Below are positions 1 to 59,318 of a stretch of 59,318 bases of DNA, piece by piece (positions within the stretch are counted from its first letter, which is position 1; every line of letters begins with the position of its first letter). Origin of the DNA: a virus (taxonomy: Duplodnaviria; Caudoviricetes); IMG/VR virus record IMGVR_UViG_3300023174_000187, positions 1 to 59,318 of that record. The stretch is one strand, 5' to 3'. The position numbers were made by a program, and so were the translations under genes. The notes beneath the pieces are model-generated. The model was given only the letters and a program-made list of their open reading frames with translations, ran no database searches and was not told the origin of the DNA.

Positions 1-126
1 TGCTACAAACTATGCAATCACAATCGGGACTGGTGGCGTTAGCACTGGGCAAAATTCATTTGCGGGAAATGCAACAAACGCTTTTGGTATCACTTCAAAC
101 GGCGGTGGCGGTGGTTCAGCAGGTGG
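1..126. repeat. Terminal direct repeat (circular-assembly overlap), copy 1
   Basis: 1-126 is identical to 59180-59305. Confidence 0.95.
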
Positions 127-451
127 AGGTGGTTCAGCAGGTTCCTCCACAGCAACAATAAATCAAGGCGGAGCAACGGGCGGTACAGGTAATACAGACG
201 GTAATGCCGTAACTTCACCTTACGCATTTGTTGTCAACGGTTCAACTGGTAGTGGTGGCGGAGGAAATAGTCGCGTTGGTGCTGGTTCAGGAATTGGTTC
301 AGGGGGCAATGGCGGTACTGGAGGTCAACCAGTCAACGGTGGTAATGGCTCAGGCTATGGCGCAGGTGGTGGCGGAGGCGGAAACAACAACTCACAAGGT
401 TCAACTGGTGGAGCGGGTACATCGGGCGTAGTTTATGTATTGAGGGTGTAA
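2..451 (+). CDS. C-terminal part of a glycine-rich fibre/virion protein (continues 58680-59318 across the circular join)
   Basis: Frame 2 is open to TAA at 449-451; GGGGSAGG repeats; ends GGAGTSGVVYVLRV. Not in the ORF track. Confidence 0.85.
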   Translation, partial: ATNYAITIGTGGVSTGQNSFAGNATNAFGITSNGGGGGSAGGGGSAGSSTATINQGGATGGTGNTDGNAVTSPYAFVVNGSTGSGGGGNSRVGAGSGIGSGGNGGTGGQPVNGGNGSGYGAGGGGGGNNNSQGSTGGAGTSGVVYVLRV

Positions 452-453
452 TT

Positions 454-681
454 ATGGCTCATTTTGCAGTAATAGTTGATAATGTTGTTTTGACATTAGT
501 TGAAGCAGAAAACGCACAAATAGCAATGGAAGTCACAAACAAACTGTGCGTCGAATCAGTAGAAGGTAACCGTGCTTTTGTTGGTTTGGCATATGACCGA
601 GAAACAGGCATTTTTGAGCAACCTCCAACCCCAATCCTTGAAAAGGACTTGCAATACAAGGTCTTTGAAAAAGACTTGTAA
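454..681 (+). CDS. Small protein of the type that follows Gly-rich fibre genes
   Basis: Starts MAHFAVI 2 nt after the upstream stop; has a GxxYD...F motif. Confidence 0.65.
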   Translation: MAHFAVIVDNVVLTLVEAENAQIAMEVTNKLCVESVEGNRAFVGLAYDRETGIFEQPPTPILEKDLQYKVFEKDL

Positions 682-709
682 TATAAGGTGTAATGTATTA
701 GGATGAAAT

Positions 710-1420
710 ATGCCTAAAAAAATTGTTTTTACTGACACTGTAAGCGGAGGGGCTTGGGAAAAGCCTCAACCTGCGTCTCAATATTTGCCCGAGTGGTATA
801 AAAAAATGGCTACTTATACTGGAGGAGAAAAAAAACGATGGGTTTTTTCAGAACAAGATAACAATTATCACACCTATGCAACAATCAAAAAATGTTTGCC
901 AGTTTTTGATGCAATCACGGCTGGTTACATTATTACTACATATTGCGATATTGATGTCGTCATCCTTGAAACAGGAGAGCAAATGTTTTATTGGACACAG
1001 TTTGACTCAATCATGTTTCACGCCGTAGAACAAGCACCCGACCACCCCAAAGCAGGACTTTTTGCTTATCCTAAATTCAGAAATCCGTGGGCTATAAAAA
1101 CCCCCGCAGGTTATTCAGTTTTGATTATTCCGCCTATGCACCGAGATTCCCCATTTGAAATTTTTGAAGGTGTTGTTGATACAGATAAATGGAGTAGTGC
1201 AGTAAATCTTCCCTTTCAATTCAAAGACCCAAGTTGGACAGGCACAATTCCAGCGGGTACGCCAATTGCTCAGGTAATCCCATTCAAGAGAGAAGATTGG
1301 GTAAGTGAGTTAGGCAATCAAGACGATTACAACAATCACATCCACCTTCTCACAAAATTGAAGTCAGTTTGGTATGACGCTTACAAGAATTTTTGGCGGT
1401 CTCCAAAAAGTTACAAATGA
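710..1420 (+). CDS. Conserved phage protein, DUF6065/dUTPase-like beta fold
   Basis: Motifs TIKKCLP, NPWAIKTPAGYS, GVVDTD, IPAGTPIAQVIPFKR. Confidence 0.6.
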   Translation: MPKKIVFTDTVSGGAWEKPQPASQYLPEWYKKMATYTGGEKKRWVFSEQDNNYHTYATIKKCLPVFDAITAGYIITTYCDIDVVILETGEQMFYWTQFDSIMFHAVEQAPDHPKAGLFAYPKFRNPWAIKTPAGYSVLIIPPMHRDSPFEIFEGVVDTDKWSSAVNLPFQFKDPSWTGTIPAGTPIAQVIPFKREDWVSELGNQDDYNNHIHLLTKLKSVWYDAYKNFWRSPKSYK

Positions 1421-2253
1421 CCTAAATCTAAAAAGTCTAAAGCGTTTGCGTATTTGTTGATTACATAAGGCGAAAGAATCTTTGTGTAGTCCGTTTTTGA
1501 TTTATCAATTGTGTTTCGTATTTGGTGCATTGATGGAATTCCAGTAGTAGCCATTTCATCTTCTTGATAACTTTTTGTTATGTTTGATAAATCATGCGAA
1601 TACGATTCAATCTCTAAAAACTTGTATATTGAAGTAACAGTTTCCTCGGGGCTTGTTATCAAATCGTTATATTTGACAATATGAAAAATCCCCTTGTACT
1701 CAGGTTTAGTTAGATTGTAAAGGTGCATTATTTCGCAATCTAGTGAACCAGTTGGGCGCATAAGATAGTCACATCGGACATCATCTAAAGGTCTGTAAAA
1801 CTTAGAAGGAAAATCAGCGTTTGATATTCCGTTGTCAATATAATTCGTATTTGGGTATTTGTTGGCTAAAGTGACAAAAGAAGCCAAAATGTCAAGGATG
1901 CTTCTAATTGGGACAATAATTTTTGGTGTTTGATTCAATGTTTTAGCAATGTGAATTCCATTTACCCCTCCCCAACCGCGGTTGCGCTCGATGATAATTG
2001 GTTTTTCAATATCAGCGTAAAAATTGTGAGCAAATTGATTTTTTGCGTTTTCAAATCCCTTCTCACGGACTTTAGTTTTGTATGACTCTAGTTGTTTGAC
2101 ATCAAAATTCAAAAGAACCATAAGGTCTATTAGGTCGGTTTGACCGCCAGCGTAAATAGAAGGGTTTTGGTTTAGAATTGCCGAAAGCAATGTCCCGCCC
2201 GAGCGAGGTAACCCGCCCATAAAGAAAAATGTCTTATGGCTTGAATCGGTCAT
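1411..2253 (-). CDS. Sulfotransferase
   Basis: PAPS-binding loop GLPRSGGTLLSAILNQNP; also R..LDILASF and VKYNDL. Confidence 0.85.
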   Translation of the reverse strand: MTDSSHKTFFFMGGLPRSGGTLLSAILNQNPSIYAGGQTDLIDLMVLLNFDVKQLESYKTKVREKGFENAKNQFAHNFYADIEKPIIIERNRGWGGVNGIHIAKTLNQTPKIIVPIRSILDILASFVTLANKYPNTNYIDNGISNADFPSKFYRPLDDVRCDYLMRPTGSLDCEIMHLYNLTKPEYKGIFHIVKYNDLITSPEETVTSIYKFLEIESYSHDLSNITKSYQEDEMATTGIPSMHQIRNTIDKSKTDYTKILSPYVINKYANALDFLDLGHL

Positions 2254-2299
2254 CCATCTAGGCTAGTGTTCAACCCACAATAAGTCAACAGGGGGAACG

Positions 2300-3049
2300 A
2301 TGATTATTCAGATTATTGGACAAGCGGGCAGTCGCAAAACTACGGTCGCCAAAATGCTTGCAAGTAGAATCAACGCAACTCATATAAATGCGGATGATGT
2401 TCGTGCAGATTTGAACAAAGATTTAGGTTTTTCAATCGAGGACAGGGTTGAAAATGCAAGACGGTTAGGTGCGCTCGCTCGCTTGTTAGAAAAGCAAGGT
2501 CAATTGGTAATTGTTGACTTCATTTGCCCTACTCAAGCGACGCGAGATGCTTTTGGTAAGCCCGACATTCAGGTATGGATGAACACCATCAAAGAAGGTC
2601 GTTTTGAGGACACCAATAAGATTTGGGAAGAACCAAAAGATTTTGATTTTCAAATCACCGAGGACATTAGTTCTAAAGAAGCCGTTGACGGAATCATCAC
2701 AAGATTTGGTTTGTTTGATTGGCAACGCCCAACTACATTGATGTTAGGCAGATACCAGCCGTGGCACGAAGGTCATCAAGCATTGATGGATGTAGCCGAT
2801 TCGCGCACAGGTCAAACCGTTGTGGCTGTTCGCAATACTCATGGAACTAGCGAAAAAGACCCGCTCTCATATGAACAGGTTGTTGAAAGTATCCACAAAA
2901 TGACATTGCGTCCAGCAATTGTGCAACTCCCTAATATCACTCATATCGTGTACGGCAGAGATGTTGGATACAAAATTGAACAAGTAGATTTGGGGGCGGA
3001 AATTCATGCCATTTCAGCAACGCAAAAAAGAAAAGAGTTGGGCATATGA
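2300..3049 (+). CDS. APS-kinase-like P-loop domain fused to a HIGH-type nucleotidyltransferase
   Basis: GQAGSRKTT, ADDVR..LNKDLGFS..DR.EN.RR (CysC-like); C-terminal GRYQPWHEGH...ISATQKR. Confidence 0.8.
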   Translation: MIIQIIGQAGSRKTTVAKMLASRINATHINADDVRADLNKDLGFSIEDRVENARRLGALARLLEKQGQLVIVDFICPTQATRDAFGKPDIQVWMNTIKEGRFEDTNKIWEEPKDFDFQITEDISSKEAVDGIITRFGLFDWQRPTTLMLGRYQPWHEGHQALMDVADSRTGQTVVAVRNTHGTSEKDPLSYEQVVESIHKMTLRPAIVQLPNITHIVYGRDVGYKIEQVDLGAEIHAISATQKRKELGI

Positions 3050-3345
3050 ACAAAGTCGTCTATGTTTTGAAAATAGCAAAAGACCGTTGGATTCGCCCAT
3101 ATGATGAAATTGTTTTGCGATTCAACACCAAAGCAAAAAAAGGCGACCCACTTGTATGGCGAGTTTTCATCAACGGTGTTGCTCATCTAGCCAGTGGGTT
3201 TGAAATTCACGGCTATATGTACGATGTTGTCTCCTATGAAGGCGATGTCAAAAAATTCAATGTTGGATGTAGAGGCAGAGTCCGTTGGGATAAATCAAAG
3301 GCAATAATCTTTGCAAGCAAGAAAGACCCCGATACATTGATGTAA
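3046..3345 (+). CDS. Hypothetical protein
   Basis: ATGA overlap with the upstream gene; followed by a hairpin. Confidence 0.65.
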   Translation: MNKVVYVLKIAKDRWIRPYDEIVLRFNTKAKKGDPLVWRVFINGVAHLASGFEIHGYMYDVVSYEGDVKKFNVGCRGRVRWDKSKAIIFASKKDPDTLM

Positions 3346-3381
3346 AGCCCCGAAACCCATCAGGGCGAATGGGGTTTAGGG
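3346..3381 (+). terminator. Probable terminator hairpin
   Basis: AAACCCAT...ATGGGGTTT inverted repeat after the stop codon. Confidence 0.45.
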
Positions 3382-3405
3382 ATTAGTCCCGTGTATCATT
3401 GAAAC

Positions 3406-3822
3406 ATGGCTTTTACTTATATTGACCCTAGCGCGAACGCCCGTGACGCTGTTCGTTTCTTGATTCAAGACACGGACTCAACTGAACCTCATATGACCGA
3501 TGCAGAAATTGCGTATTTGTTGACCACTTGGGACAATAACACTTATGATGCTGCAATCGCAGCAGCAGAAATTATTTCAGGGCAATATGCGCACCGAACT
3601 AATTATTCCCGCAGTGTTGGTGACCTATCTATCTCCGAATCTTATTCAAGTACAGCAATTGAATTCCGCGCCCTAGCAGACCGCTTGCGAGAGCAGCGCA
3701 ACCGTCAGTACGCCCCAATCCCCCGTTTTGCAGCACAGTCTATGGTTGCAACAGGAGACAAACTCGTCGAAACTTACAAAACAGATTTCTATACAGGTAT
3801 GGACGACAATCAAATTCAATAG
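3406..3822 (+). CDS. Head-tail adaptor/connector
   Basis: VRFLIQDTD...MTDAEIAYLL...SRSVGDLSISES; first gene of the neck block. Confidence 0.75.
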   Translation: MAFTYIDPSANARDAVRFLIQDTDSTEPHMTDAEIAYLLTTWDNNTYDAAIAAAEIISGQYAHRTNYSRSVGDLSISESYSSTAIEFRALADRLREQRNRQYAPIPRFAAQSMVATGDKLVETYKTDFYTGMDDNQIQ

Positions 3823-3831
3823 GAGAGTGCA

Positions 3832-4188
3832 ATGCCTTACATAAATGGCTCGCCTGACCATTGGACTGGTGACATGACTGACACCGTAACGGTGTACAGC
3901 GCAACAACGCTAGATAACTACGGAAAAAGGTCAACTTCTGCAAGCGGTACTGCTTACGCGTGTCGTATTGTAGGTAAAGCCAGTAGAAAGCGCGATGCAA
4001 GCGGACAGCAAAATTCAAATGAAGGAAAACTTTATATTATTGTTGCAAACACTGTTGCAGTTGGCGACCGCCTTGTATTGCCTGATTCAACCGAGCCTTT
4101 AGTTCTTTCAGTTTCAAGAATCAAATACCCAACCCCCACTGGGTCTGCTATTCACAACACAGTTGTCGAATTTGGTTGGAACAAATAA
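3832..4188 (+). CDS. Head closure/stopper protein
   Basis: DNYGK, CRI and VGDRLVLPD motifs; synteny. Confidence 0.7.
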   Translation: MPYINGSPDHWTGDMTDTVTVYSATTLDNYGKRSTSASGTAYACRIVGKASRKRDASGQQNSNEGKLYIIVANTVAVGDRLVLPDSTEPLVLSVSRIKYPTPTGSAIHNTVVEFGWNK

Positions 4189-4586
4189 TGGCAATTGATA
4201 AAATTGAAGGTCTCGATACTCTCAAACATCTCCTAATCGGAGGAGGAGCGGCTGCTGGTCAGGCTCTTAGACAAAGTTTGTATCGCGAAGCCTCCATTGC
4301 TTTTGCTGAGTCGCAAGCGGAAGTTCCAGTTGATACAGGTATGTTGAAAAATTCAGGACAAGCCTACGGAATTCAAATCAATCAAGCGGGCAATGTTTTG
4401 GAAATCACTCTTGGTTATGGCGGAGTTGCTTCCCCTTATGCCGAAATCGTTCACGAAGATTTGTCCGCTCGACATAACGCCCCAACAAAAGCCAAGTTTT
4501 TGGAGGACCCTGTAAAGCGTCGCGCCTCAGGACTTGTGGCAAGATTAGCAACATCCGTTGATGCAGCATTGAAAGGCTTGGTCTAA
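4188..4586 (+). CDS. HK97 gp10-like neck protein
   Basis: VPVDTGMLKNS, YAEIVHE, AKFLEDP; TAATG-coupled start at 4188. Confidence 0.8.
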   Translation: MAIDKIEGLDTLKHLLIGGGAAAGQALRQSLYREASIAFAESQAEVPVDTGMLKNSGQAYGIQINQAGNVLEITLGYGGVASPYAEIVHEDLSARHNAPTKAKFLEDPVKRRASGLVARLATSVDAALKGLV

Positions 4587-4999
4587 TGCCTACTACTCAA
4601 ACAGTTCTTGAAGCAATCGGAAGTCACATTGATTCCAACAATGCGACTTTGACAATCGGCACAAACTTATTTCTTGGCAAAATGCCCGAAAACCCTGATT
4701 TGTGTGTCACTGTTTACGAATATGCGGGTACAAACCCAGTTGAAGGTATGGGAAATGTAGGGTTTGTTGTTGACCGCCCTTCTGTTCAGGTCGTTGTTCG
4801 TGCGGGTAAAGATGACTACCCTACGGCTAGAAACCTTGCTCAAGACCTGCGAATTCTCCTTGCAGCCGTAACTGACACCACAATTAGCGGTTTGCGTGTC
4901 TTGCGCCTTGCTTCTAATGGTTCTGTTATACCCTTAGGTTTAGATGACTTGGATAGACCAAGAATCGCCTTCAACTTAGATTGTTTCGTTCAAGCGTAA
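4586..4999 (+). CDS. Tail terminator / minor capsid-3-like protein
   Basis: LFLGKMP, PSVQVVVR, LGLDDLDRP..AFN. Confidence 0.75.
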   Translation: MPTTQTVLEAIGSHIDSNNATLTIGTNLFLGKMPENPDLCVTVYEYAGTNPVEGMGNVGFVVDRPSVQVVVRAGKDDYPTARNLAQDLRILLAAVTDTTISGLRVLRLASNGSVIPLGLDDLDRPRIAFNLDCFVQA

Positions 5000-5157
5000 T
5001 GTCTGAGGAGGAGAAGCCAAAAGACCCTTACGGTCGCGGGGAGAAACATGACGAATTCCCGAAATGTTGGCGGTGCGAAAGAATCCTCGCGGAATACCTC
5101 ACGCGCCCGTGGAAACTCAACTGCCAAAGATGTAAAGCAACAAACAAGTCTCAATAA
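4999..5157 (+). CDS. Mu Com-like zinc-ribbon regulator (52 aa, below the ORF-track cutoff)
   Basis: MSEEEKPKDPYGRGEKHDEFPKCWRCERILAEYLTRPWKLNCQRCKATNKSQ; CxxC..IL...CxRCK..N pattern; TAATG-coupled to the upstream gene. Confidence 0.75.
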   Translation: MSEEEKPKDPYGRGEKHDEFPKCWRCERILAEYLTRPWKLNCQRCKATNKSQ

Positions 5158-5452
5158 AACAACTATCGAAGCCCTCAATTCGGCTCTTGATGATATTGAA
5201 GTCAAGCATGGCACGGGTGTACCTTGTGCAATTTTCCGCTTGTACCAAGTTCTGCCCCAAGAAGTAGCCAATAAAGTTTTGATGACAATTGATACCTCTA
5301 ACCACACGGCGGTTCAAATTGCTCTGACCCTCGACAAATTTAGGGATGAAACAGGGATAAGAATTACTTCTTGGATAGTTCAAAAGCATCGCCGTCGCTT
5401 GCGTAACACCTCGACGGGTTGTTCATGCGTCAGGGAAACTGGTAAAGCGTGA
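5048..5452 (+). CDS. Putative HTH/Zn protein (start uncertain; overlaps the Com-like gene)
   Basis: C...QIALTL...IVQKHRR...CSC; GTGA-coupled to the next gene. Confidence 0.55.
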   Translation: MTNSRNVGGAKESSRNTSRARGNSTAKDVKQQTSLNKTTIEALNSALDDIEVKHGTGVPCAIFRLYQVLPQEVANKVLMTIDTSNHTAVQIALTLDKFRDETGIRITSWIVQKHRRRLRNTSTGCSCVRETGKA

Positions 5453-6666
5453 ACTTAGACGGCATGGACGAGGCTATAGACAGCCTTTTAGAGCCTGTTG
5501 AGCAAAACCCTATTCCTAACCCATCTATGAAGCGAAAGGCAGCCGAATGGCTTCCTGGAGTCGTATGGGACGGGTCTGAGGGAACTATCACAACAACTGC
5601 TATTCCAGCCGAAGAATCTCCTGATTGGGATTCAGTTTTGCGCATTTGGGGTCTAAACCCTGAAAACTTTAGCGTTGTAGAACCAGTTTTGTTCAATGTG
5701 TGGGGAAACCCTGACGGCGGGATACTCAACCGCCAATGGAAGGGAAAAGTTGTCAAAAAAGGTGCGGAAGTTGAAAAAACAGACTATTCAGACCTGATAA
5801 ATGAAATCAAAAAACATAAAAAATCATCTGTGACCCCAATCACAGGAGATGGAGTATTTTGTGTTGTTCTTGCAGATTGGCAGGTCGGTAAACCCGATGG
5901 AGATGGCTTATCGGGAACAGTCAAGCGAATCCTTGATGGGATTGATGCGGTAGAAAATCGAATCAAGGAATTGCGCCGAATCAAGCGTCCGCTTGGTCGC
6001 CTTGTAGTTCTTTGGACGGGTGATTCAGTTGAAGGTTGTATCGGTCACTACGAACAACAGGTGTTTGGTGTTGAGTTAGACCGCCGTGACCAAGTAAAAG
6101 TTGCTCGCCGTTTGCTCCGCGACGCTCTTATCCAATGGTCAAAATTGTTTGATGATGTTTCAGTTGTTGCTGTTGCTGGTAATCATGGAGAAAACCGCTC
6201 TAATTCAGGCAAGTCCTACACAAGTCTCAATGACAACGACGATGTAGCAATAGTTGAACAGGTCTCCGAAATTTTGGCAGCAAATCCCGAAGCGTATGGT
6301 CATGTTCGTTTTGCAATTCCAAAAGACCGCTTGTCTATTACGGTTGAGGCAGCAGGATGGATTCTTGGAATCACTCACGGTCATGTTGCAAAAGTCTCAG
6401 GCGCAAGTCCTGAATTGAAAATGCGCCGTTGGTTAGAAGGACAGTCTTTCGGAAAACAACCAATTGGTGATGTTGATGTATTAGTGTCGGGTCATTGGCA
6501 CCATCTTCGTGCAGCAGATTGGGGTGGTGTAATGTGGCTTCAAGCCCCCGCTCTCGACGGTGGCAGTGTTTGGTGGGAGCAAATGAAGGGCGACCGCGCA
6601 GAAACAGGAGTTTTGACATTTTGTATGTATCCTGAAAAACGAGTAGCAGATTTGGCAATCCTATGA
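5449..6666 (+). CDS. Calcineurin-like metallophosphoesterase
   Basis: DWQ, GDSVEG, GNHGE, THGH and GHWH metal motifs. Confidence 0.85.
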
Positions 6667-6977
6667 ATGAATTGAACGACCCACGCGACATAGCAGCCTA
6701 CGCAGCAGATTTGGTGTCGCAAGATAGAAACGAGTCCTACGGTCACCCTCTCGACGACTTCAACCGAGCAGCAAAAATTTGGTCAGCAATTCTTGGTGTT
6801 GAGGTATCCGCAGAACAAGTAAGTCTTTGTATGGTCGGCGTAAAAATTGCTCGCGAAGTTCACGCAACTAAACTTGATAATGCGGTAGATGGAATTGGAT
6901 ATTGGTTGACGCTAAGAATGATAAAAGAAAAGCGGGCTGAACTAGCGCGTTTAGGAGAAGAACAAAGCAAAAAGTAA
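6663..6977 (+). CDS. DUF6378-like protein
   Basis: [17 protein letters not shown]...KIAR...DN.VD..GY. Confidence 0.8.
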
Positions 6978-6979
6978 TG

Positions 6980-7069
6980 TACAGTTCAGGTAATCGAGTC
7001 CTAAGAGACCCCGCCTACGGCAGAACCCTAGAGGTCATCGTGGTACGGGGTTTTGCTGTCTAAAAGGAG
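6980..7069 (+). promoter_or_regulatory. Tail-operon leader: -10, tandem GAGNCC boxes, terminator-like stem, RBS
   Basis: TACAGT 6980; GAGTCCtaaGAGACC 6996-7010; GAACCCtaGAGGTC 7023-7036; GACCCCG/CGGGGTT stem followed by a T run; AAGGAG. Confidence 0.65.
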
Positions 7070-7074
7070 ACACT

Positions 7075-7287
7075 ATGACCCAGTATCGCGTGTTAGCGGG
7101 GATTGACTACCCGCCGTCAAAAAGAGCCGAGGTAGGGGATATTGTTACAGACCTGCCAACAGCACAAATCAAAAATCTTTTGGAAATTGGTGCAATCGAA
7201 CTCGCAGACGGAAAGTCTAAGTCTGAGGTAAAGGTCGAAGAAACCGTTGTTGAAGAAACAACATCCACAGACAGTGAGGAAGAATAA
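7075..7287 (+). CDS. Small virion-operon protein
   Basis: RBS present; GDIV.DLP...LL..GAIE motif, typical before tail-tube genes. Confidence 0.75.
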   Translation: MTQYRVLAGIDYPPSKRAEVGDIVTDLPTAQIKNLLEIGAIELADGKSKSEVKVEETVVEETTSTDSEEE

Positions 7288-8018
7288 TGCCTACATTTCG
7301 CCACGGTAAAAACACAATAGTTTTGTTAGATGGTTACGATGCAAGTTCTTATTTCAATGAATCAACAACAAGTCGCTCGATTGAGACTAGCGAAACAACT
7401 TCATTCGGTTCAAGCGCAAAAACTTACATCGCTGGACTAAAAGATGGAACTTTGTCACTTTCAGGTATGTTTGACGGTTCAACAAATGCAATTGACTCAA
7501 TTTTCAACAGTATCGCGGGTTCAGCAACAGATTCAATCGTGACTGTTGGTCTTGAAGGCAGCACAATTGGCACAATCGCCCATATGGTCGGAGTTCAAGA
7601 AACTTCTTACGAAGTTACTTCTCCAGTAGCAGATGTCGTTACAGTTTCAGCAGAATTTCAAGCAGACGGCGGACTTGATTCAGGTCGCGTTCTTGCTCCA
7701 GCCACGGTTGTAACAACAGCAACAACAACAAACAACACTAGCGTTGATAATGCAGCAGCGACTACTAACGGAGGCGTTGGTCATGTTCATGTGACTGCAA
7801 ACGCTAACAATGGTACGACCACAATCAAGGTACAGCACTCGACCGATAACTCGACTTGGGTTGACTTGATTACATTCTCAACAATTGCAACAACCGTAAC
7901 GGCTGCTCGTCGAGTAGAAGTTGCGGCTGGAACAACAGTAAATCGTTATTTGCGAGCGCAGATAACTACAGCAGGTACAGGTTCAATCACTACTAGCGTC
8001 GCGTTTGCGCGGAGGTAA
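7287..8018 (+). CDS. Tail tube protein paralog 1 with C-terminal extension
   Basis: ETTSFGSSAKTYIAGLKDGTLSLSG; Thr-rich C-terminal domain. Confidence 0.75.
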   Translation: MPTFRHGKNTIVLLDGYDASSYFNESTTSRSIETSETTSFGSSAKTYIAGLKDGTLSLSGMFDGSTNAIDSIFNSIAGSATDSIVTVGLEGSTIGTIAHMVGVQETSYEVTSPVADVVTVSAEFQADGGLDSGRVLAPATVVTTATTTNNTSVDNAAATTNGGVGHVHVTANANNGTTTIKVQHSTDNSTWVDLITFSTIATTVTAARRVEVAAGTTVNRYLRAQITTAGTGSITTSVAFARR

Positions 8019-8023
8019 TAAAA

Positions 8024-8440
8024 ATGCCAACATTTCGTCATGGTAAATCAGCAGTATTCAAAATCGGTTCATCAGGTGCGCCAGGAACAGCGACAGCAAT
8101 TTCTGATTCCCTAACCGATGTAAGTTTTCCACGCTCAATTGAGACCGCGGAAACAAGTGCATTTGGCTCATCAGCAAAAACTTATGTTGTTGGTTTGACA
8201 GATGCAACAATCTCAATCTCAGGAACATTTGATGCAACTTATGATGCCCAGTTAGCAGGTTTGGCTGGCGTTGATGGAGTAGCGTTCGAGTATGGTCCCG
8301 CAGGTTCAACAAGCACATTTGTCAAGTACACAGGAACCTGCGTATTGACTTCATATGAAACATCAGCGTCAATCGGTGATGTAATCAAGTTCACAGCCGA
8401 GTTCCAGGTGACTGGTGCAATCACTCGCGGTACTTACTAA
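8024..8440 (+). CDS. Tail tube protein paralog 2
   Basis: ETSAFGSSAKTYVVGLTDATISISG...FQVTGAIT. Confidence 0.8.
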   Translation: MPTFRHGKSAVFKIGSSGAPGTATAISDSLTDVSFPRSIETAETSAFGSSAKTYVVGLTDATISISGTFDATYDAQLAGLAGVDGVAFEYGPAGSTSTFVKYTGTCVLTSYETSASIGDVIKFTAEFQVTGAITRGTY

Positions 8441-8468
8441 TAGCAAGTAAAATTCAATAAACCCAACC

Positions 8469-8482
8469 GAGTCCTAGAGACC
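8469..8482 (+). promoter_or_regulatory. Tandem GAGNCC box upstream of the chaperone RBS
   Basis: GAGTCCtaGAGACC, nearly identical to 6996-7010. Confidence 0.65.
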
Positions 8483-8499
8483 TACAAGAAGGAGTTACC

Positions 8500-8883
8500 G
8501 TGTCCATTAGAGACCTTATCCTCACCAGCCAAGACATCCCAAGTGAAATTGTGGATGTTCCCGAATGGGGAGTAAAAATCGAAGTCCGTGGTATGACAGG
8601 TGCATCTCGCACCCGAATCATGGATTTAGCAGTTGGAAATGAAGGTTCGGTGAATCTTCAATTCGTTTACCCCGAGATTGTTATCGCAACAGCGTATGAC
8701 AGCGAAACTGGTGAGCAGATATTTGAACCTAATGACAAGGACACTCTCCTTGCTAAGTCAGCAATTGCAATTGACCGAATTGCATCGGTTGGTATGCGTC
8801 TATCAGGATTCACACAAGAATCAGCGGACGCAGCGGGAAAAGATTCCTCCGCAACGGCTACCGAAGATTCGTCTTTGAACTAG
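8500..8883 (+). CDS. Tail assembly chaperone (G)
   Basis: VDVPEWG..IEVRGMTG; lies between tail tube and tape measure. Confidence 0.85.
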   Translation: MSIRDLILTSQDIPSEIVDVPEWGVKIEVRGMTGASRTRIMDLAVGNEGSVNLQFVYPEIVIATAYDSETGEQIFEPNDKDTLLAKSAIAIDRIASVGMRLSGFTQESADAAGKDSSATATEDSSLN

Positions 8884-9026
8884 CAGAACGCTTAGGGAGG
8901 ACTGTCAGCGAATTACTTTATGGCAGTCCTTCCCACAAGCCTATTTCTGCCGAAGAATTGAACGAATGGGAATCGCTAGAGCGGTTGCGGGTCTTTGAAC
9001 AAGAACAAGCAATGAAGAAAAAATAG
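8835..9026 (+). CDS. -1 frameshift extension of the tail chaperone (G-T)
   Basis: Slippery G GGA AAA at 8835-8841; -1 frame reads RFLRNGYRRFVFELAERLGRTVSELL...EW to TAG 9026. Confidence 0.85.
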   Translation, partial: GKRFLRNGYRRFVFELAERLGRTVSELLYGSPSHKPISAEELNEWESLERLRVFEQEQAMKKK

Positions 9027-9036
9027 GAGGTGAAGC

Positions 9037-12000
9037 GTGGCAACTGTTGTTGATTTGTTAGCAAGGTTCCGCGCCGATACCTCGAATTTTAGTGCGGGAA
9101 TCCAAAAAGCCCGTACAGATATGTTGGCTTTTGAAAAATCCGCTTATGGCGGTGCAGGTAATATCGGAAAAGGTTTTGACGGGCTAAACAGCAAAAGTGT
9201 TGCTTTAGGTGCAGCAATTGGTACTGCTATCGGTCAAGTTGCAACACAAGCATTGTTGAAGGCTGGACAGGCTGCAAAATCATTTATTGTTGATAGCGTC
9301 AAAGGAGCATCAGACCTAAACGAATCCACAACAAAAACAGAAGCAATCTTTGAAGGTGCAACCGACACCATCATGAAGTTTGCTAGTGGAGCGGCTACAG
9401 CAATGGGTCAGTCTAAGCAACAGGCTTTAGACGCTGCTGGCACTTTTGGTATTTACGGTCGTTCGGCTGGTTTGTCAGGTCAAGCACTCGCTGATTTTGC
9501 TATGCAGCAAACAGCACTAGCATCAGATTTGGCTTCTTTCTATAACAAGAGTCCCGAAGAAGCGATTGTTGCTCTCGGGGCTGCTTTCCGCGGTCAAACA
9601 GAACCAGCCCGTGCTTTCGGTGTTCTTATGGACGATATGTCTATGAGAGCAGCAGCACTCAAATTGGGAATCATTTCAAGCACAAAAGAAGCATTGACTC
9701 CTCAAAATAAAGTTTTGGCTGCTAACGCTTTGATTATGGAACAGACAAAGGTTGCTCAAGGCGACTTTGCTAAAACATCCGCTGGTCTTGCTAACCAACA
9801 GCGTATTTTGGCAGCACAGTTGACTAACACTAAAACACAATTTGGTCAGGCTCTTTTGCCTACAGTTTTGTCAGTCGTAGGTGCTTTCAACACCCAAGTA
9901 CTGCCAGCGTTTACAGCAATGTCAGATAAATTCAAAACTCTTGTTTCAACAATTACAAGTCAGGTTGCTCCAGTTTTTGCTAATCTAAAAACAGTATTTT
10001 CAAATCTAATTACCGCAATAGGTCCAACAGTTTCAATGATTGGTGGATTGTTAGCAATTGCTTTTGTAACAGTTGTAAATGTAGCAAAACAATTCACATC
10101 GGTTTTGGCAAGCGTGACTGGTTTCTTGGCTAAAAACAAGGGAATTGTTATGGCTATTGCAGCGGGCTTCATCCTTCTTGGTGGTGCTATCGCTGGAGCG
10201 ACGCTTGCTTTCAAAATCCAAATGGCATTGACAAAAGCGTATGCGGTTGTGCAAGTATTGATGAATCTCGGAAACCTCGCAAGTATCGCTTCAACAAATA
10301 CGCTTGCAGCGTCAATGTTGGCTTTGAACGCAACACTCCGCGCTAATCCAATTGGTGCGATTGTGACAGTTATCGCGCTTTTGGTCGCTGGTCTCATTCT
10401 TGCGTGGAAAAAATCTCAAACATTCCGCGATGTAGTAGCAAAAGTTTTTGAAGTCGTTGCAAATGTTGTTTTCTTGGCTATCAAAGCAGTTCTTTCATAT
10501 ATGAAAATGATGGTCAATTTTTGGATGAGCGCAGCAGAACTTGTTCTCAAAGGCGCAGTCAAAATGTTTGGTTGGATTCCTGGAATCGGCGGAAAAGTAA
10601 AAGCGGCAGCAGCAGGTTTTGAAAAACTTCATGATGGGGTAAATGACACCTTTGATAAAGTTATCAAGGGCGCAGAAGGTATGAAAAATAAAGTAACCGC
10701 TGCCGTAAAAGGTGCAGCAAAAGCAGCGGGTAAATCAGGAGATGATGCTAAAACTAAGTCTAAAACCAAAACAAAAACAAAAAATAAAGTTACAGATGCG
10801 GTAGTTCCACCAAGTACAGAAGATTTGAAGGCTAAAGCAGATGAACTTCTCAAGACTCGCGGAGAAGGTGCAGCAAATATCGCAGGTATGCTCAAGTCAG
10901 TTCTTGGTCAACCAAATGATTTGCAAAAGGCTTTAGGTGGTGTTACTTCTACAGCGGACTCCATCATTTCATCTTATGAAAAAACAATGGATGCAGTTGG
11001 CTCTCGCTTGAAGGATATAAAAGGTCCTAAAAAAGATGCTTTGATGAAGTACTTGAACGATTCATACACTCAACTTTTGGCTTATGCTAAAAAGCGCGAT
11101 GAAGTTGCTAAAAAACTTGAAGCAGCACAAAAGAAACTTGAAGATGCGGTTGCGAAACGAGATGACTTCGCTGCTAACACCAAAAAGTCATTGTCAGATT
11201 TTGCTACAGCAGCAGGAATCCTTTCTAAAGAAGATGCAGTAGCGGTTGTAAATATTGTAAAAACTGCAACTGGATATATGTTGACTCAGGCTAAAGGTGG
11301 CACAAGTGTAGTTGACGGAATTACAACTCAACTAAAAGCCCGACTTGAACAAATCACTACATTCTCAAAAAACATAAAGAAATTGTTGGCTAATGGTCTA
11401 AATAAAACTTATGTTGAACAACTATTGACCGCAGGTCCCGAAGCAGCGGGCGCAACAGCAGCAGCCCTTGTTGATGCAAGTAAAACACAAATTGGTGAAA
11501 TCAATGGCTTGTACACAGATATAGCAAAAGTTTCCGATTCATTCGGAACACAAATGGGCGAATCTATGTACGGAGCAGCAGTAAAATCGGCTCAAGGTTT
11601 AGTTGATGGTTACCAAGCGCAATATGACGCAATTGTTGCAGCAATGGACCAAATTGCAGCAGGAATTACAGCGGTTCTTGAACCTCTTGGTAAAGAAGGT
11701 AAGGCATTGGGCGACGCAATGACTCAAGGCTTGCTCGACTCTATTGACGCAGCAATTCCAGGACTTGTAGCAAAAGCAAAAGAACTTGCGGATAAAGTAG
11801 CGGCAGCAATGAAGGTTGTTGTTCCAAGTGGAAATACAACTACAGATACATCTAAGAAACCAGTTGTAGTTCCTAAAACGGGAACAGGGACAACAAATAC
11901 AACCACACTTGCAGGAATTATGTCCGCTAGTTATATGGCTCCATATTCCAAGCCAGCACCAGTTCCAGTTCCAGTTCCTAAGGCTAAAACTGACCGTGAA

Positions 12001-12180
12001 ATGGATGCTTATTTGAGTTCTATTGGTTCAAAATATGCTCCTCAAATAACAAATGTTGCAAAGGGAGCAGTTGACATTACTATCAGCGGTGCAGATTCAG
12101 CAAAATTAGATGAAGAATTGTTAGGCGATGTAATGAATCGTAAACTACTTGAGGCTCTCAATGGAAGAAGGAATGGCTAA
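9037..12180 (+). CDS. Tape measure protein
   Basis: 1047 aa, Ala-rich and helical with hydrophobic ANPIG segments; follows the chaperones. Confidence 0.95.
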   Translation: MATVVDLLARFRADTSNFSAGIQKARTDMLAFEKSAYGGAGNIGKGFDGLNSKSVALGAAIGTAIGQVATQALLKAGQAAKSFIVDSVKGASDLNESTTKTEAIFEGATDTIMKFASGAATAMGQSKQQALDAAGTFGIYGRSAGLSGQALADFAMQQTALASDLASFYNKSPEEAIVALGAAFRGQTEPARAFGVLMDDMSMRAAALKLGIISSTKEALTPQNKVLAANALIMEQTKVAQGDFAKTSAGLANQQRILAAQLTNTKTQFGQALLPTVLSVVGAFNTQVLPAFTAMSDKFKTLVSTITSQVAPVFANLKTVFSNLITAIGPTVSMIGGLLAIAFVTVVNVAKQFTSVLASVTGFLAKNKGIVMAIAAGFILLGGAIAGATLAFKIQMALTKAYAVVQVLMNLGNLASIASTNTLAASMLALNATLRANPIGAIVTVIALLVAGLILAWKKSQTFRDVVAKVFEVVANVVFLAIKAVLSYMKMMVNFWMSAAELVLKGAVKMFGWIPGIGGKVKAAAAGFEKLHDGVNDTFDKVIKGAEGMKNKVTAAVKGAAKAAGKSGDDAKTKSKTKTKTKNKVTDAVVPPSTEDLKAKADELLKTRGEGAANIAGMLKSVLGQPNDLQKALGGVTSTADSIISSYEKTMDAVGSRLKDIKGPKKDALMKYLNDSYTQLLAYAKKRDEVAKKLEAAQKKLEDAVAKRDDFAANTKKSLSDFATAAGILSKEDAVAVVNIVKTATGYMLTQAKGGTSVVDGITTQLKARLEQITTFSKNIKKLLANGLNKTYVEQLLTAGPEAAGATAAALVDASKTQIGEINGLYTDIAKVSDSFGTQMGESMYGAAVKSAQGLVDGYQAQYDAIVAAMDQIAAGITAVLEPLGKEGKALGDAMTQGLLDSIDAAIPGLVAKAKELADKVAAAMKVVVPSGNTTTDTSKKPVVVPKTGTGTTNTTTLAGIMSASYMAPYSKPAPVPVPVPKAKTDREMDAYLSSIGSKYAPQITNVAKGAVDITISGADSAKLDEELLGDVMNRKLLEALNGRRNG

Positions 12181-13697
12181 TGGCGGTCACAACAGTTGTT
12201 CCCGATAGTTTAGCCTCAGGTACATCTTTTACAATCTTTGGTGGTGCGGGTTCAATAAATGCAGCACTTAGCGATGCTTCTGACAGCACTTATATTTCTA
12301 AGACATCCTCGGTTGTTGGTCAAGCGTCAGCATTGTTAGATTTTGGTACTACAACAATCACCTCTACTCAACAGGTCAAGCGCGTTCGTGTTCGCGCTCG
12401 CCTTTCAACTCCGACAGCAAATGGTCGAATCAATGTTTATCTTGGCTCAAGAATTAGTAATCAAAACTATTTTCATTCAGCGTTGACAGCCCGAGGTCTT
12501 TTGACCATTCAAACTCTCGTAGGTCCGTGGCAGACATCTGCTCCAAACGGTTCATCTTGGACTCAAGCAGCAATCAATGGTTTGCGCGTAAAGGTAACCG
12601 AGTATGGTGATTCATCGGATATTGGTCTTGTTTACGAACTTTTTGTAGATGTTGATATTGTCAACCAGCCTTCTGTAACCGTTTCTTCCCCAACGGGTTC
12701 AATTAGTGCTACAACTTCGCCCGATGTTATTTGGTCATATACCGATTCAGACCTTGAAACTCAGTCTTACTATCAAATCAAGGTATTTACGGCAGCGCAA
12801 TATGGTGCAGCAGGATTTTCAGCGTCAACCGCAACAGCAACATATGATTCAGGTCAAATTGCTTCATCCGATTCAACAGCGGTAGTTGGAACCTTGTTGT
12901 TGTCAGGTGTTTACCGCGCATATGTTCGTGTAGCAAAAACAGTAAACGGCTCTCCATTTTTTAGCGCATATGCTTATTCCGATTTTACAATTTCTCCAGC
13001 CTCAGTTCCAACAGTCCCGACTTTGGCAGCATCTTGGTCGTCAAGTTTGAGCAAAGCCTCTTTTACAATCACAGGTGCTATACCAACAGGTTTTGCAAGT
13101 CAATACTTCCAAGTTCAAAGAAGTGATGACGCAGGTGTTACTTATTCAAATATTAGAAACGCTTCTGCAATCACTCCCAATGCCAGTTATGTTGGTACAG
13201 CGGAAGATTACGAAGCACCTAGAGGGTCAACGGTTTTGTATCGCGCTCGCGCAGTTGGTGTGACATCAGGTTCAGTTGAAATCCCTTCTGCTTATGGAAC
13301 CGTGCAACAAGTATTGATTACAAACGATTCAACATGGTGGTTCAAGGCTATTGCCAACAGTGCGTATAACATCGGAAGCGTCCGTGTTTTGAAACAAATT
13401 GATGTAACAATTGAAGAACCGAATACTGTATTTCGTCCGCTTGGAGCAACTCGTCCAATTGTTGTTGCAGGTCCATTACAAGGCGAAGATGGCAGTTACA
13501 GTATTTTGACCGTAACAGCAGCGGAATACACCGCATTGTCTCCAATCTTGAATTATCAAGGTACTTTGTTGGTTCAAGACCCGTTCGGTAATCAAAAGTA
13601 CATCCGAATCACTTCACGCCAGTATTCAGCGGAAACAATCAATGGTGTAATTCAAAGAACATTCTCTGTTGGATATGTACAAGTAAGTAGCACATAA
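12180..13697 (+). CDS. Minor tail protein (Fn3/Ig-like repeats)
   Basis: Ser/Thr-rich beta protein directly after the tape measure gene. Confidence 0.75.
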   Translation: MAVTTVVPDSLASGTSFTIFGGAGSINAALSDASDSTYISKTSSVVGQASALLDFGTTTITSTQQVKRVRVRARLSTPTANGRINVYLGSRISNQNYFHSALTARGLLTIQTLVGPWQTSAPNGSSWTQAAINGLRVKVTEYGDSSDIGLVYELFVDVDIVNQPSVTVSSPTGSISATTSPDVIWSYTDSDLETQSYYQIKVFTAAQYGAAGFSASTATATYDSGQIASSDSTAVVGTLLLSGVYRAYVRVAKTVNGSPFFSAYAYSDFTISPASVPTVPTLAASWSSSLSKASFTITGAIPTGFASQYFQVQRSDDAGVTYSNIRNASAITPNASYVGTAEDYEAPRGSTVLYRARAVGVTSGSVEIPSAYGTVQQVLITNDSTWWFKAIANSAYNIGSVRVLKQIDVTIEEPNTVFRPLGATRPIVVAGPLQGEDGSYSILTVTAAEYTALSPILNYQGTLLVQDPFGNQKYIRITSRQYSAETINGVIQRTFSVGYVQVSST

Positions 13698-14842
13698 TGT
13701 ACCCAGCAAGCGCAGCCCTAAAAGCAGCAATTCTTACCGACCATATTGTTATTGCAAAAGCAGAAATTTGGTCATCTGACCAAAAGTTGACCACTTTGAA
13801 CATTGATTCAGGCTCAGTATCAATCAATGCCAAAAACTCAACCCGTAGAAATTGCAGCGTAAAACTTGTAACAGATAGAACAACCGCCAATCTTGTGCCA
13901 AAAAGCGACTTTGATTACCTATCCCCGTATGGAAATGAATTGCGCTTGTTTAGAGGAGTTCAATTCAAAGATGGAACAACCGAATATGTTCCTTTGGGCG
14001 TTTTTGTTATGACCACAGTTGATATATCGGACACCAATGAAGGCGTTAGTATTTCAATTCAAGGTGAAGATAGGTCAATTATTGTTTCCCGCGCTAAATG
14101 GTTAGAACCGTATCAAATGGCAAGTACCACTCTTGAAGCAGCAATTTTAGCAATGTTGAAAACTCGTTATGCGGATGTTCAAACAAGTTTTCCGACTACC
14201 AATATAACTATTGGTCAAATTGTTTTAGGAAATGACCAAGATAACGACCCGTGGAAAGACGCGGTTCAATTATGCGAATTAGTTGGATATGATTTGTATT
14301 TCAACGCAGACGGTGTTGTTGTTATGAACCAATTTCCAACTCTTGATGGTTCTGTTGTAGTCAAAAAATTCTCAGAAACAGATGGAACAACAATTACAAG
14401 TTTGAATAGAACAATTTCAACAAAAGAAACCTACAATGGAATTATTTATATTGTTGAAGGTACTCAGGTAGCAAGTCCAATTCGCGTCACCATTTGGGAC
14501 GAAGATAGCACTAGCCCAACCTACCGATTTGGTGCATTTGGACAAGTTCCAAAAGTTGTAAAAACAAACTTAGTTAGTACTGTCAATCAGGCAACAACAG
14601 CAGCAAAACTTTTGCTAAATACTTATATTGGTGCGCAAGAAACGATTAGATTTGATGGAATTGTTGACCCAACTCTCGAAGCACAAGATGTTGTTTATGT
14701 AAAATCAATTGGTTCATATGTTGACCGATTAGTTATTATTGATTCAATTACAATCCCTTTATCCCCAAATGAAGTTATGACAGCAGATGCTCGAATCGTT
14801 CGTGTAATCTCTGCTGGTGAGACGATTGTTGTAGGTGTGTAA
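13697..14842 (+). CDS. Tail hub protein, DUF5047-like
   Basis: GSVS...RR, LSPYGNELRL.RG, EYVPLGVF, YNG motifs of actinophage tail hubs. Confidence 0.75.
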   Translation: MYPASAALKAAILTDHIVIAKAEIWSSDQKLTTLNIDSGSVSINAKNSTRRNCSVKLVTDRTTANLVPKSDFDYLSPYGNELRLFRGVQFKDGTTEYVPLGVFVMTTVDISDTNEGVSISIQGEDRSIIVSRAKWLEPYQMASTTLEAAILAMLKTRYADVQTSFPTTNITIGQIVLGNDQDNDPWKDAVQLCELVGYDLYFNADGVVVMNQFPTLDGSVVVKKFSETDGTTITSLNRTISTKETYNGIIYIVEGTQVASPIRVTIWDEDSTSPTYRFGAFGQVPKVVKTNLVSTVNQATTAAKLLLNTYIGAQETIRFDGIVDPTLEAQDVVYVKSIGSYVDRLVIIDSITIPLSPNEVMTADARIVRVISAGETIVVGV

Positions 14843-15072
14843 TGGACTTGAATGACATTATTTTCAAATTTACCGACCAAAAACAAGGTTTGCAGTTGCG
14901 TCAAGGTGTTGTAACAGCGACGGCAGCGGGTAGTTGTTCTGTAGCAATATCGGGTTCGACTACTTCAATTACATTGGTAAAATATCTTGCTAGTTACACT
15001 CCAACAAACAACGATAAAGTTTTCATGCTAATTGACGGAAAAGATGTTCTTATATTGGGCAAGTTGGGTTAG
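14842..15072 (+). CDS. Small tail-tip OB-fold protein
   Basis: LASYTP..NDKV...ILGK. Confidence 0.6.
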   Translation: MDLNDIIFKFTDQKQGLQLRQGVVTATAAGSCSVAISGSTTSITLVKYLASYTPTNNDKVFMLIDGKDVLILGKLG

Positions 15073-15103
15073 GTTTTTGCCCTTTAGCATTTAGACTTTA
15101 GAC

Positions 15104-15400
15104 ATGACTTTTGCCGAATATACTCAAATTATCGGCGCAACCACAGGTGCATTTTTAGGTGTGGTGGCGGTCATGAGCCGTCTTATATGGAGACCCATGA
15201 AAAATAACATCAAACGAGACATTGAAACGATGCTCGATGAGCGTCTAGGACCAATAGAAAAAGCCACGGCGCAGTTGCTAACCAATGGTGGGTCACATTT
15301 GGCTGATAAAGTAATACGACTGGAAGAACGCCAGTCAGGAATTGCCACAAGGCTTGATGATATTTTTGATATGGTCAAGGCAATGGCTATAAAGGAGTAA
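15104..15400 (+). CDS. Single-TM coiled-coil protein (lysis-associated)
   Basis: N-terminal TM; NGGSHLADKV.RLE motif. Confidence 0.65.
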   Translation: MTFAEYTQIIGATTGAFLGVVAVMSRLIWRPMKNNIKRDIETMLDERLGPIEKATAQLLTNGGSHLADKVIRLEERQSGIATRLDDIFDMVKAMAIKE

Positions 15401-15402
15401 TC

Positions 15403-15708
15403 ATGGATGCAAAAAATTTACAAATGCTCAAGTCGTATGGTCGCCATCTTCTCGGAGCAATCATTACAGCAGTTGTTGTTGTAGGTAACGGAAAGTCTCC
15501 AATTTCATTTACAGCAGACCAATGGGTCGAAATTCTAAACGCAGCGTGGGTGGCAGGTATCCCAGTTGCATTGCGTTATTTCAATAAGAAAGACCCTGCA
15601 TTTGGAAAAATCGCAAAAGATGTTGCAGAAGTCACAAAATTAGAGTTAGAAAAGCAAGTTCGTAAAACAGTAAAGAAGAAAGCAGCACCAGCAAAGAAAA
15701 AGCCTTAG
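15403..15708 (+). CDS. Putative holin
   Basis: Two hydrophobic segments, PVALRYFN.KD.AFG, basic C-terminus. Confidence 0.65.
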   Translation: MDAKNLQMLKSYGRHLLGAIITAVVVVGNGKSPISFTADQWVEILNAAWVAGIPVALRYFNKKDPAFGKIAKDVAEVTKLELEKQVRKTVKKKAAPAKKKP

Positions 15709-15726
15709 TCCAATCCGTCACAAAGC

Positions 15727-15760
15727 AAAAGCCTCCTTGACCGAAATCTTGGAGGCTTTT
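15727..15760. terminator. Intrinsic terminator, possibly bidirectional
   Basis: AAAAGCCTCC...GGAGGCTTTT. Confidence 0.8.
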
Positions 15761-15896
15761 GTGTTCTCAAACCAGGGAGGCTATTTGAACAAGGCAATTG
15801 AAGCGCAACGCCGTCAAAAAGTCAATATTGACCGAATGGCGTTTCTGTTATATGTTTTGTCACCCCTCATCCGAGGGGCTTATACAGGGAGATAAA

Positions 15897-16448
15897 ATGG
15901 CTTTTGACCTTTCACAATACGAATTAGTTGAAGATAGAATTCGCGCCTTTTGGGAAAAGTACCCAAATGGTCGCTTGATTACAGATGTAAAATTCCACAC
16001 TCGCGATAATGGTGCAATTGTTTGGACTTGTTACTCAATGTTGTTTATTGACAAAGAAGATGCGCGTCCAACTACGACGGGTTTTGCTATGGAAGTTGAA
16101 GGTTCAACTAATGTCAATAAATACAGCGCAGCGGAAAATTGTGAGACTTCTAGCCTCGGTCGCTGTTTAGCCAATTTCTTGTTTGCAGCAAAAGGCAAGA
16201 GAGCCTCAGAATCCGAAATGAAAAAGGTCAAGCGAATGACCGATGAAGAAAAAGCACCAAAAGTTCCAGTTGTGTATCAGGACGCAAAACCATTCTTTGA
16301 CGCTCTTGAAGTAAGCGACACGATTGAAAGTCTCGAAGTCGTTCGCAACAAAATCACCGAGAATCGTGCAAAACTCGCGCCCGCAGATTTAGACGCACTG
16401 CGCAATGTTTATGACGCGAGAAAGGTTGCTATTGAAGCCACGCTATGA
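15897..16448 (+). CDS. Putative ssDNA-annealing recombinase (Rad52/Sak-like)
   Basis: Y..V..RI..F...YP.G; ENCETSSLGRCLA; start placed at the ATG after GGGAG. Confidence 0.55.
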   Translation: MAFDLSQYELVEDRIRAFWEKYPNGRLITDVKFHTRDNGAIVWTCYSMLFIDKEDARPTTTGFAMEVEGSTNVNKYSAAENCETSSLGRCLANFLFAAKGKRASESEMKKVKRMTDEEKAPKVPVVYQDAKPFFDALEVSDTIESLEVVRNKITENRAKLAPADLDALRNVYDARKVAIEATL

Positions 16449-17191
16449 GTATCCGACTTATGACGCAAGTATGGGAGTTAGACCTTCCTCTTGCGGATAA
16501 GATGGTGCTTCTTGTTATTGCCGACCATGCTTCTGATGACGGCACTAATAGTTATCCATCTGTAGGGACTATTGCTAGAAAGTCCTCCATGTCCTCAAGA
16601 AATGTTCAACGGTGTTTGTCGCGCCTTGAAGGTCAAGGCTTGATTTCTGTTGCTAGGCAACAAGGTGGTCCCGCTTACTATGACCCGAGCAGGAGACCTA
16701 ATGCCTACACAATAAACGGGGCGACATTCAGTCACCTCACTATTGAACGGGGTGACCCACAGTCATCCCGCGGGGCGACAATAGAGACAGCACCCCCTGA
16801 CGGTATGTCACCCAAACCATCAATAGAACCATTAGTAGAACCATCCATTATTAGTGTCCCCAACAAGTATTCAGAAATTTGGGGAACAGCGGAAGATTTG
16901 GCGAATTACCTTGCGGACAAAATCGAAGGCAATGGTTCAAAGCGTCCATCCGTAACACATGATTGGATTCTTACTATGGCGCGGTTGGTGGATATTGACC
17001 AGCGGACTCCCGAACAGGTTCGCAGTGCAGTTGATTGGTGTCAAGCGGACGACTTTTGGGCGGGGAATATCCTCAGTCCGATGGCACTCCGAAAACAGTA
17101 CGAAAGGTTGCGATTACAAGCGACCCGAAAGAAAAAAGGCAAAACAGGCGTATCCGCCGTCATGGACTATTTATCGGAGGTGCAGGAATGA
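16445..17191 (+). CDS. Replication initiator with N-terminal wHTH
   Basis: KMVLLVIADHA...SYPSVGTIARK..MS.RNVQR; C-terminal DDFWAGNILSP..LRKQY. Confidence 0.8.
   Translation: MSIRLMTQVWELDLPLADKMVLLVIADHASDDGTNSYPSVGTIARKSSMSSRNVQRCLSRLEGQGLISVARQQGGPAYYDPSRRPNAYTINGATFSHLTIERGDPQSSRGATIETAPPDGMSPKPSIEPLVEPSIISVPNKYSEIWGTAEDLANYLADKIEGNGSKRPSVTHDWILTMARLVDIDQRTPEQVRSAVDWCQADDFWAGNILSPMALRKQYERLRLQATRKKKGKTGVSAVMDYLSEVQE
16717..16813. repeat. Putative origin iterons inside the initiator gene
   Basis: Four GGGGYGAC-N5-GTCAY-like units at about 16717, 16748, 16771 and 16795. Confidence 0.55.
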
Positions 17192-17706
17192 ATCAAAAAG
17201 AAGCAGCGTCACTCGTCGGAGCATTAGCAGCGGGTTATCCACAATGGCAGGTCACAAAAGAAACCGTCGCAGTTTGGGCGGATTTGATGTCCGACCTCGA
17301 CTATACGGAAACTCGAACAGTTGTTCGAGAATGGTTGTTGACGGAAGATAGACCGCCAAGTCCCGCAGCCATCCGTCGCGCCATCGCAGGGAGTAGGGGT
17401 ATAACAGCCCCCAGTAGGGCTACGGCGTGGGCGGAGGTGCAGTTGGGTATTTCGACCTCAGAATCCAACCGCAGACCCGCATTTAGCCATCCAGCCATTT
17501 CTAAAGCAGTTGAAACAATCGGATGGTGGGAAATTCGGACAAGCACAAATCTCGATACCTTGCGCTCGCAATTTTGGAAGGTGTATGACGAGTACGCCCA
17601 AGAAGCCGACAAGCAAGCATTGACTTCTCAACAATTGTCATTGGGCGGAAGGGAGCGTCAAGCAATTGTCGGAATTCAGACCAGTCCCGAAACCTCCCAA
17701 GCGTGA
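17188..17706 (+). CDS. Helicase loader/inhibitor (G39P-like)
   Basis: MNQKEA..L...L...YP; W..L..DLDY; PPSPA.IR; AW.EV; start at ATGA overlap 17188. Confidence 0.7.
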   Translation: MNQKEAASLVGALAAGYPQWQVTKETVAVWADLMSDLDYTETRTVVREWLLTEDRPPSPAAIRRAIAGSRGITAPSRATAWAEVQLGISTSESNRRPAFSHPAISKAVETIGWWEIRTSTNLDTLRSQFWKVYDEYAQEADKQALTSQQLSLGGRERQAIVGIQTSPETSQA

Positions 17707-18052
17707 AAAAAAAATTCAAAAGCGAATTCGCCCAAAGTCAAAAAAATTAGTCAAGAAAGACGAGGTTTGGGCAGATGTTAGACAAATCGTCCTTGTTCGC
17801 GATGGATTCAAATGCGTCGCTCAGGTTAGTCAGTATTGTACAAAGAACGGAGAACACATCCATCATCTTCTCAGAAGGTCAGCGGGTGGAAGCCATGACC
17901 CTGACAATCTCATATCGTTATGTGCAGCGTGTCACGGATGGGTTCACGAACACCCTGCCGAGTCGCGAGCGCGAGGATGGCTTGTTTCCCGCTACGGTGT
18001 AGAGCGTGGAGACATGGACGGTGGAGTATCGGGAACGAGCATGGACGACTAA
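17666..18052 (+). CDS. HNH endonuclease
   Basis: RDGFKC...HHLLRRSAGG.H...NL..LCAACH..VH. Confidence 0.85.
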   Translation: MSEFRPVPKPPKREKKIQKRIRPKSKKLVKKDEVWADVRQIVLVRDGFKCVAQVSQYCTKNGEHIHHLLRRSAGGSHDPDNLISLCAACHGWVHEHPAESRARGWLVSRYGVERGDMDGGVSGTSMDD

Positions 18053-18368
18053 CGCCGAACGCAGTGGCAACAAATGGGAGCGAGCAAAACTTACAAAAAA
18101 ATGGCGCACAGATTTTGCAACGCTAGGTAAGTTTCACAAAGCCCCTAAATTTCAATGGGTTGACATAGTTGTAGATTTGACACTCAAAGGTCCATTGCAA
18201 GACACGGGTTCTTGCTTCCCCTCGGTAAAAGCAGCAGTTGATGGATTAGTTGATATTGGGATGTTGATTGATGACTCCCCGCAGTTTGTTCATTCGCTTT
18301 GCTTCACCGCTCCGACGCGCTCAAAAGAAAACATGATTCGATTGACCTTTACAGGTCCACTGCGGTAA
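18006..18368 (+). CDS. RusA-like Holliday junction resolvase
   Basis: D......KAAVDGLVD.G...DDS. Confidence 0.7.
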   Translation: METWTVEYRERAWTTNAERSGNKWERAKLTKKWRTDFATLGKFHKAPKFQWVDIVVDLTLKGPLQDTGSCFPSVKAAVDGLVDIGMLIDDSPQFVHSLCFTAPTRSKENMIRLTFTGPLR

Positions 18369-18407
18369 GTTTGGAAACCTAACCCCAGTTGAATAAAAGG
18401 AGATGAC

Positions 18408-18686
18408 ATGGCGCGGGCGCACAGGAAAAAGTTACCCCTAACGCCCGAACAGGTAGTTGAAAACGAAGGTTTGCTAAATGCTATTTCGGACGCAACAGAA
18501 GCAATTAGGTCAAGTCAAGAAACAATTCTCAACGCTTCAAATTTTAGAAGTCAACAAGTTTTAGAAGCAAGAAAAAACGGGATTTCATATCGCGCCATCG
18601 CTCAGGCAATGGGTACAAGTGAGCAGACCGTGTACAAAATTATCCAACCCCACTTAGTCAAAAAGGAGCAAGTAAATGATTTGTAA
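18408..18686 (+). CDS. HTH DNA-binding protein
   Basis: GISYRAIAQAMGTSEQTVYKI. Confidence 0.8.
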   Translation: MARAHRKKLPLTPEQVVENEGLLNAISDATEAIRSSQETILNASNFRSQQVLEARKNGISYRAIAQAMGTSEQTVYKIIQPHLVKKEQVNDL

Positions 18687-18834
18687 ATCTTGCATGGAAG
18701 GTGGCAAGGCTAACCGCGATGGAGATATTGAAAAAGCAATGAATTTTCATAGCGAGTGCGAATTCAAAGATTGTTGTTGTCAACACAAGACCAACACGGT
18801 TCACACAGAATCAGGAATCCACTTTTCATCGTGA
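18676..18834 (+). CDS. Small Cys/His-rich protein (not in ORF track)
   Basis: MICKSC...H..C..KDCCCQH; AAGGAG RBS. Confidence 0.6.
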   Translation: MICKSCMEGGKANRDGDIEKAMNFHSECEFKDCCCQHKTNTVHTESGIHFSS

Positions 18835-20066
18835 AATCAATCATTGCAGGAGCGCAAACAGTTGCGGTAGCGGAGTTACGCGAATTTCCGAATAACCCCC
18901 GCCGAGGTGATGTTGAATTGATTATGGAGTCTTTGTCTTACCACGGTCAATATCGCCCAATTGTTGCTAATCGCCGAACCAAAGAAGTATTGGCGGGATG
19001 GCACACGCTCATGGCTGCAAGAAAACTCGGATGGCAAAACATCCAAGTCACATGGATTGATGTTGACCCAATAACCGCCAAGCGCATAGTTCTAGCGGAT
19101 AACCGCATGAGCGACCTTGCTAGTTATGACGACACAGCATTGTTAGACCTTTTGATGTTGTTGAGTGACTTAGAAGGCACGGGTTTCAATAAAGATGATT
19201 TGTTGAAACTTGAAGCAATAGTTACAGGTGAAATTGAAGATGAGTTACTAAACCCAAAAGAACCAGTTGAACAAACCAAAGATGAAGATTTCAAAATCAA
19301 GGTAAAAATTGGAAAGTTCAAATGGGAAGTTGAGTATGACCCATTCTTTATGTGGAAAACAGATTTGTTGGCTCAACACATGGATTCAAAAGAACGCGTT
19401 GGTTATGAATTACGCGAGATGTTAGGTTTCCCGCCTCCTGAACCAAAACCAGCAAGAGTCAAAGGTTCAGAAATTGGTGCAGACGCAGTTATCAATGTTG
19501 AACAAGTTCCAGTTATCGCACTCAAACCTTTAGCGGGAAATGCGCGAACAGGTGACATCGGCGCAATCACCCAAAGTCTCATGACATTCGGACAATACCG
19601 ACCAGTTGTTGCTCGCCGTGATGGAACAATTCTTGTTGGTAATCACACAGTAGAAGCAGCCCGCGCCCTCAAATGGGAAAAGGTTTCCGTTGTATGGCTA
19701 GATGTTGATGACGAAGAAGCAATCCGAATCGCCATAGTTGATAATCGAACAACAGATATGGCAGGATATAACGCAGAAAATCTAAAATTGTTGTTGTCCG
19801 AAGTGAATGATTATTCAGGTACAGGATTTAGTCAAGAAGATGTAAGTGAAATTTACGCTGGTGGTTCAACAAAGCCAGGACATAGAACAGGAACACAAAT
19901 CTCCATTGAAATTGGAGAATTTAGATTTCGAGTAACTAAATCCGTTTGGGATGAATGGCGGAAACAGTTGCCCGAAAATTATGTAGAAGTAGAGTTGATA
20001 AAGCGACTCGAACTTCCACTCGGCGCGTGTTGGAAAGGACTGGACAAGGTGAGTACAAATGGCTGA
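18831..20066 (+). CDS. Protein with two tandem ParB/Srx-like domains
   Basis: Twice the pattern N.R.GD...I..SL...GQYRP.V.....L.G.HT..AA...DNR; GTG start overlapping the upstream TGA. Confidence 0.85.
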   Translation: MKSIIAGAQTVAVAELREFPNNPRRGDVELIMESLSYHGQYRPIVANRRTKEVLAGWHTLMAARKLGWQNIQVTWIDVDPITAKRIVLADNRMSDLASYDDTALLDLLMLLSDLEGTGFNKDDLLKLEAIVTGEIEDELLNPKEPVEQTKDEDFKIKVKIGKFKWEVEYDPFFMWKTDLLAQHMDSKERVGYELREMLGFPPPEPKPARVKGSEIGADAVINVEQVPVIALKPLAGNARTGDIGAITQSLMTFGQYRPVVARRDGTILVGNHTVEAARALKWEKVSVVWLDVDDEEAIRIAIVDNRTTDMAGYNAENLKLLLSEVNDYSGTGFSQEDVSEIYAGGSTKPGHRTGTQISIEIGEFRFRVTKSVWDEWRKQLPENYVEVELIKRLELPLGACWKGLDKVSTNG

Positions 20067-20706
20067 TATAGACCCAATGAAAGTGGAGGTTGTAACTTTA
20101 GACAAGTTGCACCTAGACCCACAAAATGCTCGAAAAGGTAATGTTCAGGCAATCGCGGAATCATTGCGAGAGTTTGGTCAACACCGAGCAATTATCGCTC
20201 AAAAAAACACAGGCAGAATCATTTCGGGCAATCACACATTCTTGGCAGCCCAGTCTTTAGGTTGGAATTCTGTGAATGTGTTTTGGGTTGACGACGACGA
20301 TGAAAAAGCCTTGCGTCGCGGTCTTGCCGATAATGCAGTAGGCGACCAAGCAAAATGGGACGATGACGCGCTTCGCAAGTTGCTCAACGAAACAGGCACA
20401 GATGTTCCTGGACTCGACGCTGCTCAGGTTGCAAAACTTTACAAAGACATTGAAGAAACAATTCCGAAGGAAGCAATTTATCCACTTTTGGCAAAGCCAG
20501 GAGAATATTACGATTATGTAATGTTCTTCACGGAGTCAGAATTGGATTCATTATTTATTCGCTCATTGTTTGATGGTAAATGGGTTTGTTGGAAGGCTGA
20601 AAAGCGTCCAGCGTCTTGGTCTCATATGCTCCCAGTATCCGAACTCCGTAAAGTGTTTGAAGCACACGGAATAGTCCCTGAAATGAAACAACTAGATGAA
20701 GCGTAA
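20059..20706 (+). CDS. ParB/Srx-like domain protein
   Basis: NARKGN..AI.ESL.EFGQ, IISGNHT, LADN. Confidence 0.85.
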   Translation: MADIDPMKVEVVTLDKLHLDPQNARKGNVQAIAESLREFGQHRAIIAQKNTGRIISGNHTFLAAQSLGWNSVNVFWVDDDDEKALRRGLADNAVGDQAKWDDDALRKLLNETGTDVPGLDAAQVAKLYKDIEETIPKEAIYPLLAKPGEYYDYVMFFTESELDSLFIRSLFDGKWVCWKAEKRPASWSHMLPVSELRKVFEAHGIVPEMKQLDEA

Positions 20707-21478
20707 AAAAGATGAAATTGCCATTGTCGTTCCGTCAATGGGCAGACCTGATTTGCTCAGTACTCATAAGGTTTTCTTGCCCGAGCGTCTTGATATTTGC
20801 GTACCTGACTCGGAAATAGAAAAATATAAAAAGGCTCATCCCGACCTCAAAATTGTTGGACACCCTGACAGCGTTCATGGAATTTCCGCCAAGCGTCAAT
20901 GGATTTACGAAACCTACGGCGATGTAGTCATGATTGATGACGACATCGGCAAAGTTGCTTGTCTTGAATATGCAGTAGGAGAAAAGGCTAGAAACCTTGA
21001 CCCAACAGCAGCAACAGGTTTGTGCGACCGCCTAGCAGAAGAAACCCGCCAATTTGGTGCGTATTTGTTCGGAGTATCAGCAAGCGCAGTTCCTCATTAC
21101 TATGTATCAGGTTTGCCATATCGCACTTGGGGATGGGTAAACGGAGGCTTCACAGGACTTCTCAAGGGTTCAAAGTTGGCTTACAATCCCGAAATCGCCT
21201 CATCCGAGGACTATTGGATTTCAGCCATGAACGCTTACCATCATCGCAAGTGTTTGATTGATACCCGATACGCCTTAGTAGATGTTTCAGGCAGTGGGAC
21301 AATGAAAACTAAAGGGGGGATGGCTTATACTCGCAGTCTTGAACGAGAAAGTCGAGACATAGAAATTCTTCAAAGATTCTTTGGAGATGCAATCAAGCGT
21401 CGCGGTCGTATGGGCGTAGCGCACCAATTACACGAACACCAAAAGATGTTGGAGATACCGTGGGCGAAGATGAACTAA
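20696..21478 (+). CDS. GT-A glycosyltransferase, TAGT/GREB1-like
   Basis: IVVPSMGR, KRQWI, MIDDDI (DxD), EDY, GG motifs. Confidence 0.7.
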   Translation: MKRKKDEIAIVVPSMGRPDLLSTHKVFLPERLDICVPDSEIEKYKKAHPDLKIVGHPDSVHGISAKRQWIYETYGDVVMIDDDIGKVACLEYAVGEKARNLDPTAATGLCDRLAEETRQFGAYLFGVSASAVPHYYVSGLPYRTWGWVNGGFTGLLKGSKLAYNPEIASSEDYWISAMNAYHHRKCLIDTRYALVDVSGSGTMKTKGGMAYTRSLERESRDIEILQRFFGDAIKRRGRMGVAHQLHEHQKMLEIPWAKMN

Positions 21479-22092
21479 GTTTCAAAAATTTTTACGCTGA
21501 GATGATGGAAAAAGCAAAAGAATGGCATGAAGTCAATGGATGGGGTTCGCGTCGCTCTCAATACCGCCGTTATACAAACGCGCAAGAAATGTTGAGCGTT
21601 AGAAACGGAGATTGCGTAATTGATATTGGAAGCGGGTCAGGGGAACTATCCCAATTCTTTTGGGAAAAAGGAATTGATGTTTGCTACCACGGAGTAGATG
21701 TAATGGAAGATATGGTCGCTATTGCTAAAGATAGGCACGGCGACAAATTCCAAGTGTGGGATATTTTTGAAAAGCCAATTGATTTCCGAACCGATTGGGC
21801 TATTGGTATCGGAACAGTTGGTGCGCTCGCAACAAAAGACATTGACAAAAGATGGGAACAGTTAGCAATATTTCTTCAAAATATGTCCGCTACAACTGAC
21901 AAGGGTTTTGTATTCACAATGTTGACTGATAGAAATGAACACAATGAAGTTGACGACCATCATTGGTTCGTTGACCCAAGTGTGGCTATTGCTAATGTTC
22001 TCGACATGATTCCACCGTATATGGGCATACAAATCCGAATGGATTACCACCCACACGAAATGATGTTTGCGGTAAAGCGTGAAACTTTTTAG
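21460..22092 (+). CDS. Class I SAM-dependent methyltransferase
   Basis: GWGS..SQ..R; VIDIGSGSG; YHGVDV. Confidence 0.8.
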   Translation: MGEDELSFKNFYAEMMEKAKEWHEVNGWGSRRSQYRRYTNAQEMLSVRNGDCVIDIGSGSGELSQFFWEKGIDVCYHGVDVMEDMVAIAKDRHGDKFQVWDIFEKPIDFRTDWAIGIGTVGALATKDIDKRWEQLAIFLQNMSATTDKGFVFTMLTDRNEHNEVDDHHWFVDPSVAIANVLDMIPPYMGIQIRMDYHPHEMMFAVKRETF

Positions 22093-22157
22093 CGACACGC
22101 CTTTACATCAAATGTTTGGACAGTTATAGTCGCACCATAAATACAAACAAAGGGAGG
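22092..22157 (+). promoter_or_regulatory. Promoter with upstream GACAC (WhiA-type) motif and RBS
   Basis: GCGACACGCC 22092, TTTACA-17-TATAGT, AGGGAGG 22151. Confidence 0.6.
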
Positions 22158-22164
22158 CAGTAAA

Positions 22165-22785
22165 ATTTCATTCAATTCAATTCCAACCGTCCGCGGATAT
22201 TCAGCAGGAGAAGTTACATCCGCGCTTCAAAAAGCAATTCGACGCTCCGACGACGAGCAAGCCGTATTTTGGGCGGTCGAAATGGACAGGTCAGGTTATG
22301 GTCAATATATGTGGCGACGACTTCTTATCATGGTTTCAGAAGATATCGGACTCGCCAATCCCGAACTTCCCCAACAGATTTGGAGTCTTTATTCGACTTA
22401 CAAAGAATTGCTTGCGTGGAAAAATCGCAATCACCCCGAACGCCTTCAAATTGTTCATGCTGTGCTTTTGATGGCTCGTTCGCCTAAATCTCGTATGGTT
22501 GACCATTGCACTCATGTTGCTTATACGACAAACGACACAATCCCGATTCCCGACGAAGCCTTATGTATGCACACTGGTCGCGGTCGTATGCAAGGTCGCG
22601 GACTCGACCATTGGTACAGCGACGCAGCAACGCTCGTCAACGGTCTCGATTTAGATGACAAGTGGGAAGCAAAATCCCGCGAACTCGCCTACCATCCACC
22701 AAGCGCAAAACCAGCAGAACGGTCATCCAAGAAAAATGAATTCTCCGACCCTGAGGAAGAAGAAGAAACAGTCCTTCCCTTCTAA
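22165..22785 (+). CDS. Standalone MgsA/RarA C-terminal-like domain, probable ATT start
   Basis: SALQKAIRRSD...AVFW...WRRLLIMVSEDIGLANP; homology extends upstream of the first ATG (22282). Confidence 0.75.
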   Translation: MSFNSIPTVRGYSAGEVTSALQKAIRRSDDEQAVFWAVEMDRSGYGQYMWRRLLIMVSEDIGLANPELPQQIWSLYSTYKELLAWKNRNHPERLQIVHAVLLMARSPKSRMVDHCTHVAYTTNDTIPIPDEALCMHTGRGRMQGRGLDHWYSDAATLVNGLDLDDKWEAKSRELAYHPPSAKPAERSSKKNEFSDPEEEEETVLPF

Positions 22786-23501
22786 GCGTTGCCAGTAGAA
22801 ATCAAATTGCGGGTTGCTTCCCATCCTTGATAAAAGATGGAGTCAAGGACGCTTAGGTTCGGAGTCCAGTTGTATTTGTGTTGTTTGTATGGCGCACAAG
22901 TCCAGTTTTGGGTAACTAACTCAATTCCAGCGTCAGTCCATTCTTGTAAGTCCATGTAGTTTAGAGACGGCGCACCTGTCACCATGCGGGTCGCGCCTAT
23001 CTCTTTGCATAGGTCAAGAATCCAACCCCCCTTATCCCTTTGTTTAGGTTGGAACTCGGTGTCCCGATATATGTGAGACCAAAGCGCAAGATTCTTGTGC
23101 GCCCATCTAAAAGAAGTCTCGCTTAGGTCGCCTAAAGATGTATCCTTCTCCATAATGCGAGTAACCGATTCAATGGTTTCTTCAAAAAACGGAGCGGATT
23201 TGTAACGAAATGTTATCTGAGACAAAAGTTTGCTCCTCCAATCACCTTTGCCTAGAGGCGTATCGCAAAGCGGTTGTAACTCCTTCCCTACTGATAGGGC
23301 TAACCAGTCAGGCTCTTGATTTCCACCAAGACGGATGTGCTTCATGCCCGTTACTTTCTTTGCTCCGTTTGTATCGGGCGAGGTTGCAGTAAATTGCGCC
23401 GTAGTTAGAAGAATCACCGCGTCAGATTGAGCAGCCCGCGCATAAATGTTGAGGGTTGAAAACGGTGATGGTTGGAATATCGTTACAGTTAGACCAGCCA
23501 T
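22782..23501 (-). CDS. WbqC-like protein
   Basis: IFQP.PF, Y.SAPFF, LCK.IGAT, Y.Q...W.PNLSVLD. Confidence 0.8.
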   Translation of the reverse strand: MAGLTVTIFQPSPFSTLNIYARAAQSDAVILLTTAQFTATSPDTNGAKKVTGMKHIRLGGNQEPDWLALSVGKELQPLCDTPLGKGDWRSKLLSQITFRYKSAPFFEETIESVTRIMEKDTSLGDLSETSFRWAHKNLALWSHIYRDTEFQPKQRDKGGWILDLCKEIGATRMVTGAPSLNYMDLQEWTDAGIELVTQNWTCAPYKQHKYNWTPNLSVLDSIFYQGWEATRNLISTGNA

Positions 23502-24169
23502 CGTCGAACCTCATAAGCCTCTGCTAAGGGAACGCCCGCTTGCGCACCTCTCAATACAGCCAAAGCCCTAAGTGCTTCAACAGAACGCTCAGATGGATGT
23601 GGTCGGTCTTGGGATATATGGGAACGCATTGCTTGGCACTTTCGTTCAATGTCAACTTCATCTAAAGAAACATACAAAATCGGATGGTGTTGTTCAGTCT
23701 CTAGCGTCCAGTAGTCAGAAGGTTCTTCATAGACAGCGACAATAGGCGGACGGAAATTGAATGTGCCTCCATTTGGTCGCAAAGCAGCGAGCGCAGCAGC
23801 GGAAATCGCACGATGGTCTTGATGAAACCCTCCAGGCTCAGGCATGATTACCATGTCAGGGGTAAACAGTTGAATGTGCTTCTCAATGTCAGTAATGATT
23901 TCTTTCATAGGGATAGTGTCTAAATCCCCATCGGTGTCGTTGTAAAGATATTCATAATCAATTCGACCGTCCCAGTCATCTAAGACAGCAAGACCTTGAA
24001 TCGCTTCTAGTTTGCGCATATCGTTTGGCATTGAACCGTAAATAACTAAAGCGTCAGACTTCTCTCTAGCAAGACGAGAGAGTAATCCACCCGCACCAAG
24101 AATTTCGTCGTCAGGGTGTGGAGCAAGAATCATTATCCGCTTAGGCAAAAAAGAATTATTGAAAATCAT
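23489..24169 (-). CDS. PIG-L/LmbE family de-N-acetylase
   Basis: APHPDDE.LG.GG, HQDH, H.SQ, AEAY. Confidence 0.9.
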   Translation of the reverse strand: MIFNNSFLPKRIMILAPHPDDEILGAGGLLSRLAREKSDALVIYGSMPNDMRKLEAIQGLAVLDDWDGRIDYEYLYNDTDGDLDTIPMKEIITDIEKHIQLFTPDMVIMPEPGGFHQDHRAISAAALAALRPNGGTFNFRPPIVAVYEEPSDYWTLETEQHHPILYVSLDEVDIERKCQAMRSHISQDRPHPSERSVEALRALAVLRGAQAGVPLAEAYEVRRWLV

Positions 24170-24216
24170 CGTTTAGCAACCCCCAGTTAGGAAATAAGGG
24201 GTACAGTATCAGCACT

Positions 24217-24705
24217 ATGGGAAGAAAAACTAGACTTACAGCAGAGATTCAACAACAAATTGTTTCCTCGATTAGTTCAGGCAATTGGCAAGAGGTTGCT
24301 TGTGAATATGCAGGGATTCATGTGGCAACTTACTACCGATGGTTAGAACGCGGTCAAGTTGAGATTAGTCGCCTTGAAGGGGACGAAGAAGCAGAACCGA
24401 ATGACGAGGAAACTCCATATCGCGAGTTTTGCGAGGCAGTACGGAAAGCGCAAGCGGTATCTGAGGTTCAAGCAGTAGGCTTGATTCGTAAAGCAGCGAT
24501 TGACGGGTCATGGCAAGCAGCGGGATGGTACTTGGAACGCTCTCACCCAAAGCGATGGTCAAAAGTTGATAAACTCGAACACACAGGTCGCGAAGGCGCA
24601 CCAATTCAGTTGAGTGTTTCAGTCGGAGATTTAGAAAAAGAAATCGAAGCGTTATTGGAAGGAAGCCGTGGAACTACTAGAGATGATGATGAAGGCAACG
24701 CCTGA
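24217..24705 (+). CDS. Terminase small subunit
   Basis: MGRKT.LT, HTH AGI...TYYRW, WQAAGWYLER, EHTG..G.PI. Confidence 0.85.
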   Translation: MGRKTRLTAEIQQQIVSSISSGNWQEVACEYAGIHVATYYRWLERGQVEISRLEGDEEAEPNDEETPYREFCEAVRKAQAVSEVQAVGLIRKAAIDGSWQAAGWYLERSHPKRWSKVDKLEHTGREGAPIQLSVSVGDLEKEIEALLEGSRGTTRDDDEGNA

Positions 24706-26275
24706 TGAGCGTCGCTATGTCTTATCTAAGTTAGACCCCGAAAAGCGCATTGCGCTGAAACAAATCCTTGACAATCACAAAAGTAACCCGTGGGCGCAAT
24801 ATGAAAAAGACCCAGTTGCGTTTATCGAAAAAGGATTAGGCGAAACACTTTGGTCTAAACAGCGAGAGATTCTTGTATCGCTTAGGGACAACAAAAGAAC
24901 AGCAGTCCCCGCTTGTCACGCTCCAGGAAAATCATTTATTGCAGCAAGAGCGGTTGCGTGGTGGGTTTCATCTCACCCCGCGGGAACGGCTCAAGTAGTT
25001 ACAACAGCGACAACCTTTAGACAGGTTCGTAACATCCTTTGGAATGAAGTACGCAAGGTTGCAACAAAACATAATTTGCCAGGAGAAGTTATGTCCGTCG
25101 AATGGCAATTAGCGGGCGGAATTGTTGCTTACGGACTTTCATCAGGTGCTAATAACGAGGCTTCAATTCAAGGTATCCATGCTCCCCATCTTTTAGTTGT
25201 TGTTGATGAAGCGGGTGGTATTCCCACAAGTACAGGTCAGGCACTAGAAGCCTTGATGACAGGTGACCACACTCGACTATTGGCTATTGGTAACCCAAGT
25301 ACAGATTCAGACTCAACTTGGTTCGAGCGCATTTGTCATTCAGATTTATACAATGTCATAAAGATTTCAGCCTATGACACTCCAGCATTTACGGGCGAAG
25401 AAACAGGTTGGTGTCACTCATGCCCGCCAATGGCTTCACCCCATAAAGTAGAGACACACTTAGTAGATAAAAGTTGGGTAGAAGATGTTCTCAAAGAATA
25501 CGGAGCGGAGTCGCCGTTCGCAGAAGCAAGAATCAATGCCCGATTCCCTAAGACTTTTGCCAATCGCGTTATACCTCTCTCATGGGCGGAAGAAGCGGTC
25601 AACAATGAAAGTCCTGCGGAAAGTCCTTATGTTAGGTTGGGCGTTGATATCGCTTCCGATGGTGGCGATGAAATGGTGGTGGCAAGGGCGGATGGATTCC
25701 GAGTATCAATTGTTCATAAGTCAAGTGGAGCAGAAAACCAAAACGCCGTAGATGTAGCGCGAGTAATTCTCCAAGAAATCAAAAAAGCCGAACATATCCA
25801 CGCCACTAGAAAGTTGACCGCACCAGTTGTCGTAAAGATTGACGCAATTGGTGTTGGTTGGGGCGTTACTTCATTGCTACAGACTTGGTTTCAAGAAGGT
25901 AAGCACAAATCAACAATCGTCCCAGTCAAGGTTGGCGAACGAGCAGTTGACGCAGGTAAGTTTGTAAATCAACGCGCAGAAATGTGGTGGAACGGTCGCG
26001 AGTTACTCGAATCAATAACAGATTCGCTTGGAAATGTCTCTCAACAGTTGCGCTTAGATGTAGATACTAAAACCATCGCTCAATTGGGTTCACCTGCTTA
26101 CAAGTCCGATACAAGCGGACGAATAGCAATCGAAAAGAAAACGGAAATGAAAGGTCGCGGTGTAAGTTCCCCTGACCGCGCAGAAGCAGTTTTATTGGCT
26201 ATCTATGAACCAAAGCGTCAAATGCACATGGAAATTCCTGTATCATTTGTGCAAGCGAACGAATGGAGTATGTAA
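24668..26275 (+). CDS. Terminase large subunit
   Basis: Walker A PGKS, Walker B VVVDEA, IGNP coupling motif, LGVDIA and SPDRAEA nuclease motifs. Confidence 0.95.
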   Translation: MELLEMMMKATPDERRYVLSKLDPEKRIALKQILDNHKSNPWAQYEKDPVAFIEKGLGETLWSKQREILVSLRDNKRTAVPACHAPGKSFIAARAVAWWVSSHPAGTAQVVTTATTFRQVRNILWNEVRKVATKHNLPGEVMSVEWQLAGGIVAYGLSSGANNEASIQGIHAPHLLVVVDEAGGIPTSTGQALEALMTGDHTRLLAIGNPSTDSDSTWFERICHSDLYNVIKISAYDTPAFTGEETGWCHSCPPMASPHKVETHLVDKSWVEDVLKEYGAESPFAEARINARFPKTFANRVIPLSWAEEAVNNESPAESPYVRLGVDIASDGGDEMVVARADGFRVSIVHKSSGAENQNAVDVARVILQEIKKAEHIHATRKLTAPVVVKIDAIGVGWGVTSLLQTWFQEGKHKSTIVPVKVGERAVDAGKFVNQRAEMWWNGRELLESITDSLGNVSQQLRLDVDTKTIAQLGSPAYKSDTSGRIAIEKKTEMKGRGVSSPDRAEAVLLAIYEPKRQMHMEIPVSFVQANEWSM

Positions 26276-26787
26276 TGGCAAAAAAAGGTTCAGCGGCTCT
26301 ATTAGTAGAAATAGCGACCGCAGAAATTGGTTATATCGAGGAAGCAGTTCCCGAAAACAAGACTAAGTACCAAAAGGCTAATCAAGCATGGTGCGGAGCG
26401 TTCGTAAATTGGTGCGGGAAAAAAGCAGGGGTCAAAATTCCCAACACTGTTTACACACCAGCAGGGGCAGATGCTTTCAAAAAGGCTAAATCTTGGCTTG
26501 AGGGTGAGGGTTGCGAGCCAACAACGGGAGACATCGTGTATTTCGATTTTCCATCAGACGGCGTTGACCGAATCTCCCATGTAGGTATTGTTGTAAAGAA
26601 CAACGGAGATGGCACGGTTACTACCATCGAAGGCAATACTGCTCCCGACAAAAAGGGAGACCAGCGCAACGGTGGCGAAGTATGTCTCAAGGTTCGCGCT
26701 TACAAGAAAAAGAACGGCTCAAAATGGCGCAAGTCTCAAGCGGTTTCAATCGTAGGTTTTGGTCGTCCAAAATTCACAGCAGTTTAG
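26275..26787 (+). CDS. Endolysin, CHAP-type
   Basis: WCGAFVNW, GDIVYFD, SHVGIV, TIEGNT, GFGRP. Confidence 0.9.
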   Translation: MAKKGSAALLVEIATAEIGYIEEAVPENKTKYQKANQAWCGAFVNWCGKKAGVKIPNTVYTPAGADAFKKAKSWLEGEGCEPTTGDIVYFDFPSDGVDRISHVGIVVKNNGDGTVTTIEGNTAPDKKGDQRNGGEVCLKVRAYKKKNGSKWRKSQAVSIVGFGRPKFTAV

Positions 26788-26822
26788 TCTTGACAATGTA
26801 ACAAGAACGATTAGAGTACGGA

Positions 26823-26906
26823 TTACAACTAAGGCGTAGGGCTACATCTAAGTTGGTTATTTGTAAAAGACTCTCACTGACGGGGAAGCGGTGGGGGTCT
26901 TTTGCA
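26823..26906 (+). ncRNA. Candidate small RNA of about 85 nt
   Basis: TTGACA-16-TAGAGT promoter; hairpin 26826-26855; 17-bp terminator stem 26863-26905; no RBS/ORF. Confidence 0.45.
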
Positions 26907-27014
26907 TTTCTGAAAACATAGTGTCAAATCGTGCAAAACAATTGTTATGACGGCGTGTTTGCCGTTCACCCTCTCTTGTAAATGTTTGCTAAGGGCAATT
27001 CTCAAACCCCCGTT

Positions 27015-27066
27015 TGGTAGAATAGTGCTATGCGGAAAACATCCGATAGTCAAATAGTCAGGGAGG
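27015..27066 (+). promoter_or_regulatory. Early-type promoter/leader without the CRP box
   Basis: TGgTAGAAT; CGGAAAACATCCG hairpin shared with 29941; AGGGAGG. Confidence 0.6.
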
Positions 27067-27070
27067 CTAT

Positions 27071-27190
27071 ATGAACCGACAGGTAATTTGCGATATATGT
27101 AATAAAGAATGGTATCCAAAATCAGGGGGAATGGTTTACGAAAGTTTGAACCGACACATCAAAATAGAACACAGGGAGGAAACAAATTGA
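27071..27190 (+). CDS. Small C2H2 zinc-finger protein (not in ORF track)
   Basis: MNRQVICDICNKEW...SLNRHIKIEH; strong RBS. Confidence 0.7.
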   Translation: MNRQVICDICNKEWYPKSGGMVYESLNRHIKIEHREETN

Positions 27191-27798
27191 GCGCAGACAA
27201 CCAGCGGAGTAAGGTATATGCCGCAGAAGGCGTAGTTCGAAATTGTAGGTCAAAGTTAGGGCGAAAAATGCTCATTCCACAAAAGACCGAGGAAATAGTC
27301 AAATCAGACGGCAGTATCGCAACGATTGCTCGAGTTCCAGCCAGCACAGCACAATGTAAGGCGTATATGGAAAAGATAGTCACTTATGAATGGTTCACTT
27401 CGAGGTGGCACATTTCTACCCCCAGTTATATCGAGGGTAATGCGCCAAATGTTGGAGATGGGCGAGCGCGACGCAAGGCTTGTTGGGATGCGAGCGTCTA
27501 TGAAATCAAACTTCCCCATTGGGCGAGAACCGAAGCCGTGATACTTCACGAGATGGCTCATTGGATAGTAGATAAAGCCACAGTGCCAAGAGAAGATGGG
27601 CGGGGCTTTTGGATTAGGCAGTATGACCCCGACCATGCAGCACATGGTAAGGAGTTCGCAGCGGTGCTTCTCGAATTAGTCCGATTGCAACTCGGAGCAG
27701 AGGCAACGAAGGCACTCAAAGCCTCCTACAAGGCGAACCGCGTCAGGAGGGATAAACAACCTCAGCCAATCCACCGAAAGGCGGTAATGGTCGCCTAG
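27187..27798 (+). CDS. Zincin metallopeptidase, TIGR04338-like
   Basis: DNQRSKVYAAE, VILHEMAH, HGKEF; TTG start after GGGAGG. Confidence 0.75.
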   Translation: MSADNQRSKVYAAEGVVRNCRSKLGRKMLIPQKTEEIVKSDGSIATIARVPASTAQCKAYMEKIVTYEWFTSRWHISTPSYIEGNAPNVGDGRARRKACWDASVYEIKLPHWARTEAVILHEMAHWIVDKATVPREDGRGFWIRQYDPDHAAHGKEFAAVLLELVRLQLGAEATKALKASYKANRVRRDKQPQPIHRKAVMVA

Positions 27799-27822
27799 TC
27801 CTAAATGTGGGAGGATTCGGCT

Positions 27823-28377
27823 ATGACCACAATAGTTGCAGTCCAGTTAGATAACAAGGTGGTATTCGGCGCAGATAGTCAAGTAACAGCACCTAATGGA
27901 CGACGATTCAGTCACCCGCAGATGGTCAAAATTAGCAAGGTCGGTCAATACTTAGTTGCAGGTTCAGGTGAATGTGCGCCTTGCGATATTGCACAGCATC
28001 TTTGGATTCCACCTAAGCCACTAACCGCAGATTGGGATGACCTTTATCATTTTATGATTTCAAAAGTAGTTCCATCGTTGAAGGCTTGTTTCAAAGATAA
28101 TGAATACAAGTGGAATGAATCAGATGATGACGAAAGCAAGTTTTCATTTCTCATTGCTATTGGGGGAGAAGTTTTTGAATTAGCGGATGATATGTCTATT
28201 ACTCTTGACGAGCGTGGTTACTATGGAGTAGGAAGTGGTTCAAGTTATGCCATCGGTGCTTTGTATGCAGGAGCAACAATCGGAGAAGCACTAAAGATAG
28301 CCTCATCCAATGATGTTTATACAAGTGAGCCGTTCATGTTTCAAGAACAGGTGAAAAGAAAAAAACGCGTGGTCTAA
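27823..28377 (+). CDS. Ntn-hydrolase, proteasome-beta/HslV-like peptidase
   Basis: MTTIVAV...GADSQVT; GSGSSYAIGAL; D.YTS. Confidence 0.85.
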   Translation: MTTIVAVQLDNKVVFGADSQVTAPNGRRFSHPQMVKISKVGQYLVAGSGECAPCDIAQHLWIPPKPLTADWDDLYHFMISKVVPSLKACFKDNEYKWNESDDDESKFSFLIAIGGEVFELADDMSITLDERGYYGVGSGSSYAIGALYAGATIGEALKIASSNDVYTSEPFMFQEQVKRKKRVV

Positions 28378-28465
28378 ATCACATAAACAAATTGTCTAAC
28401 TAATTGACTTCAAGTATGCAGGTGGCATGATTTGTCTTGTCGGAATCGCCGATTCCACAGGGAGG
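28368..28465 (+). promoter_or_regulatory. Early promoter cassette 1
   Basis: CGTGG-N6-TCACA; TTGACT 28404; TGgCATGAT; hairpin GGAATC/GATTCC; AGGGAGG. Confidence 0.8.
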
Positions 28466-28470
28466 CAAAA

Positions 28471-28920
28471 ATGCAAAACGAATTACAGGTACGAATCAAT
28501 AGTTACGCAGACGCGCTAACTCAACAGTTCCACGCTAACAACGGCGAATGGGCGCAAAGACGCAAGTTCATCGCACAAACCCCAAAGGGTTCACAGAAGT
28601 ACATCCGAATCGTCGAGGATGATGGTAATGGTCGCGGAGCGTCAGTACATTGCTTCATCAACTTAGAAACAGGTGGAGTTCACAAGTCAGCCAGTTGGCA
28701 ATCACCAGCCCGAGGTCGTGACGGCAAAGTTTATCCAGCAAAGTTCAATTTGCTAGATGATGAATCATTCGCAGCGTTGCTTTACAACCTTGAAAGTTGT
28801 GGCGGGTATCTATACGCAGATTACAAAATAAGAAAACCGTTAGTTGATAACGGAGTCACATTGTTAGATTCCGCAAAGTACATGGCTTCATTCGTTCCCG
28901 AGATGGGGGAGTCAATCTAA
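28471..28920 (+). CDS. Hypothetical early protein
   Basis: Start follows the cassette RBS; KYIRIV..SVHCFI...G.V.K.ASW..PA. Confidence 0.75.
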   Translation: MQNELQVRINSYADALTQQFHANNGEWAQRRKFIAQTPKGSQKYIRIVEDDGNGRGASVHCFINLETGGVHKSASWQSPARGRDGKVYPAKFNLLDDESFAALLYNLESCGGYLYADYKIRKPLVDNGVTLLDSAKYMASFVPEMGESI

Positions 28921-29288
28921 TGAAAACAAAAATCACAGTAGGTTGGGTCGCGTTTGCCCACCAAGCAGAATCGCTCAAAGCAGCAGGTCGAATCCCCGAT
29001 GCAAAGTTGACATTTGAAACCGAGATTCCACCAGCAATGTTTGATACAGAAATTCTCGAATTGTTATTCGAGCAGACAAACCTTTATGCGGGCGATGTTT
29101 GGGAAAAACATTTCAAGGACAAGATGCCCGAGAATCGCAGTCACACCGCGCTATCAGTAGGAGATTGCGTGACTATCGAAAGAAACGAAGATAAAAGCAT
29201 TTACATTTGCTTGGATATGGGTTGGGAGTTGCTCGCGTTTAGTAATGCGTGGGTGGACGAAGTTACTCGACTCAAGGCGGTCAAATAA
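28920..29288 (+). CDS. YodL-like domain protein
   Basis: E.LF...N...P...H..LSVGD.V...GW. Confidence 0.55.
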   Translation: MKTKITVGWVAFAHQAESLKAAGRIPDAKLTFETEIPPAMFDTEILELLFEQTNLYAGDVWEKHFKDKMPENRSHTALSVGDCVTIERNEDKSIYICLDMGWELLAFSNAWVDEVTRLKAVK

Positions 29289-29651
29289 TGGCAAAGAAGC
29301 ATTGGTATTTAGTGACAATGATTGCTGAAAAAACAGTTCGCGTTTATGCAGAAGATGAACAAGATGCAAAAGATAAAGCAGATGCAAAACATCAACCATT
29401 GTGGAACGCAGAAACAGCGGATATAGAAGGAAGATGGGGAAAAAGAAATGGCTAAACCTCTAGTTAGTTCCGTCAAAGAATGGTTCGTGGAGTTCGATTC
29501 AGACTTGGTAAAGGTCGAATGGGACGGAAACGACTATTGGCGGGTAAAACCCTCAGGAAAGCGAGCGCAATACTTCTACGGAGAATCCGCATGGATGGAT
29601 GCAAGGCGGACAGCAGCGGATATTGACTTCAAAGCGTGGAGTATCGCTTGA
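29288..29651 (+). CDS. Two small hypothetical genes (29288-29455, 29448-29651)
   Basis: Translationally coupled ORFs. Confidence 0.6.
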
Positions 29652-29867
29652 TTGCGTATGTAGTAATAGGGTTAGTTCTTTTTATGGATTTTGTAGCAAT
29701 ATGTTTAGCGATTTACGGACTAGGAATGGCGAAAGGTTGGTGGGAATAATGACAATCAAACAAGTCAAGTTCGATTTGTGCGAGATATGCGAATCCAATC
29801 CAAAAGAAAACCCTGAGGGCAAATGGTGTACCTCATGCAAAGATGATTTCAAAGAAAGCGACGATTA

Positions 29868-29969
29868 GGTGACCTAAATCACACAATCATTTAGTCAAAA
29901 CATTTGACTATTTAGTTGGTGGTGGAAGAATAAGTCTTGTCGGAAAACATCCGATATTAGTCAGGGAGG
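29868..29969 (+). promoter_or_regulatory. Early promoter cassette 2
   Basis: GGTGA-N6-TCACA; TTGACT 29904; TGgAAGAAT; hairpin TCGGA/TCCGA; AGGGAGG. Confidence 0.8.
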
Positions 29970-29974
29970 CTAAG

Positions 29975-30220
29975 ATGGAAAACTCACTTCACAAGCAAGC
30001 ACTAAAAGCATATAAATCGCTAGTTTTGATTGCAGCAAAAAACAAGGCGGGCGAACTTCAATTCGCGTCAGACATTCAGGCACAAGCCTTTGCTATCTCT
30101 TACAAAGACTTGCGCGAAATGCTCGACTATGTAGCAACAGGCGACGAAGATATCGTGCGCAAGATTTACGCAAAGAAAATTGTTGAACGCTCTAAGTATT
30201 GGGTCGAAAAGGTAGCGTAA
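29975..30220 (+). CDS. Hypothetical early protein
   Basis: Follows the cassette RBS. Confidence 0.75.
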   Translation: MENSLHKQALKAYKSLVLIAAKNKAGELQFASDIQAQAFAISYKDLREMLDYVATGDEDIVRKIYAKKIVERSKYWVEKVA

Positions 30221-30870
30221 TGACAACCGATTCAATGGAGTTGATTCGCCAGTTGCAAGCGTCAATGAACGAATCACTCCATCCCGACCTAGTTCCATTC
30301 ATGGAGGATGGCGCACTAGGAAAGCAGTTGCGTCACCCGTTGGTCTATTTAGTTCCAATGTGGGATAACGGACGAGCCAATGCTTACTATGAGCAAAAGG
30401 TCAAGGATTCAAGCCAAGCGTTACAGGAAAAGCGATTCAACAGTTTCATTTATTTGCATGAACGCCCATATCGCCTAGATGCCTTCATTCAGGTAGCAGA
30501 CCAGTTGACCGACACCGAATACTGGAAGTTGTTAGGTTGCATTTGGACGGATACTGAAAACCAATGGCAGAATCTCGACAAGTGGGACGAGTTGCTCAAT
30601 AGCGACCGACCAAGCAAGAATTATTTGATGAACGAGGAGGAGGACAATTTTCTTAGGTCGCTTCCCGATAAGGTAGTTGTTTATCGCGGATGTCAAAAAG
30701 GACAGAATGAAAACGGTCTCTCTTGGTCGCTAAAGCGCGACAAAGCGGAGTTCTTCGCTAACCGACTAGGAAAGCGTGGAATCGTCTTACAAAGGACGAT
30801 AAGCAAGGAACAGATAGTCGCCGTATTTTTAGGGCGCAATGAATGGGAGGTTGTATGGAAACCAAGTTAG
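30220..30870 (+). CDS. Putative ADP-ribosyltransferase-fold protein
   Basis: VYRG, SWS..R..A..FA, EWEV (R-S-E pattern). Confidence 0.55.
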   Translation: MTTDSMELIRQLQASMNESLHPDLVPFMEDGALGKQLRHPLVYLVPMWDNGRANAYYEQKVKDSSQALQEKRFNSFIYLHERPYRLDAFIQVADQLTDTEYWKLLGCIWTDTENQWQNLDKWDELLNSDRPSKNYLMNEEEDNFLRSLPDKVVVYRGCQKGQNENGLSWSLKRDKAEFFANRLGKRGIVLQRTISKEQIVAVFLGRNEWEVVWKPS

Positions 30871-31384
30871 TAAGTGCAGTAGTAGCAGAATATGTTGAAA
30901 AGCGAGAGAAAGACCATCACTACGAAGCAGATGCAGCGCACCGCGAACCATCAGTAGCCGAGTTTTACAATCGTGAAGCGTGGAAATGGCACAACATAGG
31001 AGCAGAAATTGTTGAACACCTAAAGAAACAGGGGTTGTAATGTCCGAGTTGATACCGCTTGAATCCGAAGCAGCCGAAAAAATCTTGTCAGATATGTTTG
31101 GACGCATGGTCACATTTGGCGCAGATTCAGTCAAACCAAACAAGCCTAGTTATGAACTCCACTTCGCCATCAAAGCAGTTGTTTGGGACGACGGGTCGGT
31201 TAGTTGGGAACACGCTGGAGAAATGTATGAATCCTCTTATCCCAATGGTGTTGTTTGGGACTGCAACAAGCAAGAATGGGATTACTACCGCGAGAACAAC
31301 GAATCAATGGAGTCTAAATGCCACAATCAGATTTCAGACATGATGGCGAATATGCGGTATTGGAAAGCAGAACAAGAAAAGTGA
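30855..31384 (+). CDS. Two hypothetical genes (30855-31040, 31040-31384)
   Basis: GGGAGG RBS and TAATG coupling. Confidence 0.65.
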
Positions 31385-31388
31385 AACG

Positions 31389-31486
31389 CGTGACGCAAAT
31401 CACACAAACTTTATAGCAAAACATTTGACAACACACGCGCAGAATGGAAATGTAGGACTTGTCGGAAAACCAACGCCTAAGGGAGG
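31389..31486 (+). promoter_or_regulatory. Early promoter cassette 3
   Basis: CGTGA-N6-TCACA; TTGACA 31425; TGgAAATGT; AGGGAGG. Confidence 0.8.
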
Positions 31487-31492
31487 CAAAAA

Positions 31493-31741
31493 ATGATAGT
31501 TTCAGTTACAGGTTCAGTTCTTCATTCAATCCTAAATTCAATCCAATCTCCACGCCGAGTTCTTGATATCGGTGCAGGATTCACAAAAAGAGAGGGTGTT
31601 TACACCTTCCTTGTGAGTGGCAAAGCCTCTCGCGTTCCTTATATTCAAGGCTTGCTCAAAGAAGCGGGCTACATCATCATTTCAGACAGCGAGGAATGGT
31701 CTCGCAACGAGCATCGCTTCTATATCAAGGAGGCAGCGTAA
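31493..31741 (+). CDS. Hypothetical early protein
   Basis: Follows the cassette RBS. Confidence 0.7.
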   Translation: MIVSVTGSVLHSILNSIQSPRRVLDIGAGFTKREGVYTFLVSGKASRVPYIQGLLKEAGYIIISDSEEWSRNEHRFYIKEAA

Positions 31742-32640
31742 TGCGCACCGATATTCACCGCCCAAGTGCGCCCGAGTTTGACCCTCAGGCTTACGATTGC
31801 TACGGAGTGTTTGATTTAGCACCCGAGTTCGGAGGCGAAGCCGAGACAAAGGCTCGCGTCCAAATGGTAGCCAGCCTAGTTGATAAAGGCTACAAGTTCG
31901 GTTCAACAAATAGCGGTGGATGCGGTCATTGCGGAGCAAATCTTAGATACGCTGCTTTGATGGCTCGCGAAGATGTCAAGGAATTGATATATGTAGGCGA
32001 AACTTGCTTGGATAACCGATTCTCATTATCAAAGGAATTGTTCCAACAGTTGCGCTCGCAAGCAAAGTTGAACAAAGACCGCGAAGTGAAAGGCGTAAGA
32101 AAAGCGCAGTTCATCGCCGATAATGTAGAAGTTCAAGAACTTATCGCTTATGAAAACCAAGTAGATGCGATGCCACAATTTCTAATGTCTTTGTTATTCC
32201 AGTTGGAACAGTATGGGGAACTTAGTGCAAAGCAAGTAGCGTCCATCCGTCCAGCAATTGAACGCGACCGCGAACAAGTTGCACAAGCCAAGATTCGCGA
32301 AGCAGAACGCCAAGCCCTAATTGCTAAGGGAGTAGTTGCTCCCGAAGGTAAAGTGACCGTGGTTGGCGAAGTTATCGCGCAGAAGTGGCAGGAAAACGAT
32401 TTCGGCGGAGTAATGAAAATGTTAGTTCAAGCCGAAGAAGGTTACAAAGTTTGGGTAACTCGCCCGAATTCAATCTTCAACACAGAAGTAGGTGACAAAA
32501 TCCAATTCAATGCGACATTGACACAATCTCGCGAGGATGTTTTATTTGCTTACGGTAAATCACCAAGCAAAGCAGTGATTCTCGTAGAAGCACCAGTTGA
32601 GGGTCGCGCAATATCAATCAGGGAGGAAATAGCAAAATGA
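31741..32640 (+). CDS. Zn-knuckle plus C-terminal OB-fold-like protein
   Basis: CGHCG...GETC; VVGEV...GDKI.F.ATL. Confidence 0.65.
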   Translation: MRTDIHRPSAPEFDPQAYDCYGVFDLAPEFGGEAETKARVQMVASLVDKGYKFGSTNSGGCGHCGANLRYAALMAREDVKELIYVGETCLDNRFSLSKELFQQLRSQAKLNKDREVKGVRKAQFIADNVEVQELIAYENQVDAMPQFLMSLLFQLEQYGELSAKQVASIRPAIERDREQVAQAKIREAERQALIAKGVVAPEGKVTVVGEVIAQKWQENDFGGVMKMLVQAEEGYKVWVTRPNSIFNTEVGDKIQFNATLTQSREDVLFAYGKSPSKAVILVEAPVEGRAISIREEIAK

Positions 32641-33895
32641 CAATGCAATGGGACGAATACCTAAAGGTTCGCCAGTTTTATCAGACGCGTGGGCGCGAAG
32701 AACTAGAAAAAGGCAACATCGCAGAGTGCGATTACATGGTCGGTGTAGTGCGAGGTCTTGACCTTGCAATGGGCGTGTCATACGAGGTAAATAAGGAGGC
32801 AATCAAGTGAGTGACTTCATTACACCCGAGGACGAGCAGGAACTAGCCTCATTAGAAGTCCTATGGCGCGAAACCATCACCTCTATGGAAAAGGAGTTGA
32901 ACGATGCCTCAATTGAAACTCTTGATTGATGTTCCTGAAAGTAAAGACCAAGAAACTGTGATTGACTACCTCAATTGCGTCGCGCTTTGTAAATTGGAAG
33001 AAGATTTGCATGAAATCACAGGTTGGGAATGGGTGCGTAGTGACGAAGTATGTTAGTTGGGCGCAGGTCTATCTAGGTAGTCAGCGACATAAGTGCGATT
33101 GCAAGAAGGGTCTCGCAGTATTTGTAGTAAATGGCAGGTCAGATAATCTCACCCGAACCAAGACCTCTTATGCGTGTCTCGTTTGCATAGGGGATGTTCT
33201 ATTGAGACAGGAGTGGAAATGAGTGATGAAAAGCGTCTAGTTATGGCATTTCGTGGACAGCAATTGGACATCTTGTATGGTCCAACAGATTTAGTCGTTG
33301 AAGTGAGAGACTATGACCACGATTTGCCCGAAGATGACACAAGGGTATTGAAAGACATCAATGGTTCGACATTTCGAGCCTTCATATTCAAAGCCGACAA
33401 AGAAGTGGAAGTAGCAGATGAGTAAGCACCATGCAGTTCTTATGTACGACTCGGAAACAAAGCAATGGTCGCACGATGTTGAGACAGAAAACGCAAAATT
33501 CCCCGATGGCACAATTTGGGACGATGCAAAAGAAGAATGGTATTCGGGCTATCTAGGAGATGGCGGATATGACCCAATTGATGACAGAATTATGGATTAT
33601 CTTCCCCACGGAATAGATGCCTTGAATATGCTTGACGGTGTGAGCCGAGGCGAAGAACTCAAACTAAAGGAGAGTGAAGATGATTGAAGTTGTAGTAACT
33701 TTGCTTGTTGTTGCGCAAGCAGCAACAGCCTACAAGTTGTGGTTGGCTAAAAAGGGAATCTTTGCTTTGTTTGGAATCATCAGTTCATTGTTAGATGTCA
33801 TGACAACCATGAACAAGATAGAGATATTGAAAAAAATGGAAACCAATGTCACCGATATAGAACAGGAATTCCGACGAATCATTGATTCGCTTTAG
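32637..33895 (+). CDS. Run of small coupled hypothetical genes (e.g. 32637-32810, 32807-32929, 33219-33425, 33418-33687, 33674-33895)
   Basis: Overlapping stop/start codons with GGAG RBSs; the last has a TM segment. Confidence 0.6.
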
Positions 33896-33998
33896 TGTGG
33901 CGCAAATCACAAAAACTTTATAGCAAAACATTTGACAATCGCTCAGGTGAATGGAAATGTAGTACTTGTCAACGAAACGCCCGTTTCGGACAGGGAGG
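33896..33998 (+). promoter_or_regulatory. Early promoter cassette 4
   Basis: TGTGG-N6-TCACA; TTGACA 33932; TGgAAATGT; hairpin CGAAACG/CGTTTCG; AGGGAGG. Confidence 0.8.
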
Positions 33999-34005
33999 CT
34001 TCAAA

Positions 34006-34428
34006 GTGAAATCAGTATCAGTTCAATTCGAGTCAGCAATGAAAGAAATTCGTAAAAACAAGGTAATGGCTCGTCGTAATGTTAGTTCTTGTTGCCGTTC
34101 ATGCGTGGATTTGAAAGTTGCGGACGACCAAGCAATCATTTGGCACTTTGGCGGTCAAGGTGGTCGTTTCGAAGTTGCAGCAGATGGCGCATACGAGCCA
34201 GGTTGGTCAACAACCAAAGTTGACGGTGTTTACTTCAACCACAACGCTATTGCAGGAACAGAAAAAGCAAAGATAGTCGAAGAAATCTTCGCAAAATACG
34301 AAATCGTCATTGATTGGGATGGAAGCGAATCAACTTGCATTTGGGTGGACTTCAAAGCAACAGCAAAAAACTTCAAGCACGAAGCAGGGATTATCTCAAT
34401 GAATACTCCAGATATGGTAATGGCGTAA
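34006..34428 (+). CDS. Hypothetical early protein
   Basis: GTG start after the cassette RBS; CCRSC; W.GS....I.V. Confidence 0.7.
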   Translation: MKSVSVQFESAMKEIRKNKVMARRNVSSCCRSCVDLKVADDQAIIWHFGGQGGRFEVAADGAYEPGWSTTKVDGVYFNHNAIAGTEKAKIVEEIFAKYEIVIDWDGSESTCIWVDFKATAKNFKHEAGIISMNTPDMVMA

Positions 34429-34504
34429 TGGTTTGCCCATATTGCAAAGGTAAAAAACCTTATTCAAAAATTTGCAAAACTTGTAAGATAGGAAAGAGGA
34501 AGTA

Positions 34505-35531
34505 ATGGCACACAGCAGATGTGAATGTTGTCCATTTGGAAACCATGATTACGGAATTCGAGTAGATAAGCGTCCAGCGGACATTGACTTGCTAATGACA
34601 GAAGGATTGCCAGCCACAACTTATGCGTGTGGATATATGGCGTTTGCAGGAACAGTCATCATGGTTGACAGATACACAAGCGGTAAGAAAAAAGGTCTAG
34701 TAAAGCGAATCACTATCGCAGATGCAGAACCGACTCCAACAGGAGATTGGGTCACAAGTTCAGACCCGAAGTATTGGGAAATATACGCAGTTGAAGAATT
34801 GACAGTATGCACTGGTCGCGATTGTGAGAAGTATCGAGATAAGTGTCCGTATTGCTCGGGCGAAAGGTTTTACTTCAAGAATCTCAACAGCGAGAATAAA
34901 CGAGTAGAAGGTTCATGGGGACGCGCCAGTTATGCGCAGATTGGACTAGGTTACCGAGAAGAATATAGAAACTATCAATCAGAACAGTACTTGTCAGGTT
35001 AGGGGGAAAATGTTAGAAACCTTAGAAGGCGAAGTTCGAGGGAAATCAGGGTCAGTTCACTATGCAGACCAAGAAATTCAACGACTGCACGAAAAGTATG
35101 GTTTGCCTTATCAAGCAGAAGGCGAAATTCAGTTAGCCTATGCGCTCGCGCACACGGGAGCATTGGGAATTCTAGTTGTAAGGCTAGACAGCGGGGAAAC
35201 GCTTTATGGACATAGTTATGACCATGCGTACACTCCAACAGAAATAGCAGGAATCAATCGCTCGAAGCGCGTAGTAGATGCGCTTTGGTTACCAAAATAG
35301 GAGAAGTAAATGGCATATGTAGTTATCGGGTCACACAAAGAAACAGGAACATTCAAGGTGGTTGGTTCGTTTTACCAAACAGCCCGAGCAGACCAAGCAG
35401 TGAAAGTATTGTCAGTTGCCGAACCTAATTGGGAATTCAGTTACAGCGATTTAGAAGATGGTGTTAGCGCATTGCAAAAAGCAAGAAAAGAAATACGACA
35501 AGAAAAGAGAAAACAAAAAAATGCTAGATAA
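34505..35531 (+). CDS. Three hypothetical genes (34505-35002 Cys-rich, 35010-35300, 35310-35531)
   Basis: Each ORF has an RBS. Confidence 0.6.
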
Positions 35532-36324
35532 GCCAAAAATTTTGCTCACCAGCAATTCCGAATTGCGTGAAGATGGAATCATGAATTGGACACTGCCAGC
35601 GTTTGCGGTCAAGTTAGATGATGGCAGAAATATAAATGTTTGCCCACAAGCAGGGGCTTGCGCAACGGTTTGTTATGCAAGAAATGGCACTTACTTGTTT
35701 CCAAATGTTATTGGTAAGCACAAGAAAAATCTTCAATTCATACTCGACGACCTTGAAGGATGGAAAGAAGCCATGTTGTTAGAGTTGAACAAAAAGAAAA
35801 TGCGACCAAGCGGAGAACCACGAAGCGTTCAAGGAGTTGACCCTGATTTGACCGACCCTTTCATAAAAGAATGGTTGGCAACAGGCGGTAAAACAGTCCG
35901 TATCCACGATTCAGGTGATTTCTTCTCAGATGAATATACGATTGCGTGGATGAAGATTGCAGAACAGGTTCCCGATGTTTTGTTTTATGCTTACACAAAG
36001 GAAGTAACCCGATTTCGCAATATAGTTGAAGGTAAAGCCCCAGTAAACTTTCGCTGGTTGTACTCAATGGGCGGAAAAGAAGATTACTTGGTCAAGTTAG
36101 AAGAAGAACGCCACGCAGATGTATTTCTCAGTTGGGATTCTATGGTCGAAGCGGGTTATGTTGACCAGTCAGCGTCAGACCTTCAAGCAATTCTTCTCCC
36201 AAGCGTCAAGATTGGTATTCCAGCAAACAACATTCCACATTTCAAAAAGAAAATGAATGGTGGCACATTCGCAAGTCTTCAAAAAGACCGTGACGATGCA
36301 AAAGCAAGAAAGTTAGAAGCGTGA
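35521..36324 (+). CDS. GP88-like (radical-SAM-like Fe-S) protein
   Basis: CPQAGACATVCYA, RIHDSGDFFS, FYAYTK. Confidence 0.75.
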   Translation: MLDKPKILLTSNSELREDGIMNWTLPAFAVKLDDGRNINVCPQAGACATVCYARNGTYLFPNVIGKHKKNLQFILDDLEGWKEAMLLELNKKKMRPSGEPRSVQGVDPDLTDPFIKEWLATGGKTVRIHDSGDFFSDEYTIAWMKIAEQVPDVLFYAYTKEVTRFRNIVEGKAPVNFRWLYSMGGKEDYLVKLEEERHADVFLSWDSMVEAGYVDQSASDLQAILLPSVKIGIPANNIPHFKKKMNGGTFASLQKDRDDAKARKLEA

Positions 36325-36424
36325 CGCAAATCACACAAACTTTATAGCAAAACATTTGACAACAAGTTTCGTGAATGGAAATGTATGTCTTGTAAACGGA
36401 ATCGCCCGATTCCACAAAGGGAGG
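36320..36424 (+). promoter_or_regulatory. Early promoter cassette 5
   Basis: 46 bp identical to cassette 3; TTGACA 36356; hairpin GGAATCG/CGATTCC; AGGGAGG. Confidence 0.85.
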
Positions 36425-36431
36425 CAAGAAA

Positions 36432-36987
36432 ATGGAAATCACAAATTGCGAACACAGTTGGATTTACTTCAAAGAAGGTATTGGAACTCAGTACCGTTGC
36501 ACCAGTTGTAACAAGGGATTCTTCGACGCAGAATCAGTAGTGACACCCCGCAAAGGTTGGGTCGAGGTATTCAGCCTCAAGGAAATGACTTACACATTGA
36601 TTGACCCAAAGGTGGAGGTCAAGTAATGAAAACTCTTAGCGAAGCAACAGCAAAGGAAATCCTAGACAGGATTGATTACTTAGACCGCGAGTTTTGGAAG
36701 GTCACTCCAGCCGAGCGTCCATTTGTAGCCGAAGCAATCTCAATACTTGTTCAGGCTCACCAAAGAAAACTAAAGGAGGTCAAGTAATGTCAGTTAGATA
36801 CGGAGATTGTCAGAAAAAACATTCTGAACGATTCATCAAGCAAGCCATCCGTGGATGGGCAAAAGAGCGCGAAAGTTTCGATGGTATCAAGCGTTCAAAA
36901 GCAGAAATAGAAGAAATTGTAAAAGACCAGTTTTCTTCAATCACTGGTGAGGATGCGTGTAACTGGCTTTCATGCGAGAAGAATTAG
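36432..36987 (+). CDS. Small hypothetical genes (36432-36626 Zn-ribbon-like; two more to 36987)
   Basis: GGAGG RBSs and TAATG coupling. Confidence 0.6.
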
Positions 36988-37094
36988 TGTGGTACAAATC
37001 ACACAAACTTTTAGCAAATAAACTTTACATCAAGTTTGATGGCTGAAAGGATTGTATTTGTAAACGAAATCATCCGATTTCACAAACAGGGAGG
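36988..37094 (+). promoter_or_regulatory. Early promoter cassette 6
   Basis: TGTGG-N6-TCACA; TTTACA 37024; TGaAAGGAT; hairpin GAAATC/GATTTC; AGGGAGG. Confidence 0.8.
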
Positions 37095-37101
37095 CAACAA
37101 A

Positions 37102-38649
37102 ATGGACATCGCAGGATACAGAGTTAGATTCACAAACTGGAAGAACGGACAAGATGAGTTTTTCTTTCAGAACAAGGAAGATGCTAAAAACTTTTCAGCC
37201 AAGTACGAGGCTTACAGATACAAAGCCGTAATTGAAACAATTTACTTTCAAGAGGTTGTTGCGTAATGTTTGAATACAAAATCTTTTACCCAGTCATAGG
37301 TGGGGGTAAGTATCACACTTGCGACAGCATCACCAGCGTTGCTACTTGCGGGAACTTCGTAGTTGACCAGCGCAACGAGGTTTCAATTCATGTGCAAGGC
37401 GATGCAGATTACAGCAAAGTTCATCCAATGGTATGTAAGCGTTGCTTACTAAAGAAATAGGGAGGCAGTAAATGTTAGTTCGAGTTCAAGCAAAAAACGA
37501 TTCAAATGGAAATCCGCGCCGAGGTTGGATTCAGTTTTCAAGCGACGGTAGTTTTCTTCAATTCATTGACGAGGGCTATCAAGGCAGGGGCGCAATTGCT
37601 GAATTTGTCAAATGGGGCGAGGCAGACACAATCGCCATCACTATCGAGGCAAGCGAATACAAGCGATTCAAAAAACTAGGGGAGGCAAAGTGAACGAGTT
37701 CGAGAAAGCAAGAACGGAACTAATTGCTAGTTTCATAGAAACAGGTTACACAGAAGAACAAGCGACCGAGACGGTCAACAAATTGTTTGGAGTTATCAAA
37801 TGACAAAGCGTCCGTGGTACGAGCAATTGACAACCCGAGGTTGGGTAGTTTTGATTGGATTCGGAGTAGCAGTTATTTTCGGATTGATGATGTGGTGGGG
37901 AGACAGAATGGTTATTTGCGATTGGCGCGGTGGCTATGAACCATGCAAAATCGAACGATTCGGCGATGTAGTAGATGGGTGGAGTAAATGAGTTACGAAC
38001 GCAAAATTGGTAAGTTTTACATTTCAGCAGGTTGGAAAAATGGATTCGGAATCGGTTTCTCAATAGACAAGTACACAATGTTTGTTGAGATTGGGATTAT
38101 TTGGGTCGGATTGGAGTATTGATGGGCAGTAGTTATATTGCTGGATTCTTAGACCACTTAGGTGATGGAGATTTAGCCCTCAAACAAGCGGTGACAATCC
38201 AGTTGAAAGGCAATCATTTCCCCGCAATACATAGCGATTGGATAGAAGTTGCTATCAAAGCAATCAAAGTCGTCGAAGCAGACCCCGAAGGCGATTCGGG
38301 ATGGGGCGATATAAAACGCCCTGACAAATTTGTCAAAGACGGTAAGACCGATATAAGCGTTTCTGAGGTTATGGATGGACTGCACCTTTGGGACTTAGTG
38401 AGGGTAGAACGCTAATTGTCAGACCGTGTTGGTAAGTTCATCAAACAAAGAAATCGCGAACCAAGATGGGTGATTGTTCATAAGTTCAAGAAAACAGATT
38501 GGGGCGAAATCATTCTTTGGTCGAAGGCTTTAGGTTGGACACTCCAACCTGAACACGATGTTTTCAAAGATGAGCAAAAAGGTATAGTCCCGCTTCCCGA
38601 CGACGGGAAATGGGTCAAAGAGGACGAAGTAATGGAGCGAATCAAATGA
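37102..38649 (+). CDS. Run of small hypothetical genes (37102-37266, 37266-37460, 37472-37693, 37800-37991 TM, ~38122-38415, 38416-38649)
   Basis: RBSs and coupled starts. Confidence 0.6.
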
Positions 38650-39416
38650 CAGAAATAACAATGCCAGCGCATATCTCGTTTAGCAGTATGAATGATTGGC
38701 TTGATTGCGGTCATCGCTATTACTTGGGACGAATGACAGAGGTTGAAGATTTACCACAGATGATGTTTATTGGTGGCAAGGTTGTTCACTCAGCCAGTGA
38801 AACTTATGACCGATTCGGTGGAGACTTAGACAAAGTTTGGAACGATGAATGGACAAAGGCTCTTGACGGAGTTTTCGCAAAAGGTTTTTCGGTAGATGAC
38901 ATAAAAATCAATATCGGAAATGAAGATGTGTCATGGTGGTACGAGAACGGGCGCAAGATGCTCGACCGCCATGTCCGATTCAGCACTGAAAACTCAGTGT
39001 TGATGCTCCCCGATGGAACGCCAGCCATTGAACTCGATTTATCATGCGATGTAAATGGTGTTGAAGTCAAAATGTACGCAGACCGCCTGACGACCTCCCT
39101 TGTCAATGGCGAGGTTAGCGTTACTGACATCAAGACAGGACGGAAAAGTCCAACTAATCCGCTCCAGTTGGCGTTTTATCGGTACGGAGTAAAGAAAAAA
39201 TATGGAATTGACCTTGATTACGGTCAGTACTGGATGGTTCGCACTGGCAAAATCGTGACAAAGCCACTCGCACCATTCACCAATTCGTTGATTGAAGGTT
39301 TAGTCGCAAAGTTTGACCATGCGCGTAAGTCTTTAGCGTTTGTACCGAATGTTGGCTCTTGTACATGGTGTTCATTCAAACCCAACTGCGAGTTCGGACG
39401 CGATATGGACTTTTAG
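38646..39416 (+). CDS. PD-(D/E)xK RecB/Cas4-like exonuclease
   Basis: S.S.....DC, G..VH, E, DR, DIKTG, QLAFY, CTWC....NC. Confidence 0.85.
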   Translation: MTEITMPAHISFSSMNDWLDCGHRYYLGRMTEVEDLPQMMFIGGKVVHSASETYDRFGGDLDKVWNDEWTKALDGVFAKGFSVDDIKINIGNEDVSWWYENGRKMLDRHVRFSTENSVLMLPDGTPAIELDLSCDVNGVEVKMYADRLTTSLVNGEVSVTDIKTGRKSPTNPLQLAFYRYGVKKKYGIDLDYGQYWMVRTGKIVTKPLAPFTNSLIEGLVAKFDHARKSLAFVPNVGSCTWCSFKPNCEFGRDMDF

Positions 39417-39432
39417 GTTGTACGATTTGTAT

Positions 39433-39678
39433 ATGTCACGATTTGTTATGGTTGCTGATTCAGATACAGGTAAAATCGTTATTTGGGATGGCAAAAAGCA
39501 GATGTTCTCATGTTTATTCGGGGAACGCGCCGAAGGCGGATGGGGCATAAGCGTTGCGCAGGAAATCATGGTCATGGCAGAACAGCCTAAACCTCATAAG
39601 ATTTTGTATGCTCTCCATGATTTCTTGTGTGATGTTTCTCAAACTCAACCAGTTGAGCCGATTCCTGTCTCAGTATAA
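39433..39678 (+). CDS. Hypothetical protein, probably leaderless
   Basis: TACGAT-6nt-ATG. Confidence 0.55.
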   Translation: MSRFVMVADSDTGKIVIWDGKKQMFSCLFGERAEGGWGISVAQEIMVMAEQPKPHKILYALHDFLCDVSQTQPVEPIPVSV

Positions 39679-39754
39679 AAACTAAACCCCCAGTGTGTCG
39701 GGTTGCAAGAATTGTTCATTTGTTCTACCCTCAGTTTAGTCGAAGGAGGAAGAA

Positions 39755-39994
39755 ATGGCTCTAACCCTAATGACCCAAGCACAAGTCTTGGACAAGTATG
39801 CGACTATGCCCGTAGAACACAAGGAAGCATTGATTGAAGTAGCGTCAAATTATCTCTTTGATATGGCGAACGCAATCAAAGTTCCTTTCAAGAATGTTGA
39901 CCAGCATGACCGTATGTTCAAGGCGTTGGATTTCTTAGCGCAAGGTTGGACAATCGAAAATGCAATGTCGGCTCAATGGAAATACCTCGGTTAG
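39755..39994 (+). CDS. Hypothetical protein
   Basis: GTGTC, TTGCAA-17-TACCCT promoter, AAGGAGG RBS. Confidence 0.75.
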   Translation: MALTLMTQAQVLDKYATMPVEHKEALIEVASNYLFDMANAIKVPFKNVDQHDRMFKALDFLAQGWTIENAMSAQWKYLG

Positions 39995-40092
39995 GTGACA
40001 TAAATCACAAAAATACTTTGCCGAAATACTTCAAAACTTTTGCAATAAAGGTAATGTAGTACCTGTAACGGGGAAACCCACTAACAGGGAGG
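39994..40092 (+). promoter_or_regulatory. Early promoter cassette 7
   Basis: GGTGA-N6-TCACA; TTCAAA 40030; TAATGT; GGG-AAA-CCC hairpin; AGGGAGG. Confidence 0.7.
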
Positions 40093-40098
40093 CACAAA

Positions 40099-40443
40099 AT
40101 GACTTCAATGGCAGCAAAGCGCGGTCACAAGTTCATCACTAAAGAAATCGAAAAAGCGTTACCACCGCTTTACTCGCAAGAAAATGTCAGCGACCCAATT
40201 GTCGTCGCTAAGTGGTTCAGTCCATATTCAAATTGGCGTTGGTTCGCCATCGAGTTCGACGGCGTAGATACATTCTTCGGATTGGTTCAAGGGTTCGAGG
40301 TAGAACTCGGAAACTTCTCAAAAGCAGAAATGGAAACCGCAGTATTTCGCGGAATAGTTCCAGCGGTCGAGCGCGACCTTTCTTGGCAGCCTAAGAAATT
40401 GAGCGAAGTCCGCAAGTCCATCGAAGAACACAACTTCGCATAA
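40099..40443 (+). CDS. DUF2958-like protein
   Basis: K.F.P...W.W...E....FFGLV.G.E.ELG.FS..E...ERDL.W.P. Confidence 0.8.
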   Translation: MTSMAAKRGHKFITKEIEKALPPLYSQENVSDPIVVAKWFSPYSNWRWFAIEFDGVDTFFGLVQGFEVELGNFSKAEMETAVFRGIVPAVERDLSWQPKKLSEVRKSIEEHNFA

Positions 40444-41564
40444 TGGAGCAAATGGAAAAATTGTACGACGAGTTGACGGACGAGCATGGTAAACATCAGT
40501 TGTCGCTCAGTTGGGACACCAAGTCAATTCTCACACCAGCAGGGTATAAAAAAATTATTGACCCTGACAAAGATTGTTTTGAGTATGACGGCTACCGAAT
40601 TTGGTGGTATCACGCCGAGAACCTCAAACACCCCGACACCCCAGTAGTGGTCATCTCTTGGACAAGCAATTACCGCGAAGATGATTGGGACACGAACGAA
40701 GAAGAAGTTGATGCAACCGCCGAGGACATCGCTGATTTCTTGAAGAACTTAGAAGGTGGCTATGAACCCGATAATGGGTTGCCTGACCGACTGGAGGAGA
40801 TAGGGTGAGTGTTTCTATCTCTTATGACTCAGGTTGGCGCACAGCCCGTTTCAGCCGTCATTTGCAGGTGGTCTTTGACAATCAAGTTTGGGATGTCACG
40901 GTCTATGTAGGAGGTCTTGGTATCCCTGACGGAGCAGATGTTTTCTTAGATGGCAATATGGTCATGGTCATCCCTGCGGAGATATTGGATTTCATCGCAG
41001 AACAACAAGAAATGAAGCCAAAGTTTGAAGAACCAAAGTCGCGCAAGTCAGACCCAGTTACCTCTCGCCTAGCAGCAGATGGTATGAAAATGCGGGTCAA
41101 CTCAACAAGGCACAAGTTGTTGATGGCGCACTACTCCGACCGTAATGGTCTAACAGACGAGGAGGCAGCGGTTCATGCTTGCCTTCCCCTAACATCAGAA
41201 TATGCCACACGCTGTTCCGAGTTGGAACGAGCAGGGCTAATAGCCAGTATGCCGACACACCGTACAGGCTCATCAGGTCAACTCCGAGTTGTGAGGCGTA
41301 TCACACAATTAGGCGTAATTTCAGCAGAAAATATTTGCAAACAAGCGTAAGGGAGATAAGATGGACAAAATATTCAAAATAAAGGTGTACGAAGATGGTC
41401 AGGAGGTGCATGAACACAAGTACAATAATCTTGGGCAAGCCATTGAAGATTATGCGCGGTATAGAGACCGCGGAATGGCTAAACAGGAAAGGTTAGTTGC
41501 CCTTATCAGTCCGAATGGCGAAGTAGTCGTCAAAAAGTCCCTAAGGAATCTCCACTCAATCTAA
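40443..41564 (+). CDS. Three genes: 40443-40808 acidic, 40805-41350 wHTH, 41361-41564 unknown
   Basis: RKSDP.TS..AA...GLTDEE...RCSELERAGLI in the second gene. Confidence 0.65.
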
Positions 41565-41601
41565 AGTTGAGTGAGCCGAGGTTTCCCCCAAAGGAGGAAT
41601 A

Positions 41602-42063
41602 ATGAAACTCACAAAACGCGGAAAAATAGTAAGAAATGTAATAGCAGCAATAGTTGGTTTACTTGTATGGGATGCAGCAACATCATTTGCAGCAGACACC
41701 CCAACCCCCGTTGTAGAAACGGCAACAGTTACAGAAATATCATTCCCGCTAGAAGCATGGACTCCAGCCGTAGCAAAGATTTATAGTCAATTCGCTATGG
41801 ACGAATATGGTTGGGGAGATGCGCAGTTCGCTTGTTTGAACGCGCTATGGACTAAAGAAAGTCACTGGAATTGGAAAGCCAAGTCGCCTACAAACGACTA
41901 TGGAATTCCTCAGCGCAATATGCCTGATAAAACCGAAGCAGAAATCAAGAAGTTCTTGTCCGACCCAATTGGACAGATTTCATGGGGACTCGGATATATT
42001 TCCCATCGCTATAAAAGTCCATGCAATGCAAAAGCGCACTCAGACCGAACTGGATGGTATTGA
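41602..42063 (+). CDS. Secreted lytic transglycosylase (SLT-like)
   Basis: Signal/TM; CL.ALW..ES.W, YGIPQ, Q..WGL.YI..RY..PC.A..H...GWY. Confidence 0.85.
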   Translation: MKLTKRGKIVRNVIAAIVGLLVWDAATSFAADTPTPVVETATVTEISFPLEAWTPAVAKIYSQFAMDEYGWGDAQFACLNALWTKESHWNWKAKSPTNDYGIPQRNMPDKTEAEIKKFLSDPIGQISWGLGYISHRYKSPCNAKAHSDRTGWY

Positions 42064-42185
42064 TGTCTAATCCCGAGGACAACGAAAAGTTGTACGCCCT
42101 TTTGATGAAAGAGCGTTACGGGGATGAATGGCAAAAGTCACAAAATGTTATGGACGAAAATGACGATTAGCCCTACACTTGGCGA

Positions 42186-42473
42186 GTGCCAGCACCCACC
42201 GATTACCCGTACTTTGACGGAAGCCAAATATGCGCAAGCGTTGATGGTGAATTGTGGTTCAGCGACACTCCGACAGGTAGGCGAACTGCCATCAATCTAT
42301 GCAACCAGTGTCCGTTTCAGGCAGAATGTCTTGAATACGCGCTTCATTGGAGCGTGGAAGGAATTTGGGGCGGGACAACCCCAAAGATAAGAAAAGCAAT
42401 AAGAAAAAAACGCAAAATCAGACCGAAGCCAATCGTGTTTGATTTTCCTAGCCAAAGGACTCAAAATGAGTAA
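42186..42473 (+). CDS. whiB: WhiB family transcription factor
   Basis: C...D.ELWF...C..CP....CLEYAL....GIWGGTT...R. Confidence 0.92.
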   Translation: MPAPTDYPYFDGSQICASVDGELWFSDTPTGRRTAINLCNQCPFQAECLEYALHWSVEGIWGGTTPKIRKAIRKKRKIRPKPIVFDFPSQRTQNE

Positions 42474-42864
42474 CCCAATCACAGTAGTAGGAACAGTAAC
42501 AAAAGACCCTGAACTCAAATTCATCAACAGTGGTAAGGCGATAATAAAGTTTTCGGTTGTCACAAGTAAGAAAAAGAAAAACGATGACGGTTCTTGGGAA
42601 GATACGGGAACAACATATTGGGACATTACAGCGTGGGATGTTCTCGCTGAAAATGCAGCAGATGTGCTTATGAAGGGAACGCAAGTTGTGGTTCTAGGCA
42701 CTGCCGAATCCCAAGAATGGAACGACAAGACCACGGGCGAAAAGAAAAGCAAGTTGGGCGTTACCGCTCAACACATTGCAATATCTTTGAAGAAGTCTCG
42801 CCCAAAGAATGATTCATTCCAAACTAAGCAACAAGCAGATTCGTGGGATACTGCGCCATTCTAG
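42466..42864 (+). CDS. ssb: Single-stranded DNA-binding protein
   Basis: ITVVG....DPEL.F..SG, W..LAEN, C-terminal APF. Confidence 0.92.
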   Translation: MSNPITVVGTVTKDPELKFINSGKAIIKFSVVTSKKKKNDDGSWEDTGTTYWDITAWDVLAENAADVLMKGTQVVVLGTAESQEWNDKTTGEKKSKLGVTAQHIAISLKKSRPKNDSFQTKQQADSWDTAPF

Positions 42865-42897
42865 TGAGAATGGTTCAACCTGCTCTATACTGCTTGG

Positions 42898-43068
42898 ATG
42901 GAACCCGAGTCATTTGACCAATTTGCTGGCTTGAGCATATTGCAACAAGCGTCAGCACAAATGAACGAGTTGTTTACTTCTTTGTTGGATAGTGGGTTCA
43001 ATGAGAAACAAGCGTTGTACCTTGTTTCACAAATGATGGTTCACACTTCATATGATGATGGTGAGTAG
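42898..43068 (+). CDS. Small protein, leaderless (not in ORF track)
   Basis: TATACT-6nt-ATG; ELF.SL..SGF.E.QAL.L. Confidence 0.65.
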   Translation: MEPESFDQFAGLSILQQASAQMNELFTSLLDSGFNEKQALYLVSQMMVHTSYDDGE

Positions 43069-43073
43069 GTAAA

Positions 43074-44345
43074 ATGGCAGAAGATATGAATATGCAGGAG
43101 ATTGGCTCTACTGGTCTGCGTCGTGCGGGCGGTACAGTTACAGAAGAATTTCTTCTCAATCTTCGCGGGCGACGCGGTGCTAAGACTTATCGCGAAATGT
43201 CAGACAACGACCCAGTTGTCGGTTCGATTCTTTATGCTATTGAAAAAATCATTCTTCGCCTTGAATGGCGCATTGACCCCGCTTCCGAAGATTTAGTTGA
43301 TGTTGAAGCAGCAGAATTTATTCAATCATGTATGTACGATATGTCCGATTCATGGGACTCAACAATGTCAAGTATTTTATCAATGTTGGTATTCGGATAT
43401 TCATGGCATGAAATTGTTTACAAAATTCGCGGTGGTGAATCAGATGACCCAACCAAGAAGTCAAACTTTGCAGACGGAAAAATTGGATGGCGCAAATGGG
43501 CTATCCGTGCGCAAGAAACTCATAACCAATGGGTCTTTGATGAAGATGGTGGAATCCAAGCGTTTCAACAAGTTGACCCGTGGGGTGCTGGTATGCACAC
43601 CATCCCAATTGAAAAATCTTTGTTATTTCGCACAAGCACACAGAAAAACAACCCCGAAGGTCGTTCACTTCTCCGAACCGCATACCGCCCGTGGTATTTC
43701 AAAAAGCGCATTGAAGAAATTGAAGCAATCGGCATTGAACGCGACCTTGCTGGACTTCCAGTTGCATATGTTCCGCCCGAGTATTTGTCAGCAGATGCAA
43801 CAGCGTCTCAAAAACAAGTATTGGCTTCAATTCAAGCCATCGTGCAAAATGTAAAGCGTAACGAACAAGAAGGTATCGTTTTCCCACAGGTGTATAACGA
43901 AAACGGCAACAAGATGTTTGATATGACCTTGCTATCAACAGGTGGTTCACGCCAGTTTGATACAGACAAGGTAATCAACCGCTACGACCAGCGCATTGCA
44001 ATGTCTGTGCTTTCAGACTTCATCCTTCTCGGTCATGAACGAGTAGGCTCATTTGCGCTAGGTTCGTCAAAGATTGACCTTTGGACAATGGCAGTTGACG
44101 CAATTTGTAAGTCAATCGCAGAAGTAATCAATCAACACGCAATTCCAAGATTATTGACATTGAACGGAATGAAATTGGAAAAGACACCTGAACTTATGTA
44201 CAGTGAAGTAAGCCATGTTGAACTAAGCGAAATCGCAGAATATGTATCCAAGTTGACACAGGCAGGAGCATTGAGTCCTGACGCAGCAACCGAAAAATAT
44301 CTTCGCGATTTAGCAGGTTTGCCGTCAATTGACGAAACACTGTAA
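43074..44345 (+). CDS. Portal protein (DUF935-like)
   Basis: FGYS.HE.VY, NPEGRSLLR..Y, ER...G.P, GSFALG. Confidence 0.9.
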   Translation: MAEDMNMQEIGSTGLRRAGGTVTEEFLLNLRGRRGAKTYREMSDNDPVVGSILYAIEKIILRLEWRIDPASEDLVDVEAAEFIQSCMYDMSDSWDSTMSSILSMLVFGYSWHEIVYKIRGGESDDPTKKSNFADGKIGWRKWAIRAQETHNQWVFDEDGGIQAFQQVDPWGAGMHTIPIEKSLLFRTSTQKNNPEGRSLLRTAYRPWYFKKRIEEIEAIGIERDLAGLPVAYVPPEYLSADATASQKQVLASIQAIVQNVKRNEQEGIVFPQVYNENGNKMFDMTLLSTGGSRQFDTDKVINRYDQRIAMSVLSDFILLGHERVGSFALGSSKIDLWTMAVDAICKSIAEVINQHAIPRLLTLNGMKLEKTPELMYSEVSHVELSEIAEYVSKLTQAGALSPDAATEKYLRDLAGLPSIDETL

Positions 44346-45937
44346 TGCCTTATGTATTCCAAAAAGCCAATGACCCCTTTGCGGATAATGCGGGGCTAAC
44401 GGCAAACGAGCGTAGGTTGCTTCAAACTTATATTGATGGTTTGAAGAAATTGAATATAGCGACAAATGACCCAAAGGTTATGGCTCGTATCATGGAACAG
44501 GTAAAAGCGGGCAATCCTCTTTCCGCTGCAAACTTAGTGCCGTGGGAATCATTCACTCAGTCACTTGATGCAACTATTCCGCTTGTAGGCGCACAAATGG
44601 CAATCTCGGCTAACTTAGCAATCACACAGTTGCCAAAATACATTGATTTCAAAATGAAGTTTGATTTGACCGACCCACGGGCAATTGCTTATGCACAAGT
44701 GCGCTCAGGCGCAAGTATTAGACAAATCAACGAATACTCTCGACAAGCGGTTGCAAAAATTATTCAAGATGGTTTGCGCTCCAATCTTTCAATAGAAATG
44801 GTTGAAGCAAAAATTCAAAAAGTTGTTGGTCTTGATGGTCGCCAAGCAACAGCGTTGTCATCTTTTTACGACAGGACAATCAAAGAAGGAACAGCAAAAG
44901 GTTTATCTTTCAAAGATGCAGTTGCAAGAGCAGAAAAACTAGGAGACCAATACCGAGACAGACTTTGGAAACAACGCGCAGCCCGAATCGCCCGCACCGA
45001 AATTGCTACCGCAGCAAATGAAGGTCGTGCTTTAGCGTGGCAAGAAGCCTATAACGCAGGATTGATTCCTGACGGCTCAAAGAAAAGATGGGTAACTGCT
45101 GTTGATGAAAGAACTTGTCCTCAATGTTCGGAATTGAACGGTCAATTAGTTGATTGGCAAGGAATTTTTTCTATAGGTAAAGAAATGCCTCCTGCTCATG
45201 TCAATTGCCGATGTTCAGCCGTAATTGCTCCAACAGAACCTAGTGCAAAGCCAAGTTCACAAACAACCGAATATGAAGGTTACAAACTACAAGACCCAGT
45301 TGACAAGATAAGCACAAGTCGCGGACAAGTTGATAAAGTTGCTACCCAATTGCGTGATGCTTCAAAAGCAGTAGAGCCAAAAATTACAAAAGATATGATT
45401 GATTTGTCTAAGGCTAATGACGGCAAAATGATTGGTTTAGAAAACCGACTCAAAACACAAGCGTCATTGTCAGAAAAGATTAGTACTCGCGCAGGTAAAT
45501 CAAGTCTTGTTGATGCTACTGGACAAATTCATGATTCGGTTCGCTATACAATGAAGTTTGACGACAAAAACTATGTTCAAAGTACAAGTAATGTGATAAA
45601 CGAATTACGCGCTAAAGGTTATGTTGTAAATCCAAAAAACAATTGGTCAAAAGGTAATCCTTACTACGGAGTAAATGCTCAAGTTGTTACTCCAACAGGC
45701 GTAAAAATGGAGTTGCAGTTTCACACCAATTCATCTTTGTCGTTGAAAGCAAAGACGCACCCAATTTACGAAGAATTGCGAATCAGTAAAGACCCTGTAA
45801 TTCAAACCGCACTTCATAAAGATATGTTGGCTTTGGCTCAAAATGTAAAGTTCCCCGCAGGAGACATCAATTTATTGGGAACGCCAATACAAGCAGAAAT
45901 TGGTAAAAGTTTAGTAATGATAGGATTTCGTAAATGA
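44345..45937 (+). CDS. MuF head morphogenesis protein with C-terminal RelA/SpoT-like domain
   Basis: RIARTE, DERTCP.C, PPAHVNCRC; then RLKT..SL..KI, DSVRYT, KN.W...PY.GVN, ELQFHT. Confidence 0.85.
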   Translation: MPYVFQKANDPFADNAGLTANERRLLQTYIDGLKKLNIATNDPKVMARIMEQVKAGNPLSAANLVPWESFTQSLDATIPLVGAQMAISANLAITQLPKYIDFKMKFDLTDPRAIAYAQVRSGASIRQINEYSRQAVAKIIQDGLRSNLSIEMVEAKIQKVVGLDGRQATALSSFYDRTIKEGTAKGLSFKDAVARAEKLGDQYRDRLWKQRAARIARTEIATAANEGRALAWQEAYNAGLIPDGSKKRWVTAVDERTCPQCSELNGQLVDWQGIFSIGKEMPPAHVNCRCSAVIAPTEPSAKPSSQTTEYEGYKLQDPVDKISTSRGQVDKVATQLRDASKAVEPKITKDMIDLSKANDGKMIGLENRLKTQASLSEKISTRAGKSSLVDATGQIHDSVRYTMKFDDKNYVQSTSNVINELRAKGYVVNPKNNWSKGNPYYGVNAQVVTPTGVKMELQFHTNSSLSLKAKTHPIYEELRISKDPVIQTALHKDMLALAQNVKFPAGDINLLGTPIQAEIGKSLVMIGFRK

Positions 45938-46170
45938 TTCGTTATTTTGCCGAGGCTAAAATTGATAACACAATTTACGCCATATACAGGTACAGGTATC
46001 AAAAAGAATTGATTTATGAAGAAGCATGGAATCCCAACGCTAATGCTTGGCAAAAAACAACAGATTTGACGGGCTTGTTTGTAGGAGGCGACAGTTCTTT
46101 GATGGAAGTTAGTCAATCAGATGCCCAAAATGCGTTTCCGAACGCTTTTACAGTCAACCGTAAGGGATAA
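45934..46170 (+). CDS. Candidate immunity protein for the MuF toxin
   Basis: ATGA-coupled 78 aa; W...W.....G......EVS..DA. Confidence 0.6.
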   Translation: MIRYFAEAKIDNTIYAIYRYRYQKELIYEEAWNPNANAWQKTTDLTGLFVGGDSSLMEVSQSDAQNAFPNAFTVNRKG

Positions 46171-46177
46171 TGGAAAG

Positions 46178-47362
46178 ATGTCATACAAAATCAAAATGGA
46201 TGTTCCTGATGCCATCGAAAAGGCTACTGCAACAGAACTTGAACACCTCCATGCAAAGTTTCACGAAAAGTATGACTCCCCTTCATCCGATGTAGTTATC
46301 GAAAGTCACCATTGGCTCACACAAGGGCTTACTAAAATGGGTATTCGTTTACCCTCTGAACCCGATTGGGAAGCCGCTATAGTCGCGTCACAGTGGGAAA
46401 TAGAAGTAAACGGACTCGACCTCAAAGAAATGGGTTTGACATCCGACCCAATGGTCGCGGACTTAGTTGAAAAGCACCAAGATTTCATTCTTAGCGAAGT
46501 TGTTAGCAATAAGTCGCGGAAACTTGTTATCAAAATTGCGGAAAGCGAAACCTTCACCCCGCCAGCGGGAGTAATCGCGGAAGGCAAGCGGGCTTTAGAA
46601 TGGATAAAAGAAGGTCACGCAGGAGACGGATTTACAGGTGTTGGTCGCGCTCGCGCAGCACAGTTAGCAGGGGGCAAAGCGGTCTCTTTGACTACCTTGC
46701 GACGCATGAATTCATATTTCATCCGTCACGATAAAGATTCAGAAGGACAAGGTTACAAGCCCGACCAAAAGGGTTACCCAAGTCCAGGTCGCGTCGCTTG
46801 GGCAGCGTGGGGTGGAGATGCAGGTAAGTCATGGGCGGAATCAATCGTAAGTCGTGCGGATAACGCAGAAAAGTCAGCGGACTTTGATGTAATCAAACAA
46901 GTTGACGAGCGCAGATTTACTTTAGGTCCAATGTATATCCCTGACCGCCTAGATGCTCATGGTGAATGGACGGATGCTAACGAACTCCAACAAGCAGTTT
47001 GGGATTATGTAAAATCAGGAGACCGCCGTATTCGACTTCAACACAACAAAGATGTAGTTGCGGGTGAGTGGGTAGAAGTTATGACCTTCCCCTATCCACT
47101 CACAGTTCCCATGACAAAAGCAGATGGTTCAGCAGAACAAGTTACATATCCTCCGAATACCGTGTTCCTCGGAGTCCAGTGGGATGATTGGGCTTGGGAG
47201 ATGGTCAAGGCTGGAAAACTTCGCGGTTACTCCATCGGAGGAAAGGCTTCACGCTTAGAAGCAGACATTCCTCAACTTGAAGAAAAAGCCGATGGTCCAA
47301 CGGTTTCAGATGTTCATGTTGATACAATCATGGGCGGTAAACCGAGACGAAGGAAAAACTAA
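46178..47362 (+). CDS. Multidomain protein with C-terminal XkdF-like prohead serine protease
   Basis: D.HGE, LQH, W..VK.G.LRGYSIGG; middle domain G..RA.QL...R..S...RH..AW..WGG. Confidence 0.8.
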   Translation: MSYKIKMDVPDAIEKATATELEHLHAKFHEKYDSPSSDVVIESHHWLTQGLTKMGIRLPSEPDWEAAIVASQWEIEVNGLDLKEMGLTSDPMVADLVEKHQDFILSEVVSNKSRKLVIKIAESETFTPPAGVIAEGKRALEWIKEGHAGDGFTGVGRARAAQLAGGKAVSLTTLRRMNSYFIRHDKDSEGQGYKPDQKGYPSPGRVAWAAWGGDAGKSWAESIVSRADNAEKSADFDVIKQVDERRFTLGPMYIPDRLDAHGEWTDANELQQAVWDYVKSGDRRIRLQHNKDVVAGEWVEVMTFPYPLTVPMTKADGSAEQVTYPPNTVFLGVQWDDWAWEMVKAGKLRGYSIGGKASRLEADIPQLEEKADGPTVSDVHVDTIMGGKPRRRKN

Positions 47363-47922
47363 TGGCATTTGTTATGAAGAACCAATCAAAAGTTGTAAAA
47401 TCAAATGCTCCTGTTGAAAAGGTTGACCCGTTGATGGATTTTTACTACATTGACGAAGCAGACAACGAGGAAACAACCGTTGATTTGAACTCAGCGTTGC
47501 GCGAGTTGTTAGCAAATAACTTTTCTGTTTACCTACGCGCCCACGGTTATCACTGGAATGTAAAAGGAATCCACTTCGCTGCATATCATGAATTTTTCGG
47601 TGAGATTTACGAAGATTTGTATTCAGCCATTGACCCAACAGCAGAATGGTTGCGCAAGTTAGGTTACGACGCTCCATACACAATGGAGGAGTTCTTGGTT
47701 GACCGCAACATCAAAGATGCGTCTAAGCAGGTTGCACTATCAATGATGATTCAATCTTTGCTCCAAGCGATTGAGGCTCTTGAAGAATCCACAGAACATT
47801 GTTTAGAAATTGCGACAGCAGAAGATGAACAAGGGCTAATAAACTTTTTGAGCGAGCGTATCGGTATGCTCGAAAAATGGGAATGGCAATTGAATACTTC
47901 CGTAAACGAAGGATTCATCTAG
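47362..47922 (+). CDS. dps: Dps/ferritin-like protein
   Basis: HGYHWNVKG..F...HEFF.E.Y, D..AE..R.LG, EK..W.L. Confidence 0.85.
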   Translation: MAFVMKNQSKVVKSNAPVEKVDPLMDFYYIDEADNEETTVDLNSALRELLANNFSVYLRAHGYHWNVKGIHFAAYHEFFGEIYEDLYSAIDPTAEWLRKLGYDAPYTMEEFLVDRNIKDASKQVALSMMIQSLLQAIEALEESTEHCLEIATAEDEQGLINFLSERIGMLEKWEWQLNTSVNEGFI

Positions 47923-48551
47923 TCTTTGTCGTTTTGTTCCTTGTCTCCCCGTAACGATGCAGGAGCAAAATACTCATAGTTTCTTTTTGGAAGTTTGAAA
48001 CCGTCTTTGATAAATACCGATGTGCATTTGTCTTGATGGTCTTCAAAGCGAATTCCCCAAAATGGAATTTCTGTGTAACCCGATTGATAAAGAAAATCAC
48101 ATTGATTTGGAAACCACTCGCTATTGTCAACAAAAATTAGACTTGGTTTGCCCTTAGAAATCAAACTCTTGGTTGTTTTTAGGCGATTGCCGTTGCTATC
48201 AATAAAGACAATCGTTTTATCCCCAATTTTTAGATGGTAGTTGCCATTTTCAAGATTGCGCTGAGTCAAAAGGCGAAAGTCAATTTTTCCAATATCGGGC
48301 AAAAGTTTGTTGTAATAAACATGGTTGGTCTCTAAAGATGTATAAGTTTTGGTTTTAGATGGAAAGTAAAGAGTAGAATTGCCCGCTCCCAACTCAATCA
48401 TGTCCCAATCGGAAAAGTCATAAGAATTGAACCAATCCAAAAAAGGCAAAGACAGCATCGGATAGATGTCCTTTGACCACATACCTTTGAGTTTCATCGA
48501 AGTTAGGATGCTGGCTACCTTTAGATACTGCTCGTCAACTACTATGTCCAT
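47919..48551 (-). CDS. Methyltransferase-fold protein on the antisense strand
   Basis: IELGAGNST, FIDS..R, VDNS; leaderless TATGCT-6nt-ATG. Confidence 0.7.
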   Translation of the reverse strand: MDIVVDEQYLKVASILTSMKLKGMWSKDIYPMLSLPFLDWFNSYDFSDWDMIELGAGNSTLYFPSKTKTYTSLETNHVYYNKLLPDIGKIDFRLLTQRNLENGNYHLKIGDKTIVFIDSNGNRLKTTKSLISKGKPSLIFVDNSEWFPNQCDFLYQSGYTEIPFWGIRFEDHQDKCTSVFIKDGFKLPKRNYEYFAPASLRGDKEQNDKD

Positions 48552-48628
48552 AAGGCAAGCATATGGCGGGTGTTGTCCCGTTTCAAGCCTATGTTGGCTA
48601 TATCATTGAGGAGACGCTAGGAGCGCAA

Positions 48629-49288
48629 ATGAACGAACCGTATGATGTCTATAAGGCTGCTTGTCCTACCGCTACGCAAAATGTAGCCACAAATCTTGCT
48701 CATCGCGAGAAAGCAATCAAAGATGCAGCGTATGGTCCATTGAATCCAGCCGAACCAAATGATGAGTTTTGGAAGAAAAAAGCAGACCGATGGTCGGTCT
48801 CCATCGCAGAAGCGAAAAAATCAAGATGCGGTAATTGTGCAGCCTTTATTCAAACTACAGCGATGCTTGCTTGTATAGATAAGGGGTTGAGTGCGGGTGA
48901 CCCGACTAAAGAAAATTCTTGGGATACCATCAAGGCTGGCAATTTGGGTTATTGCGAAGCCTTCGATTTCAAATGCGCTTCGTCAAGGACTTGTGATGCG
49001 TGGATTGCAGGAGGTCCCGTCAAAAATGGAGTCAAAAAAGAATCCTTCAAAATAGGAGATTTCGTCCGTTGGGACTCCAACGGCTCTGTAGCGCAAGGCA
49101 AAATTGAAAAGATTGTTCGTGATGGAACAATCAATGTGCCGAATTCTTCATTCTCAATCAAGGGCGAGGTAGATAATCCCGCAATGTTGATTCGCATTTA
49201 CAAAAAGTTTGCAGACGGATGGAAAAAGACCGACACCCTAGTAGGTCATAAGGCTTCAACCTTGAGAAGTATTCAACCACTCACATAA
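48629..49288 (+). CDS. Cys-rich domain plus HVA1/DUF2945-like domain
   Basis: CGNC..F, GYC...DFKC..RTC.AW; FKIGDFV.W.S....GKI, VGHK.S.L. Confidence 0.65.
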   Translation: MNEPYDVYKAACPTATQNVATNLAHREKAIKDAAYGPLNPAEPNDEFWKKKADRWSVSIAEAKKSRCGNCAAFIQTTAMLACIDKGLSAGDPTKENSWDTIKAGNLGYCEAFDFKCASSRTCDAWIAGGPVKNGVKKESFKIGDFVRWDSNGSVAQGKIEKIVRDGTINVPNSSFSIKGEVDNPAMLIRIYKKFADGWKKTDTLVGHKASTLRSIQPLT

Positions 49289-49428
49289 TGGCAGCAATGC
49301 AATGCCCGTTCTGCGGGACTTATTTCAAGAAAAAGTTTGGTGATGTTTTGTTAGATGGCACAATCGTTTGCAAGTCTTGTAAATTGAAAGAAATGGTCAA
49401 GATTTTGCAACAAGGTAAAAATAGGTAA
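49288..49428 (+). CDS. Small zinc-finger protein (not in ORF track)
   Basis: CPFC...CKSC; TAATG coupling. Confidence 0.55.
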   Translation: MAAMQCPFCGTYFKKKFGDVLLDGTIVCKSCKLKEMVKILQQGKNR

Positions 49429-49435
49429 AGTAGGC

Positions 49436-49471
49436 AAAAGCCCCAAAGACCTCCCTCTTTGGGGTCTTTTT
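49436..49471 (+). terminator. Intrinsic terminator
   Basis: CCCCAAAGA...TCTTTGGGG followed by TCTTTTT. Confidence 0.8.
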
Positions 49472-49539
49472 GTGTCTTAGAGGGTTCAACCTTCAAGTTT
49501 GATGTTATTCTGCTCACATAGTTTGAATTAGGAGACCCA

Positions 49540-52323
49540 ATGTCTATTACAAGTAGCACTTCAACAGGATTGACTTTTACGCCTAACGAAGTTTTGTATG
49601 ACCCAACTAATAAGTTGCGCGTATCACAGCCTCAGTCCCTTATTGATACAGACTTTGAATACGGTACTCAGGTATCTAAATGGCAGAACTTGACTTTGGT
49701 AAACAACCGCCCGTTTGCTTATTCTTCTGCAACAGCAATCACCGCGATTTCATCAATCACGATGAACACAAACTCCCGCACCGTCACAGTTGTTCTTTCA
49801 ACTGGAGTAGCACCAGCCAACGGCACTCCAATCACAGTTTTAGATACATTTTTGACCATTGCTAACGGAAACTTTTTGATTGATTCAGGTGGAGGCACTG
49901 GAACATTTACCTACACAGGAAATGCAACAAATTCAACCTCAATTACCGCTTTGTTTGATACAAATAAGACTTTGATTTATCAGGGTGCTATTTATACGGG
50001 AGCAAGTATCGGTGCGCAAGGTTCGGCAACATTTGTCCCTACAAGCAACAAGGTTGTTGTAACAACCTCAATCCCACATGGTCTGTCAATTGGTAACGAA
50101 GTTGCTGTGACTGGTATCACAGGAACAAACCCTCCTAACGGTTCATTCATTGTCGCTCAAATTACAAGTCCAACAGTTTTTGCTTTTTATACCCAATCGG
50201 TAGCGTCAGGACTTACCGTATCATCAGCAAACTTGTATGTTCTTGGAGAAGGTTCGTTCAATCATCGCCCTTTTGATGGTGGTGTTATTTTCTCTACAAA
50301 TGCTCAATCAAATTATGAACAAGCAATTCGTCAGACTCGCCGTTATTTCCGTTACCAATCAGGTAAAGGTGTTCAAATTTCATCAGGAACAATCCTAAAG
50401 CCAAGTTTCCAGTTGGATTCTTTGACCTCAAGCGGTACAACCGTAACCGTGCGCACAAAAGAAAAGCACAGCGTATTGCCTGGAACATCAATAACAATTT
50501 CAGGAGCAACAGAAACCGATTACAATGGAACCTTTACAGTTACAGGTGTAACAGGATTCAATACTTTTACATATACAGCGTTAGCAACCCCTTCTGCAAC
50601 ACCAGCGTCAGGTAATTACTATTGTGGAGTTACTGGTTGGTATGGAGCATCAAACCGTCTTGGAATGTTCGATTCGCAAAACGGCGTTTTTTGGGAGTTT
50701 GACGGTCAAACACTAAATGCGGTGCGCCGTAGTTCTACTTATCAAATTTCAGGTCGTGTTTCTATTACAAATGGAGCAGAAACAGTTACACAAACAAGCG
50801 CGTCATTCCCAACAACCTTCTCAAAGCAGTTGAATATTGGAGACAGTATTATCATTCGCGGTATTTCATACCGCGTGATTGATATTGTTAGCGATACACA
50901 ATTGTCAATTTCTCCAGCATATCGAGGAGCAACAATTACAAATGCAATTGTTACAAAAACAACTGAAACTCGTATTCCGCAATCATCTTTCAACATTGAT
51001 AAGTTAGATGGAACTGGTGCATCAGGTTACAACATTGACCTAAGTAAAATGCAGATGTTCTACATTGACTACACTTGGTACGGAGCAGGTTTCATTCGTT
51101 GGGGCGTTCGTGGTCCAAACGGAAATGTTATTTATTGTCACAAGTTGCCTAACAACAATGTGAACGCCGAAGCCTATATGCGCTCAGGTAACTTGCCAGC
51201 GCGTTATGAATCAATAACTCAACCCCCATTTACTTATGCAACAGCAAGTATTGGAGCGGCAGATGCAACAATAACCGTTGCAAGCACAACAGGATTCCCT
51301 ACTCCATCAGTGGGAAGTCCAGGAACTTTGTTGATTCGTAACAGTTCAGCATATGAATATGTCAACTATACGACTATGACAAGTACTCAGTTTGGTGGTT
51401 TGACCCGCGCACAGTCAGGTAATGCTTCATTGGCTTTGACGATTGCATCAGGCTCAAACACCGCAACCGTGTCCTCCGCAGCAAATTTGCAAATTGGGCA
51501 ACAGGTAATTGATGTTACAAACGGTTATTTGCCCGAAGGTACTTACATAACTGGAATCTCAGGAACAACTCTTACCTTGTCAAACGCTGCTACTGGAGCA
51601 AACCCAACAGTTATTGCAGTTCCGCCAGGAGCGTCATCAGGTCAATCATTCACAGTTTCAAGTCCTAATACAAACCCAACTTCTGTTGAACTTTTTAGAC
51701 CTACATTTGCTCCGACTATTAGTCACTGGGGAACATCCGTAATCATGGATGGTCGCTTTGATGATGATAAGTCACTTCTCTTTACCTATGGTCAGATAAC
51801 ATATACAAATATTTTAGCGGGAGCAAATAAAGCGTTGTTTGCAATCCGCGTTGCTCCATCTGTTGATAACGGTATCCCATCAGCATTTGGTGCGCGTGAA
51901 CTTGTAAATCGTATGCAGTTGATTCTTCGTGCGCTTGATATTACAACCAAGACATCGGGCGCGAATATGCTTGTTTTGGCAACATTGAATGGCACTCCAT
52001 CATCAGCAACCACTTGGACATCAATCAACTTGGCAGCGGGAGCGCAAAACTCATCTCTTGCGCAAATTGCTGATTTTTCTGCTGGTTCAACTACCGTAGC
52101 AGGTGGTGAAATAACAGGTGGATTCTTTGTAGCCAGTACTGGTTCTGTTTCCTTAGAAACAGTTCGCGACCTCGGTAACTCCATTCTTGGTGGCGGAGCA
52201 GCAACAGCCAATACGGGTATTTATCCTGATGGTCCCGATGTTCTAACAATTTCTGTAACCAACTTGGGTACAGCAGCGGTAGATGTACTTGGTCGCTTGT
52301 CTTGGACAGAAGCCCAAGCGTAA
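49540..52323 (+). CDS. Large virion surface/fibre protein
   Basis: 927 aa Ser/Thr/Gly-rich; repeated HGL..G..V.V.G..YNG.F.V units; RQTRRYFRYQSGK. Confidence 0.7.
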   Translation: MSITSSTSTGLTFTPNEVLYDPTNKLRVSQPQSLIDTDFEYGTQVSKWQNLTLVNNRPFAYSSATAITAISSITMNTNSRTVTVVLSTGVAPANGTPITVLDTFLTIANGNFLIDSGGGTGTFTYTGNATNSTSITALFDTNKTLIYQGAIYTGASIGAQGSATFVPTSNKVVVTTSIPHGLSIGNEVAVTGITGTNPPNGSFIVAQITSPTVFAFYTQSVASGLTVSSANLYVLGEGSFNHRPFDGGVIFSTNAQSNYEQAIRQTRRYFRYQSGKGVQISSGTILKPSFQLDSLTSSGTTVTVRTKEKHSVLPGTSITISGATETDYNGTFTVTGVTGFNTFTYTALATPSATPASGNYYCGVTGWYGASNRLGMFDSQNGVFWEFDGQTLNAVRRSSTYQISGRVSITNGAETVTQTSASFPTTFSKQLNIGDSIIIRGISYRVIDIVSDTQLSISPAYRGATITNAIVTKTTETRIPQSSFNIDKLDGTGASGYNIDLSKMQMFYIDYTWYGAGFIRWGVRGPNGNVIYCHKLPNNNVNAEAYMRSGNLPARYESITQPPFTYATASIGAADATITVASTTGFPTPSVGSPGTLLIRNSSAYEYVNYTTMTSTQFGGLTRAQSGNASLALTIASGSNTATVSSAANLQIGQQVIDVTNGYLPEGTYITGISGTTLTLSNAATGANPTVIAVPPGASSGQSFTVSSPNTNPTSVELFRPTFAPTISHWGTSVIMDGRFDDDKSLLFTYGQITYTNILAGANKALFAIRVAPSVDNGIPSAFGARELVNRMQLILRALDITTKTSGANMLVLATLNGTPSSATTWTSINLAAGAQNSSLAQIADFSAGSTTVAGGEITGGFFVASTGSVSLETVRDLGNSILGGGAATANTGIYPDGPDVLTISVTNLGTAAVDVLGRLSWTEAQA

Positions 52324-52393
52324 AAAGTGTGTCGCAAGAGTATCAAGCAAATAGTTTGGTGTTATCCTGCTCACAGAGATGGAAGGAAAGTCA

Positions 52394-53284
52394 ATGGCTA
52401 GACCTAGAAAAATGGTTGCTTTGAATATTGAAGAAACCAGTGGCGTTGACCATCCTGCTCATCTTCAAGAGGGGTGGTTGGTCATCAAGTCTGCGGACTC
52501 AGATGTTGCTAATCTTCTCTCAGACCTTGCAAAAAATGAAAACGATTCAGGCACTCGCCTGATACAAGATGGGACTGAGGAGGAACCAATGGCCCAAGAC
52601 GAGACAATCGAAACTCCTGTAGCAGAAGAAGCAGTTGTTGTTGAAGAAACAGCAGAAGCAACTCCAGCAGCAGAAGAAGTAGAAAAAGATGCTCTTGCCG
52701 ACGCTAATAAAAAAATCGCAGAACTAGAGGCGAAGTTGACAGAGACAATGAAGGAACTCGACAAGATGAAGGGTAAGGACATCAAGAAGTCCGAAACTAC
52801 TCTTGAAGATGAAGTAATCAAGTCTGCACCTGAGAGCGTTCAAAAAATGTTCGCAGATGCTAAAGCAGCAGCAGTCGAAGCAATTGCTAAGGCAGCAGCA
52901 ACAGAAGAAATTCTAAAGAAAGAGCGCGAAGAACGCGCCGATGCAGATGCTATTGAAAAGGCAAAAGCATGGGGACACCTTCCACTAGAAGCAGCAAAGA
53001 TTGGTCCCGCCTTGCGTCGCTTGGCAGCGATTGATTCCGACCTCGCTAAGTCAGTTGAAGAAATGCTCAACGCTGTTGAAGCGCAAGCAGAATCAGCAAA
53101 TATCTTTGCCGAAATCGGCAAGTCAGCAACTCCAGCGGGAGGAAGTGCTTACGAGACACTTACTTCAATGGCAAAGTCAGTTGTTGAAACAGGCGGAGGA
53201 ACATTCGAGGCAGCATTCACAGATGCAATCTTGAAAAATCCTTCACTTTACAATCAGTATCTAAGCGAGAAGGGTGCTAACTAG
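52394..53284 (+). CDS. Capsid scaffolding protein with protease-like N-terminal segment
   Basis: EETSGVDHPA N-terminus, Glu/Ala/Lys coiled coil, NP.LY..Y C-terminus; internal RBS+ATG at 52589. Confidence 0.8.
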   Translation: MARPRKMVALNIEETSGVDHPAHLQEGWLVIKSADSDVANLLSDLAKNENDSGTRLIQDGTEEEPMAQDETIETPVAEEAVVVEETAEATPAAEEVEKDALADANKKIAELEAKLTETMKELDKMKGKDIKKSETTLEDEVIKSAPESVQKMFADAKAAAVEAIAKAAATEEILKKEREERADADAIEKAKAWGHLPLEAAKIGPALRRLAAIDSDLAKSVEEMLNAVEAQAESANIFAEIGKSATPAGGSAYETLTSMAKSVVETGGGTFEAAFTDAILKNPSLYNQYLSEKGAN

Positions 53285-53286
53285 AA

Positions 53287-53679
53287 ATGGCATACGAATT
53301 CAGTAATTACAGCGTAAAGGTCACCCTCGTAGCGGGTGCTGACCTTTCAGCATTGCAGTACTACTTTGTAAAACTAAACGCAAGCGGACAAGCAGTTGCT
53401 TGTGCTGCTGCAACGGATGTCCCAATTGGTGTTCTTCAGAACGCACCAACTTCAGGACAAGAAGCCGAAATCCTAATCGTAGGTGGAACTAAGGTTGTTG
53501 CTGGTGCAGCAATCACACTTCCATCAGCAATTGGAACAGGTGCAACAGGTAAGGCAGTCGCGCTTACCACAACAGACACAACCAAGTATGTAGTCGGTTC
53601 GCTTATCACCGCTGCTGGTGCTGACCTTGATGTTGTTACTGCCGTTATCAACTGCGCTAACGCAACAAGAGCCAACTAA
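53287..53679 (+). CDS. Capsid cement/decoration protein (DUF2190-like)
   Basis: AGADL...Y.FVK, IGVLQN.P..G, G.AV. Confidence 0.8.
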   Translation: MAYEFSNYSVKVTLVAGADLSALQYYFVKLNASGQAVACAAATDVPIGVLQNAPTSGQEAEILIVGGTKVVAGAAITLPSAIGTGATGKAVALTTTDTTKYVVGSLITAAGADLDVVTAVINCANATRAN

Positions 53680-53692
53680 GGAGAAATGACAA

Positions 53693-54670
53693 ATGCCACA
53701 GCCAAGTATCAATACAGTACACATTGATGCGATTCTGACTAATATCTCAGTCGCATACATCCAAAAGCAAGAAAACTTCATTGCTGACAAGGTATTCCCA
53801 GTAGTACCTGTTGACAAGAAATCAGACAAGTACTTCACTTACAACAAGAACGATTGGTTCCGTGATGAAGCGCAGCGTCGTGCAGATGCAACCGAATCTG
53901 CTGGTTCAGGCTACAGCCTAAACACAGGTTCATACTCTGCTGATGTATGGGCTTTCCACAAAGACATTGGTGACCAAACAATCGCAAATGCAGATGCACC
54001 TCTCAACCCTCTACGCGAGGCAACTGAGTTCGTAACATCTCGTTTGATGCTCCGCAAGGAACTACAGTTTGTAACCGACTTCTTCACCACAAGTATTTGG
54101 GGAACAGATGTAACAGGTGTTGCAGGTACTCCAACAACAGGTCAGACAAAGCAATGGTCTGACTACACATCATCTGACCCAATCAATGACATCGAAGCAG
54201 CAAAGTCAGTAATTCTTTCAACAACAGGTTTGGCTCCAAACACACTTGTTCTCGGATACGAAGTATTCCGTCAGTTGAAGAATCACCCTGACCTAGTTGA
54301 CCGTATCAAGTACACATCTTCACAGACAATCACAGAAGATATGCTTGCTCGTATGTTCGACCTAGACCGCGTACTCGTTGCTAAGGCTGTAAAGGCTACA
54401 AACAACGAAGGTGCAACAGCAGCATACGGTTTTGCTTACGGCAAGGCTGCACTTCTTTGCCATGTTGCTTCTGCTCCAGGACTCCTAACACCATCAGCGG
54501 GTTACACCTTCTCATGGACAGGCGTTTCAGGCGGTATCGGTTCAAATATCGGTGTTCGCTCATTCCGTATGGAATCTCTCAAGGCAGAACGCGTTGAGGC
54601 AGAAATGGCGTTTGACAATAAGGTAATCGGTACAGACCTCGGTTACTTCTGGAACACAATCGTCGCTTAG
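53693..54670 (+). CDS. Major capsid protein
   Basis: HIDAILTNIS.AY...FIA..VFP.VPV; SDPI.DI; 325 aa after scaffold and cement. Confidence 0.92.
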   Translation: MPQPSINTVHIDAILTNISVAYIQKQENFIADKVFPVVPVDKKSDKYFTYNKNDWFRDEAQRRADATESAGSGYSLNTGSYSADVWAFHKDIGDQTIANADAPLNPLREATEFVTSRLMLRKELQFVTDFFTTSIWGTDVTGVAGTPTTGQTKQWSDYTSSDPINDIEAAKSVILSTTGLAPNTLVLGYEVFRQLKNHPDLVDRIKYTSSQTITEDMLARMFDLDRVLVAKAVKATNNEGATAAYGFAYGKAALLCHVASAPGLLTPSAGYTFSWTGVSGGIGSNIGVRSFRMESLKAERVEAEMAFDNKVIGTDLGYFWNTIVA

Positions 54671-54679
54671 TCAACAAGT

Positions 54680-54719
54680 AGATGGGGGGAGTTGGCTTAG
54701 GTCGCTCCCCCCTCTCTTT
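54680..54719 (+). terminator. Intrinsic terminator
   Basis: GGGGGAG...CTCCCCC followed by TCTCTTT. Confidence 0.75.
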
Positions 54720-54739
54720 AGAAAAGAAAAGGAAAAAAA

Positions 54740-55183
54740 ATGGCAAATCCATTACGCCTTTCTAAGGGCGATGTAGTAGCAGGAGAGATTCTTTCTGACA
54801 CAGATTTAGAAGTTGGAGACGATGCTTACATCGTCGGTGCTTTTGGTCGTGGCTATGTAGCAACAACTGTTGTTGACGGTGCTTCGATGACTTTTACAGC
54901 AGCAAATCTTTTGACAGGAATTATCTCAGCAACTCCAACAGCAAACCGAAATGTTACTGCTCCAACAGCAGCGACAATCATTGCTGCGGTAGATGCACTA
55001 AACCCAACAGGTTTAGGTTTTGAGTTTACAATCGTGAACCTAGCACCTACGACTTATTCGCTTACTTTGGTAACAGCAACAGGTCTTACTCTTGTAGGGT
55101 CAATGGCTGTGGCTGCTGCTTCAAGCGGTACATTTATTGCTCGCCTTGATTCAACCTCAGCAGTAACAATTTACCGAAAGTAA
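54740..55183 (+). CDS. Virion decoration-like protein
   Basis: T.PTAA, G..FEFTIVN; beta-rich. Confidence 0.65.
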   Translation: MANPLRLSKGDVVAGEILSDTDLEVGDDAYIVGAFGRGYVATTVVDGASMTFTAANLLTGIISATPTANRNVTAPTAATIIAAVDALNPTGLGFEFTIVNLAPTTYSLTLVTATGLTLVGSMAVAAASSGTFIARLDSTSAVTIYRK

Positions 55184-55186
55184 ATA

Positions 55187-55366
55187 ATGAAAGCACAACT
55201 TTTGAAAAGTATGCTTATTGATGGAGAAACAGTTCCAGCGGGAACAGTTCTTGAAGTTAGCGGTTGGAAAAATGTAAAGTCTTTGGAAAGTATGCGTTTT
55301 ATTACATTTGTAACAGAAGCAGAAGAAACACCAAAGAAAGAAGTAAAGGCGAAAGTCGCAAAGTAA
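55187..55366 (+). CDS. Small protein (not in ORF track)
   Basis: MKAQLLK...G.V.EV..W.N..SL; basic tail. Confidence 0.6.
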   Translation: MKAQLLKSMLIDGETVPAGTVLEVSGWKNVKSLESMRFITFVTEAEETPKKEVKAKVAK

Positions 55367-55383
55367 GAACATGGAATAAACTA

Positions 55384-55415
55384 AAGGGGCGATTCAGAAA
55401 TGGGTCGCCCTTCTT
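55384..55415 (+). terminator. Intrinsic terminator
   Basis: AAGGGGCGATTC...GGGTCGCCCTTCTT. Confidence 0.7.
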
Positions 55416-55432
55416 AGTCTAAGGAGATTCAA

Positions 55433-55998
55433 ATGGCAATTTCAACCTCAGCGGTTACTCTTACGACCACGCCTCAAAAAATCACAAATGATTTTACTGG
55501 TCGAAATGGTTGCATTCTTTATATTTCAAACCCATCAGCATCAGTAGATGTTTATTTAGGTGGTAGTGCATCAAGTACAACAGCAGATGCTTTTATTTTG
55601 TACGCAAAAACCGTTTACCAATCGTCAAACATCCTTACAATAAAATTAGAAGATAACGAAGATTTGTACGCTTTTGTGGGAACTGGAACTCTTGCAATTC
55701 GCGTCATGCATCAAGGAGACTAAAAATGGCACTTACACATCAAAGAATTTCAATTACATCAACAGCAGTTATTATTTCTTCTTCATTTGCTGGTAGAGAT
55801 GGTCAGTCAGTAATGATTCAAAATCCTGCTACAAATGCAACCGTCTATTTAGGGGGAACGGGAGTCACCGCTTCTAACTATGGCTATGCGCTTCCAAGTG
55901 ACGCAACTGTTTCCATAGACCTAAAAATAGGAGAAGAACTTTATGGTGTTGTTGCAGGAGGCAGTTATACGGTGAATGTAATTCGTCAAGGTGCGTAA
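55433..55998 (+). CDS. Two paralogous small virion proteins (55433-55723, 55726-55998)
   Basis: Shared F.GR.G...I.NP....VYLGG, E.LY..V, V..QG. Confidence 0.75.
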
Positions 55999-56003
55999 AT
56001 TAG

Positions 56004-56561
56004 ATGCCGTTGACATCAAATTTATCAACAGTTACCGTCAGCGGTACATTTGTTGATATTCAAGGTAATGCGATAGCGGGACAGGTTACTTTTACCCCTA
56101 GAGCAACCTTGACAGATACCGTAGCCAATCAAATCATTGTTCCTAAGACAGTTACGGTAACCCTTGATTCAAACGGCTCTTTCAGCACAGTTTTGCCAGC
56201 GACCGATGACACAGATTTGACCCCGTATAACTTCACTTATTATGTAACCGAGTCTTTTGTTGGCGGTCGTTCATACGACATCACAGTTCCAGCGGGTACT
56301 GCTCTCAACCTCGCAGATGTTGCTCCAGCCACTCTAAGCGTTGGAGCGGGTTCAACCTATATCACCCTCACTACATACAACACTTTGTACAATCAAGTAC
56401 AAACAATGGTGGCAACAGTCAACACAGCGACCACAATTACCACTCAAGTAACCACAGCCTCAAATGCAGCGACATCCGCAGCCACATCCGCCTCGACCGC
56501 AGCAACAGCAGCAACGGAGTACACATTGGTTATGCACCCGTTTTTATTGATGGGTGTATAA
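56004..56561 (+). CDS. Fibre-like protein, paralog of the next gene's N-terminus
   Basis: G.FVD.QGNA.AGQ..FT, QIIVP, LPATDD, ESF.GGRSY.I; ends HPFLLMGV. Confidence 0.75.
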   Translation: MPLTSNLSTVTVSGTFVDIQGNAIAGQVTFTPRATLTDTVANQIIVPKTVTVTLDSNGSFSTVLPATDDTDLTPYNFTYYVTESFVGGRSYDITVPAGTALNLADVAPATLSVGAGSTYITLTTYNTLYNQVQTMVATVNTATTITTQVTTASNAATSAATSASTAATAATEYTLVMHPFLLMGV

Positions 56562-57833
56562 ATGGCACTAGCAAGCAATATTGCGCTGACCACGATTACT
56601 GGTCAATTTGTTGATTATCAAGGTAATGCGGTTGCAGGACAAATCAAATTCACCATGAGTAAAACCTTGCGCGATTCAATTGCAGACCAAATTATTGTGC
56701 CTTCAACAGCAACAGCAACGCTTGACGGCACTGGAGCATTTACCGTTACCTTGCCAGCCACAGACGACCCTGAATTGAGCGAAACCTTCACTTATGCAGT
56801 TGAGGAGTCTTTTACTGGGGGACGCTCGTATAACATTTCGTTACCAGCAGTAAACAGTACCATTCGCACAAACTTATGCGCGAACCCGTCCGCGGAAGCA
56901 AATGTTGCGGGAACTACTCCAACAAATGCAACAGCAGGGCAAAACTTTAGCAATTTTAGAACTGGAATCGGTGGTTCAACAGGTACTTCATTTCAACTTA
57001 CCTCGACTGGAGGCGTTGGAACTCTTGCTTGGGACAGAATTGCAACAACCGTTGGTTCATCTTATGCGTGGTCAGGTTATGTCAAAGATGGCACCACAAG
57101 CGCACAGTGGGTTGCTAAAATTGTTTGGTATTCAGTTCAAACGGGTGGAACTGCTATTTCGACCTCTACGGGAACAGCGACCACGGTAAACACCTCAGGA
57201 TGGACAAGAGTTAGCGTCATAGCGACAGCACCAGCATTGGCAACATGGGCAGAAATTCAAATTGTTTCCGCAACCTCATTGACTAGCACCCAGTACGCTT
57301 TTATTGACAGTTGTTTGTTTGAACAGACCACAACAGTCAAAAGTTACTTTGATGGGTATTCAACTGACAGTCTTGGGGGTTCGCCGTATTGGAATGGAAC
57401 GCCCAATGTTTCATCATCCACCTTTCCCGATTTTGGTGGCTCAATTGCTTACACATCTATTTCACCAATTTATAGTTTGAACCCAATTTATTATGTGTAT
57501 CCGAACTCAAACCAATGGACAACACTTGATGCGCAAGTTCAAACTTTAGATGCTCAGGTTGACCAAACAAATGGTTGGTTTGTTTTGTATAACCCTAATT
57601 ATGCCAACTTGACCTTCAAGGCATATTCGGTGTACGCAAGTCAAAATACCTACGCGACCATGAAGGCAGGTCCCGTAATTGTTCAGAATTCCGACATATC
57701 CCCTTACATAGCGATTGCACAGGCGTATCAGAGTGCCGCGGAGACCTCAAAAACGGCAGCACAGTTATCATTGACCTCAATAGAAAACATCGAGGGTACA
57801 TATTTGCACCCCTTCGCTGTGACAGGAGCATAA
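56562..57833 (+). CDS. Fibre-like protein with CBM-like insertion
   Basis: Same N-terminus; RTNL..NPS.E, WTRVSV, YFDG. Confidence 0.75.
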   Translation: MALASNIALTTITGQFVDYQGNAVAGQIKFTMSKTLRDSIADQIIVPSTATATLDGTGAFTVTLPATDDPELSETFTYAVEESFTGGRSYNISLPAVNSTIRTNLCANPSAEANVAGTTPTNATAGQNFSNFRTGIGGSTGTSFQLTSTGGVGTLAWDRIATTVGSSYAWSGYVKDGTTSAQWVAKIVWYSVQTGGTAISTSTGTATTVNTSGWTRVSVIATAPALATWAEIQIVSATSLTSTQYAFIDSCLFEQTTTVKSYFDGYSTDSLGGSPYWNGTPNVSSSTFPDFGGSIAYTSISPIYSLNPIYYVYPNSNQWTTLDAQVQTLDAQVDQTNGWFVLYNPNYANLTFKAYSVYASQNTYATMKAGPVIVQNSDISPYIAIAQAYQSAAETSKTAAQLSLTSIENIEGTYLHPFAVTGA

Positions 57834-57836
57834 AAA

Positions 57837-58680
57837 ATGGCAGCAACCTACAAGGTTCTTGGTCAGCAAAACCCATCAGCGGGTGCATTGACCACTCTTT
57901 ACACAGTTCCAGCGGGAAAGACAGCCGTTGTTTCCTCAATAACCGTATGTAATTTATCTTCAAGCGCACAGGCAACTTTCAGAATCGCTGTTCGCGTAGC
58001 AGGAGCGTCAATCACAAATGCTCAATACATCTCTTTCAATGTGTTTTTAGATTACAGCGAAACAAAGGCTTACACACTTGGATTGACTCTTGGAGCAACA
58101 GATGTAGTAAGCGTTTATGCTTCAAACACAAACTTAGCCTTTAGCGCGTTTGGGTCGGAGATTGTCTAATGCCTAATACTTCGCGAGGGTATCCATATCC
58201 ACTTTCAACAGCAGCAGCAGATGTGCCAGCGGATTTACTTCTTTTGGTCAATGCGCTCAATACTGATGTTGGTACTGTGGCAACCACAGCCTCAACAGGT
58301 GTAACAAACGCAGCAACAGCACTTCAAGCAGATACAGACAACACAACATTGACGATTATGGGAGCGTGGTTATAGTGCCTACATTACCAAAAGTGCTTTT
58401 CCGAGGAGCAGCAACTACAACAGTAACTACAACTTTGTACACAGTTCCAGCATCAACAACTGGAATAGTTACAAATATAGTTGTTACTAACACAGCCAAC
58501 GCAGCCCGCACCTTTACTTTGAAAATCAATGGTATTGATTTTGCGACTACGGCAGCGATAGCAGCAAACTCAATTGCGACATTCGACATCAAGCAAGTTT
58601 TGACAGCAACACAAATTGTTGCAGGTGGAGCATCAGCAACAGATGTCAATTTCCATATTAGCGGAGTGGAGATTTCCTAA
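57837..58680 (+). CDS. Three small virion proteins (57837-58169, 58169-58375, 58366-58680)
   Basis: TTLYTVPA motif in the first and third; YPYP in the second. Confidence 0.7.
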
Positions 58681-59318
58681 TGGCTAGTACAGTATTTCCA
58701 GTACCTAGCAGCGCGAGTGTAAGTACTCTCAAACAAACATTTTATGCTCCAACAGCAAGCACTGTTATTTATGGTGCTAGTACATCCTTGAGTGCAGGTG
58801 TTTACACTTTGACTTGTACCTCCTCGACAATTACCACAATGACTTTTTATAGTGGCGATACTGCTATACTTACAGCAGTAACAGCATCGGGAACAGTAAG
58901 CATCAATCTTTCACAAGCAGCAACCCGTGTGACCTACTACACAAACACAGGTTCAACAATTCAAATTGACCTACAAATTACAGGTCTAGCGGTCACATAC
59001 GCAGCAACAGGTACTTTGACGACTCTTACTACAACGCAGACATGGGCTTCAAACGCAGCAGGTCCCGCATATGTAGTTATAGTTGGGGGTGGAGGTTCAG
59101 GACGCGGAGGTCAGCCGTACGCTTCGACAGCAGGTGGCGGTGGTTCAGGTGGTGTCGGGGGACAAACTGTTGCTTTGTCTGCTACAAACTATGCAATCAC
59201 AATCGGGACTGGTGGCGTTAGCACTGGGCAAAATTCATTTGCGGGAAATGCAACAAACGCTTTTGGTATCACTTCAAACGGCGGTGGCGGTGGTTCAGCA
59301 GGTGGCGGTGGTTCAGGT
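58680..59318 (+). CDS. N-terminal part of the glycine-rich fibre protein (ends at 451 after circularisation)
   Basis: TAATG-coupled ATG; open to the window end; VIVGGGGSG..GGGGSGG. Confidence 0.85.
   Translation, partial: MASTVFPVPSSASVSTLKQTFYAPTASTVIYGASTSLSAGVYTLTCTSSTITTMTFYSGDTAILTAVTASGTVSINLSQAATRVTYYTNTGSTIQIDLQITGLAVTYAATGTLTTLTTTQTWASNAAGPAYVVIVGGGGSGRGGQPYASTAGGGGSGGVGGQTVALSATNYAITIGTGGVSTGQNSFAGNATNAFGITSNGGGGGSAGGGGSG
59180..59305. repeat. Terminal direct repeat, copy 2
   Basis: Identical to 1-126. Confidence 0.95.

What the first reader, a model, noticed from the sequence alone, without database searches (positions are those of the whole stretch)
6980..8494. Tandem GAGNCC RNA boxes, one overlapping a terminator: candidate Com-controlled switch for tail genes
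Seen: GAGTCC-taa-GAGACC (6996-7010), GAACCC-ta-GAGGTC (7023-7036) and GAGTCC-ta-GAGACC (8469-8482), all in intergenic leaders. The first overlaps the 5' arm of a stem GACCCCG(7007)/CGGGGTT(7046) followed by a T run, just after a TACAGT -10. The third lies 6 nt before the chaperone RBS. From memory, Com targets are tandem GAG..CC-type repeats; this should be verified. Inference: the 4999 protein binds these boxes to antiterminate the tail-tube transcript and tune chaperone translation, extending Com logic from mom to tail stoichiometry.
Basis: partly seen in the sequence, partly recalled or inferred. Interest (0 to 1): 0.8.

Follow-up and report, generated by a model that had tools for sequence, protein, structure and literature searches.

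The report
Com-type RNA hairpins flanking tail-tube genes
The repeated GAG..CC boxes are real, conserved small RNA hairpins of the kind that the phage Mu regulator Com binds, and this phage has a distant Com relative, so a regulator known for a DNA-modification gene probably controls tail genes here.

Summary
Shuffles give about 0.43 per strand. The boxes sit at the same two places in 57 of 59 related loci, and their stems covary. They match the published Com target format: loop CC(N)2-3GAG, 3-4 bp stem, C-G closing pair. The same finder recovers the Mu site. The 52-aa protein at 4999-5157 is a distant Com homologue (hhalign 95.5%) and co-occurs with the boxes. Box A1 lies 10 nt after a conserved -10 hexamer, so probably at the 5' end of the tail-tube mRNA, and its 3' half forms the base of a conserved hairpin. 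Box B1 lies 5 nt before the chaperone ribosome site. Binding, the direction of control and antitermination are untested. The T run after the hairpin is kept in only 2 of 28 close relatives, though an unambiguous stem-plus-U-tract terminator follows such leaders in Dehalococcoidia elements. This is a new variant of a known kind.

The parts
4999..5157 (+). Gene for a 52-aa C4 zinc-ribbon protein, a distant Com-family homologue and the candidate box-binding regulator. It overlaps the next ORF (5048-5452) by 110 nt.
   Evidence: The cysteines are spaced CxxC-x15-CxxC, and 10 columns are invariant in 20 relatives. Pfam Zn_ribbon_Com matched 12 of 20 relatives (best E 2.3e-4) but not the window protein itself. 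hhalign against Mu Com gave 90.6%, and against four Com proteins 95.5% with E 1.5e-8. JGI names 14 of the 120 listed relatives 'phage FluMu protein Com'.
6980..6985 (+). -10-like hexamer TACAGT, the probable promoter of the tail-tube operon, 10 nt upstream of box A1.
   Evidence: TANNNT lies 9-11 nt before the first G of box A1 in 42 of 46 distinct upstream sequences, 28 of them with TGn. The sigma-70 consensus scan did not list it, because there is no -35.
6996..7010 (+). Box A1: mini-hairpin GA[GUC]C-UAA-GA[GAC]C, predicted to lie at the 5' end of the transcript.
   Evidence: It is conserved in relatives, and its stem changes between clades to GCG/CGC and GCC/GGC.
7023..7036 (+). Box A2: mini-hairpin GA[ACC]C-UA-GA[GGU]C at the apex of the large hairpin.
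   Evidence: RNAalifold predicts it without prompting. Two of its three pairs show changes on both sides in 11 and 13 of 28 sequences.
7007..7054 (+). Large hairpin P2 (5' arm from GAC of box A1, 3' arm CGGGGUU) with a T run 7051-7054. It is a possible attenuator or switch helix.
   Evidence: in 29 of 30 single-sequence folds of the 5' domain the hairpin starts at the GAC of A1. On alignment A4, 92% of cells are paired, against 28-54% when the partner columns are slid. TTTT follows in only 2 of 28 relatives.
7057..7072 (+). Small hairpin UGUCU-AAAAGG-AGACA that holds the Shine-Dalgarno sequence of the 70-aa gene.
   Evidence: MFE folds. The stem letters differ among relatives. No formal count was made.
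7075..8440 (+). The controlled block: a 70-aa gene (7075-7287), the long major tail protein (7287-8018) and the short major tail protein (8024-8440).
   Evidence: phrog_7924, phrog_9522 and phrog_10528, and PF06199. The gene order is conserved in the 80 loci.
8469..8482 (+). Box B1: mini-hairpin GA[GUC]C-UA-GA[GAC]C, 5 nt upstream of the chaperone Shine-Dalgarno sequence.
   Evidence: In 46 of 48 distinct B sites the box ends 1-9 nt before the purine run. There is no regularly spaced -10.
8500..8515 (+). Box B2: GU[GUC]C-AUUA-GA[GAC]C. Its first three letters are the GTG start codon of the tail assembly chaperone (8500-8883).
   Evidence: The same nucleotides occur at the chaperone start in Arthrobacter phages Wheelbite and Ottawa, with the second half read in another frame.

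Best explanation
The boxes are operator hairpins for the phage's own Com-family zinc-ribbon protein (4999-5157).

Shown by sequence analysis:
- There are four Com-format mini-hairpins.
- Two sit in the leader of the tail-tube operon. A1 lies just after a conserved -10 hexamer, and A2 sits on top of a conserved hairpin.
- Two sit at the chaperone initiation region. B1 lies next to the ribosome site, and B2 contains the start codon.

Inferred:
- The Com-like protein is made from the upstream head and connector region of the same strand and binds these hairpins in the RNA.
- At site A, holding GUC/GAC together removes the bottom three pairs of the large hairpin. By analogy with Com and the mom inhibitory stem, this relieves an inhibitory structure and turns the tube genes on. 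The inhibitory structure is an attenuator hairpin in this phage and a helix that hides the ribosome site in a sister clade.
- At site B, the bound protein sits inside the ribosome footprint and probably limits chaperone and tape-measure translation. The two effects together would set a high tube-to-chaperone ratio.

My estimates: about 0.7 that the protein binds the boxes; about 0.45 that site A is positive control through hairpin disruption; about 0.35 that this acts on transcription termination rather than on translation.
For: 1. The format matches Com targets. SELEX and footprinting define CC(N)2-3GAG in a hairpin loop, a stem of 3-4 nt, an invariably C-G closing pair and a bipartite GAG..CC motif. 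The native Mu 19-mer has the same layout.
2. My pattern finder recovers the Mu site (L085:876), one site before the Dam gene of phage UMP151, and two tandem sites in Moraxella phage Mcat3.
3. Base pairing is what is conserved. Eight or more stem variants all keep Watson-Crick pairing, and different stems occur within one genome. 65 of 135 distinct pattern matches in the A and B regions are fully complementary, against about 1 in 64 expected by chance. The A2 pairs covary.
4. The protein is a Com homologue.
5. Protein and boxes co-occur, and no record has boxes but lacks the protein.
   - 57 loci have both, and 2 have neither.
   - Wheelbite and Ottawa have the protein and a box at the chaperone start. 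ValentiniPuff and Mae-JY09 (whole records) have neither.
   - In a second sample, L101-L108 have neither, while L109-L126 have boxes. The protein was found in all three whole records checked from that sample.
6. Independent lineages show the same link. In a Dehalococcoidia chromosome the Com-like gene is followed 240 nt later by a promoter, a 4-bp Com box, a GC-rich stem (by RNAfold) followed by a U tract, and then tail terminator and major tail genes. That leader occurs three times. In L092 the second box overlaps the 5' base of a GC-rich stem followed by a U tract, ahead of a small terminase gene.
7. An extra copy in a relative pairs box letters CCGAGU with ACUCGG next to the ribosome site. 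This is a Mu-like inhibitory design.
Against: - No binding or expression data exist.
- The window protein has no Pfam Com hit even at E 10. The relatives' hits are weak, and no precomputed Pfam domain is attached to any of the 120 listed homologues. Small cysteine-rich domains inflate profile scores.
- Many relatives have GU rather than GA in the loop, although the A of GA is reported as important for Com.
- A 3-bp stem is marginal, and the leader folds no better than shuffles (z 0.26 and 1.36).
- The U tract is kept in only 2 of 28 leaders.
- Modelling a 'bound' state gave no consistent change in ribosome-site openness: the SD was more open in 5 of 32 and the AUG more open in 4 and less open in 5.
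- L127, L093 and L094 have the protein but no canonical box.
- The gene lies 1.8 and 3.3 kb from its proposed targets, unlike com and mom.
- Co-occurrence rests on few independent lineages, and some negative records are fragments.
Confidence: 0.55

Rival explanations
1. The Com-like protein binds the boxes but acts only as a translational repressor or brake at both sites. At A, capturing the GAC frees the 3' arm of the large hairpin to pair with the first codons of the 70-aa gene. At B, the protein blocks the ribosome. No antitermination or activation is involved.
For: B1 lies 1-9 nt from the ribosome site in 46 of 48 distinct B sites, and B2 holds the start codon. With the coding start included, folds of many clade I leaders pair the 3' arm with codons 1-6. 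The native codons pair better than the average synonymous choice in 24 of 28 leaders.
Against: The synonymous-codon test is weak: the median rank is 0.125, only 7 of 28 fall in the best 5%, and 4 are worse than average. The bound-state model does not close the ribosome site. Com is an activator in Mu. A clear stem-plus-U-tract terminator and sequestered ribosome sites in other lineages fit relief of inhibition better.
Confidence: 0.2
2. The hairpins work without the zinc-ribbon protein. They could be RNA stability or processing boundaries that mark off the tube mRNA, with a 5' protective structure at A and a 3' boundary at B. Alternatively, they could be sites for a host factor or another phage protein.
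For: The boxes bracket exactly the tube gene block. A1 is predicted at the very 5' end of the transcript. No binding is shown. Most genes in this region are shared across these phages, so co-occurrence with the zinc ribbon is not specific.
Against: This does not explain the detailed match to the Com target format, nor the recovery of true Com sites by the same pattern. The 70-aa gene, tube genes and chaperone are present in records that lack both boxes and zinc ribbon, so these proteins do not require the boxes. The Dehalococcoidia elements share the zinc ribbon and the boxes; of the genes near their leaders only tail-terminator, major-tail and small-terminase families were identified, the last not among the window genes compared.
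Confidence: 0.15
3. The boxes act as double-stranded DNA. They would be an operator or promoter-proximal element at +1 to +15, bound by a DNA-binding regulator.
For: A1 keeps a fixed 9-11 nt distance from the -10 hexamer. The extra copy in G005 has the same spacing.
Against: B sites have no regularly spaced -10. All copies lie on the coding strand: 239 complementary matches forward against 18 reverse. Stems differ within one genome while staying complementary, which a single DNA-binding specificity would not allow. A2 sits at the apex of an RNA hairpin.
Confidence: 0.05

Closest known systems
Com of phage Mu and its target in the com-mom mRNA (translational activator; zinc finger; hairpin next to the translation inhibition structure)
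   Same: The protein is a small C4 zinc ribbon with the same RCxxC..LL..C.RCK pattern. The RNA target has the same layout: G-A, stem, C, 2-3 nt, G-A, complementary stem, C. The target overlaps or abuts a structure that can hide expression signals. The regulator gene overlaps the next gene (110 nt here; com and mom also overlap).
   Different: The stem is 3 bp rather than 4. Many relatives have GU in place of GA. There are four sites rather than one region. The sites lie 1.8-3.3 kb from the gene and so act in trans. The targets are virion tail genes, not a DNA-modification gene. One site is predicted at the transcript 5' end, next to a possible attenuator. The hosts are probably Actinobacteria, since the nearest cultured relatives infect Arthrobacter, not Proteobacteria. 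Pfam's threshold is not reached.
Com-like genes next to other cargo: Com-Dam methylase pairs (Pseudomonas phages B3 and UMP151), and com-like genes before llpA bacteriocin, tailocin cargo and lysis genes in Pseudomonas
   Same: They show that Com relatives are paired with genes other than mom (PMC6240691, passages read). A Com-format hairpin precedes the Dam gene in UMP151.
   Different: In all of these the com-like gene sits directly before its presumed target. That paper says the role 'remains to be explored'. None involves tail-tube or chaperone genes or several dispersed operators.
RAT/terminator antitermination by BglG, SacY and LicT-type RNA-binding proteins (recalled from general knowledge, not checked in a call)
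   Same: The mechanism is alike: a protein-stabilised small hairpin shares letters with the 5' base of a downstream terminator, so the two structures exclude each other. Box A1 and hairpin P2 have this geometry, as do box 2 and the terminator in L092.
   Different: The protein family is unrelated (CAT/PRD domains rather than a zinc ribbon), and the RAT RNA is about 29 nt. Whether P2 terminates transcription here is unknown.
HIV Tat-TAR, the comparison drawn by the Com paper itself
   Same: A small hairpin with a CC..GAG-type hexaloop lies immediately after the transcription start and is bound by a small regulator that raises expression.
   Different: It is a eukaryotic elongation-control system with an unrelated protein. 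This is an analogy only.

Membership tests
Com family (Pfam PF10122 Zn_ribbon_Com / COG 'phage FluMu protein Com') | Small protein with an N-terminal C4 zinc ribbon, CxxC-x15-16-CxxC | tested here: met
   C23, C26, C42 and C45 are invariant in 20 relatives. Mu Com has C6, C9, C26 and C29.
Com family (Pfam PF10122 Zn_ribbon_Com / COG 'phage FluMu protein Com') | Match to the curated family model above its cut-off | tested here: not met
   The window protein has no PF10122 hit at E up to 10. 12 of 20 relatives match, with a best E of 2.3e-4. The precomputed Pfam column is empty for all 120 listed homologues.
Com family (Pfam PF10122 Zn_ribbon_Com / COG 'phage FluMu protein Com') | Profile-level homology to experimentally studied or annotated Com proteins | tested here: met
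   hhalign gave 90.6% against Mu Com, and 95.5% with E 1.5e-8 over 33 columns against Mu, B3, UMP151 and Mcat3. 14 of the 120 listed relatives carry the JGI name 'phage FluMu protein Com'. BLASTP of the window protein against Mu Com was not significant (E 0.27).
Com family (Pfam PF10122 Zn_ribbon_Com / COG 'phage FluMu protein Com') | Zinc-dependent, sequence- and structure-specific binding to its target RNA | not testable with these tools
   This needs EMSA or footprinting. Complex prediction takes no RNA.
Com family (Pfam PF10122 Zn_ribbon_Com / COG 'phage FluMu protein Com') | Gene lies directly before, and overlaps, the gene it controls | tested here: not met
   The gene overlaps ORF 5048-5452, but no box lies there. 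The boxes are at 6996-7036 and 8469-8515.
Com target RNA (as defined by SELEX and footprinting, PMC6483171) | Loop CC(N)2-3GAG, with the first C and last G forming the closing pair, on a 3-4 bp stem of free sequence | tested here: met
   A1, A2 and B1 fit exactly. B2 has a 4-nt spacer. Across relatives the stems vary while pairing is kept. Many relatives have GUG in place of GAG.
Com target RNA (as defined by SELEX and footprinting, PMC6483171) | Bipartite GAG(N)2CC ... GAG(N)2CC | tested here: inconclusive
   Here the units are GAG-N-CC (6-mers, 3-bp stem), while the SELEX consensus is a 7-mer. The paper states that stems of 3-4 nt were predicted.
Com target RNA (as defined by SELEX and footprinting, PMC6483171) | Lies next to, or overlaps, a structure that hides translation signals | tested here: inconclusive
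   A1 overlaps hairpin P2. In the sister clade the ribosome site is paired, with an unpaired probability of 0.00-0.05 in 6 of 9 leaders. In the window itself the ribosome site is about 60% open, and site B has no stable structure.
Intrinsic (factor-independent) terminator, for hairpin 7007-7054 | GC-rich stem, short loop, then a U tract | tested here: inconclusive
   The stem base is GC-rich, and TTTT follows in the window. However, the loop is 32 nt and structured, the scan does not call it, and TTTT is kept in only 2 of 28 relatives and TTT in 5 of 28. In L092 and L095, RNAfold gives GC-rich stems followed by U tracts after related leaders; the terminator scan was not run on these two loci.

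The most novel reading that the evidence does not exclude
A Com-family RNA-binding zinc ribbon serves as the late-gene switch of a large group of siphoviruses of Actinobacteria and Chloroflexi. It would act in trans on several leader RNAs. Each leader begins at +1 with a Com hairpin whose 3' half is the base of an attenuator. Binding would let RNA polymerase read into the tail-tube (or terminase) genes, while a second pair of hairpins at the chaperone start throttles translation. One small protein would thus set both the timing and the tube-to-chaperone ratio of tail assembly. That would be a Q/N-like role carried out by a Com-like protein with a RAT-like mechanism.
Probability: 0.3. Interest if true: 0.85.

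Novelty: new variant of a known kind. Interest (0 to 1): 0.7.

Why it matters
In the papers I read, Com has been studied as the activator of one gene, mom, and its mode of RNA recognition is still unsolved; PMC6483171 reports no complex structure. A review notes that the role of com-like genes elsewhere 'remains to be explored' (PMC6240691).

This finding gives Com-like proteins a second and very different job: control of virion tail genes in phages of other phyla. It also supplies dozens of natural operator variants, with different stems, GA or GU loops and 2-7 nt spacers. Together these amount to a natural selection experiment on what the protein reads.

The protein family has 474 clusters at E up to 0.001 among representatives at 50% identity. 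Cultured members exist (Arthrobacter phages Ottawa, Wheelbite and Laroye), so the idea can be tested at the bench. It may also explain how phages whose tail genes are cut off from the head genes by inserted genes (noted for cluster AL in PMC5513430) still express tail proteins in the right amounts.

Tried and rejected
- Rfam (E up to 10, 6800-8700) returned only two chance-level matches on the other strand, and no known family.
- Megablast of 4500-9500 against phage records found no match.
- The consensus promoter and terminator scan listed nothing at the boxes.
- Fold energies were not better than shuffles for either site. I therefore relied on comparative evidence.
- A mini-ORF reading (GTG TCC TAG) fits a few relatives only, so I dropped it.
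- Sequencing runs: the two RNA libraries hold only a few 151-nt contigs inside the tube and chaperone genes. They give no information on starts, ends or strand and cannot show transcription.
- Synonymous-codon test for pairing of the hairpin's 3' arm with the first codons: suggestive only.
- Bound versus free thermodynamic model: no consistent direction.
- A link between GA or GU loops and protein residues: there was no simple pattern by eye, so I did not pursue it.
- The PDB sequence search found no Com structure. I therefore ran no fold prediction or fold search.
- L093, L094 and L096 (genome hits to the zinc ribbon) show no boxes within 10 kb, and L096 is probably not a true homologue.
- In L095 only the first box of each leader is a canonical hairpin. 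The GUGACC that overlaps the terminator has a non-complementary partner, so L095 supports 'box plus terminator in one leader' but not a strict overlap.
- Literature searches found no description of Com-like control of tail genes or of these boxes.
Full report
WHAT IS THERE. The window is a whole IMG/VR virus record of 59,318 nt, estimated 98% complete, with 44% GC. The genes around the finding are:
- tail terminator, 4586-4999;
- a 52-aa zinc-ribbon ORF, 4999-5157;
- an overlapping 134-aa ORF, 5048-5452;
- a metallophosphatase-type exonuclease, 5449-6666;
- DUF6378, 6663-6977;
- a 70-aa gene, 7075-7287;
- two paralogous major tail proteins, 7287-8018 and 8024-8440;
- the tail assembly chaperone, 8500-8883;
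- the tape measure gene, 9037-12180.

MORE THAN CHANCE. The strict pattern GAGNCC-N1-4-GAGNCC occurs twice, and only on the + strand. I then searched with a general pattern: G, A or T, a stem half ending in C, C, 2-4 nt, G, A or T, the complementary stem half, C. It occurs four times, all on the + strand, at 6996, 7023, 8469 and 8500. Two hundred first-order shuffles gave a mean of 0.43 per strand, and none reached four. A fourth box contains the chaperone's GTG start codon.

CONSERVATION. The long tail protein has 421 relatives in IMG/VR, and the best 80 loci were kept. Gene order is conserved: terminator, zinc ribbon, overlapping ORF, exonuclease, often DUF6378, the 70-aa gene, two tube genes, chaperone.
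- The exact GAGNCC pattern gave 82 forward and 6 reverse matches over 82 loci, two of which are the window's own. The matches lie at two syntenic places: upstream of the 70-aa gene (site A), and between the short tube gene and the chaperone (site B).
- Loci without the exact pattern carry variants at the same places, such as GTGTCC..GTGACC, GTGACC..GTGTCC, GTGCCC..GTGGCC and GTGCGC..GTCGCC.
- Of 59 loci in which both the terminator gene and the 70-aa gene are visible, 57 have the zinc ribbon and boxes, 2 have neither, and none is discordant.
- In five relative records that are 92-100% complete, the pattern occurs only at sites A and B, with one extra copy in G005.

THE BOXES ARE HAIRPINS. The variants keep complementarity between positions 3-5 of the two halves. 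Stems seen include GUC/GAC, GAC/GUC, GCC/GGC, GGC/GCC, GCG/CGC, ACC/GGU, AUC/GAU and AGC/GCU, plus 4-bp forms.
- Without asking for complementarity, 65 of 135 distinct pattern matches in the A and B regions are fully Watson-Crick over 3 bp. Chance would give about 1 in 64, and many of the non-complementary matches are overlapping readings of the same boxes.
- Over all loci, 239 of 447 forward matches are complementary, against 18 of 148 reverse matches.
- Different stems occur within one genome, for example GCG/CGC at A1, GUC/GAC at A2 and GAC/GUC at B1 in several clade II loci. This argues for base pairing and against a duplex DNA site.
- RNAalifold on 30 leaders predicts both mini-hairpins without prompting.
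- On a 28-sequence alignment, two A2 pairs change on both sides in 11 and 13 sequences. 93% of cells pair, against 27-50% when partner columns are slid, and no shuffle of 500 reaches the covariation score. Within the window's own clade the A1 stem never varies, so its support comes from other clades.

MATCH TO THE COM TARGET. I read passages of PMC6483171.
- SELEX with a Com zinc finger gave a bipartite motif of two GAG(N)2CC units 2-3 nt apart.
- These were predicted to flank a 3-4 nt stem of free sequence whose loop-closing pair was invariably C-G.
- Com bound the CC(N)2-3GAG element in the loop, and the loop GA was protected.
- The native Mu 19-mer has the same layout with a 4-bp stem and lies next to the inhibitory stem that holds the mom start.

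The window's boxes have this layout with a 3-bp stem. As a positive control, the same finder picks out the Mu site as its only forward hit in the Mu locus. It also finds one site just before the Dam gene of phage UMP151 and two tandem sites in Moraxella phage Mcat3.

THE PROTEIN.
- The 52-aa product has CxxC-x15-CxxC within a strongly conserved core.
- Pfam gives no Com hit for the window protein. Zn_ribbon_Com is, however, the family matched by the most relatives: 12 of 20, best E 2.3e-4, tied with a generic zinc ribbon.
- BLASTP against Mu Com is not significant (E 0.27).
- Profile comparison gives 90.6% against Mu Com and 95.5% (E 1.5e-8, 33 columns) against four Com proteins.
- JGI names 14 of the 120 listed homologues 'phage FluMu protein Com', 12 are 'hypothetical', and 2 have other names.
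- The family has 474 representative clusters at E up to 0.001.

I file it as a distant Com homologue that fails the curated Pfam threshold.

CO-OCCURRENCE OUTSIDE THE CLOSE FAMILY.
- Arthrobacter phages Wheelbite and Ottawa have the zinc ribbon (E 5e-14 and 1e-13), in Ottawa far from the tail genes. Both have GTGTCC-NNN-GTGACC at the chaperone start.
- Microbacterium phage ValentiniPuff and Microcystis phage Mae-JY09 share the tube genes, but their whole records lack the zinc ribbon, and there is no box at these places.
- In a second IMG/VR sample, L101-L108 have neither feature, and L109-L126 have boxes. The zinc ribbon was found in all three large records checked and in neither of two box-free fragments.
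- There are exceptions. L127 has the protein but only a near-box at the chaperone start. Two Dehalococcoidia chromosomal copies show no boxes nearby.
- The chaperone-start box is conserved at the nucleotide level although its second half is read in different frames: AGA GAC in the window, GTG ACC in Ottawa. This points to an RNA constraint.

ANATOMY OF SITE A.
- A TANNNT hexamer lies 9-11 nt before box A1 in 42 of 46 distinct upstream sequences, 28 of them with an extended TG. A1 is therefore probably within a few nucleotides of the transcript's 5' end. This step is inferred and not mapped.
- In 29 of 30 single-sequence folds of the 5' domain, a large hairpin starts exactly at the GAC of A1's 3' half and ends in GGGGUC or GGGGUU, with A2 at its apex.
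- The 5' half of A1 (GUC) and the last letters of the large hairpin (GUC or GUU) thus compete for the same GAC.
- The base of this hairpin is nearly invariant, so it gives little covariation. The inner helix differs between subgroups.
- More distant leaders of the same build occur in another phage clade.

INDEPENDENT LINEAGES. A scan of species genomes with the zinc ribbon found six loci.
- In L095 (Dehalococcoidia), the gene is followed 240 nt later by TTGAC-N17-TATGAT, a 4-bp Com box, and a GC-rich stem (by RNAfold) followed by a U tract. Next come genes for a tail terminator and a major tail protein. Two more copies of the leader lie 5 and 7 kb downstream.
- In L092, two boxes lie 34 nt apart. 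The second overlaps the 5' base of a GC-rich stem followed by a U tract, ahead of a small terminase gene.
- In clade II of the window's family, the ribosome site of the 70-aa gene is paired with a pyrimidine tract beside box A2, with an unpaired probability of 0.00-0.05 in 6 of 9 leaders.
- In the extra G005 copy, the box letters pair with ACUCGG next to the ribosome site of a small membrane-like ORF.

In each case, formation of the Com hairpin would compete with an inhibitory helix.

ANATOMY OF SITE B. There is no regularly spaced -10: only 7 of 48 distinct sites have one at 10 nt. B1 ends 1-9 nt before the purine run in 46 of 48 distinct sites. The region has no stable fold. A protein bound at B1 or B2 would lie within the ribosome's footprint. 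This step is inferred.

MECHANISM. I commit to Com-like binding of the hairpins. I propose relief of an inhibitory hairpin at site A, which turns the tube operon on, and occlusion at site B, which holds the chaperone down. The first step rests on format, homology and co-occurrence. The direction rests on analogy with Mu and on the competing-helix geometry. My own modelling did not settle it. Whether site A works on termination or on translation in this phage is open.

NOVELTY. In the records I fetched, Com precedes mom (Mu) or a Dam methylase gene (B3 and UMP151). A review reports com-like genes before bacteriocin, tailocin cargo and lysis genes, with the role unexplored. Four literature searches found no description of Com-like control of tail genes or of these boxes. 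I rate this a new variant of a known kind.

Noticed in passing
window 4999-5452: The zinc-ribbon gene (4999-5157) and the next ORF (5048-5452; good ribosome site GGGGAG before its ATG) overlap by 110 nt in different frames, so the whole zinc ribbon is also read in a second frame. Both frames stay open in relatives; tblastn found the second ORF in 35 of 80 loci. The 134-aa product matches no Pfam or PHROG family. The layout recalls the com-mom overlap in Mu.
   Followed up: partly
window 4999-6977: Four genes lie between the tail terminator and the tube genes: the zinc ribbon, an unknown ORF, a metallophosphatase exonuclease (phrog_284) and DUF6378. Other relatives have several kb more inserted here, and Arthrobacter cluster AL phages have 37 genes between capsid and tail genes (PMC5513430). 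The separate promoter and regulator of the tube genes may be a consequence of this.
   Followed up: partly
window 7287-8440: Two paralogous major tail proteins stand in tandem, both starting MPTFRHGK. The long one carries a C-terminal domain with a weak F5/8 type C match. The pair is conserved in all 80 loci and in Arthrobacter phages.
   Followed up: no
L100 (G005:C1:42300-44300), - strand around 43261: A relative has an extra promoter-plus-box unit (TACAAT, 10 nt, GUGUCC-GA-GUGACC) on the opposite strand, before a roughly 29-aa hydrophobic ORF. The box letters can pair with the sequence next to its ribosome site.
   Followed up: partly
L095:10280-10480, 15690-15890, 17480-17680: A Dehalococcoidia chromosome holds three copies of a roughly 200-nt promoter, Com-box and terminator leader. 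The second and third copies are near-identical over the stretch read. The first precedes tail terminator and major tail genes, and the other two precede small ORFs with no family match. The element may be a prophage remnant or a tail-derived particle locus.
   Followed up: partly
L111-L126, about 35 nt upstream of the long tail protein gene (e.g. L126:6958): This clade has a third Com-format hairpin (GUGAGC..GUCUCC) between the 70-aa gene and the long tube gene. It is absent from the window.
   Followed up: no
L055:3740-3790 (- strand) and 4990-5253: One IMG/VR contig carries the A-site boxes a second time in inverted orientation, together with an inverted DUF6378 gene. This may be an assembly artefact or an inversion.
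   Followed up: no
(PDB search with the Com alignment): The Com profile weakly matches (E 0.004-0.007) the zinc-ribbon domain of the acetyl-CoA carboxylase carboxyltransferase beta subunit. From memory, that protein has been reported to bind its own mRNA. I did not check this.
   Followed up: no
one search hits P0002, P0122, P0128, P0130: Some family members (89-127 aa) contain two zinc-ribbon stretches in tandem.
   Followed up: no

Follow-up and report, generated by a model that had tools for sequence, protein, structure and literature searches.

A ParB-like protein, a glycosyltransferase and a standalone homologue of the MgsA/RarA C-terminal half form the conserved core of a putative phage DNA modification module

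A 59,318-base record of a lake-water phage (the window; completeness 98% by CheckV) carries a group of sugar- and nucleotide-related genes directly before its terminase genes. Which of these genes belong together, and what would their glycosyltransferase (GT) modify in a genome in which no enzyme for hydroxylating DNA bases is recognisable? A first-pass annotation had treated the genes of 18831–24169 as one set. All those it named, and TerS and TerL behind them, were found at the following positions, i.e., the gene list stood except that it had overlooked a seventh gene, MgsA_C, inside the interval.

18831 (GTG) to 20066, plus strand: double ParB/Srx protein (PHROG 8071, Pfam ParB_N)
20059–20706, plus strand: single ParB-like protein (PHROG 620, E 7.4e-31), core
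20696–21478, plus strand: TAGT-family GT-A glycosyltransferase (PF20691, PHROG 842), core
21460–22092, plus strand: class I SAM methyltransferase of small-molecule type (Methyltransf_25), accessory
22102–22130, plus strand: sigma-70-like promoter match (TTTACA-17-TATAGT, 10/12)
22165–22785, plus strand: standalone MgsA/RarA C-terminal homologue, MgsA_C (PF12002, E 3.1e-12), core
22782–23501, minus strand: WbqC-family protein (PF08889, E 1.8e-31), accessory
23489–24169, minus strand: PIG-L/LmbE-family de-N-acetylase (PF02585, E 4.6e-16), accessory
24217–24705, plus strand: TerS (PHROG 4102, E 2.3e-39), context only
24668–26275, plus strand: TerL (PHROG 2, E 6.8e-34), context only

The inverted WbqC and PIG-L genes directly precede TerS and TerL, which are context and lie outside the modification chemistry. 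The locus had also been called packaging-coupled; the sole basis for this was its position beside the terminase genes. The promoter match, predicted from sequence, falls in the one longer intergenic gap of the plus-strand operon, and this stretch is kept in close kin. For the region overall no enrichment of promoter matches over shuffles was found.

We searched viral contigs, assembled from short-read metagenomes, with the GT as seed. Among 125 pattern matches 101 were confirmed, and the best 80 of these together with the window gave 81 loci, at which neighbour presence was scored by tblastn with family members. ParB, GT and MgsA_C were all present in 46 of the 46 viral loci with at least 2.5 kb of upstream and 7 kb of downstream sequence. 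Co-conservation was thus found for this triad but not for PIG-L (31/81) or the methyltransferase (9/81, every time beside PIG-L and WbqC). A scan seeded with MgsA_C yielded at least 580 matches, 555 of them confirmed; the best 80 of the 555 included 47 loci previously unseen, with the GT in 40, and six of the seven lacking it had less than 2 kb of sequence upstream. The triad precedes at least three different TerL clusters. Moreover, the GT module occurs in 48 loci of bacterial genomes, mostly Cytophagales prophages; 46 of the 48 carry ParB, and among the 40 whose flanks are long enough 38 carry MgsA_C. Streptococcus phage Javan291 and Clostridium phage CS266P4 also have a ParB-like gene and then the GT upstream of TerL. 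An N6_Mtase gene lies within the module in 20/81 viral and 34/48 genome loci. No fourth gene common to all loci was found among the neighbour clusters of the viral loci. We hence conclude that the conserved core is ParB–GT–MgsA_C, that PIG-L and WbqC are a mobile accessory pair, and that the methyltransferase is rarer still; the seven genes are not one set.

The GT matches Pfam TAGT (PF20691) with 38.4 bits (cut-off 27.5) over residues 9–89 only, and PHROG 842, named beta-glucosyl-HMC-alpha-glucosyl-transferase, along its full length (E 1.1e-22). It has an invariant DDD (DxD) motif, D81–D83, and its AF2 model (pLDDT 93.3) superposes on viral TAGT proteins of BFVD with TM 0.70–0.80; one BFVD match carries the same name as PHROG 842 (E 3.2e-14, TMq 0.72). 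The family's median pI is 8.2, compared with 6.5 across all neighbouring genes. GTs of TET phages place GlcNAc on 5hmC in DNA (Burke 2021, PMC8256090), which supports that the family includes DNA-acting members. Against a DNA target, the best solved structural neighbours are not DNA enzymes but teichoic-acid GlcNAc transferases, i.e., TarP/TarS (E 7.4e-6), with a TM to TarP of only 0.44–0.47. POMGnT1 and ColGalT1 are also among the structural neighbours.

The single ParB-like protein, present in 80/81 viral loci, scores 20.1 bits in Pfam, under the cut-off of 26.3, and is assigned through its PHROG. In alignments it consists of an N-terminal nucleotide-binding-type domain and, at the C-terminus, a conserved domain some 80 residues long; no DNA-binding domain was recognised in it. 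Most kin have GHQR where chromosome-segregation ParBs have GERR, and the window protein has GNHT, so that nucleotide binding is uncertain. The double ParB/Srx protein has two nucleotide-binding-type domains (PHROGs 723 and 620 match residues 33–176 and 246–369). It matches PHROG 8071 with E 7.8e-91 (residues 33–424 of the 436-residue ORF opening at 18756) and ParB_N with 28.9 bits, and it is present in 12/81 viral loci, all of them in the window's clade or a single sister clade. ParB domains at the locus also match PHROG 498, which is annotated as "DNA methyltransferase". The single ParB gene runs 11 nt into the GT gene, and a database protein (P0052) reads as a ParB–GT fusion. On alignments built within this analysis, the predicted ParB–GT complex reached an ipSAE of 0.56 (runs 0.55–0.57; best of three controls 0.00), where values up to 0.60 comprise only 7 of 80 solved complexes plus both mismatched pairs that passed our mark (passed by 58/80 solved complexes and 2/110 mismatched pairs). 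At least 64% of contacts agreed between runs, with a partner pLDDT of at least 80. This hints that ParB may pair with the GT. A ParB of nucleotide-binding and C-terminal domain without DNA-binding domain is described to activate phage T-dioxygenases on double-stranded DNA (O'Toole 2026, PMC13229309), and we count this precedent for a ParB as partner of a DNA-modifying enzyme in favor of DNA modification.

The third core protein, found in 79/81 viral loci, corresponds to the C-terminal half of MgsA/RarA alone, without the AAA+ ATPase module (PDB matches 8g28, E 8.4e-8, and 3pvs, E 1.2e-4), and has an acidic tail terminating in LPF. Its gene starts with ATT in the window where kin use ATG; the ATT was seen again in a contig from an independent run.

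The accessory proteins point to processing of an amino sugar. PIG-L retains the AHPDDE and HxDH motifs, with invariant H18, D20, D21, E22 and H119. The solved structures closest to it are those of GlcNAc deacetylases (diacetylchitobiose deacetylase, E 2.3e-9), and it is of the family of BshB (6p2t, E 1.9e-3) and MshB. It never occurs alone: in all 31 loci it is paired, 26 times with WbqC and five times with an ATP-grasp ligase that takes WbqC's place in sister loci; at one locus (L194) WbqC is present and PIG-L undetectable. Relative to the core, the PIG-L and WbqC pair has three distinct placements, differing in position or orientation. The WbqC model (AF2 pLDDT 89.9; Foldseek E 1.3e-3) resembles BshC (4wbd_A; Z 15.4, rmsd 2.9, 220 residues aligned; VIA), followed by class I LysRS (Z 12.6) and GluRS (Z about 10), and WbqC is hence predicted to be a BshC-like or class I aaRS-like amino-acid ligase. 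The methyltransferase matches Methyltransf_25 with 27.2 bits (cut-off 27.0), shows a GxGxG motif in translation and has phosphoethanolamine N-MTase and CouO as nearest solved chains (E 1.6e-4 to 8e-4). From the strict PIG-L pairing, the likeness of WbqC to BshC and the BshB family membership we infer the order GlcNAc transfer, de-N-acetylation, ligation, methylation. The first-pass annotation had proposed this chemistry, and it gains support from the PIG-L motifs, the BshC-like WbqC, the ATP-grasp exchange and a Streptomyces operon described as ProRSx-GT4-WbqC-LmbE-tRNA(ProX)-MurG (PMC10404621).

The earlier statement that TET/JBP and dNMP hydroxymethylase genes are missing was borne out, also for complete relatives. 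Six-frame searches of the 59,318-base record with PF12851 (Tet_JBP), PF00303 (thymidylate-synthase homologue) and PF00145 gave no match at E <= 0.1. PF12851, for which there was no usable positive control, was likewise absent from all 11 records (the window genome and 10 relatives) and PF00303 from all six genomes (the window genome and five complete relatives); positive controls for PF00303 and PF00145 matched in 10/14 control genomes. To our knowledge, all characterised DNA glycosyltransferases need a pre-installed hydroxyl, i.e., 5hmC, 5hmU, 5hoC or a sugar on one of these. As no enzyme that makes it was found, this counts against DNA glycosylation.

The acceptor could still be a classical 5-hydroxymethyl- or 5-hydroxy-pyrimidine if a phage- or host-supplied hydroxylase, be it a strongly diverged 5mYOX or a protein of different fold, went unrecognised, with the module acting as in TET–GT phages. 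Thousands of contigs retrieved by phage 5mYOX profiles are reported to have no Pfam TET/JBP annotation (O'Toole 2026, PMC13229309). The window has several ORFs of 165–314 residues without Pfam match (including 30199–30870, 31696–32640 and 47919–48551) and a DUF6065 protein without known fold (710–1420), and the 149 representatives of neighbour clusters in relatives include one C5 DNA methylase. Hypermodification genes, however, usually cluster (Pyle 2023, bioRxiv 10.1101/2023.12.21.572611), and here the loci share no fourth gene. The DUF6065 gene, present in relative G003, is missing from G001, which is 100% complete with the full locus. Together with the empty searches in complete genomes this makes such a hydroxylase rather unlikely. 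A protein target would remove the acceptor problem altogether: the GT would O-GlcNAcylate a virion protein, ParB itself, a packaging protein or another phage or host protein, and PIG-L, WbqC and the methyltransferase would tailor the protein-linked sugar. GREB1, the animal TAGT relative, reportedly glycosylates a protein, virion glycosylation by sets of GTs and methyltransferases occurs in mycobacteriophages, and GT-A enzymes often act on proteins, as the neighbours POMGnT1 and ColGalT1 illustrate. But the GT gene keeps strict synteny with that of a ParB-like protein and in many loci with a DNA N6-methyltransferase gene, it adjoins replication/recombination and terminase genes outside the structural module (43–59 kb and 1–15 kb), and among viral structures the GT comes closest to TAGT proteins, one of which bears the name of a DNA glucosyltransferase. 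We consider a protein target unlikely.

GT, PIG-L deacetylase and BshC-like ligase together also reproduce the scheme by which bacillithiol and mycothiol are made. The product might thus be a related aminoacyl-glucosamine, or a cell-envelope glycopolymer might be modified as by prophage TarP, in line with TarP/TarS as best solved matches and with the Streptomyces operon, seemingly unrelated to DNA as described (PMC10404621). However, the triad occurs without PIG-L or ligase in 50/81 loci, where the unmodified sugar product must then be useful by itself, and the GT is structurally much closer to viral TAGT proteins than to TarP. ParB and MgsA_C partners play no part in such pathways, and no integrase was found among the window-genome ORFs scanned, which makes lysogenic conversion unlikely. 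A small-molecule or envelope product is therefore improbable.

We tentatively favor, at somewhat less than an even chance, a post-replicative phage-DNA modification module with ParB-like protein, GT and MgsA_C protein as its core; DNA as target is suggested by the ParB linkage and family precedent. The ParB-like protein would help the GT to act on phage DNA in double-stranded form, in the way that ParB assists phage thymine dioxygenases. The GT would move N-acetylglucosamine from UDP-GlcNAc, a donor proposed because of the PIG-L partner and related phage GTs, onto a DNA acceptor for whose supply no TET/JBP dioxygenase or thymidylate-synthase-like hydroxylase is recognisable. PIG-L would then take off the N-acetyl group, and WbqC, or the ATP-grasp ligase in sister phages, would attach an amino acid at the 2-amino group thus exposed; in the window's clade, the methyltransferase might methylate the adduct. 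More speculatively, the MgsA_C-like protein could serve as scaffold or replication-protein tether through its flexible acidic/hydrophobic-aromatic C-terminal tail.

Among known systems, the DNA-acting T2/T6 beta-glucosyl-HMC-alpha-glucosyltransferase shares PHROG 842 with the window GT, which also matches a so-named homologue structurally. The T2/T6 enzyme extends glucose already present on 5hmC, and T-even phages make hm-dCTP by a pathway that the window phage does not have. Likewise, TET/5mYOX–GT clusters, as reported by Burke 2021 (PMC8256090) and Pyle 2023, contain a phage TAGT-type GT-A beside ParB and terminase and use UDP-GlcNAc on DNA after replication. They differ from the window genome, which has no C5-methyltransferase, 5mYOX or ThyA homologue. 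PIG-L, WbqC/ATP-grasp and MgsA_C partners belong to the window module and have no mention in the passages of these cluster accounts considered here; the word "deacetylase" occurs zero times in the main text of Pyle 2023. With the ParB-dependent thymine dioxygenases, as described in O'Toole 2026 (PMC13229309), the locus shares a short ParB of the same two-domain build, encoded next to a DNA-modifying enzyme and near terminase. In contrast to these ParBs, the window protein carries GNHT at the GERR position, and the partner it may activate is a glycosyltransferase. The bacillithiol (BshA/BshB/BshC) and mycothiol (MshA/MshB/MshC) pathways proceed, as proposed here, from GlcNAc transfer through PIG-L de-N-acetylation to ATP-dependent ligation to the GlcN amine. 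Their GTs are GT-B (GT4) enzymes, unlike the window's GT-A, and WbqC has 239 residues compared with 540 in BshC, with no sequence-level match; the window genes moreover stand in a phage ParB/terminase setting, with probably a polymer as acceptor. The Streptomyces operon (PMC10404621) is described as chromosomal, with GT4, a dedicated aaRS (ProRS) and tRNA and neither ParB nor terminase, and it resembles the phage locus in co-encoding a GT, WbqC and PIG-L/LmbE tied to amino-acid activation.

The block is tightly packed between the replication/recombination genes and the terminase genes; its first four genes overlap by 8, 11 and 19 nt, and the WbqC and PIG-L genes by 13 nt. Coordinates and domain matches bear out the gene list of the first-pass annotation, which was incomplete in one respect, i.e., it omitted the MgsA_C-like gene. 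The order of genes is as follows.

Gene order around the locus
16445-17191, upstream of block, O-like initiator
17666-18052, upstream of block, HNH
18006-18368, upstream of block, RusA
18408-18686, upstream of block, HTH
18831-20066, block, double ParB
20059-20706, block, single ParB
20696-21478, block, TAGT-family glycosyltransferase (GT)
21460-22092, block, class I SAM methyltransferase
22165-22785, block, MgsA/RarA C-terminal-domain (MgsA_C-like) protein
22782-23501, block (opposite strand), WbqC
23489-24169, block (opposite strand), PIG-L
24217-24705, downstream of block, TerS
24668-26275, downstream of block, TerL

Between 18300 and 24800, neither promoters (14 sites vs 10.1 ± 3.2 in shuffles) nor terminators (5 vs 6.3 ± 2.0) were found above shuffled sequence. 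That the modification is coupled to packaging, as had been suggested, has the position of the genes as its sole support.

The record of 59,318 bases is 98% complete (CheckV), and no terminal repeats were found in it. Tail genes lie at 9-15 kb, and the portal, head-morphogenesis genes, a large virion protein, the major capsid protein and fibres at 43-59 kb. The portal is about 17 kb away from the terminase, with mostly small genes filling the gap (26276-43073), among them a DUF7717 protein, a GP88-family protein and an SLT-domain protein. An endolysin-like gene (26263-26787) follows TerL immediately, and a PD-(D/E)XK exonuclease (38610-39416) and an SSB (42439-42864) are found between TerL and the portal. 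The head-morphogenesis block includes a ferritin-like gene (47362-47922; PF00210, E 9.9e-16). Amid the tail and fibre genes, a minus-strand sulfotransferase (1411-2253) stands beside an APS-kinase/cytidylyltransferase-like protein (2300-3049); together with a DUF6065 protein, they may form a sulfation cassette (710-3049). With 18700-26300 as query, blastn found no cultured phage record. Among sequencing runs compared as Logan contigs, freshwater-metagenome contigs from a study other than the probable source contain the stretch at 99% identity or more, and a lake-water run of a third study has relatives at 90-95% identity; stretches that runs X3 and X5 leave uncovered carry no weight in this comparison.

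The TAGT and ParB-terminase ideas reportedly stem from Iyer et al. 2013 (NAR). The GT matched the TAGT family PF20691 with 38.4 bits against a cut-off of 27.5, in an alignment limited to residues 9-89. A search with this GT found 114 homologues, 113 of which have a precomputed PF20691 match. Its AF2 model (pLDDT 93.3) has a GT-A fold, and the DDD (DxD) motif, D81-D83, is invariant in the alignment. Viral predicted structures (BFVD) of TAGT proteins matched the model with TMq 0.70-0.80 and E down to 1.9e-15, one of them named beta-glucosyl-HMC-alpha-glucosyl-transferase. The top solved neighbours were the teichoic-acid GlcNAc transferases TarP/TarS (E 7.4e-6, TMq 0.44-0.50); a search of PDB sequences with the GT profile gave no match. 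GTs of TET phages put GlcNAc or glucose on 5hmC in DNA, according to the accessible part of Burke 2021 (PMC8256090). For the window GT, the PIG-L partner points to GlcNAc as the donor.

In the single ParB, ParB_N/PHROG matches cover residues 7-137, a conserved C-terminal stretch of some 80 aa comes after them, and Pfam shows no HTH or other DNA-binding domain. At the GERR position the window protein reads GNHT, and most of its kin read GHQR. Complex prediction of ParB with GT, fed with our own alignments, reached an ipSAE of 0.56 compared with 0.00 for the best of three controls. This passes a mark that 58 of 80 solved complexes attain, as do 2 of 110 mismatches, and counts as weak support, only 7 of those 80 and both passing mismatches having scores of 0.60 or below. 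The prediction runs had at least 64% of contacts in common, with partner pLDDT of at least 80. Moreover, a database protein of 453 aa (P0052; a single record on a 3.9-Mb bacterial contig) joins ParB residues 8-181 to a full-length GT. Its ParB part is 69% identical to that of another GT-bearing locus, L026. The record may reflect a genuine fusion, or a frameshift where the two genes overlap. A scan for longer, fused GT proteins (456-2000 aa) gave no match at E ≤ 1e-5, which is weak evidence.

Judged by its sequence, the added MgsA_C-like protein is clearly a homologue of the C-terminal half of RarA/MgsA, without the ATPase (PF12002, 47.1 bits vs a cut-off of 27; PDB 8g28, E 8.4e-8, and 3pvs, E 1.2e-4). 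It has 206 aa, and its kin about 204 aa. The conserved N-terminus is coded upstream of the first ATG, from an ATT start at 22165-22167 that lies seven bases after a AGGGAGGC ribosome-binding site, with an in-frame stop 9 codons upstream. Five close relatives start with ATG, preceded by the same ribosome-binding site. A run of another study (X2) gave a contig of 911 bases that covers 21859-22769 with zero differences; the ATT start is therefore not an assembly error of a single sample, and it may be a sign of low or regulated translation. The C-terminal tails of these proteins (L002-L088) are flexible and variable, with LF, LFD/E or LPF endings: of 62 distinct tails, 47 carry a hydrophobic-aromatic pair within the last ten residues and another 6 have LPF as their end (53/62), compared with 237 of 1392 other neighbourhood proteins (17%). 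The window tail (22740-22785) has an acidic run and an LPF end, presumably resembling SSB C-terminal tips; Qxx(L/M)F forms, present in 14 of the 62 tails, we take to resemble beta-clamp-binding motifs. We treat both likenesses as leads only.

Conservation of the locus was surveyed from an alignment of 36 GT homologues. This gave 125 pattern matches on viral contigs, of which 101 were confirmed and the best 80 kept, i.e., 81 loci including the window. Genes were called greedily and clustered, and presence was re-checked by tblastn with all cluster members.

Presence of neighbour genes in the 81 surveyed loci
ParB, 80/81
MgsA_C-like, 79/81
TerL cluster a, 32/81
TerL cluster b, 29/81
TerL cluster Terminase_3, 8/81
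PIG-L, 31/81
WbqC, 26/81
N6_Mtase, 20/81
double ParB, 12/81
SAM methyltransferase, 9/81
ATP-grasp, 5/81

Forty-six loci extend at least 2.5 kb to the upstream side of the GT and 7 kb to its downstream side, and each of them has ParB, GT and MgsA_C. The expectation that the genes of the module are co-conserved therefore holds for this triad, and fails for PIG-L/WbqC and the methyltransferase, which are accessory. No fourth gene was common to all loci, and the core stands before terminases of several unrelated types. A reciprocal scan from the MgsA_C-like protein gave at least 580 matches, of which 555 were confirmed; the best 80, minus 22 duplicates, yielded 47 new loci, and the GT was present in 40. 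Six of the seven GT-less loci reach less than 2 kb beyond the match on its upstream side; the seventh, L208, has 4.9 kb there and no GT. Beyond the 80 most similar, distant MgsA_C relatives may stand in other contexts.

Bacterial genomes gave 48 further loci by GT pattern, with ParB in 46 and, where enough flank was available, MgsA_C in 38 of 40. They belong mostly to Cytophagales (Hymenobacter, Runella, Larkinella, Fibrella, Flectobacillus, Arundinibacter), besides single MAGs labelled Janthinobacterium, Rhodanobacter and Prevotella. Non-pathogenic strains that can be cultured are among the carriers of triad prophages, e.g., Runella defluvii DSM 17976, Hymenobacter sp. BRD67 and Arundinibacter roseus DMA-K-7a. 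The genome of Arundinibacter roseus DMA-K-7a holds five copies of the GT locus (L107-L110, L114), which suggests many related prophages in one strain. Only three cultured-phage records matched the GT, at 23-27% identity. Streptococcus phage Javan291 and Clostridium phage CS266P4 show the order ParB-like gene, GT, small gene, TerL, and MgsA_C is absent from both of these loci. We conclude that ParB-GT is the oldest pair and ParB-GT-MgsA_C the usual core.

The accessory enzymes follow strict rules of their own. PIG-L was never found alone in the first survey (31/31), being accompanied by WbqC in 26 loci and by an ATP-grasp ligase (PF15632 and PylC-like_N) in 5; nor did WbqC occur there without PIG-L. 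The second set added 14 loci with PIG-L and WbqC, and one, L194, with WbqC in which PIG-L was not detected. The pair takes one of three places: ahead of ParB in the same orientation, behind MgsA_C in the same orientation or, as in the window, downstream and inverted; it therefore moves as a unit within the module. The SAM methyltransferase gene, placed between GT and MgsA_C, occurs only where PIG-L and WbqC are present (9 loci in the first set; L149, L153 and L155 in the second).

PIG-L scored 59.9 bits against PF02585 (cut-off 28.2) and keeps the AHPDDE and HxDH motifs, with P17, H18, D20, D21, E22 and H119 invariant across an alignment of 16 sequences. Among solved structures, its relatives are GlcNAc de-N-acetylases, i.e., diacetylchitobiose deacetylase (E 2.3e-9), teicoplanin deacetylase and BshB (E 1.9e-3). 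WbqC matched PF08889 over residues 20-231 with 110.1 bits (cut-off 21.3). By sequence or profile against the PDB, it found chance-level rows only, with BshC absent at E ≤ 1 and E ≤ 10. BshC was, in turn, the top match of its AlphaFold model (pLDDT 89.9, 19-sequence alignment) in two structure searches, Foldseek (E 1.3e-3, probability 0.96) and exhaustive VIA-align (Z 15.4, rmsd 2.9 Å, 220 of 239 residues aligned). Class I lysyl-tRNA synthetase came next in VIA-align (Z 12.6), followed by glutamyl/glutaminyl-tRNA synthetases (Z 9-11), including glutamyl-queuosine tRNA synthetase (Z 9.2).

BshC is the cysteine-adding enzyme of bacillithiol synthesis and acts directly after the PIG-L-family enzyme BshB; mycothiol synthesis runs in the same order, MshB then MshC. 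Sister loci have an ATP-grasp carboxylate-amine ligase instead of WbqC, an exchange which suggests that WbqC acts at this step too. From this swap and the constant PIG-L partnership, we infer that WbqC ligates an amino acid to the glucosamine amine. Streptomyces operons with ProRSx, GT4, WbqC, LmbE, a special tRNA(Pro) and MurG, described in a figure legend of PMC10404621, bring GT, WbqC and PIG-L together with amino-acid activation independently of the phage loci. The methyltransferase matches Methyltransf_25 marginally (27.2 bits vs 27.0). Its translation has a DIGSGSG motif, lacks the DPPY and PCQ motifs of DNA methyltransferases and weakly resembles small-molecule N- and C-methyltransferases (E 1.6e-4 and weaker). 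The accessory chemistry would then lead from GlcNAc to GlcN, N-aminoacyl-GlcN and a methylated product, with the order of steps and the amino acid as presumed parts of the scheme.

Other genes in the slot between GT and MgsA_C of prophage-type loci did not qualify as tailoring enzymes: the ten scanned were HNH, AAA_21/AAA_15, ArdC, DUF932, in one case HSBP1 (E 9.5e-4, just under the E cut-off; 19.4 bits vs a cut-off of 28.6) or without match, and we regard them as cargo. Defence or anti-defence cargo in this slot includes an HNH plus AAA_21/AAA_15 pair, an ArdC-N plus MPTase-PolyVal protein and a DUF932 protein (L039, 10747-12658; L021, 13059-13916; L032, 8947-9822). Prophage lineages have an N6 DNA methyltransferase, an ArdC-like anti-restriction gene and Abi-like cargo there, an arrangement in keeping with an island of anti-restriction genes where the late operon begins. 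Two gene families co-conserved in Cytophagales prophages (L017-L088, L091-L138) match neither Pfam nor PHROG and do not occur in the window: c10 (about 224 aa) precedes ParB and is present in 44 of 48 genome loci, and c6 (about 226 aa) is found in 40 of 48, usually directly upstream of the N6_Mtase gene (34/48). Single neighbour representatives in relatives matched NAD-dependent epimerase, UDP-glucose/GDP-mannose dehydrogenase and Amidoligase_2 (E 1e-51 to 4e-34), and could be other sugar-tailoring variants.

We searched for a route to a hydroxylated acceptor base. Tet_JBP (PF12851) was found at E ≤ 0.1 in 0 of 11 records, i.e., the window and 10 relatives, 7 of them at least 98% complete and two with terminal repeats; control genomes also gave no match above cut-off, so that the sensitivity of this search is undemonstrated. 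The thymidylate synthase family PF00303, which covers dCMP/dUMP hydroxymethylases and, by the accessible text of Lee 2026, 5-hydroxy-dCMP synthases, was found in 0 of 6 genomes and in 10 of 14 positive controls. The C5 DNA methylase family PF00145 had no match in the window genome and one among 149 neighbour representatives in relatives. Pfam on the 39 window ORFs of at least 141 aa revealed no thymidylate-synthase homologue, C5-methyltransferase or 2OG-dioxygenase. Tet_JBP was not among the neighbour-family matches listed (25 of 89 matched families; 149 of 216 cluster representatives scanned), and a weak match might possibly sit among the remaining matched families. With 0/11 and 0/6 in these two families, the searches agree with the first-pass annotation, which had seen neither TET/JBP nor a dNMP hydroxymethylase. 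As missing partner we also considered the DUF6065 protein (710-1420; weak Pfam match, E 2e-4), which has viral DUF6065 clusters as its only Atlas matches and no PDB sequence match. It was rejected, being present in one of five relatives' genomes (G003) and absent from G001, G002, G005 and G006.

We tentatively favour, at a little under an even chance, a ParB-assisted module for post-replicative DNA glycosylation with optional bacillithiol-like tailoring. A more specific form does without prior base oxidation: the ParB-assisted TAGT GT would put GlcNAc on a canonical base, the backbone or another DNA acceptor, and the BshB/BshC-like pair would convert it to N-aminoacyl-glucosamine, methylated in this clade. 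We hold this to be a doubtful possibility. That the same module works with a hidden hydroxylase is decidedly unlikely. In favour of this reading, many phage 5mYOX proteins, i.e., base dioxygenases of the TET/JBP kind, escape the Pfam model, as stated in O'Toole 2026 (PMC13229309); against it, the thymidylate synthase search came up empty in all 6 genomes.

Glycosylation of a protein would need no such oxidation and is an unlikely alternative to a DNA target; on the side of DNA stands the ParB partner, as ParBs that activate phage thymine dioxygenases act on double-stranded DNA in the accessible sections of O'Toole 2026 (PMC13229309). A small-molecule or envelope product is very improbable: the likeness to TarP/TarS and to bacillithiol and mycothiol synthesis would suit it, and viral TAGT models match the GT structure much better than solved TarP/TarS do.

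If the favoured DNA target is correct, the acceptor chemistry would be new, and the partnership of ParB with modifying enzymes would widen from dioxygenases to glycosyltransferases. Should the oxidation-free form also be true, it would represent a new chemical class of DNA hypermodification and give the WbqC family (PF08889) its first function, the ligation of amino acids to amino sugars. DNA carrying an aminoacyl-glucosamine adduct would probably behave differently towards restriction and CRISPR and in sequencing, which matters for phage-host biology and enzyme tools. Whatever the target, the WbqC-BshC fold match, the strict pairing with PIG-L and the ATP-grasp swap provide a biochemical hypothesis for PF08889, an uncharacterised Pfam family also found in O-antigen clusters.

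Pyle 2023 (bioRxiv 10.1101/2023.12.21.572611) notes that a 5mYOX or ThyS neighbour is lacking in about 65% of the phage contigs with a GT. The triad gives this gap a defined, recurrent and testable form: its three-gene core recurs in well over 100 loci, which range from phages of fresh water to Firmicutes prophages and those of Cytophagales that can be cultured. GT-ParB-terminase neighbourhoods and GT contigs free of 5mYOX/ThyS are already in print, as far as the available texts go (Pyle 2023; Burke 2021, PMC8256090; O'Toole 2026, PMC13229309). In the literature searched, we found no description of the ParB-GT-MgsA_C triad as a unit, of the PIG-L plus WbqC/ATP-grasp tailoring pair in phage modification loci or of a BshC-like fold for WbqC; supplements may list TET-less ParB-GT contigs or deacetylase neighbours. 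Searches on WbqC found nothing on its function, and those on phage hypermodification with deacetylase and glycosyltransferase returned 5hoC arabinosylation only.

Compared with known systems, the window GT shares with the TAGT family the Pfam model, the GT-A fold with DxD and structural likeness, whereas the genomic association with TET/JBP was not found. The single ParB may, judged by its sequence matches, have the domain layout of the ParB activators in O'Toole 2026 (PMC13229309); those activators adjoin a 5mYOX that requires them for its activity, however, and the window ParB adjoins a GT with no 5mYOX detectable. MgsA/RarA carry an AAA+ module N-terminal to MgsA_C, which the window protein lacks. 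Finally, the bacillithiol and mycothiol pathways start from the GT-B (GT4) enzymes BshA and MshA, in contrast to the GT-A enzyme of the window.

What the first reader, a model, noticed from the sequence alone, without database searches (positions are those of the whole stretch)
28368..40092. Seven CRP/GlxR-box promoter cassettes appear to put the early region under host cAMP control
Seen: boxes at 28368 (CGTGGtctaaaTCACA), 29868 (GGTGAcctaaaTCACA), 31389 and 36320 (CGTGAcgcaaaTCACA), 33896 (TGTGGcgcaaaTCACA), 36988 (TGTGGtacaaaTCACA) and 39994 (GGTGAcataaaTCACA). Each begins exactly 36 bp before a -35 (TTGACA, TTGACT, TTTACA, TTCAAA). Six have a TG-extended -10 lacking the first T (AAATGT, AAGAAT, CATGAT, AAGGAT); the seventh has a good -10 but a poor -35. 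Known: TGTGA-N6-TCACA is the CRP/GlxR consensus, and a centre near -62 is the class I activation position. I saw no CRP-family gene in the phage. Inference: an integrase-less phage gates dozens of host-takeover genes on host energy state, a possible wait-or-lyse switch for oligotrophic hosts.
Basis: partly seen in the sequence, partly recalled or inferred. Interest (0 to 1): 0.9.

Follow-up and report, generated by a model that had tools for sequence, protein, structure and literature searches.

The report
Seven CRP-box promoter cassettes, actinophage
A lake-water phage of actinobacteria drives about 45 small genes from seven copies of one promoter cassette, each carrying a site that looks like the binding site of the host's global regulator CRP at the position from which CRP activates; this suggests the phage reads its host's state, but binding and any cAMP dependence are untested.

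Summary
Seven boxes nGTGr-N3-AAATCACA lie at the stated coordinates, all on the + strand (0.05 expected by chance). Each heads a homologous cassette of about 105 to 115 bp: box, 20 bp, -35 hexamer, 16-17 bp spacer, -10 (TGn plus nAnnnT in six of seven), 5' hairpin, GGGAGGC ribosome site, start codon.

The window is a nearly complete 59-kb virus record with 44% GC, a WhiB gene and no integrase, resolvase or CRP gene.

The box fits the published mycobacterial CRP consensus NGTGNNANNNNNCACA at 7 or 8 of 8 defined bases. If transcription starts about 7 nt after the -10, it is centred near -62.5 or -63.5, like the activating CRP site of M. tuberculosis whiB1 at -58.5 (PMC2844151).

Seven more boxed cassettes occur in four close relatives. 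There the half-sites and the 36-bp spacing are kept while the spacer and flanks drift.

All 29 small actinobacterial genomes tested carry a CRP orthologue with the same recognition helix, but none has a recognisable adenylate cyclase domain.

Verdict: activation by host CRP is the best hypothesis (about 0.5). cAMP or energy gating is not supported. This is a new variant of a known kind.

The parts
28368..28473 (+). Cassette 1: box 28368-28383 CGTGGTCTAAATCACA; -35 TTGACT 28404-28409; TGG + CATGAT 28426-28431; hairpin GGAATC/GATTCC; GGGAGGC 28460-28466; ATG 28471
29868..29977 (+). Cassette 2: box 29868-29883 GGTGACCTAAATCACA; -35 TTGACT 29904-29909; TGG + AAGAAT 29926-29931; hairpin; GGGAGGC 29964-29970; ATG 29975
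31389..31495 (+). Cassette 3: box 31389-31404 CGTGACGCAAATCACA; -35 TTGACA 31425-31430; TGG + AAATGT 31448-31453; weak hairpin; GGGAGGC 31481-31487; ATG 31493
33896..34008 (+). Cassette 4: box 33896-33911 TGTGGCGCAAATCACA; -35 TTGACA 33932-33937; TGG + AAATGT 33955-33960; hairpin CGAAAC/GTTTCG; GGGAGGC 33993-33999; GTG 34006
36320..36434 (+). Cassette 5: box 36320-36335 CGTGACGCAAATCACA; -35 TTGACA 36356-36361; TGG + AAATGT 36379-36384; hairpin GGAATC/GATTCC; GGGAGGC 36419-36425; ATG 36432
36988..37104 (+). Cassette 6: box 36988-37003 TGTGGTACAAATCACA; -35 TTTACA 37024-37029; TGA + AAGGAT 37047-37052; hairpin GAAATC/GATTTC; GGGAGGC 37089-37095; ATG 37102
39994..40101 (+). Cassette 7: box 39994-40009 GGTGACATAAATCACA; poor -35 TTCAAA 40030-40035; AGG + TAATGT 40052-40057; hairpin GGG/CCC; GGGAGGC 40087-40093; ATG 40099. 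In three relatives the orthologous box lies 10 bp closer to the -10.
5829..5844 (.). Extra perfect palindrome TGTGACCCCAATCACA inside the exonuclease gene 5449-6666; no promoter follows it
   Evidence: 3 perfect sites against 0.13 expected
41290..41305 (.). Extra perfect palindrome TGTGAGGCGTATCACA at the 3' end of ORF 40805-41350. It is perfect in L112 and L117, one mismatch off in L118, and not kept in L116.
50106..50121 (.). Extra perfect palindrome TGTGACTGGTATCACA inside the virion structural gene 49540-52323
27005..27073 (+). Box-less promoter of the family's older type: AACCCCCGTTTGG + TAGAAT (27018-27023), hairpin, AGGGAGGC, ATG 27071. It heads the operon just upstream of cassette 1.
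   Evidence: same type in relative L046 and in Arthrobacter phage Ottawa
42186..42473 (+). WhiB-family gene, last part of the cassette-7 operon; marks an actinobacterial host

Best explanation
The seven boxes are the upstream ends of seven paralogous promoter cassettes that transcribe, left to right, a block of about 45 small ORFs (28.4 to about 43 kb) specific to this phage lineage. Each cassette is a housekeeping-sigma promoter: a good -35, a 16-17 bp spacer, and an extended -10 that keeps -11A and -7T but lacks -12T. A 5'-terminal stem-loop and a strong ribosome site follow. The box is most likely a binding site for the host's CRP/GlxR-family regulator. Bound about three helical turns upstream of the -35 (centre near -62.5 or -63.5), a CRP dimer would act as a class I-type activator through the RNA polymerase alpha C-terminal domain, as at M. 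tuberculosis PwhiB1. This would compensate for the imperfect -10 elements.

Shown: the sequences, their repetition, their conservation pattern, and the presence of a matching CRP in candidate host lineages. Inferred: the transcription start, binding by CRP, the sign of the effect, the timing of expression and the host. Whether the input is cAMP is open and rather unlikely. The cassettes also serve as homology patches at which gene modules are exchanged between related phages.
For: (1) Seven of 7 boxes are GTG-N8-CACA with (C/T/G)GTG(A/G) on the left. This meets 7-8 of the 8 defined bases of NGTGNNANNNNNCACA; the validated activating whiB1 site meets 7 of 8, lies at -58.5 and also sits before an extended -10 promoter (PMC2844151 passages; motif also in PMC5758884 passages).

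(2) Phylogenetic footprint over 14 boxed cassettes in 5 contigs (window 7, L097 3, L098 1, L118 2, L114 1). T3, G4, A11 to A16 (ATCACA), A18 and A19 are invariant, and G2 holds in 12 of 14. Position 7 and the bases upstream carry almost no information. The four orthologues of cassette 7 keep TGA...TCACA while N6 reads CATAAA, CCTATA, CTTGTA and TCTAAA.

(3) Box to -35 distance is 36 bp in 13 of 14 and 37 bp in 1. By contrast the -10 to ribosome-site distance varies by 9 nt among the seven window cassettes and by about 10 nt among all 14 (my count on the output). In three relatives, the variant form of cassette 7 moves the box by exactly 10 bp, one helical turn.

(4) The phage holds three further perfect TGTGA-N6-TCACA sites (0.13 expected; 0 of 100 shuffles reach 3). 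nGTGr-N6-TCACA occurs 13 times against 1 for the reversed control.

(5) No phage gene has a CRP-type domain, and no HTH family other than WhiB was found among the 49 ORFs scanned from 26.3-43.1 kb.

(6) CRP is available in plausible hosts. 29 of 29 actinobacterial genomes of 1.5 Mb or less have an open frame of 230-250 aa (Met-started ORF 227 aa in the one read) with GASRETVNKALADF. The one examined aligns end to end with M. tuberculosis CRP (E 6.5e-77) and GlxR (1e-72).

(7) TGTGA-N6-TCACA is enriched over its reversed control in most actinomycete genomes sampled: 319 of 401 have a match. One genome has 17 sites against 0, six of them with AAATCACA as in the phage.
Against: There is no binding, transcript-start or expression evidence; no RNA-holding run was listed.

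The host is not identified. WhiB, 44% GC and lake and freshwater metagenome holders only point to a low-GC freshwater actinobacterium.

The cassettes are paralogues, and all 14 copies come from one narrow clade, so conservation is partly shared descent.

Conservation is asymmetric. The promoter-proximal side, AAATCACAnAAA, is far stronger than the distal GTGr, and two relatives have ATG instead of GTG. That is not what a symmetric dimer alone predicts.

The box centre is about 2-3 bp further from the -35 than at E. coli lac (my count from the recalled lac sequence). In three relatives it would lie near -52.5, not a canonical class I position.

Complete relatives with 60% terminase identity have no box at all: 0 of 5 genomes (no site with one mismatch or fewer in the 3 fully fetched). 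They also lack most of the gene block.

In the 23 low-GC small genomes the relaxed motif is rarer than its reversed control (111 against 270), and perfect sites number 2. So I could not show a CRP regulon that uses this motif in such hosts.
Confidence: 0.5

Rival explanations
1. The box is the operator of a phage-encoded dimeric DNA-binding protein, or of a host protein other than CRP. It would act either as an activator that turns these promoters on as a delayed-early class, or as a repressor that shuts them off. The likeness to a CRP site would be coincidental.
For: Arrays of one operator at many phage promoters are usually read by phage proteins; phiC31 conserved inverted repeats, L5 stoperators and T4 MotA boxes are examples recalled from memory, not from a call. 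The layout fits a cascade: a box-less promoter of the family's older type (27005-27023) heads the first operon, directly upstream of the seven boxed cassettes. The box occurs only in the window's own clade. That clade also has its own replication module, including a winged-helix HTH_36 protein (16445-17191) absent from the 3 fully fetched box-less relatives. Most ORFs of the block have no known fold. The asymmetric conservation AAATCACAnAAA goes beyond a CRP half-site.
Against: An unrelated protein would have to share by chance the GTG-N8-CAC core, the allowed degeneracies and the 16-bp span of CRP sites. No HTH domain other than WhiB is detectable among the 49 ORFs scanned from the block and its flanks. 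The 92-aa HTH_23 protein is also present in box-less relatives at 36-44% identity. The HTH_36 protein sits beside a G39P-like helicase loader and looks like an origin-binding protein; its recognition helix reads SSRNVQR, not RETV. Clade-level co-occurrence amounts to a single evolutionary event.
Confidence: 0.25
2. The box binds no regulator. It is kept because the cassettes are recent duplicates that act as homology patches for module shuffling (as T4-type PeSL cassettes do), or because the whole -70 to -38 stretch works as an UP-element-like, bent A-rich upstream region.
For: Cassettes are recombination joints. In L097 a cassette-1-like copy is followed by the homologue of window 36626-36787. 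Contigs of run X5 join 28432 to 36398, 36359 back to 29923, 33936 to 37041 and 36260 to 40067, all in or next to cassettes. The tool warns that such joints at this likeness often reflect repeats or other organisms, which is what a reshuffled relative would look like. The region between box and -35 is A/T-rich, with AAA at -43 to -41 invariant or nearly so.
Against: Homology alone does not explain why ATCACA and TG stay invariant in 14 of 14 copies while positions 1, 5-9 and the 10 bp upstream drift. It does not explain why indels are excluded between box and -35 but tolerated downstream. It does not explain the three extra perfect palindromes outside any cassette. Related phages, including Arthrobacter phage Ottawa, have the promoter-hairpin-ribosome-site cassette without any such box, so the box is an added module.
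Confidence: 0.12
3. Host CRP does bind, but the sites repress or act as decoys: they silence the block when CRP is active, or titrate the host's CRP away from its regulon.
For: The phage carries 10 distinct sites in 59 kb, against roughly 1 per 290 kb in low-GC small actinobacterial genomes. Three sites lie inside genes, away from promoters. The core promoters have good -35 elements and TGn and may not need help.
Against: A site centred near -62 with strictly kept spacing is the geometry of activation, not of occlusion. Decoys would not need fixed spacing to a promoter.
Confidence: 0.08

Closest known systems
M. tuberculosis whiB1 promoter, CRP1 site (Stapleton et al. 2010, PMC2844151; abstract and passages read)
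   Same: An actinobacterial CRP-type site matching NGTGNNANNNNNCACA at 7 of 8 defined bases. It lies at a class I location (-58.5) upstream of a promoter with a -35 and an extended -10, and it activates.
   Different: That is a single chromosomal promoter with a second, repressing site at -37.5, and it was shown by footprint and in vitro transcription. Here there are seven tandem copies in a phage, the centre is inferred at about -62.5 or -63.5, there is no second site, and nothing has been tested.
Spo0A boxes of Bacillus phage phi29 (PMC2731898; search listing and start of abstract only)
   Same: A phage classed as lytic carries binding sites for a host global regulator, so its development depends on host state.
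   Different: According to the abstract start that I saw, Spo0A sites allow suppression of the lytic cycle. That Spo0A represses the early promoters is my recollection. Here the geometry suggests activation, the regulator is CRP and the host is an actinobacterium.
PeSL (promoter-early stem-loop) cassettes of T4-type phages (Arbiol et al. 2010, PMC2839356; abstract read)
   Same: Small repeated regulatory cassettes, a strong sigma-70-like promoter plus a stem-loop, scattered through a hyperplastic block of small non-essential genes. They mediate modular shuffling by recombination.
   Different: PeSL stem-loops are terminators. Here the stem-loop is in the 5' UTR just before the ribosome site, and the cassette has an added upstream CRP-like operator.
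Phage operator arrays read by phage proteins: phiC31 conserved inverted repeats, L5 stoperators, cluster K start-associated sequences (all recalled from memory; no call)
   Same: One short motif repeated in one orientation in the short gaps between genes. Cluster K phages also have a conserved ribosome-site-linked motif with an inverted repeat upstream.
   Different: Those motifs do not resemble a host global regulator's site, and the first two are bound by the phage repressor of temperate phages. This phage has no detectable repressor or integrase.

Membership tests
Actinobacterial CRP/GlxR binding site | 16-bp site matching NGTGNNANNNNNCACA, also written (C/T)GTG(A/G)-N6-(T/C)CAC(G/A) | tested here: met
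   Seven of 7 window boxes match G2, T3, G4, C13, A14, C15 and A16. A7 is present in 2 of 7. Position 1 is C, T or G and position 5 is A or G (consensus from PMC2844151 and PMC5758884 passages).
Actinobacterial CRP/GlxR binding site | Half-sites conserved and central spacer free among orthologous copies | tested here: met
   In 14 copies, TG and ATCACA are invariant while position 7 carries 0.16 bit. The four cassette-7 orthologues have four different N6 sequences. Caveat: conservation is stronger on the proximal half.
Actinobacterial CRP/GlxR binding site | A CRP with the matching recognition helix is present in the host | tested here: inconclusive
   29 of 29 small actinobacterial genomes have a CRP orthologue with RETVNK, but the phage's host is not identified.
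Actinobacterial CRP/GlxR binding site | Bound by CRP in vitro or in vivo | not testable with these tools
   Needs EMSA, footprinting or ChIP.
Class I CRP-dependent promoter | Site centred near -61.5 (or -71.5, -81.5, -91.5), on the same helix face as RNA polymerase | tested here: inconclusive
   The box starts 58-59 bp before the -10 hexamer. That puts the centre at -62.5 or -63.5 if the -10 spans -12 to -7. The transcription start is inferred, not mapped. Three relatives have the box 10 bp closer.
Class I CRP-dependent promoter | Activity depends on CRP and cAMP | not testable with these tools
   Indirect evidence only. No PF00211 or PF01928 cyclase domain in 0 of 29 small actinobacterial genomes, against PF00211 in 2 of 5 larger ones. 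The cAMP-binding cassette of the CRP orthologue is intact.
Sigma-70/sigma-A promoter with extended -10 | -35 like TTGACA, 16-18 bp spacer, TGn, -10 with A at position 2 and T at position 6 | tested here: met
   Six of 7 have all elements. Cassette 7 lacks TG and has a poor -35 but a better -10. The generic scanner found only 2 of the 7 because the -10s are weak.
PeSL-type mobile regulatory cassette | Repeated promoter plus stem-loop units in a hyperplastic region, used as recombination joints | tested here: met
   There are seven copies in 12 kb. Relatives differ in module order at cassettes. A stem-loop is present in 14 of 14, but it is a 5'-UTR hairpin without a T-run, not a terminator.
Phage repressor operator array (stoperator or CIR type) | A phage-encoded repressor gene and a temperate life cycle | tested here: not met
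   No integrase, resolvase or repressor-type HTH was found. One search listed only 25 of 31 families, so a weak hit may be hidden.

The most novel reading that the evidence does not exclude
A virulent phage of genome-streamlined freshwater actinobacteria has wired an entire accessory block of about 45 genes to the host's one conserved global regulator, CRP, through seven class I sites. It has added further CRP sites inside its genes. The likely host type keeps CRP with an intact nucleotide pocket but has no recognisable adenylate cyclase. The phage would then be reading a CRP signal that is not classical cAMP catabolite control, and its dense sites might also drain the host's CRP pool.
Probability: 0.2. 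Interest if true: 0.8.

Novelty: new variant of a known kind. Interest (0 to 1): 0.6.

Why it matters
If host CRP does drive these promoters, this would be a clear case of a lytic phage tying a large accessory gene set to a host global regulator by promoter architecture alone. The hosts would be abundant, uncultivated-type freshwater actinobacteria, whose regulation is almost unknown.

The case is directly testable, because actinobacterial CRPs share the same recognition helix. Purified M. smegmatis, C. glutamicum or Planktophila CRP and a 130-bp cassette would settle binding.

It also gives a defined, portable promoter-UTR cassette for low-GC actinobacteria. And it shows a PeSL-like shuffling mechanism outside the T4 group.

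My two literature searches on CRP or GlxR sites in phage promoters found no such case. One search looked for repeated promoter cassettes in actinobacteriophages more generally and also found none.

Tried and rejected
Firmicute host. The AGGGAGG ribosome site and 44% GC first suggested Bacillus-like hosts. I rejected this once a WhiB gene was found and the nearest capsids turned out to be Arthrobacter and Microbacterium phages.

DasR/GntR-type site. Cassette 1's GTGGTCTA resembles a dre half, a motif I recalled from memory. The other six boxes do not keep it, so I rejected this.

RNA hairpin or terminator role for the box. The + strand forms only a 4-bp stem and no T-run follows (one search lists only minus-strand artefacts).

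Rfam and tRNA scans gave nothing.

Host identification failed. The WhiB query on genome contigs gave only distant hits: Herbidospora 38%, a Jatrophihabitans MAG 44%, and chance Psychrobacter matches. The WbqC-like protein found nothing in 401 genomes.

A CRP regulon in small genomes could not be shown. A recurrent GTGGTTCGTGTCACA site turned out to be the start of a conserved gene, and another recurrent site lies inside a gene. A recurrent GGTGATTGCAGTCAGA near crp is also coding.

The PD-(D/E)XK nuclease query found no relatives in viral contigs.

The cassette has no match in 50,697 cultured phage records. Two pattern scans of IMG/VR recovered only contigs already in hand plus chance singletons.

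No RNA holder was listed for the region, so expression and transcript starts could not be examined.

PHROGs gave no function for 9 of 10 conserved block proteins.

I did not ask for supplements. The supplementary tables of PMC10202952 (gene content of the Planktophila host) might show whether that host has CRP and a cyclase.

The 401-genome tally includes nine genomes flagged unpublished (G274, G384, G018, G047, G041, G043, G035, G026, G315). No individual claim rests on them, and none is among the 29 small genomes.

Full report
WHAT IS THERE. The window is a whole IMG/VR virus record of 59,318 bp, estimated 98% complete. It has 44% GC, and nearly all genes lie on the + strand. The expectation is 0.05, and 0 of 100 shuffles reach 7.

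Aligning 180 bp around each box shows that the boxes are the 5' ends of seven homologous cassettes. Each cassette reads as follows:
- the 16-bp box;
- 20 bp of A/T-rich sequence ending in AAAAC(A)T;
- a -35 hexamer (TTGACT twice, TTGACA three times, TTTACA, TTCAAA);
- a 16-17 nt spacer;
- TGn plus a -10 of the form nAnnnT (CATGAT, AAGAAT, AAATGT three times, AAGGAT) in six copies, and AGG-TAATGT in the seventh;
- a conserved yTGTm;
- a short hairpin;
- an invariant GGGAGGC;
- a start codon 4-6 nt later.

An nhmmer profile of the cassette finds the seven copies (E 4e-33 to 9e-21). Only one other weak, box-less match appears in the window, at 22082-22174 (E 0.06).

GENOME CONTEXT.
- The terminase large subunit is at 24668-26275.
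- The portal is at 43074-44345 and the major capsid at 53693-54670.
- An exonuclease and ParB-like proteins are elsewhere.
- A TET-associated glycosyltransferase, methyltransferase, MgsA-C, HTH_36/DnaD-like and G39P-like proteins lie at 15.8-22.8 kb.
- A sulfotransferase, an APS kinase, and WbqC and PIG-L genes are also present.

The cassettes lie in a block of about 45 small ORFs between terminase and portal. In a Pfam scan of 49 ORFs from 26.3 to 43.1 kb, the recognisable families were SSB, PD-(D/E)XK nuclease, GP88, DUF7717, DUF2958, SLT, CHAP and WhiB; the CHAP ORF lies just upstream of the block. No HTH family other than WhiB appeared among them.

A WhiB gene at 42186-42473 (48 bits) marks an actinobacterial host. 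The closest cultured relatives by capsid are Arthrobacter phages Ottawa and Kharcho (62%) and a Microbacterium phage (52%).

No tRNA or Rfam family was found. No integrase or resolvase domain was found. There is no cNMP-binding domain. The only HTH_Crp_2 signal is a sub-threshold 17.6-bit match in the HTH_36 protein.

Runs holding the region are lake-water and freshwater metagenomes from two studies, one of which may be the source. The two isolated Planktophila phages have 44.8% GC against 46.5% for their host (PMC10202952, main text read in part). A low-GC freshwater actinobacterium is therefore a reasonable, but unproven, host.

RELATIVES. The phage belongs to a large family in IMG/VR: 267 stretches encode a terminase relative. 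Boxed cassettes, however, occur only in its closest clade, where portal identity is 84-87%: L097/L116 has 3 plus one cut by the contig end, L098 has 1, L118 has 2 and L114 has 1.

Five complete relatives with 60% terminase identity have no box. In the 3 of these fetched in full, there is no TGTGA-N6-TCACA site with one mismatch or fewer. They also lack nearly all genes of the block.

In 1.49 Mb of related loci, sites with one mismatch or fewer are concentrated in the closest clade. There were also nine one-mismatch sites in six more distant loci (L013, L065, L071, L080, L090, L164). Two further IMG/VR pattern scans and a BLAST of cultured phages added nothing.

Arthrobacter phage Ottawa (65% GC) and relative L046 do carry repeated promoter-hairpin-ribosome-site cassettes before small genes. 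Those have an AACCCC(C)GT...TAnnnT extended -10 promoter and no CRP-like box. The window has one such older-type promoter, at 27005-27023, heading the operon just before cassette 1. So the box is a lineage-specific addition to an older cassette design.

IS THE BOX A PROTEIN SITE? Over the 14 boxed cassettes, T3, G4, A11 to A16 (ATCACA), A18, A19, A31, T37 and T38 are invariant, and G2 holds in 12 of 14. Position 7 and the ten bases upstream carry 0.1-0.7 bit.

The four orthologues of cassette 7 read GGTGA-CATAAA-TCACA, TATGA-CCTATA-TCACA, TGTGA-CTTGTA-TCACA and TGTGA-TCTAAA-TCACA. Their half-sites are held while the spacer is free. Two of these are perfect TGTGA-N6-TCACA.

The box to -35 distance is 36 bp in 13 of 14 and 37 bp in one. 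By contrast, the -10 to ribosome-site distance varies by 9 nt among the window's seven cassettes and by about 10 nt among all 14 (my count on the output).

In three relatives the cassette-7 box lies exactly 10 bp closer to the -10, at offset 48 instead of 58. This keeps the helical face.

Outside the cassettes the window has three perfect TGTGA-N6-TCACA palindromes, at 5829, 41290 and 50106. The expectation is 0.13, and 0 of 100 shuffles reach 3. All three lie within ORFs and none is followed by a promoter. The one at 41290 is perfect in L112 and L117, one mismatch off in L118 and not kept in L116, and it is under coding constraint.

Bare GTG-N8-CAC is otherwise not enriched: 15 found against 13 expected, and 10 of the 15 are the sites above.

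Together these results argue for a sequence-specific, face-dependent protein contact. They argue against mere shared descent.

WHICH PROTEIN? The published mycobacterial CRP motif is (C/T)GTG(A/G)-N6-(T/C)CAC(G/A), as given in PMC5758884 (passages). PMC2844151 gives it as NGTGNNANNNNNCACA (passages). The window's boxes match 7 of 8 defined bases in five copies and 8 of 8 in two. Their left-half variants (C, T or G at position 1; A or G at position 5) are largely those allowed for CRP.

The activating CRP1 site of whiB1 matches 7 of 8, lies at -58.5 and precedes a promoter with a -35 and an extended -10. If the -10 hexamer spans -12 to -7, the phage boxes centre at -62.5 (16-nt spacers) or -63.5 (17-nt spacers).

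I sampled 401 genomes of the class Actinomycetes. TGTGA-N6-TCACA had a match in 319 of them, usually far above the reversed control. A Herbidospora genome had 17 against 0. Six of those 17 carry AAATCACA as in the phage, although five of the 17 sites lie in one 10-kb cluster of paralogous genes.

I then took the 29 genomes of 1.5 Mb or less as stand-ins for streamlined freshwater hosts; 23 of them have 44-49% GC around crp.
- All 29 encode an open frame of 230-250 aa (Met-started ORF 227 aa in the one read) with GASRETVNKALADF.
- The one examined aligns end to end with M. tuberculosis CRP (3D0S, E 6.5e-77) and GlxR (4BYY, 1e-72). Its helix-turn-helix differs from M. tuberculosis CRP at only two flanking positions, the recognition helix is identical, and the cAMP phosphate-binding cassette is intact.

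A regulator with the right specificity is therefore expected in any plausible host.

LIMITS OF THE CRP READING. Nothing here shows binding. Conservation is lopsided: the promoter-proximal AAATCACAnAAA is much stronger than the distal GTGr, and two relatives have ATG. The distance to the -35 is about 3 bp longer than at lac by my count from the recalled lac sequence. The -52.5 position in three relatives is not canonical.

In the 23 low-GC small genomes the relaxed motif is rarer than its reversed control: 111 against 270, and lower in 22 of 23. Perfect sites number 2. This could mean avoidance of spurious sites, but it means I could not demonstrate a regulon. Recurrent sites that I inspected were coding.

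The box and the lineage-specific replication module co-occur, and that module includes a winged-helix protein. This is a single evolutionary event. The protein looks like an origin binder next to a helicase loader, and its recognition helix is unlike CRP's.

THE cAMP STEP. None of the 29 small genomes has a PF00211 (class III cyclase) or PF01928 (CYTH) match. PF00211 is found in C. glutamicum (tool control) and in 2 of 5 larger genomes of the same sample. M. tuberculosis CRP binds most sites without cAMP and gains only about two-fold with it. So even if CRP binds, 'host cAMP or energy-state control' does not follow. The 'wait-or-lyse switch' is speculation.

OTHER FUNCTIONS OF THE CASSETTE. 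All 14 cassettes fold a small hairpin just before the ribosome site, with different stem sequences: GGAATC/GATTCC, CGAAAC/GTTTCG, GAAATC/GATTTC, GGG/CCC, GATCGGA/TCCGATC, GGGATT/AATCCC and GGGCT/AGCCC. An outer TGT/ACA stem is often present. Individual z-scores run from -0.9 to -4.6 against shuffles. I read this as a 5'-terminal stabiliser or a protein or RNase site (inference).

Cassettes are also exchange points. Module order differs at cassettes between the window and L097. Contigs of one metagenome run join one cassette to another (with the tool's caveat about repeats). This is the behaviour described for T4-type PeSL cassettes (PMC2839356, abstract).

VERDICT. The best mechanism is class I-type activation of seven sigma-A promoters by host CRP/GlxR (about 0.5). 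The rivals are:
- a phage-encoded or other binder (about 0.25);
- no regulator at all, only homology or an UP-like element (about 0.12);
- CRP acting as a repressor or being titrated by decoy sites (about 0.08).

It is a new variant of known kinds: host-regulator sites on a lytic phage, as with phi29 and Spo0A (PMC2731898, listing and start of abstract), and repeated early-promoter cassettes. My searches found no report of CRP or GlxR sites organising phage promoters, nor of such repeated cassettes in actinobacteriophages. The library lacks most subscription journals, so this is not proof of absence.

Noticed in passing
window 22077-22165: A second kind of upstream element. The palindrome GCGTG-N14-CACGC (22077-22100) abuts a TTTACA-17-TATAGT promoter (22102-22130) and an AAGGGAGGC ribosome site. 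A similar GGCGT-N15-ACGCC before TTGACG occurs in relative L119 (about 2155-2190). No ATG/GTG/TTG follows the ribosome site at the usual distance. By my reading of the printed sequence the frame looks open from an ATT at about 22165 into the MgsA_C gene (listed ATG 22282), so a rare start codon is possible; I ran no translation call to check this.
   Followed up: partly
window 27071-27187: A 38-aa ORF with a CxxC...HxxxxxH pattern is the first gene after the box-less promoter. It is conserved in relative G008 (60% over 35 aa) and G002 (58%). It has no Pfam family. It may be a small zinc-binding regulator.
   Followed up: partly
window 26790-27070: A 280-bp non-coding stretch begins with the best consensus promoter of the region (TTGACA-16-TAGAGT, 10 of 12). 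It comes ahead of the 27005 promoter and has no Rfam match. It may be a leader or a small RNA.
   Followed up: no
window 49495-49520 and 52352-52377: Two near-identical motifs, TTTGnTGTTATyCTGCTCACA, lie just upstream of the structural genes at 49540 and 52379/52394. They look like late promoters of the extended -10 type (TGTTATTCT, TGTTATCCT). The first follows a terminator-like hairpin near 49445.
   Followed up: partly
window 28426-40093 (5' UTRs of the seven cassettes): A small hairpin with compensatory stem changes lies between the inferred transcript start and the ribosome site in 14 of 14 cassettes of five contigs.
   Followed up: yes
L180 (G012:C4:568000-585000, Herbidospora): Five perfect TGTGA-N6-TCACA sites lie within 10 kb. 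Four of the five (not the one at 581639) lie close to GC-rich terminator-like hairpins, and they sit upstream of a run of ORFs of about 400-430 aa on one strand. This looks like a chromosomal array of CRP-site promoters.
   Followed up: partly
29 actinobacterial genomes of 1.5 Mb or less (G021 ... G410): All keep a CRP orthologue; the one examined (L195) has an intact nucleotide-binding cassette. None has a PF00211 or PF01928 cyclase domain. The CRP-type motif is under-represented against its reversed control in 22 of the 23 low-GC ones.
   Followed up: partly
window 710-3049, 20696-24169: Auxiliary genes: a sulfotransferase on the minus strand next to an APS kinase, WbqC-like and PIG-L deacetylase genes on the minus strand, and a TET-associated glycosyltransferase with ParB-like proteins and a methyltransferase. 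These suggest DNA hypermodification and sulfur or cell-surface sugar functions. cysC-encoding freshwater phages are reported in PMC10914622 (passages).
   Followed up: no
L009 (Arthrobacter phage Ottawa) 8.6-15.2 kb: At least eight intergenic gaps carry one repeated cassette: TAGACA...AACCCC(C/T)(G/A)TTAGGTTAG, a GC-rich hairpin and GAGGAG. This is the same architecture as in the window but without a CRP-like box.
   Followed up: partly
window 42186-42473: The phage WhiB ends in a strongly basic tail (KIRKAIRKKRKIRPKP). The cassettes keep an invariant A-tract directly upstream of the -35. A WhiB7-like contact there is conceivable (mechanism recalled from memory, untested).
   Followed up: no
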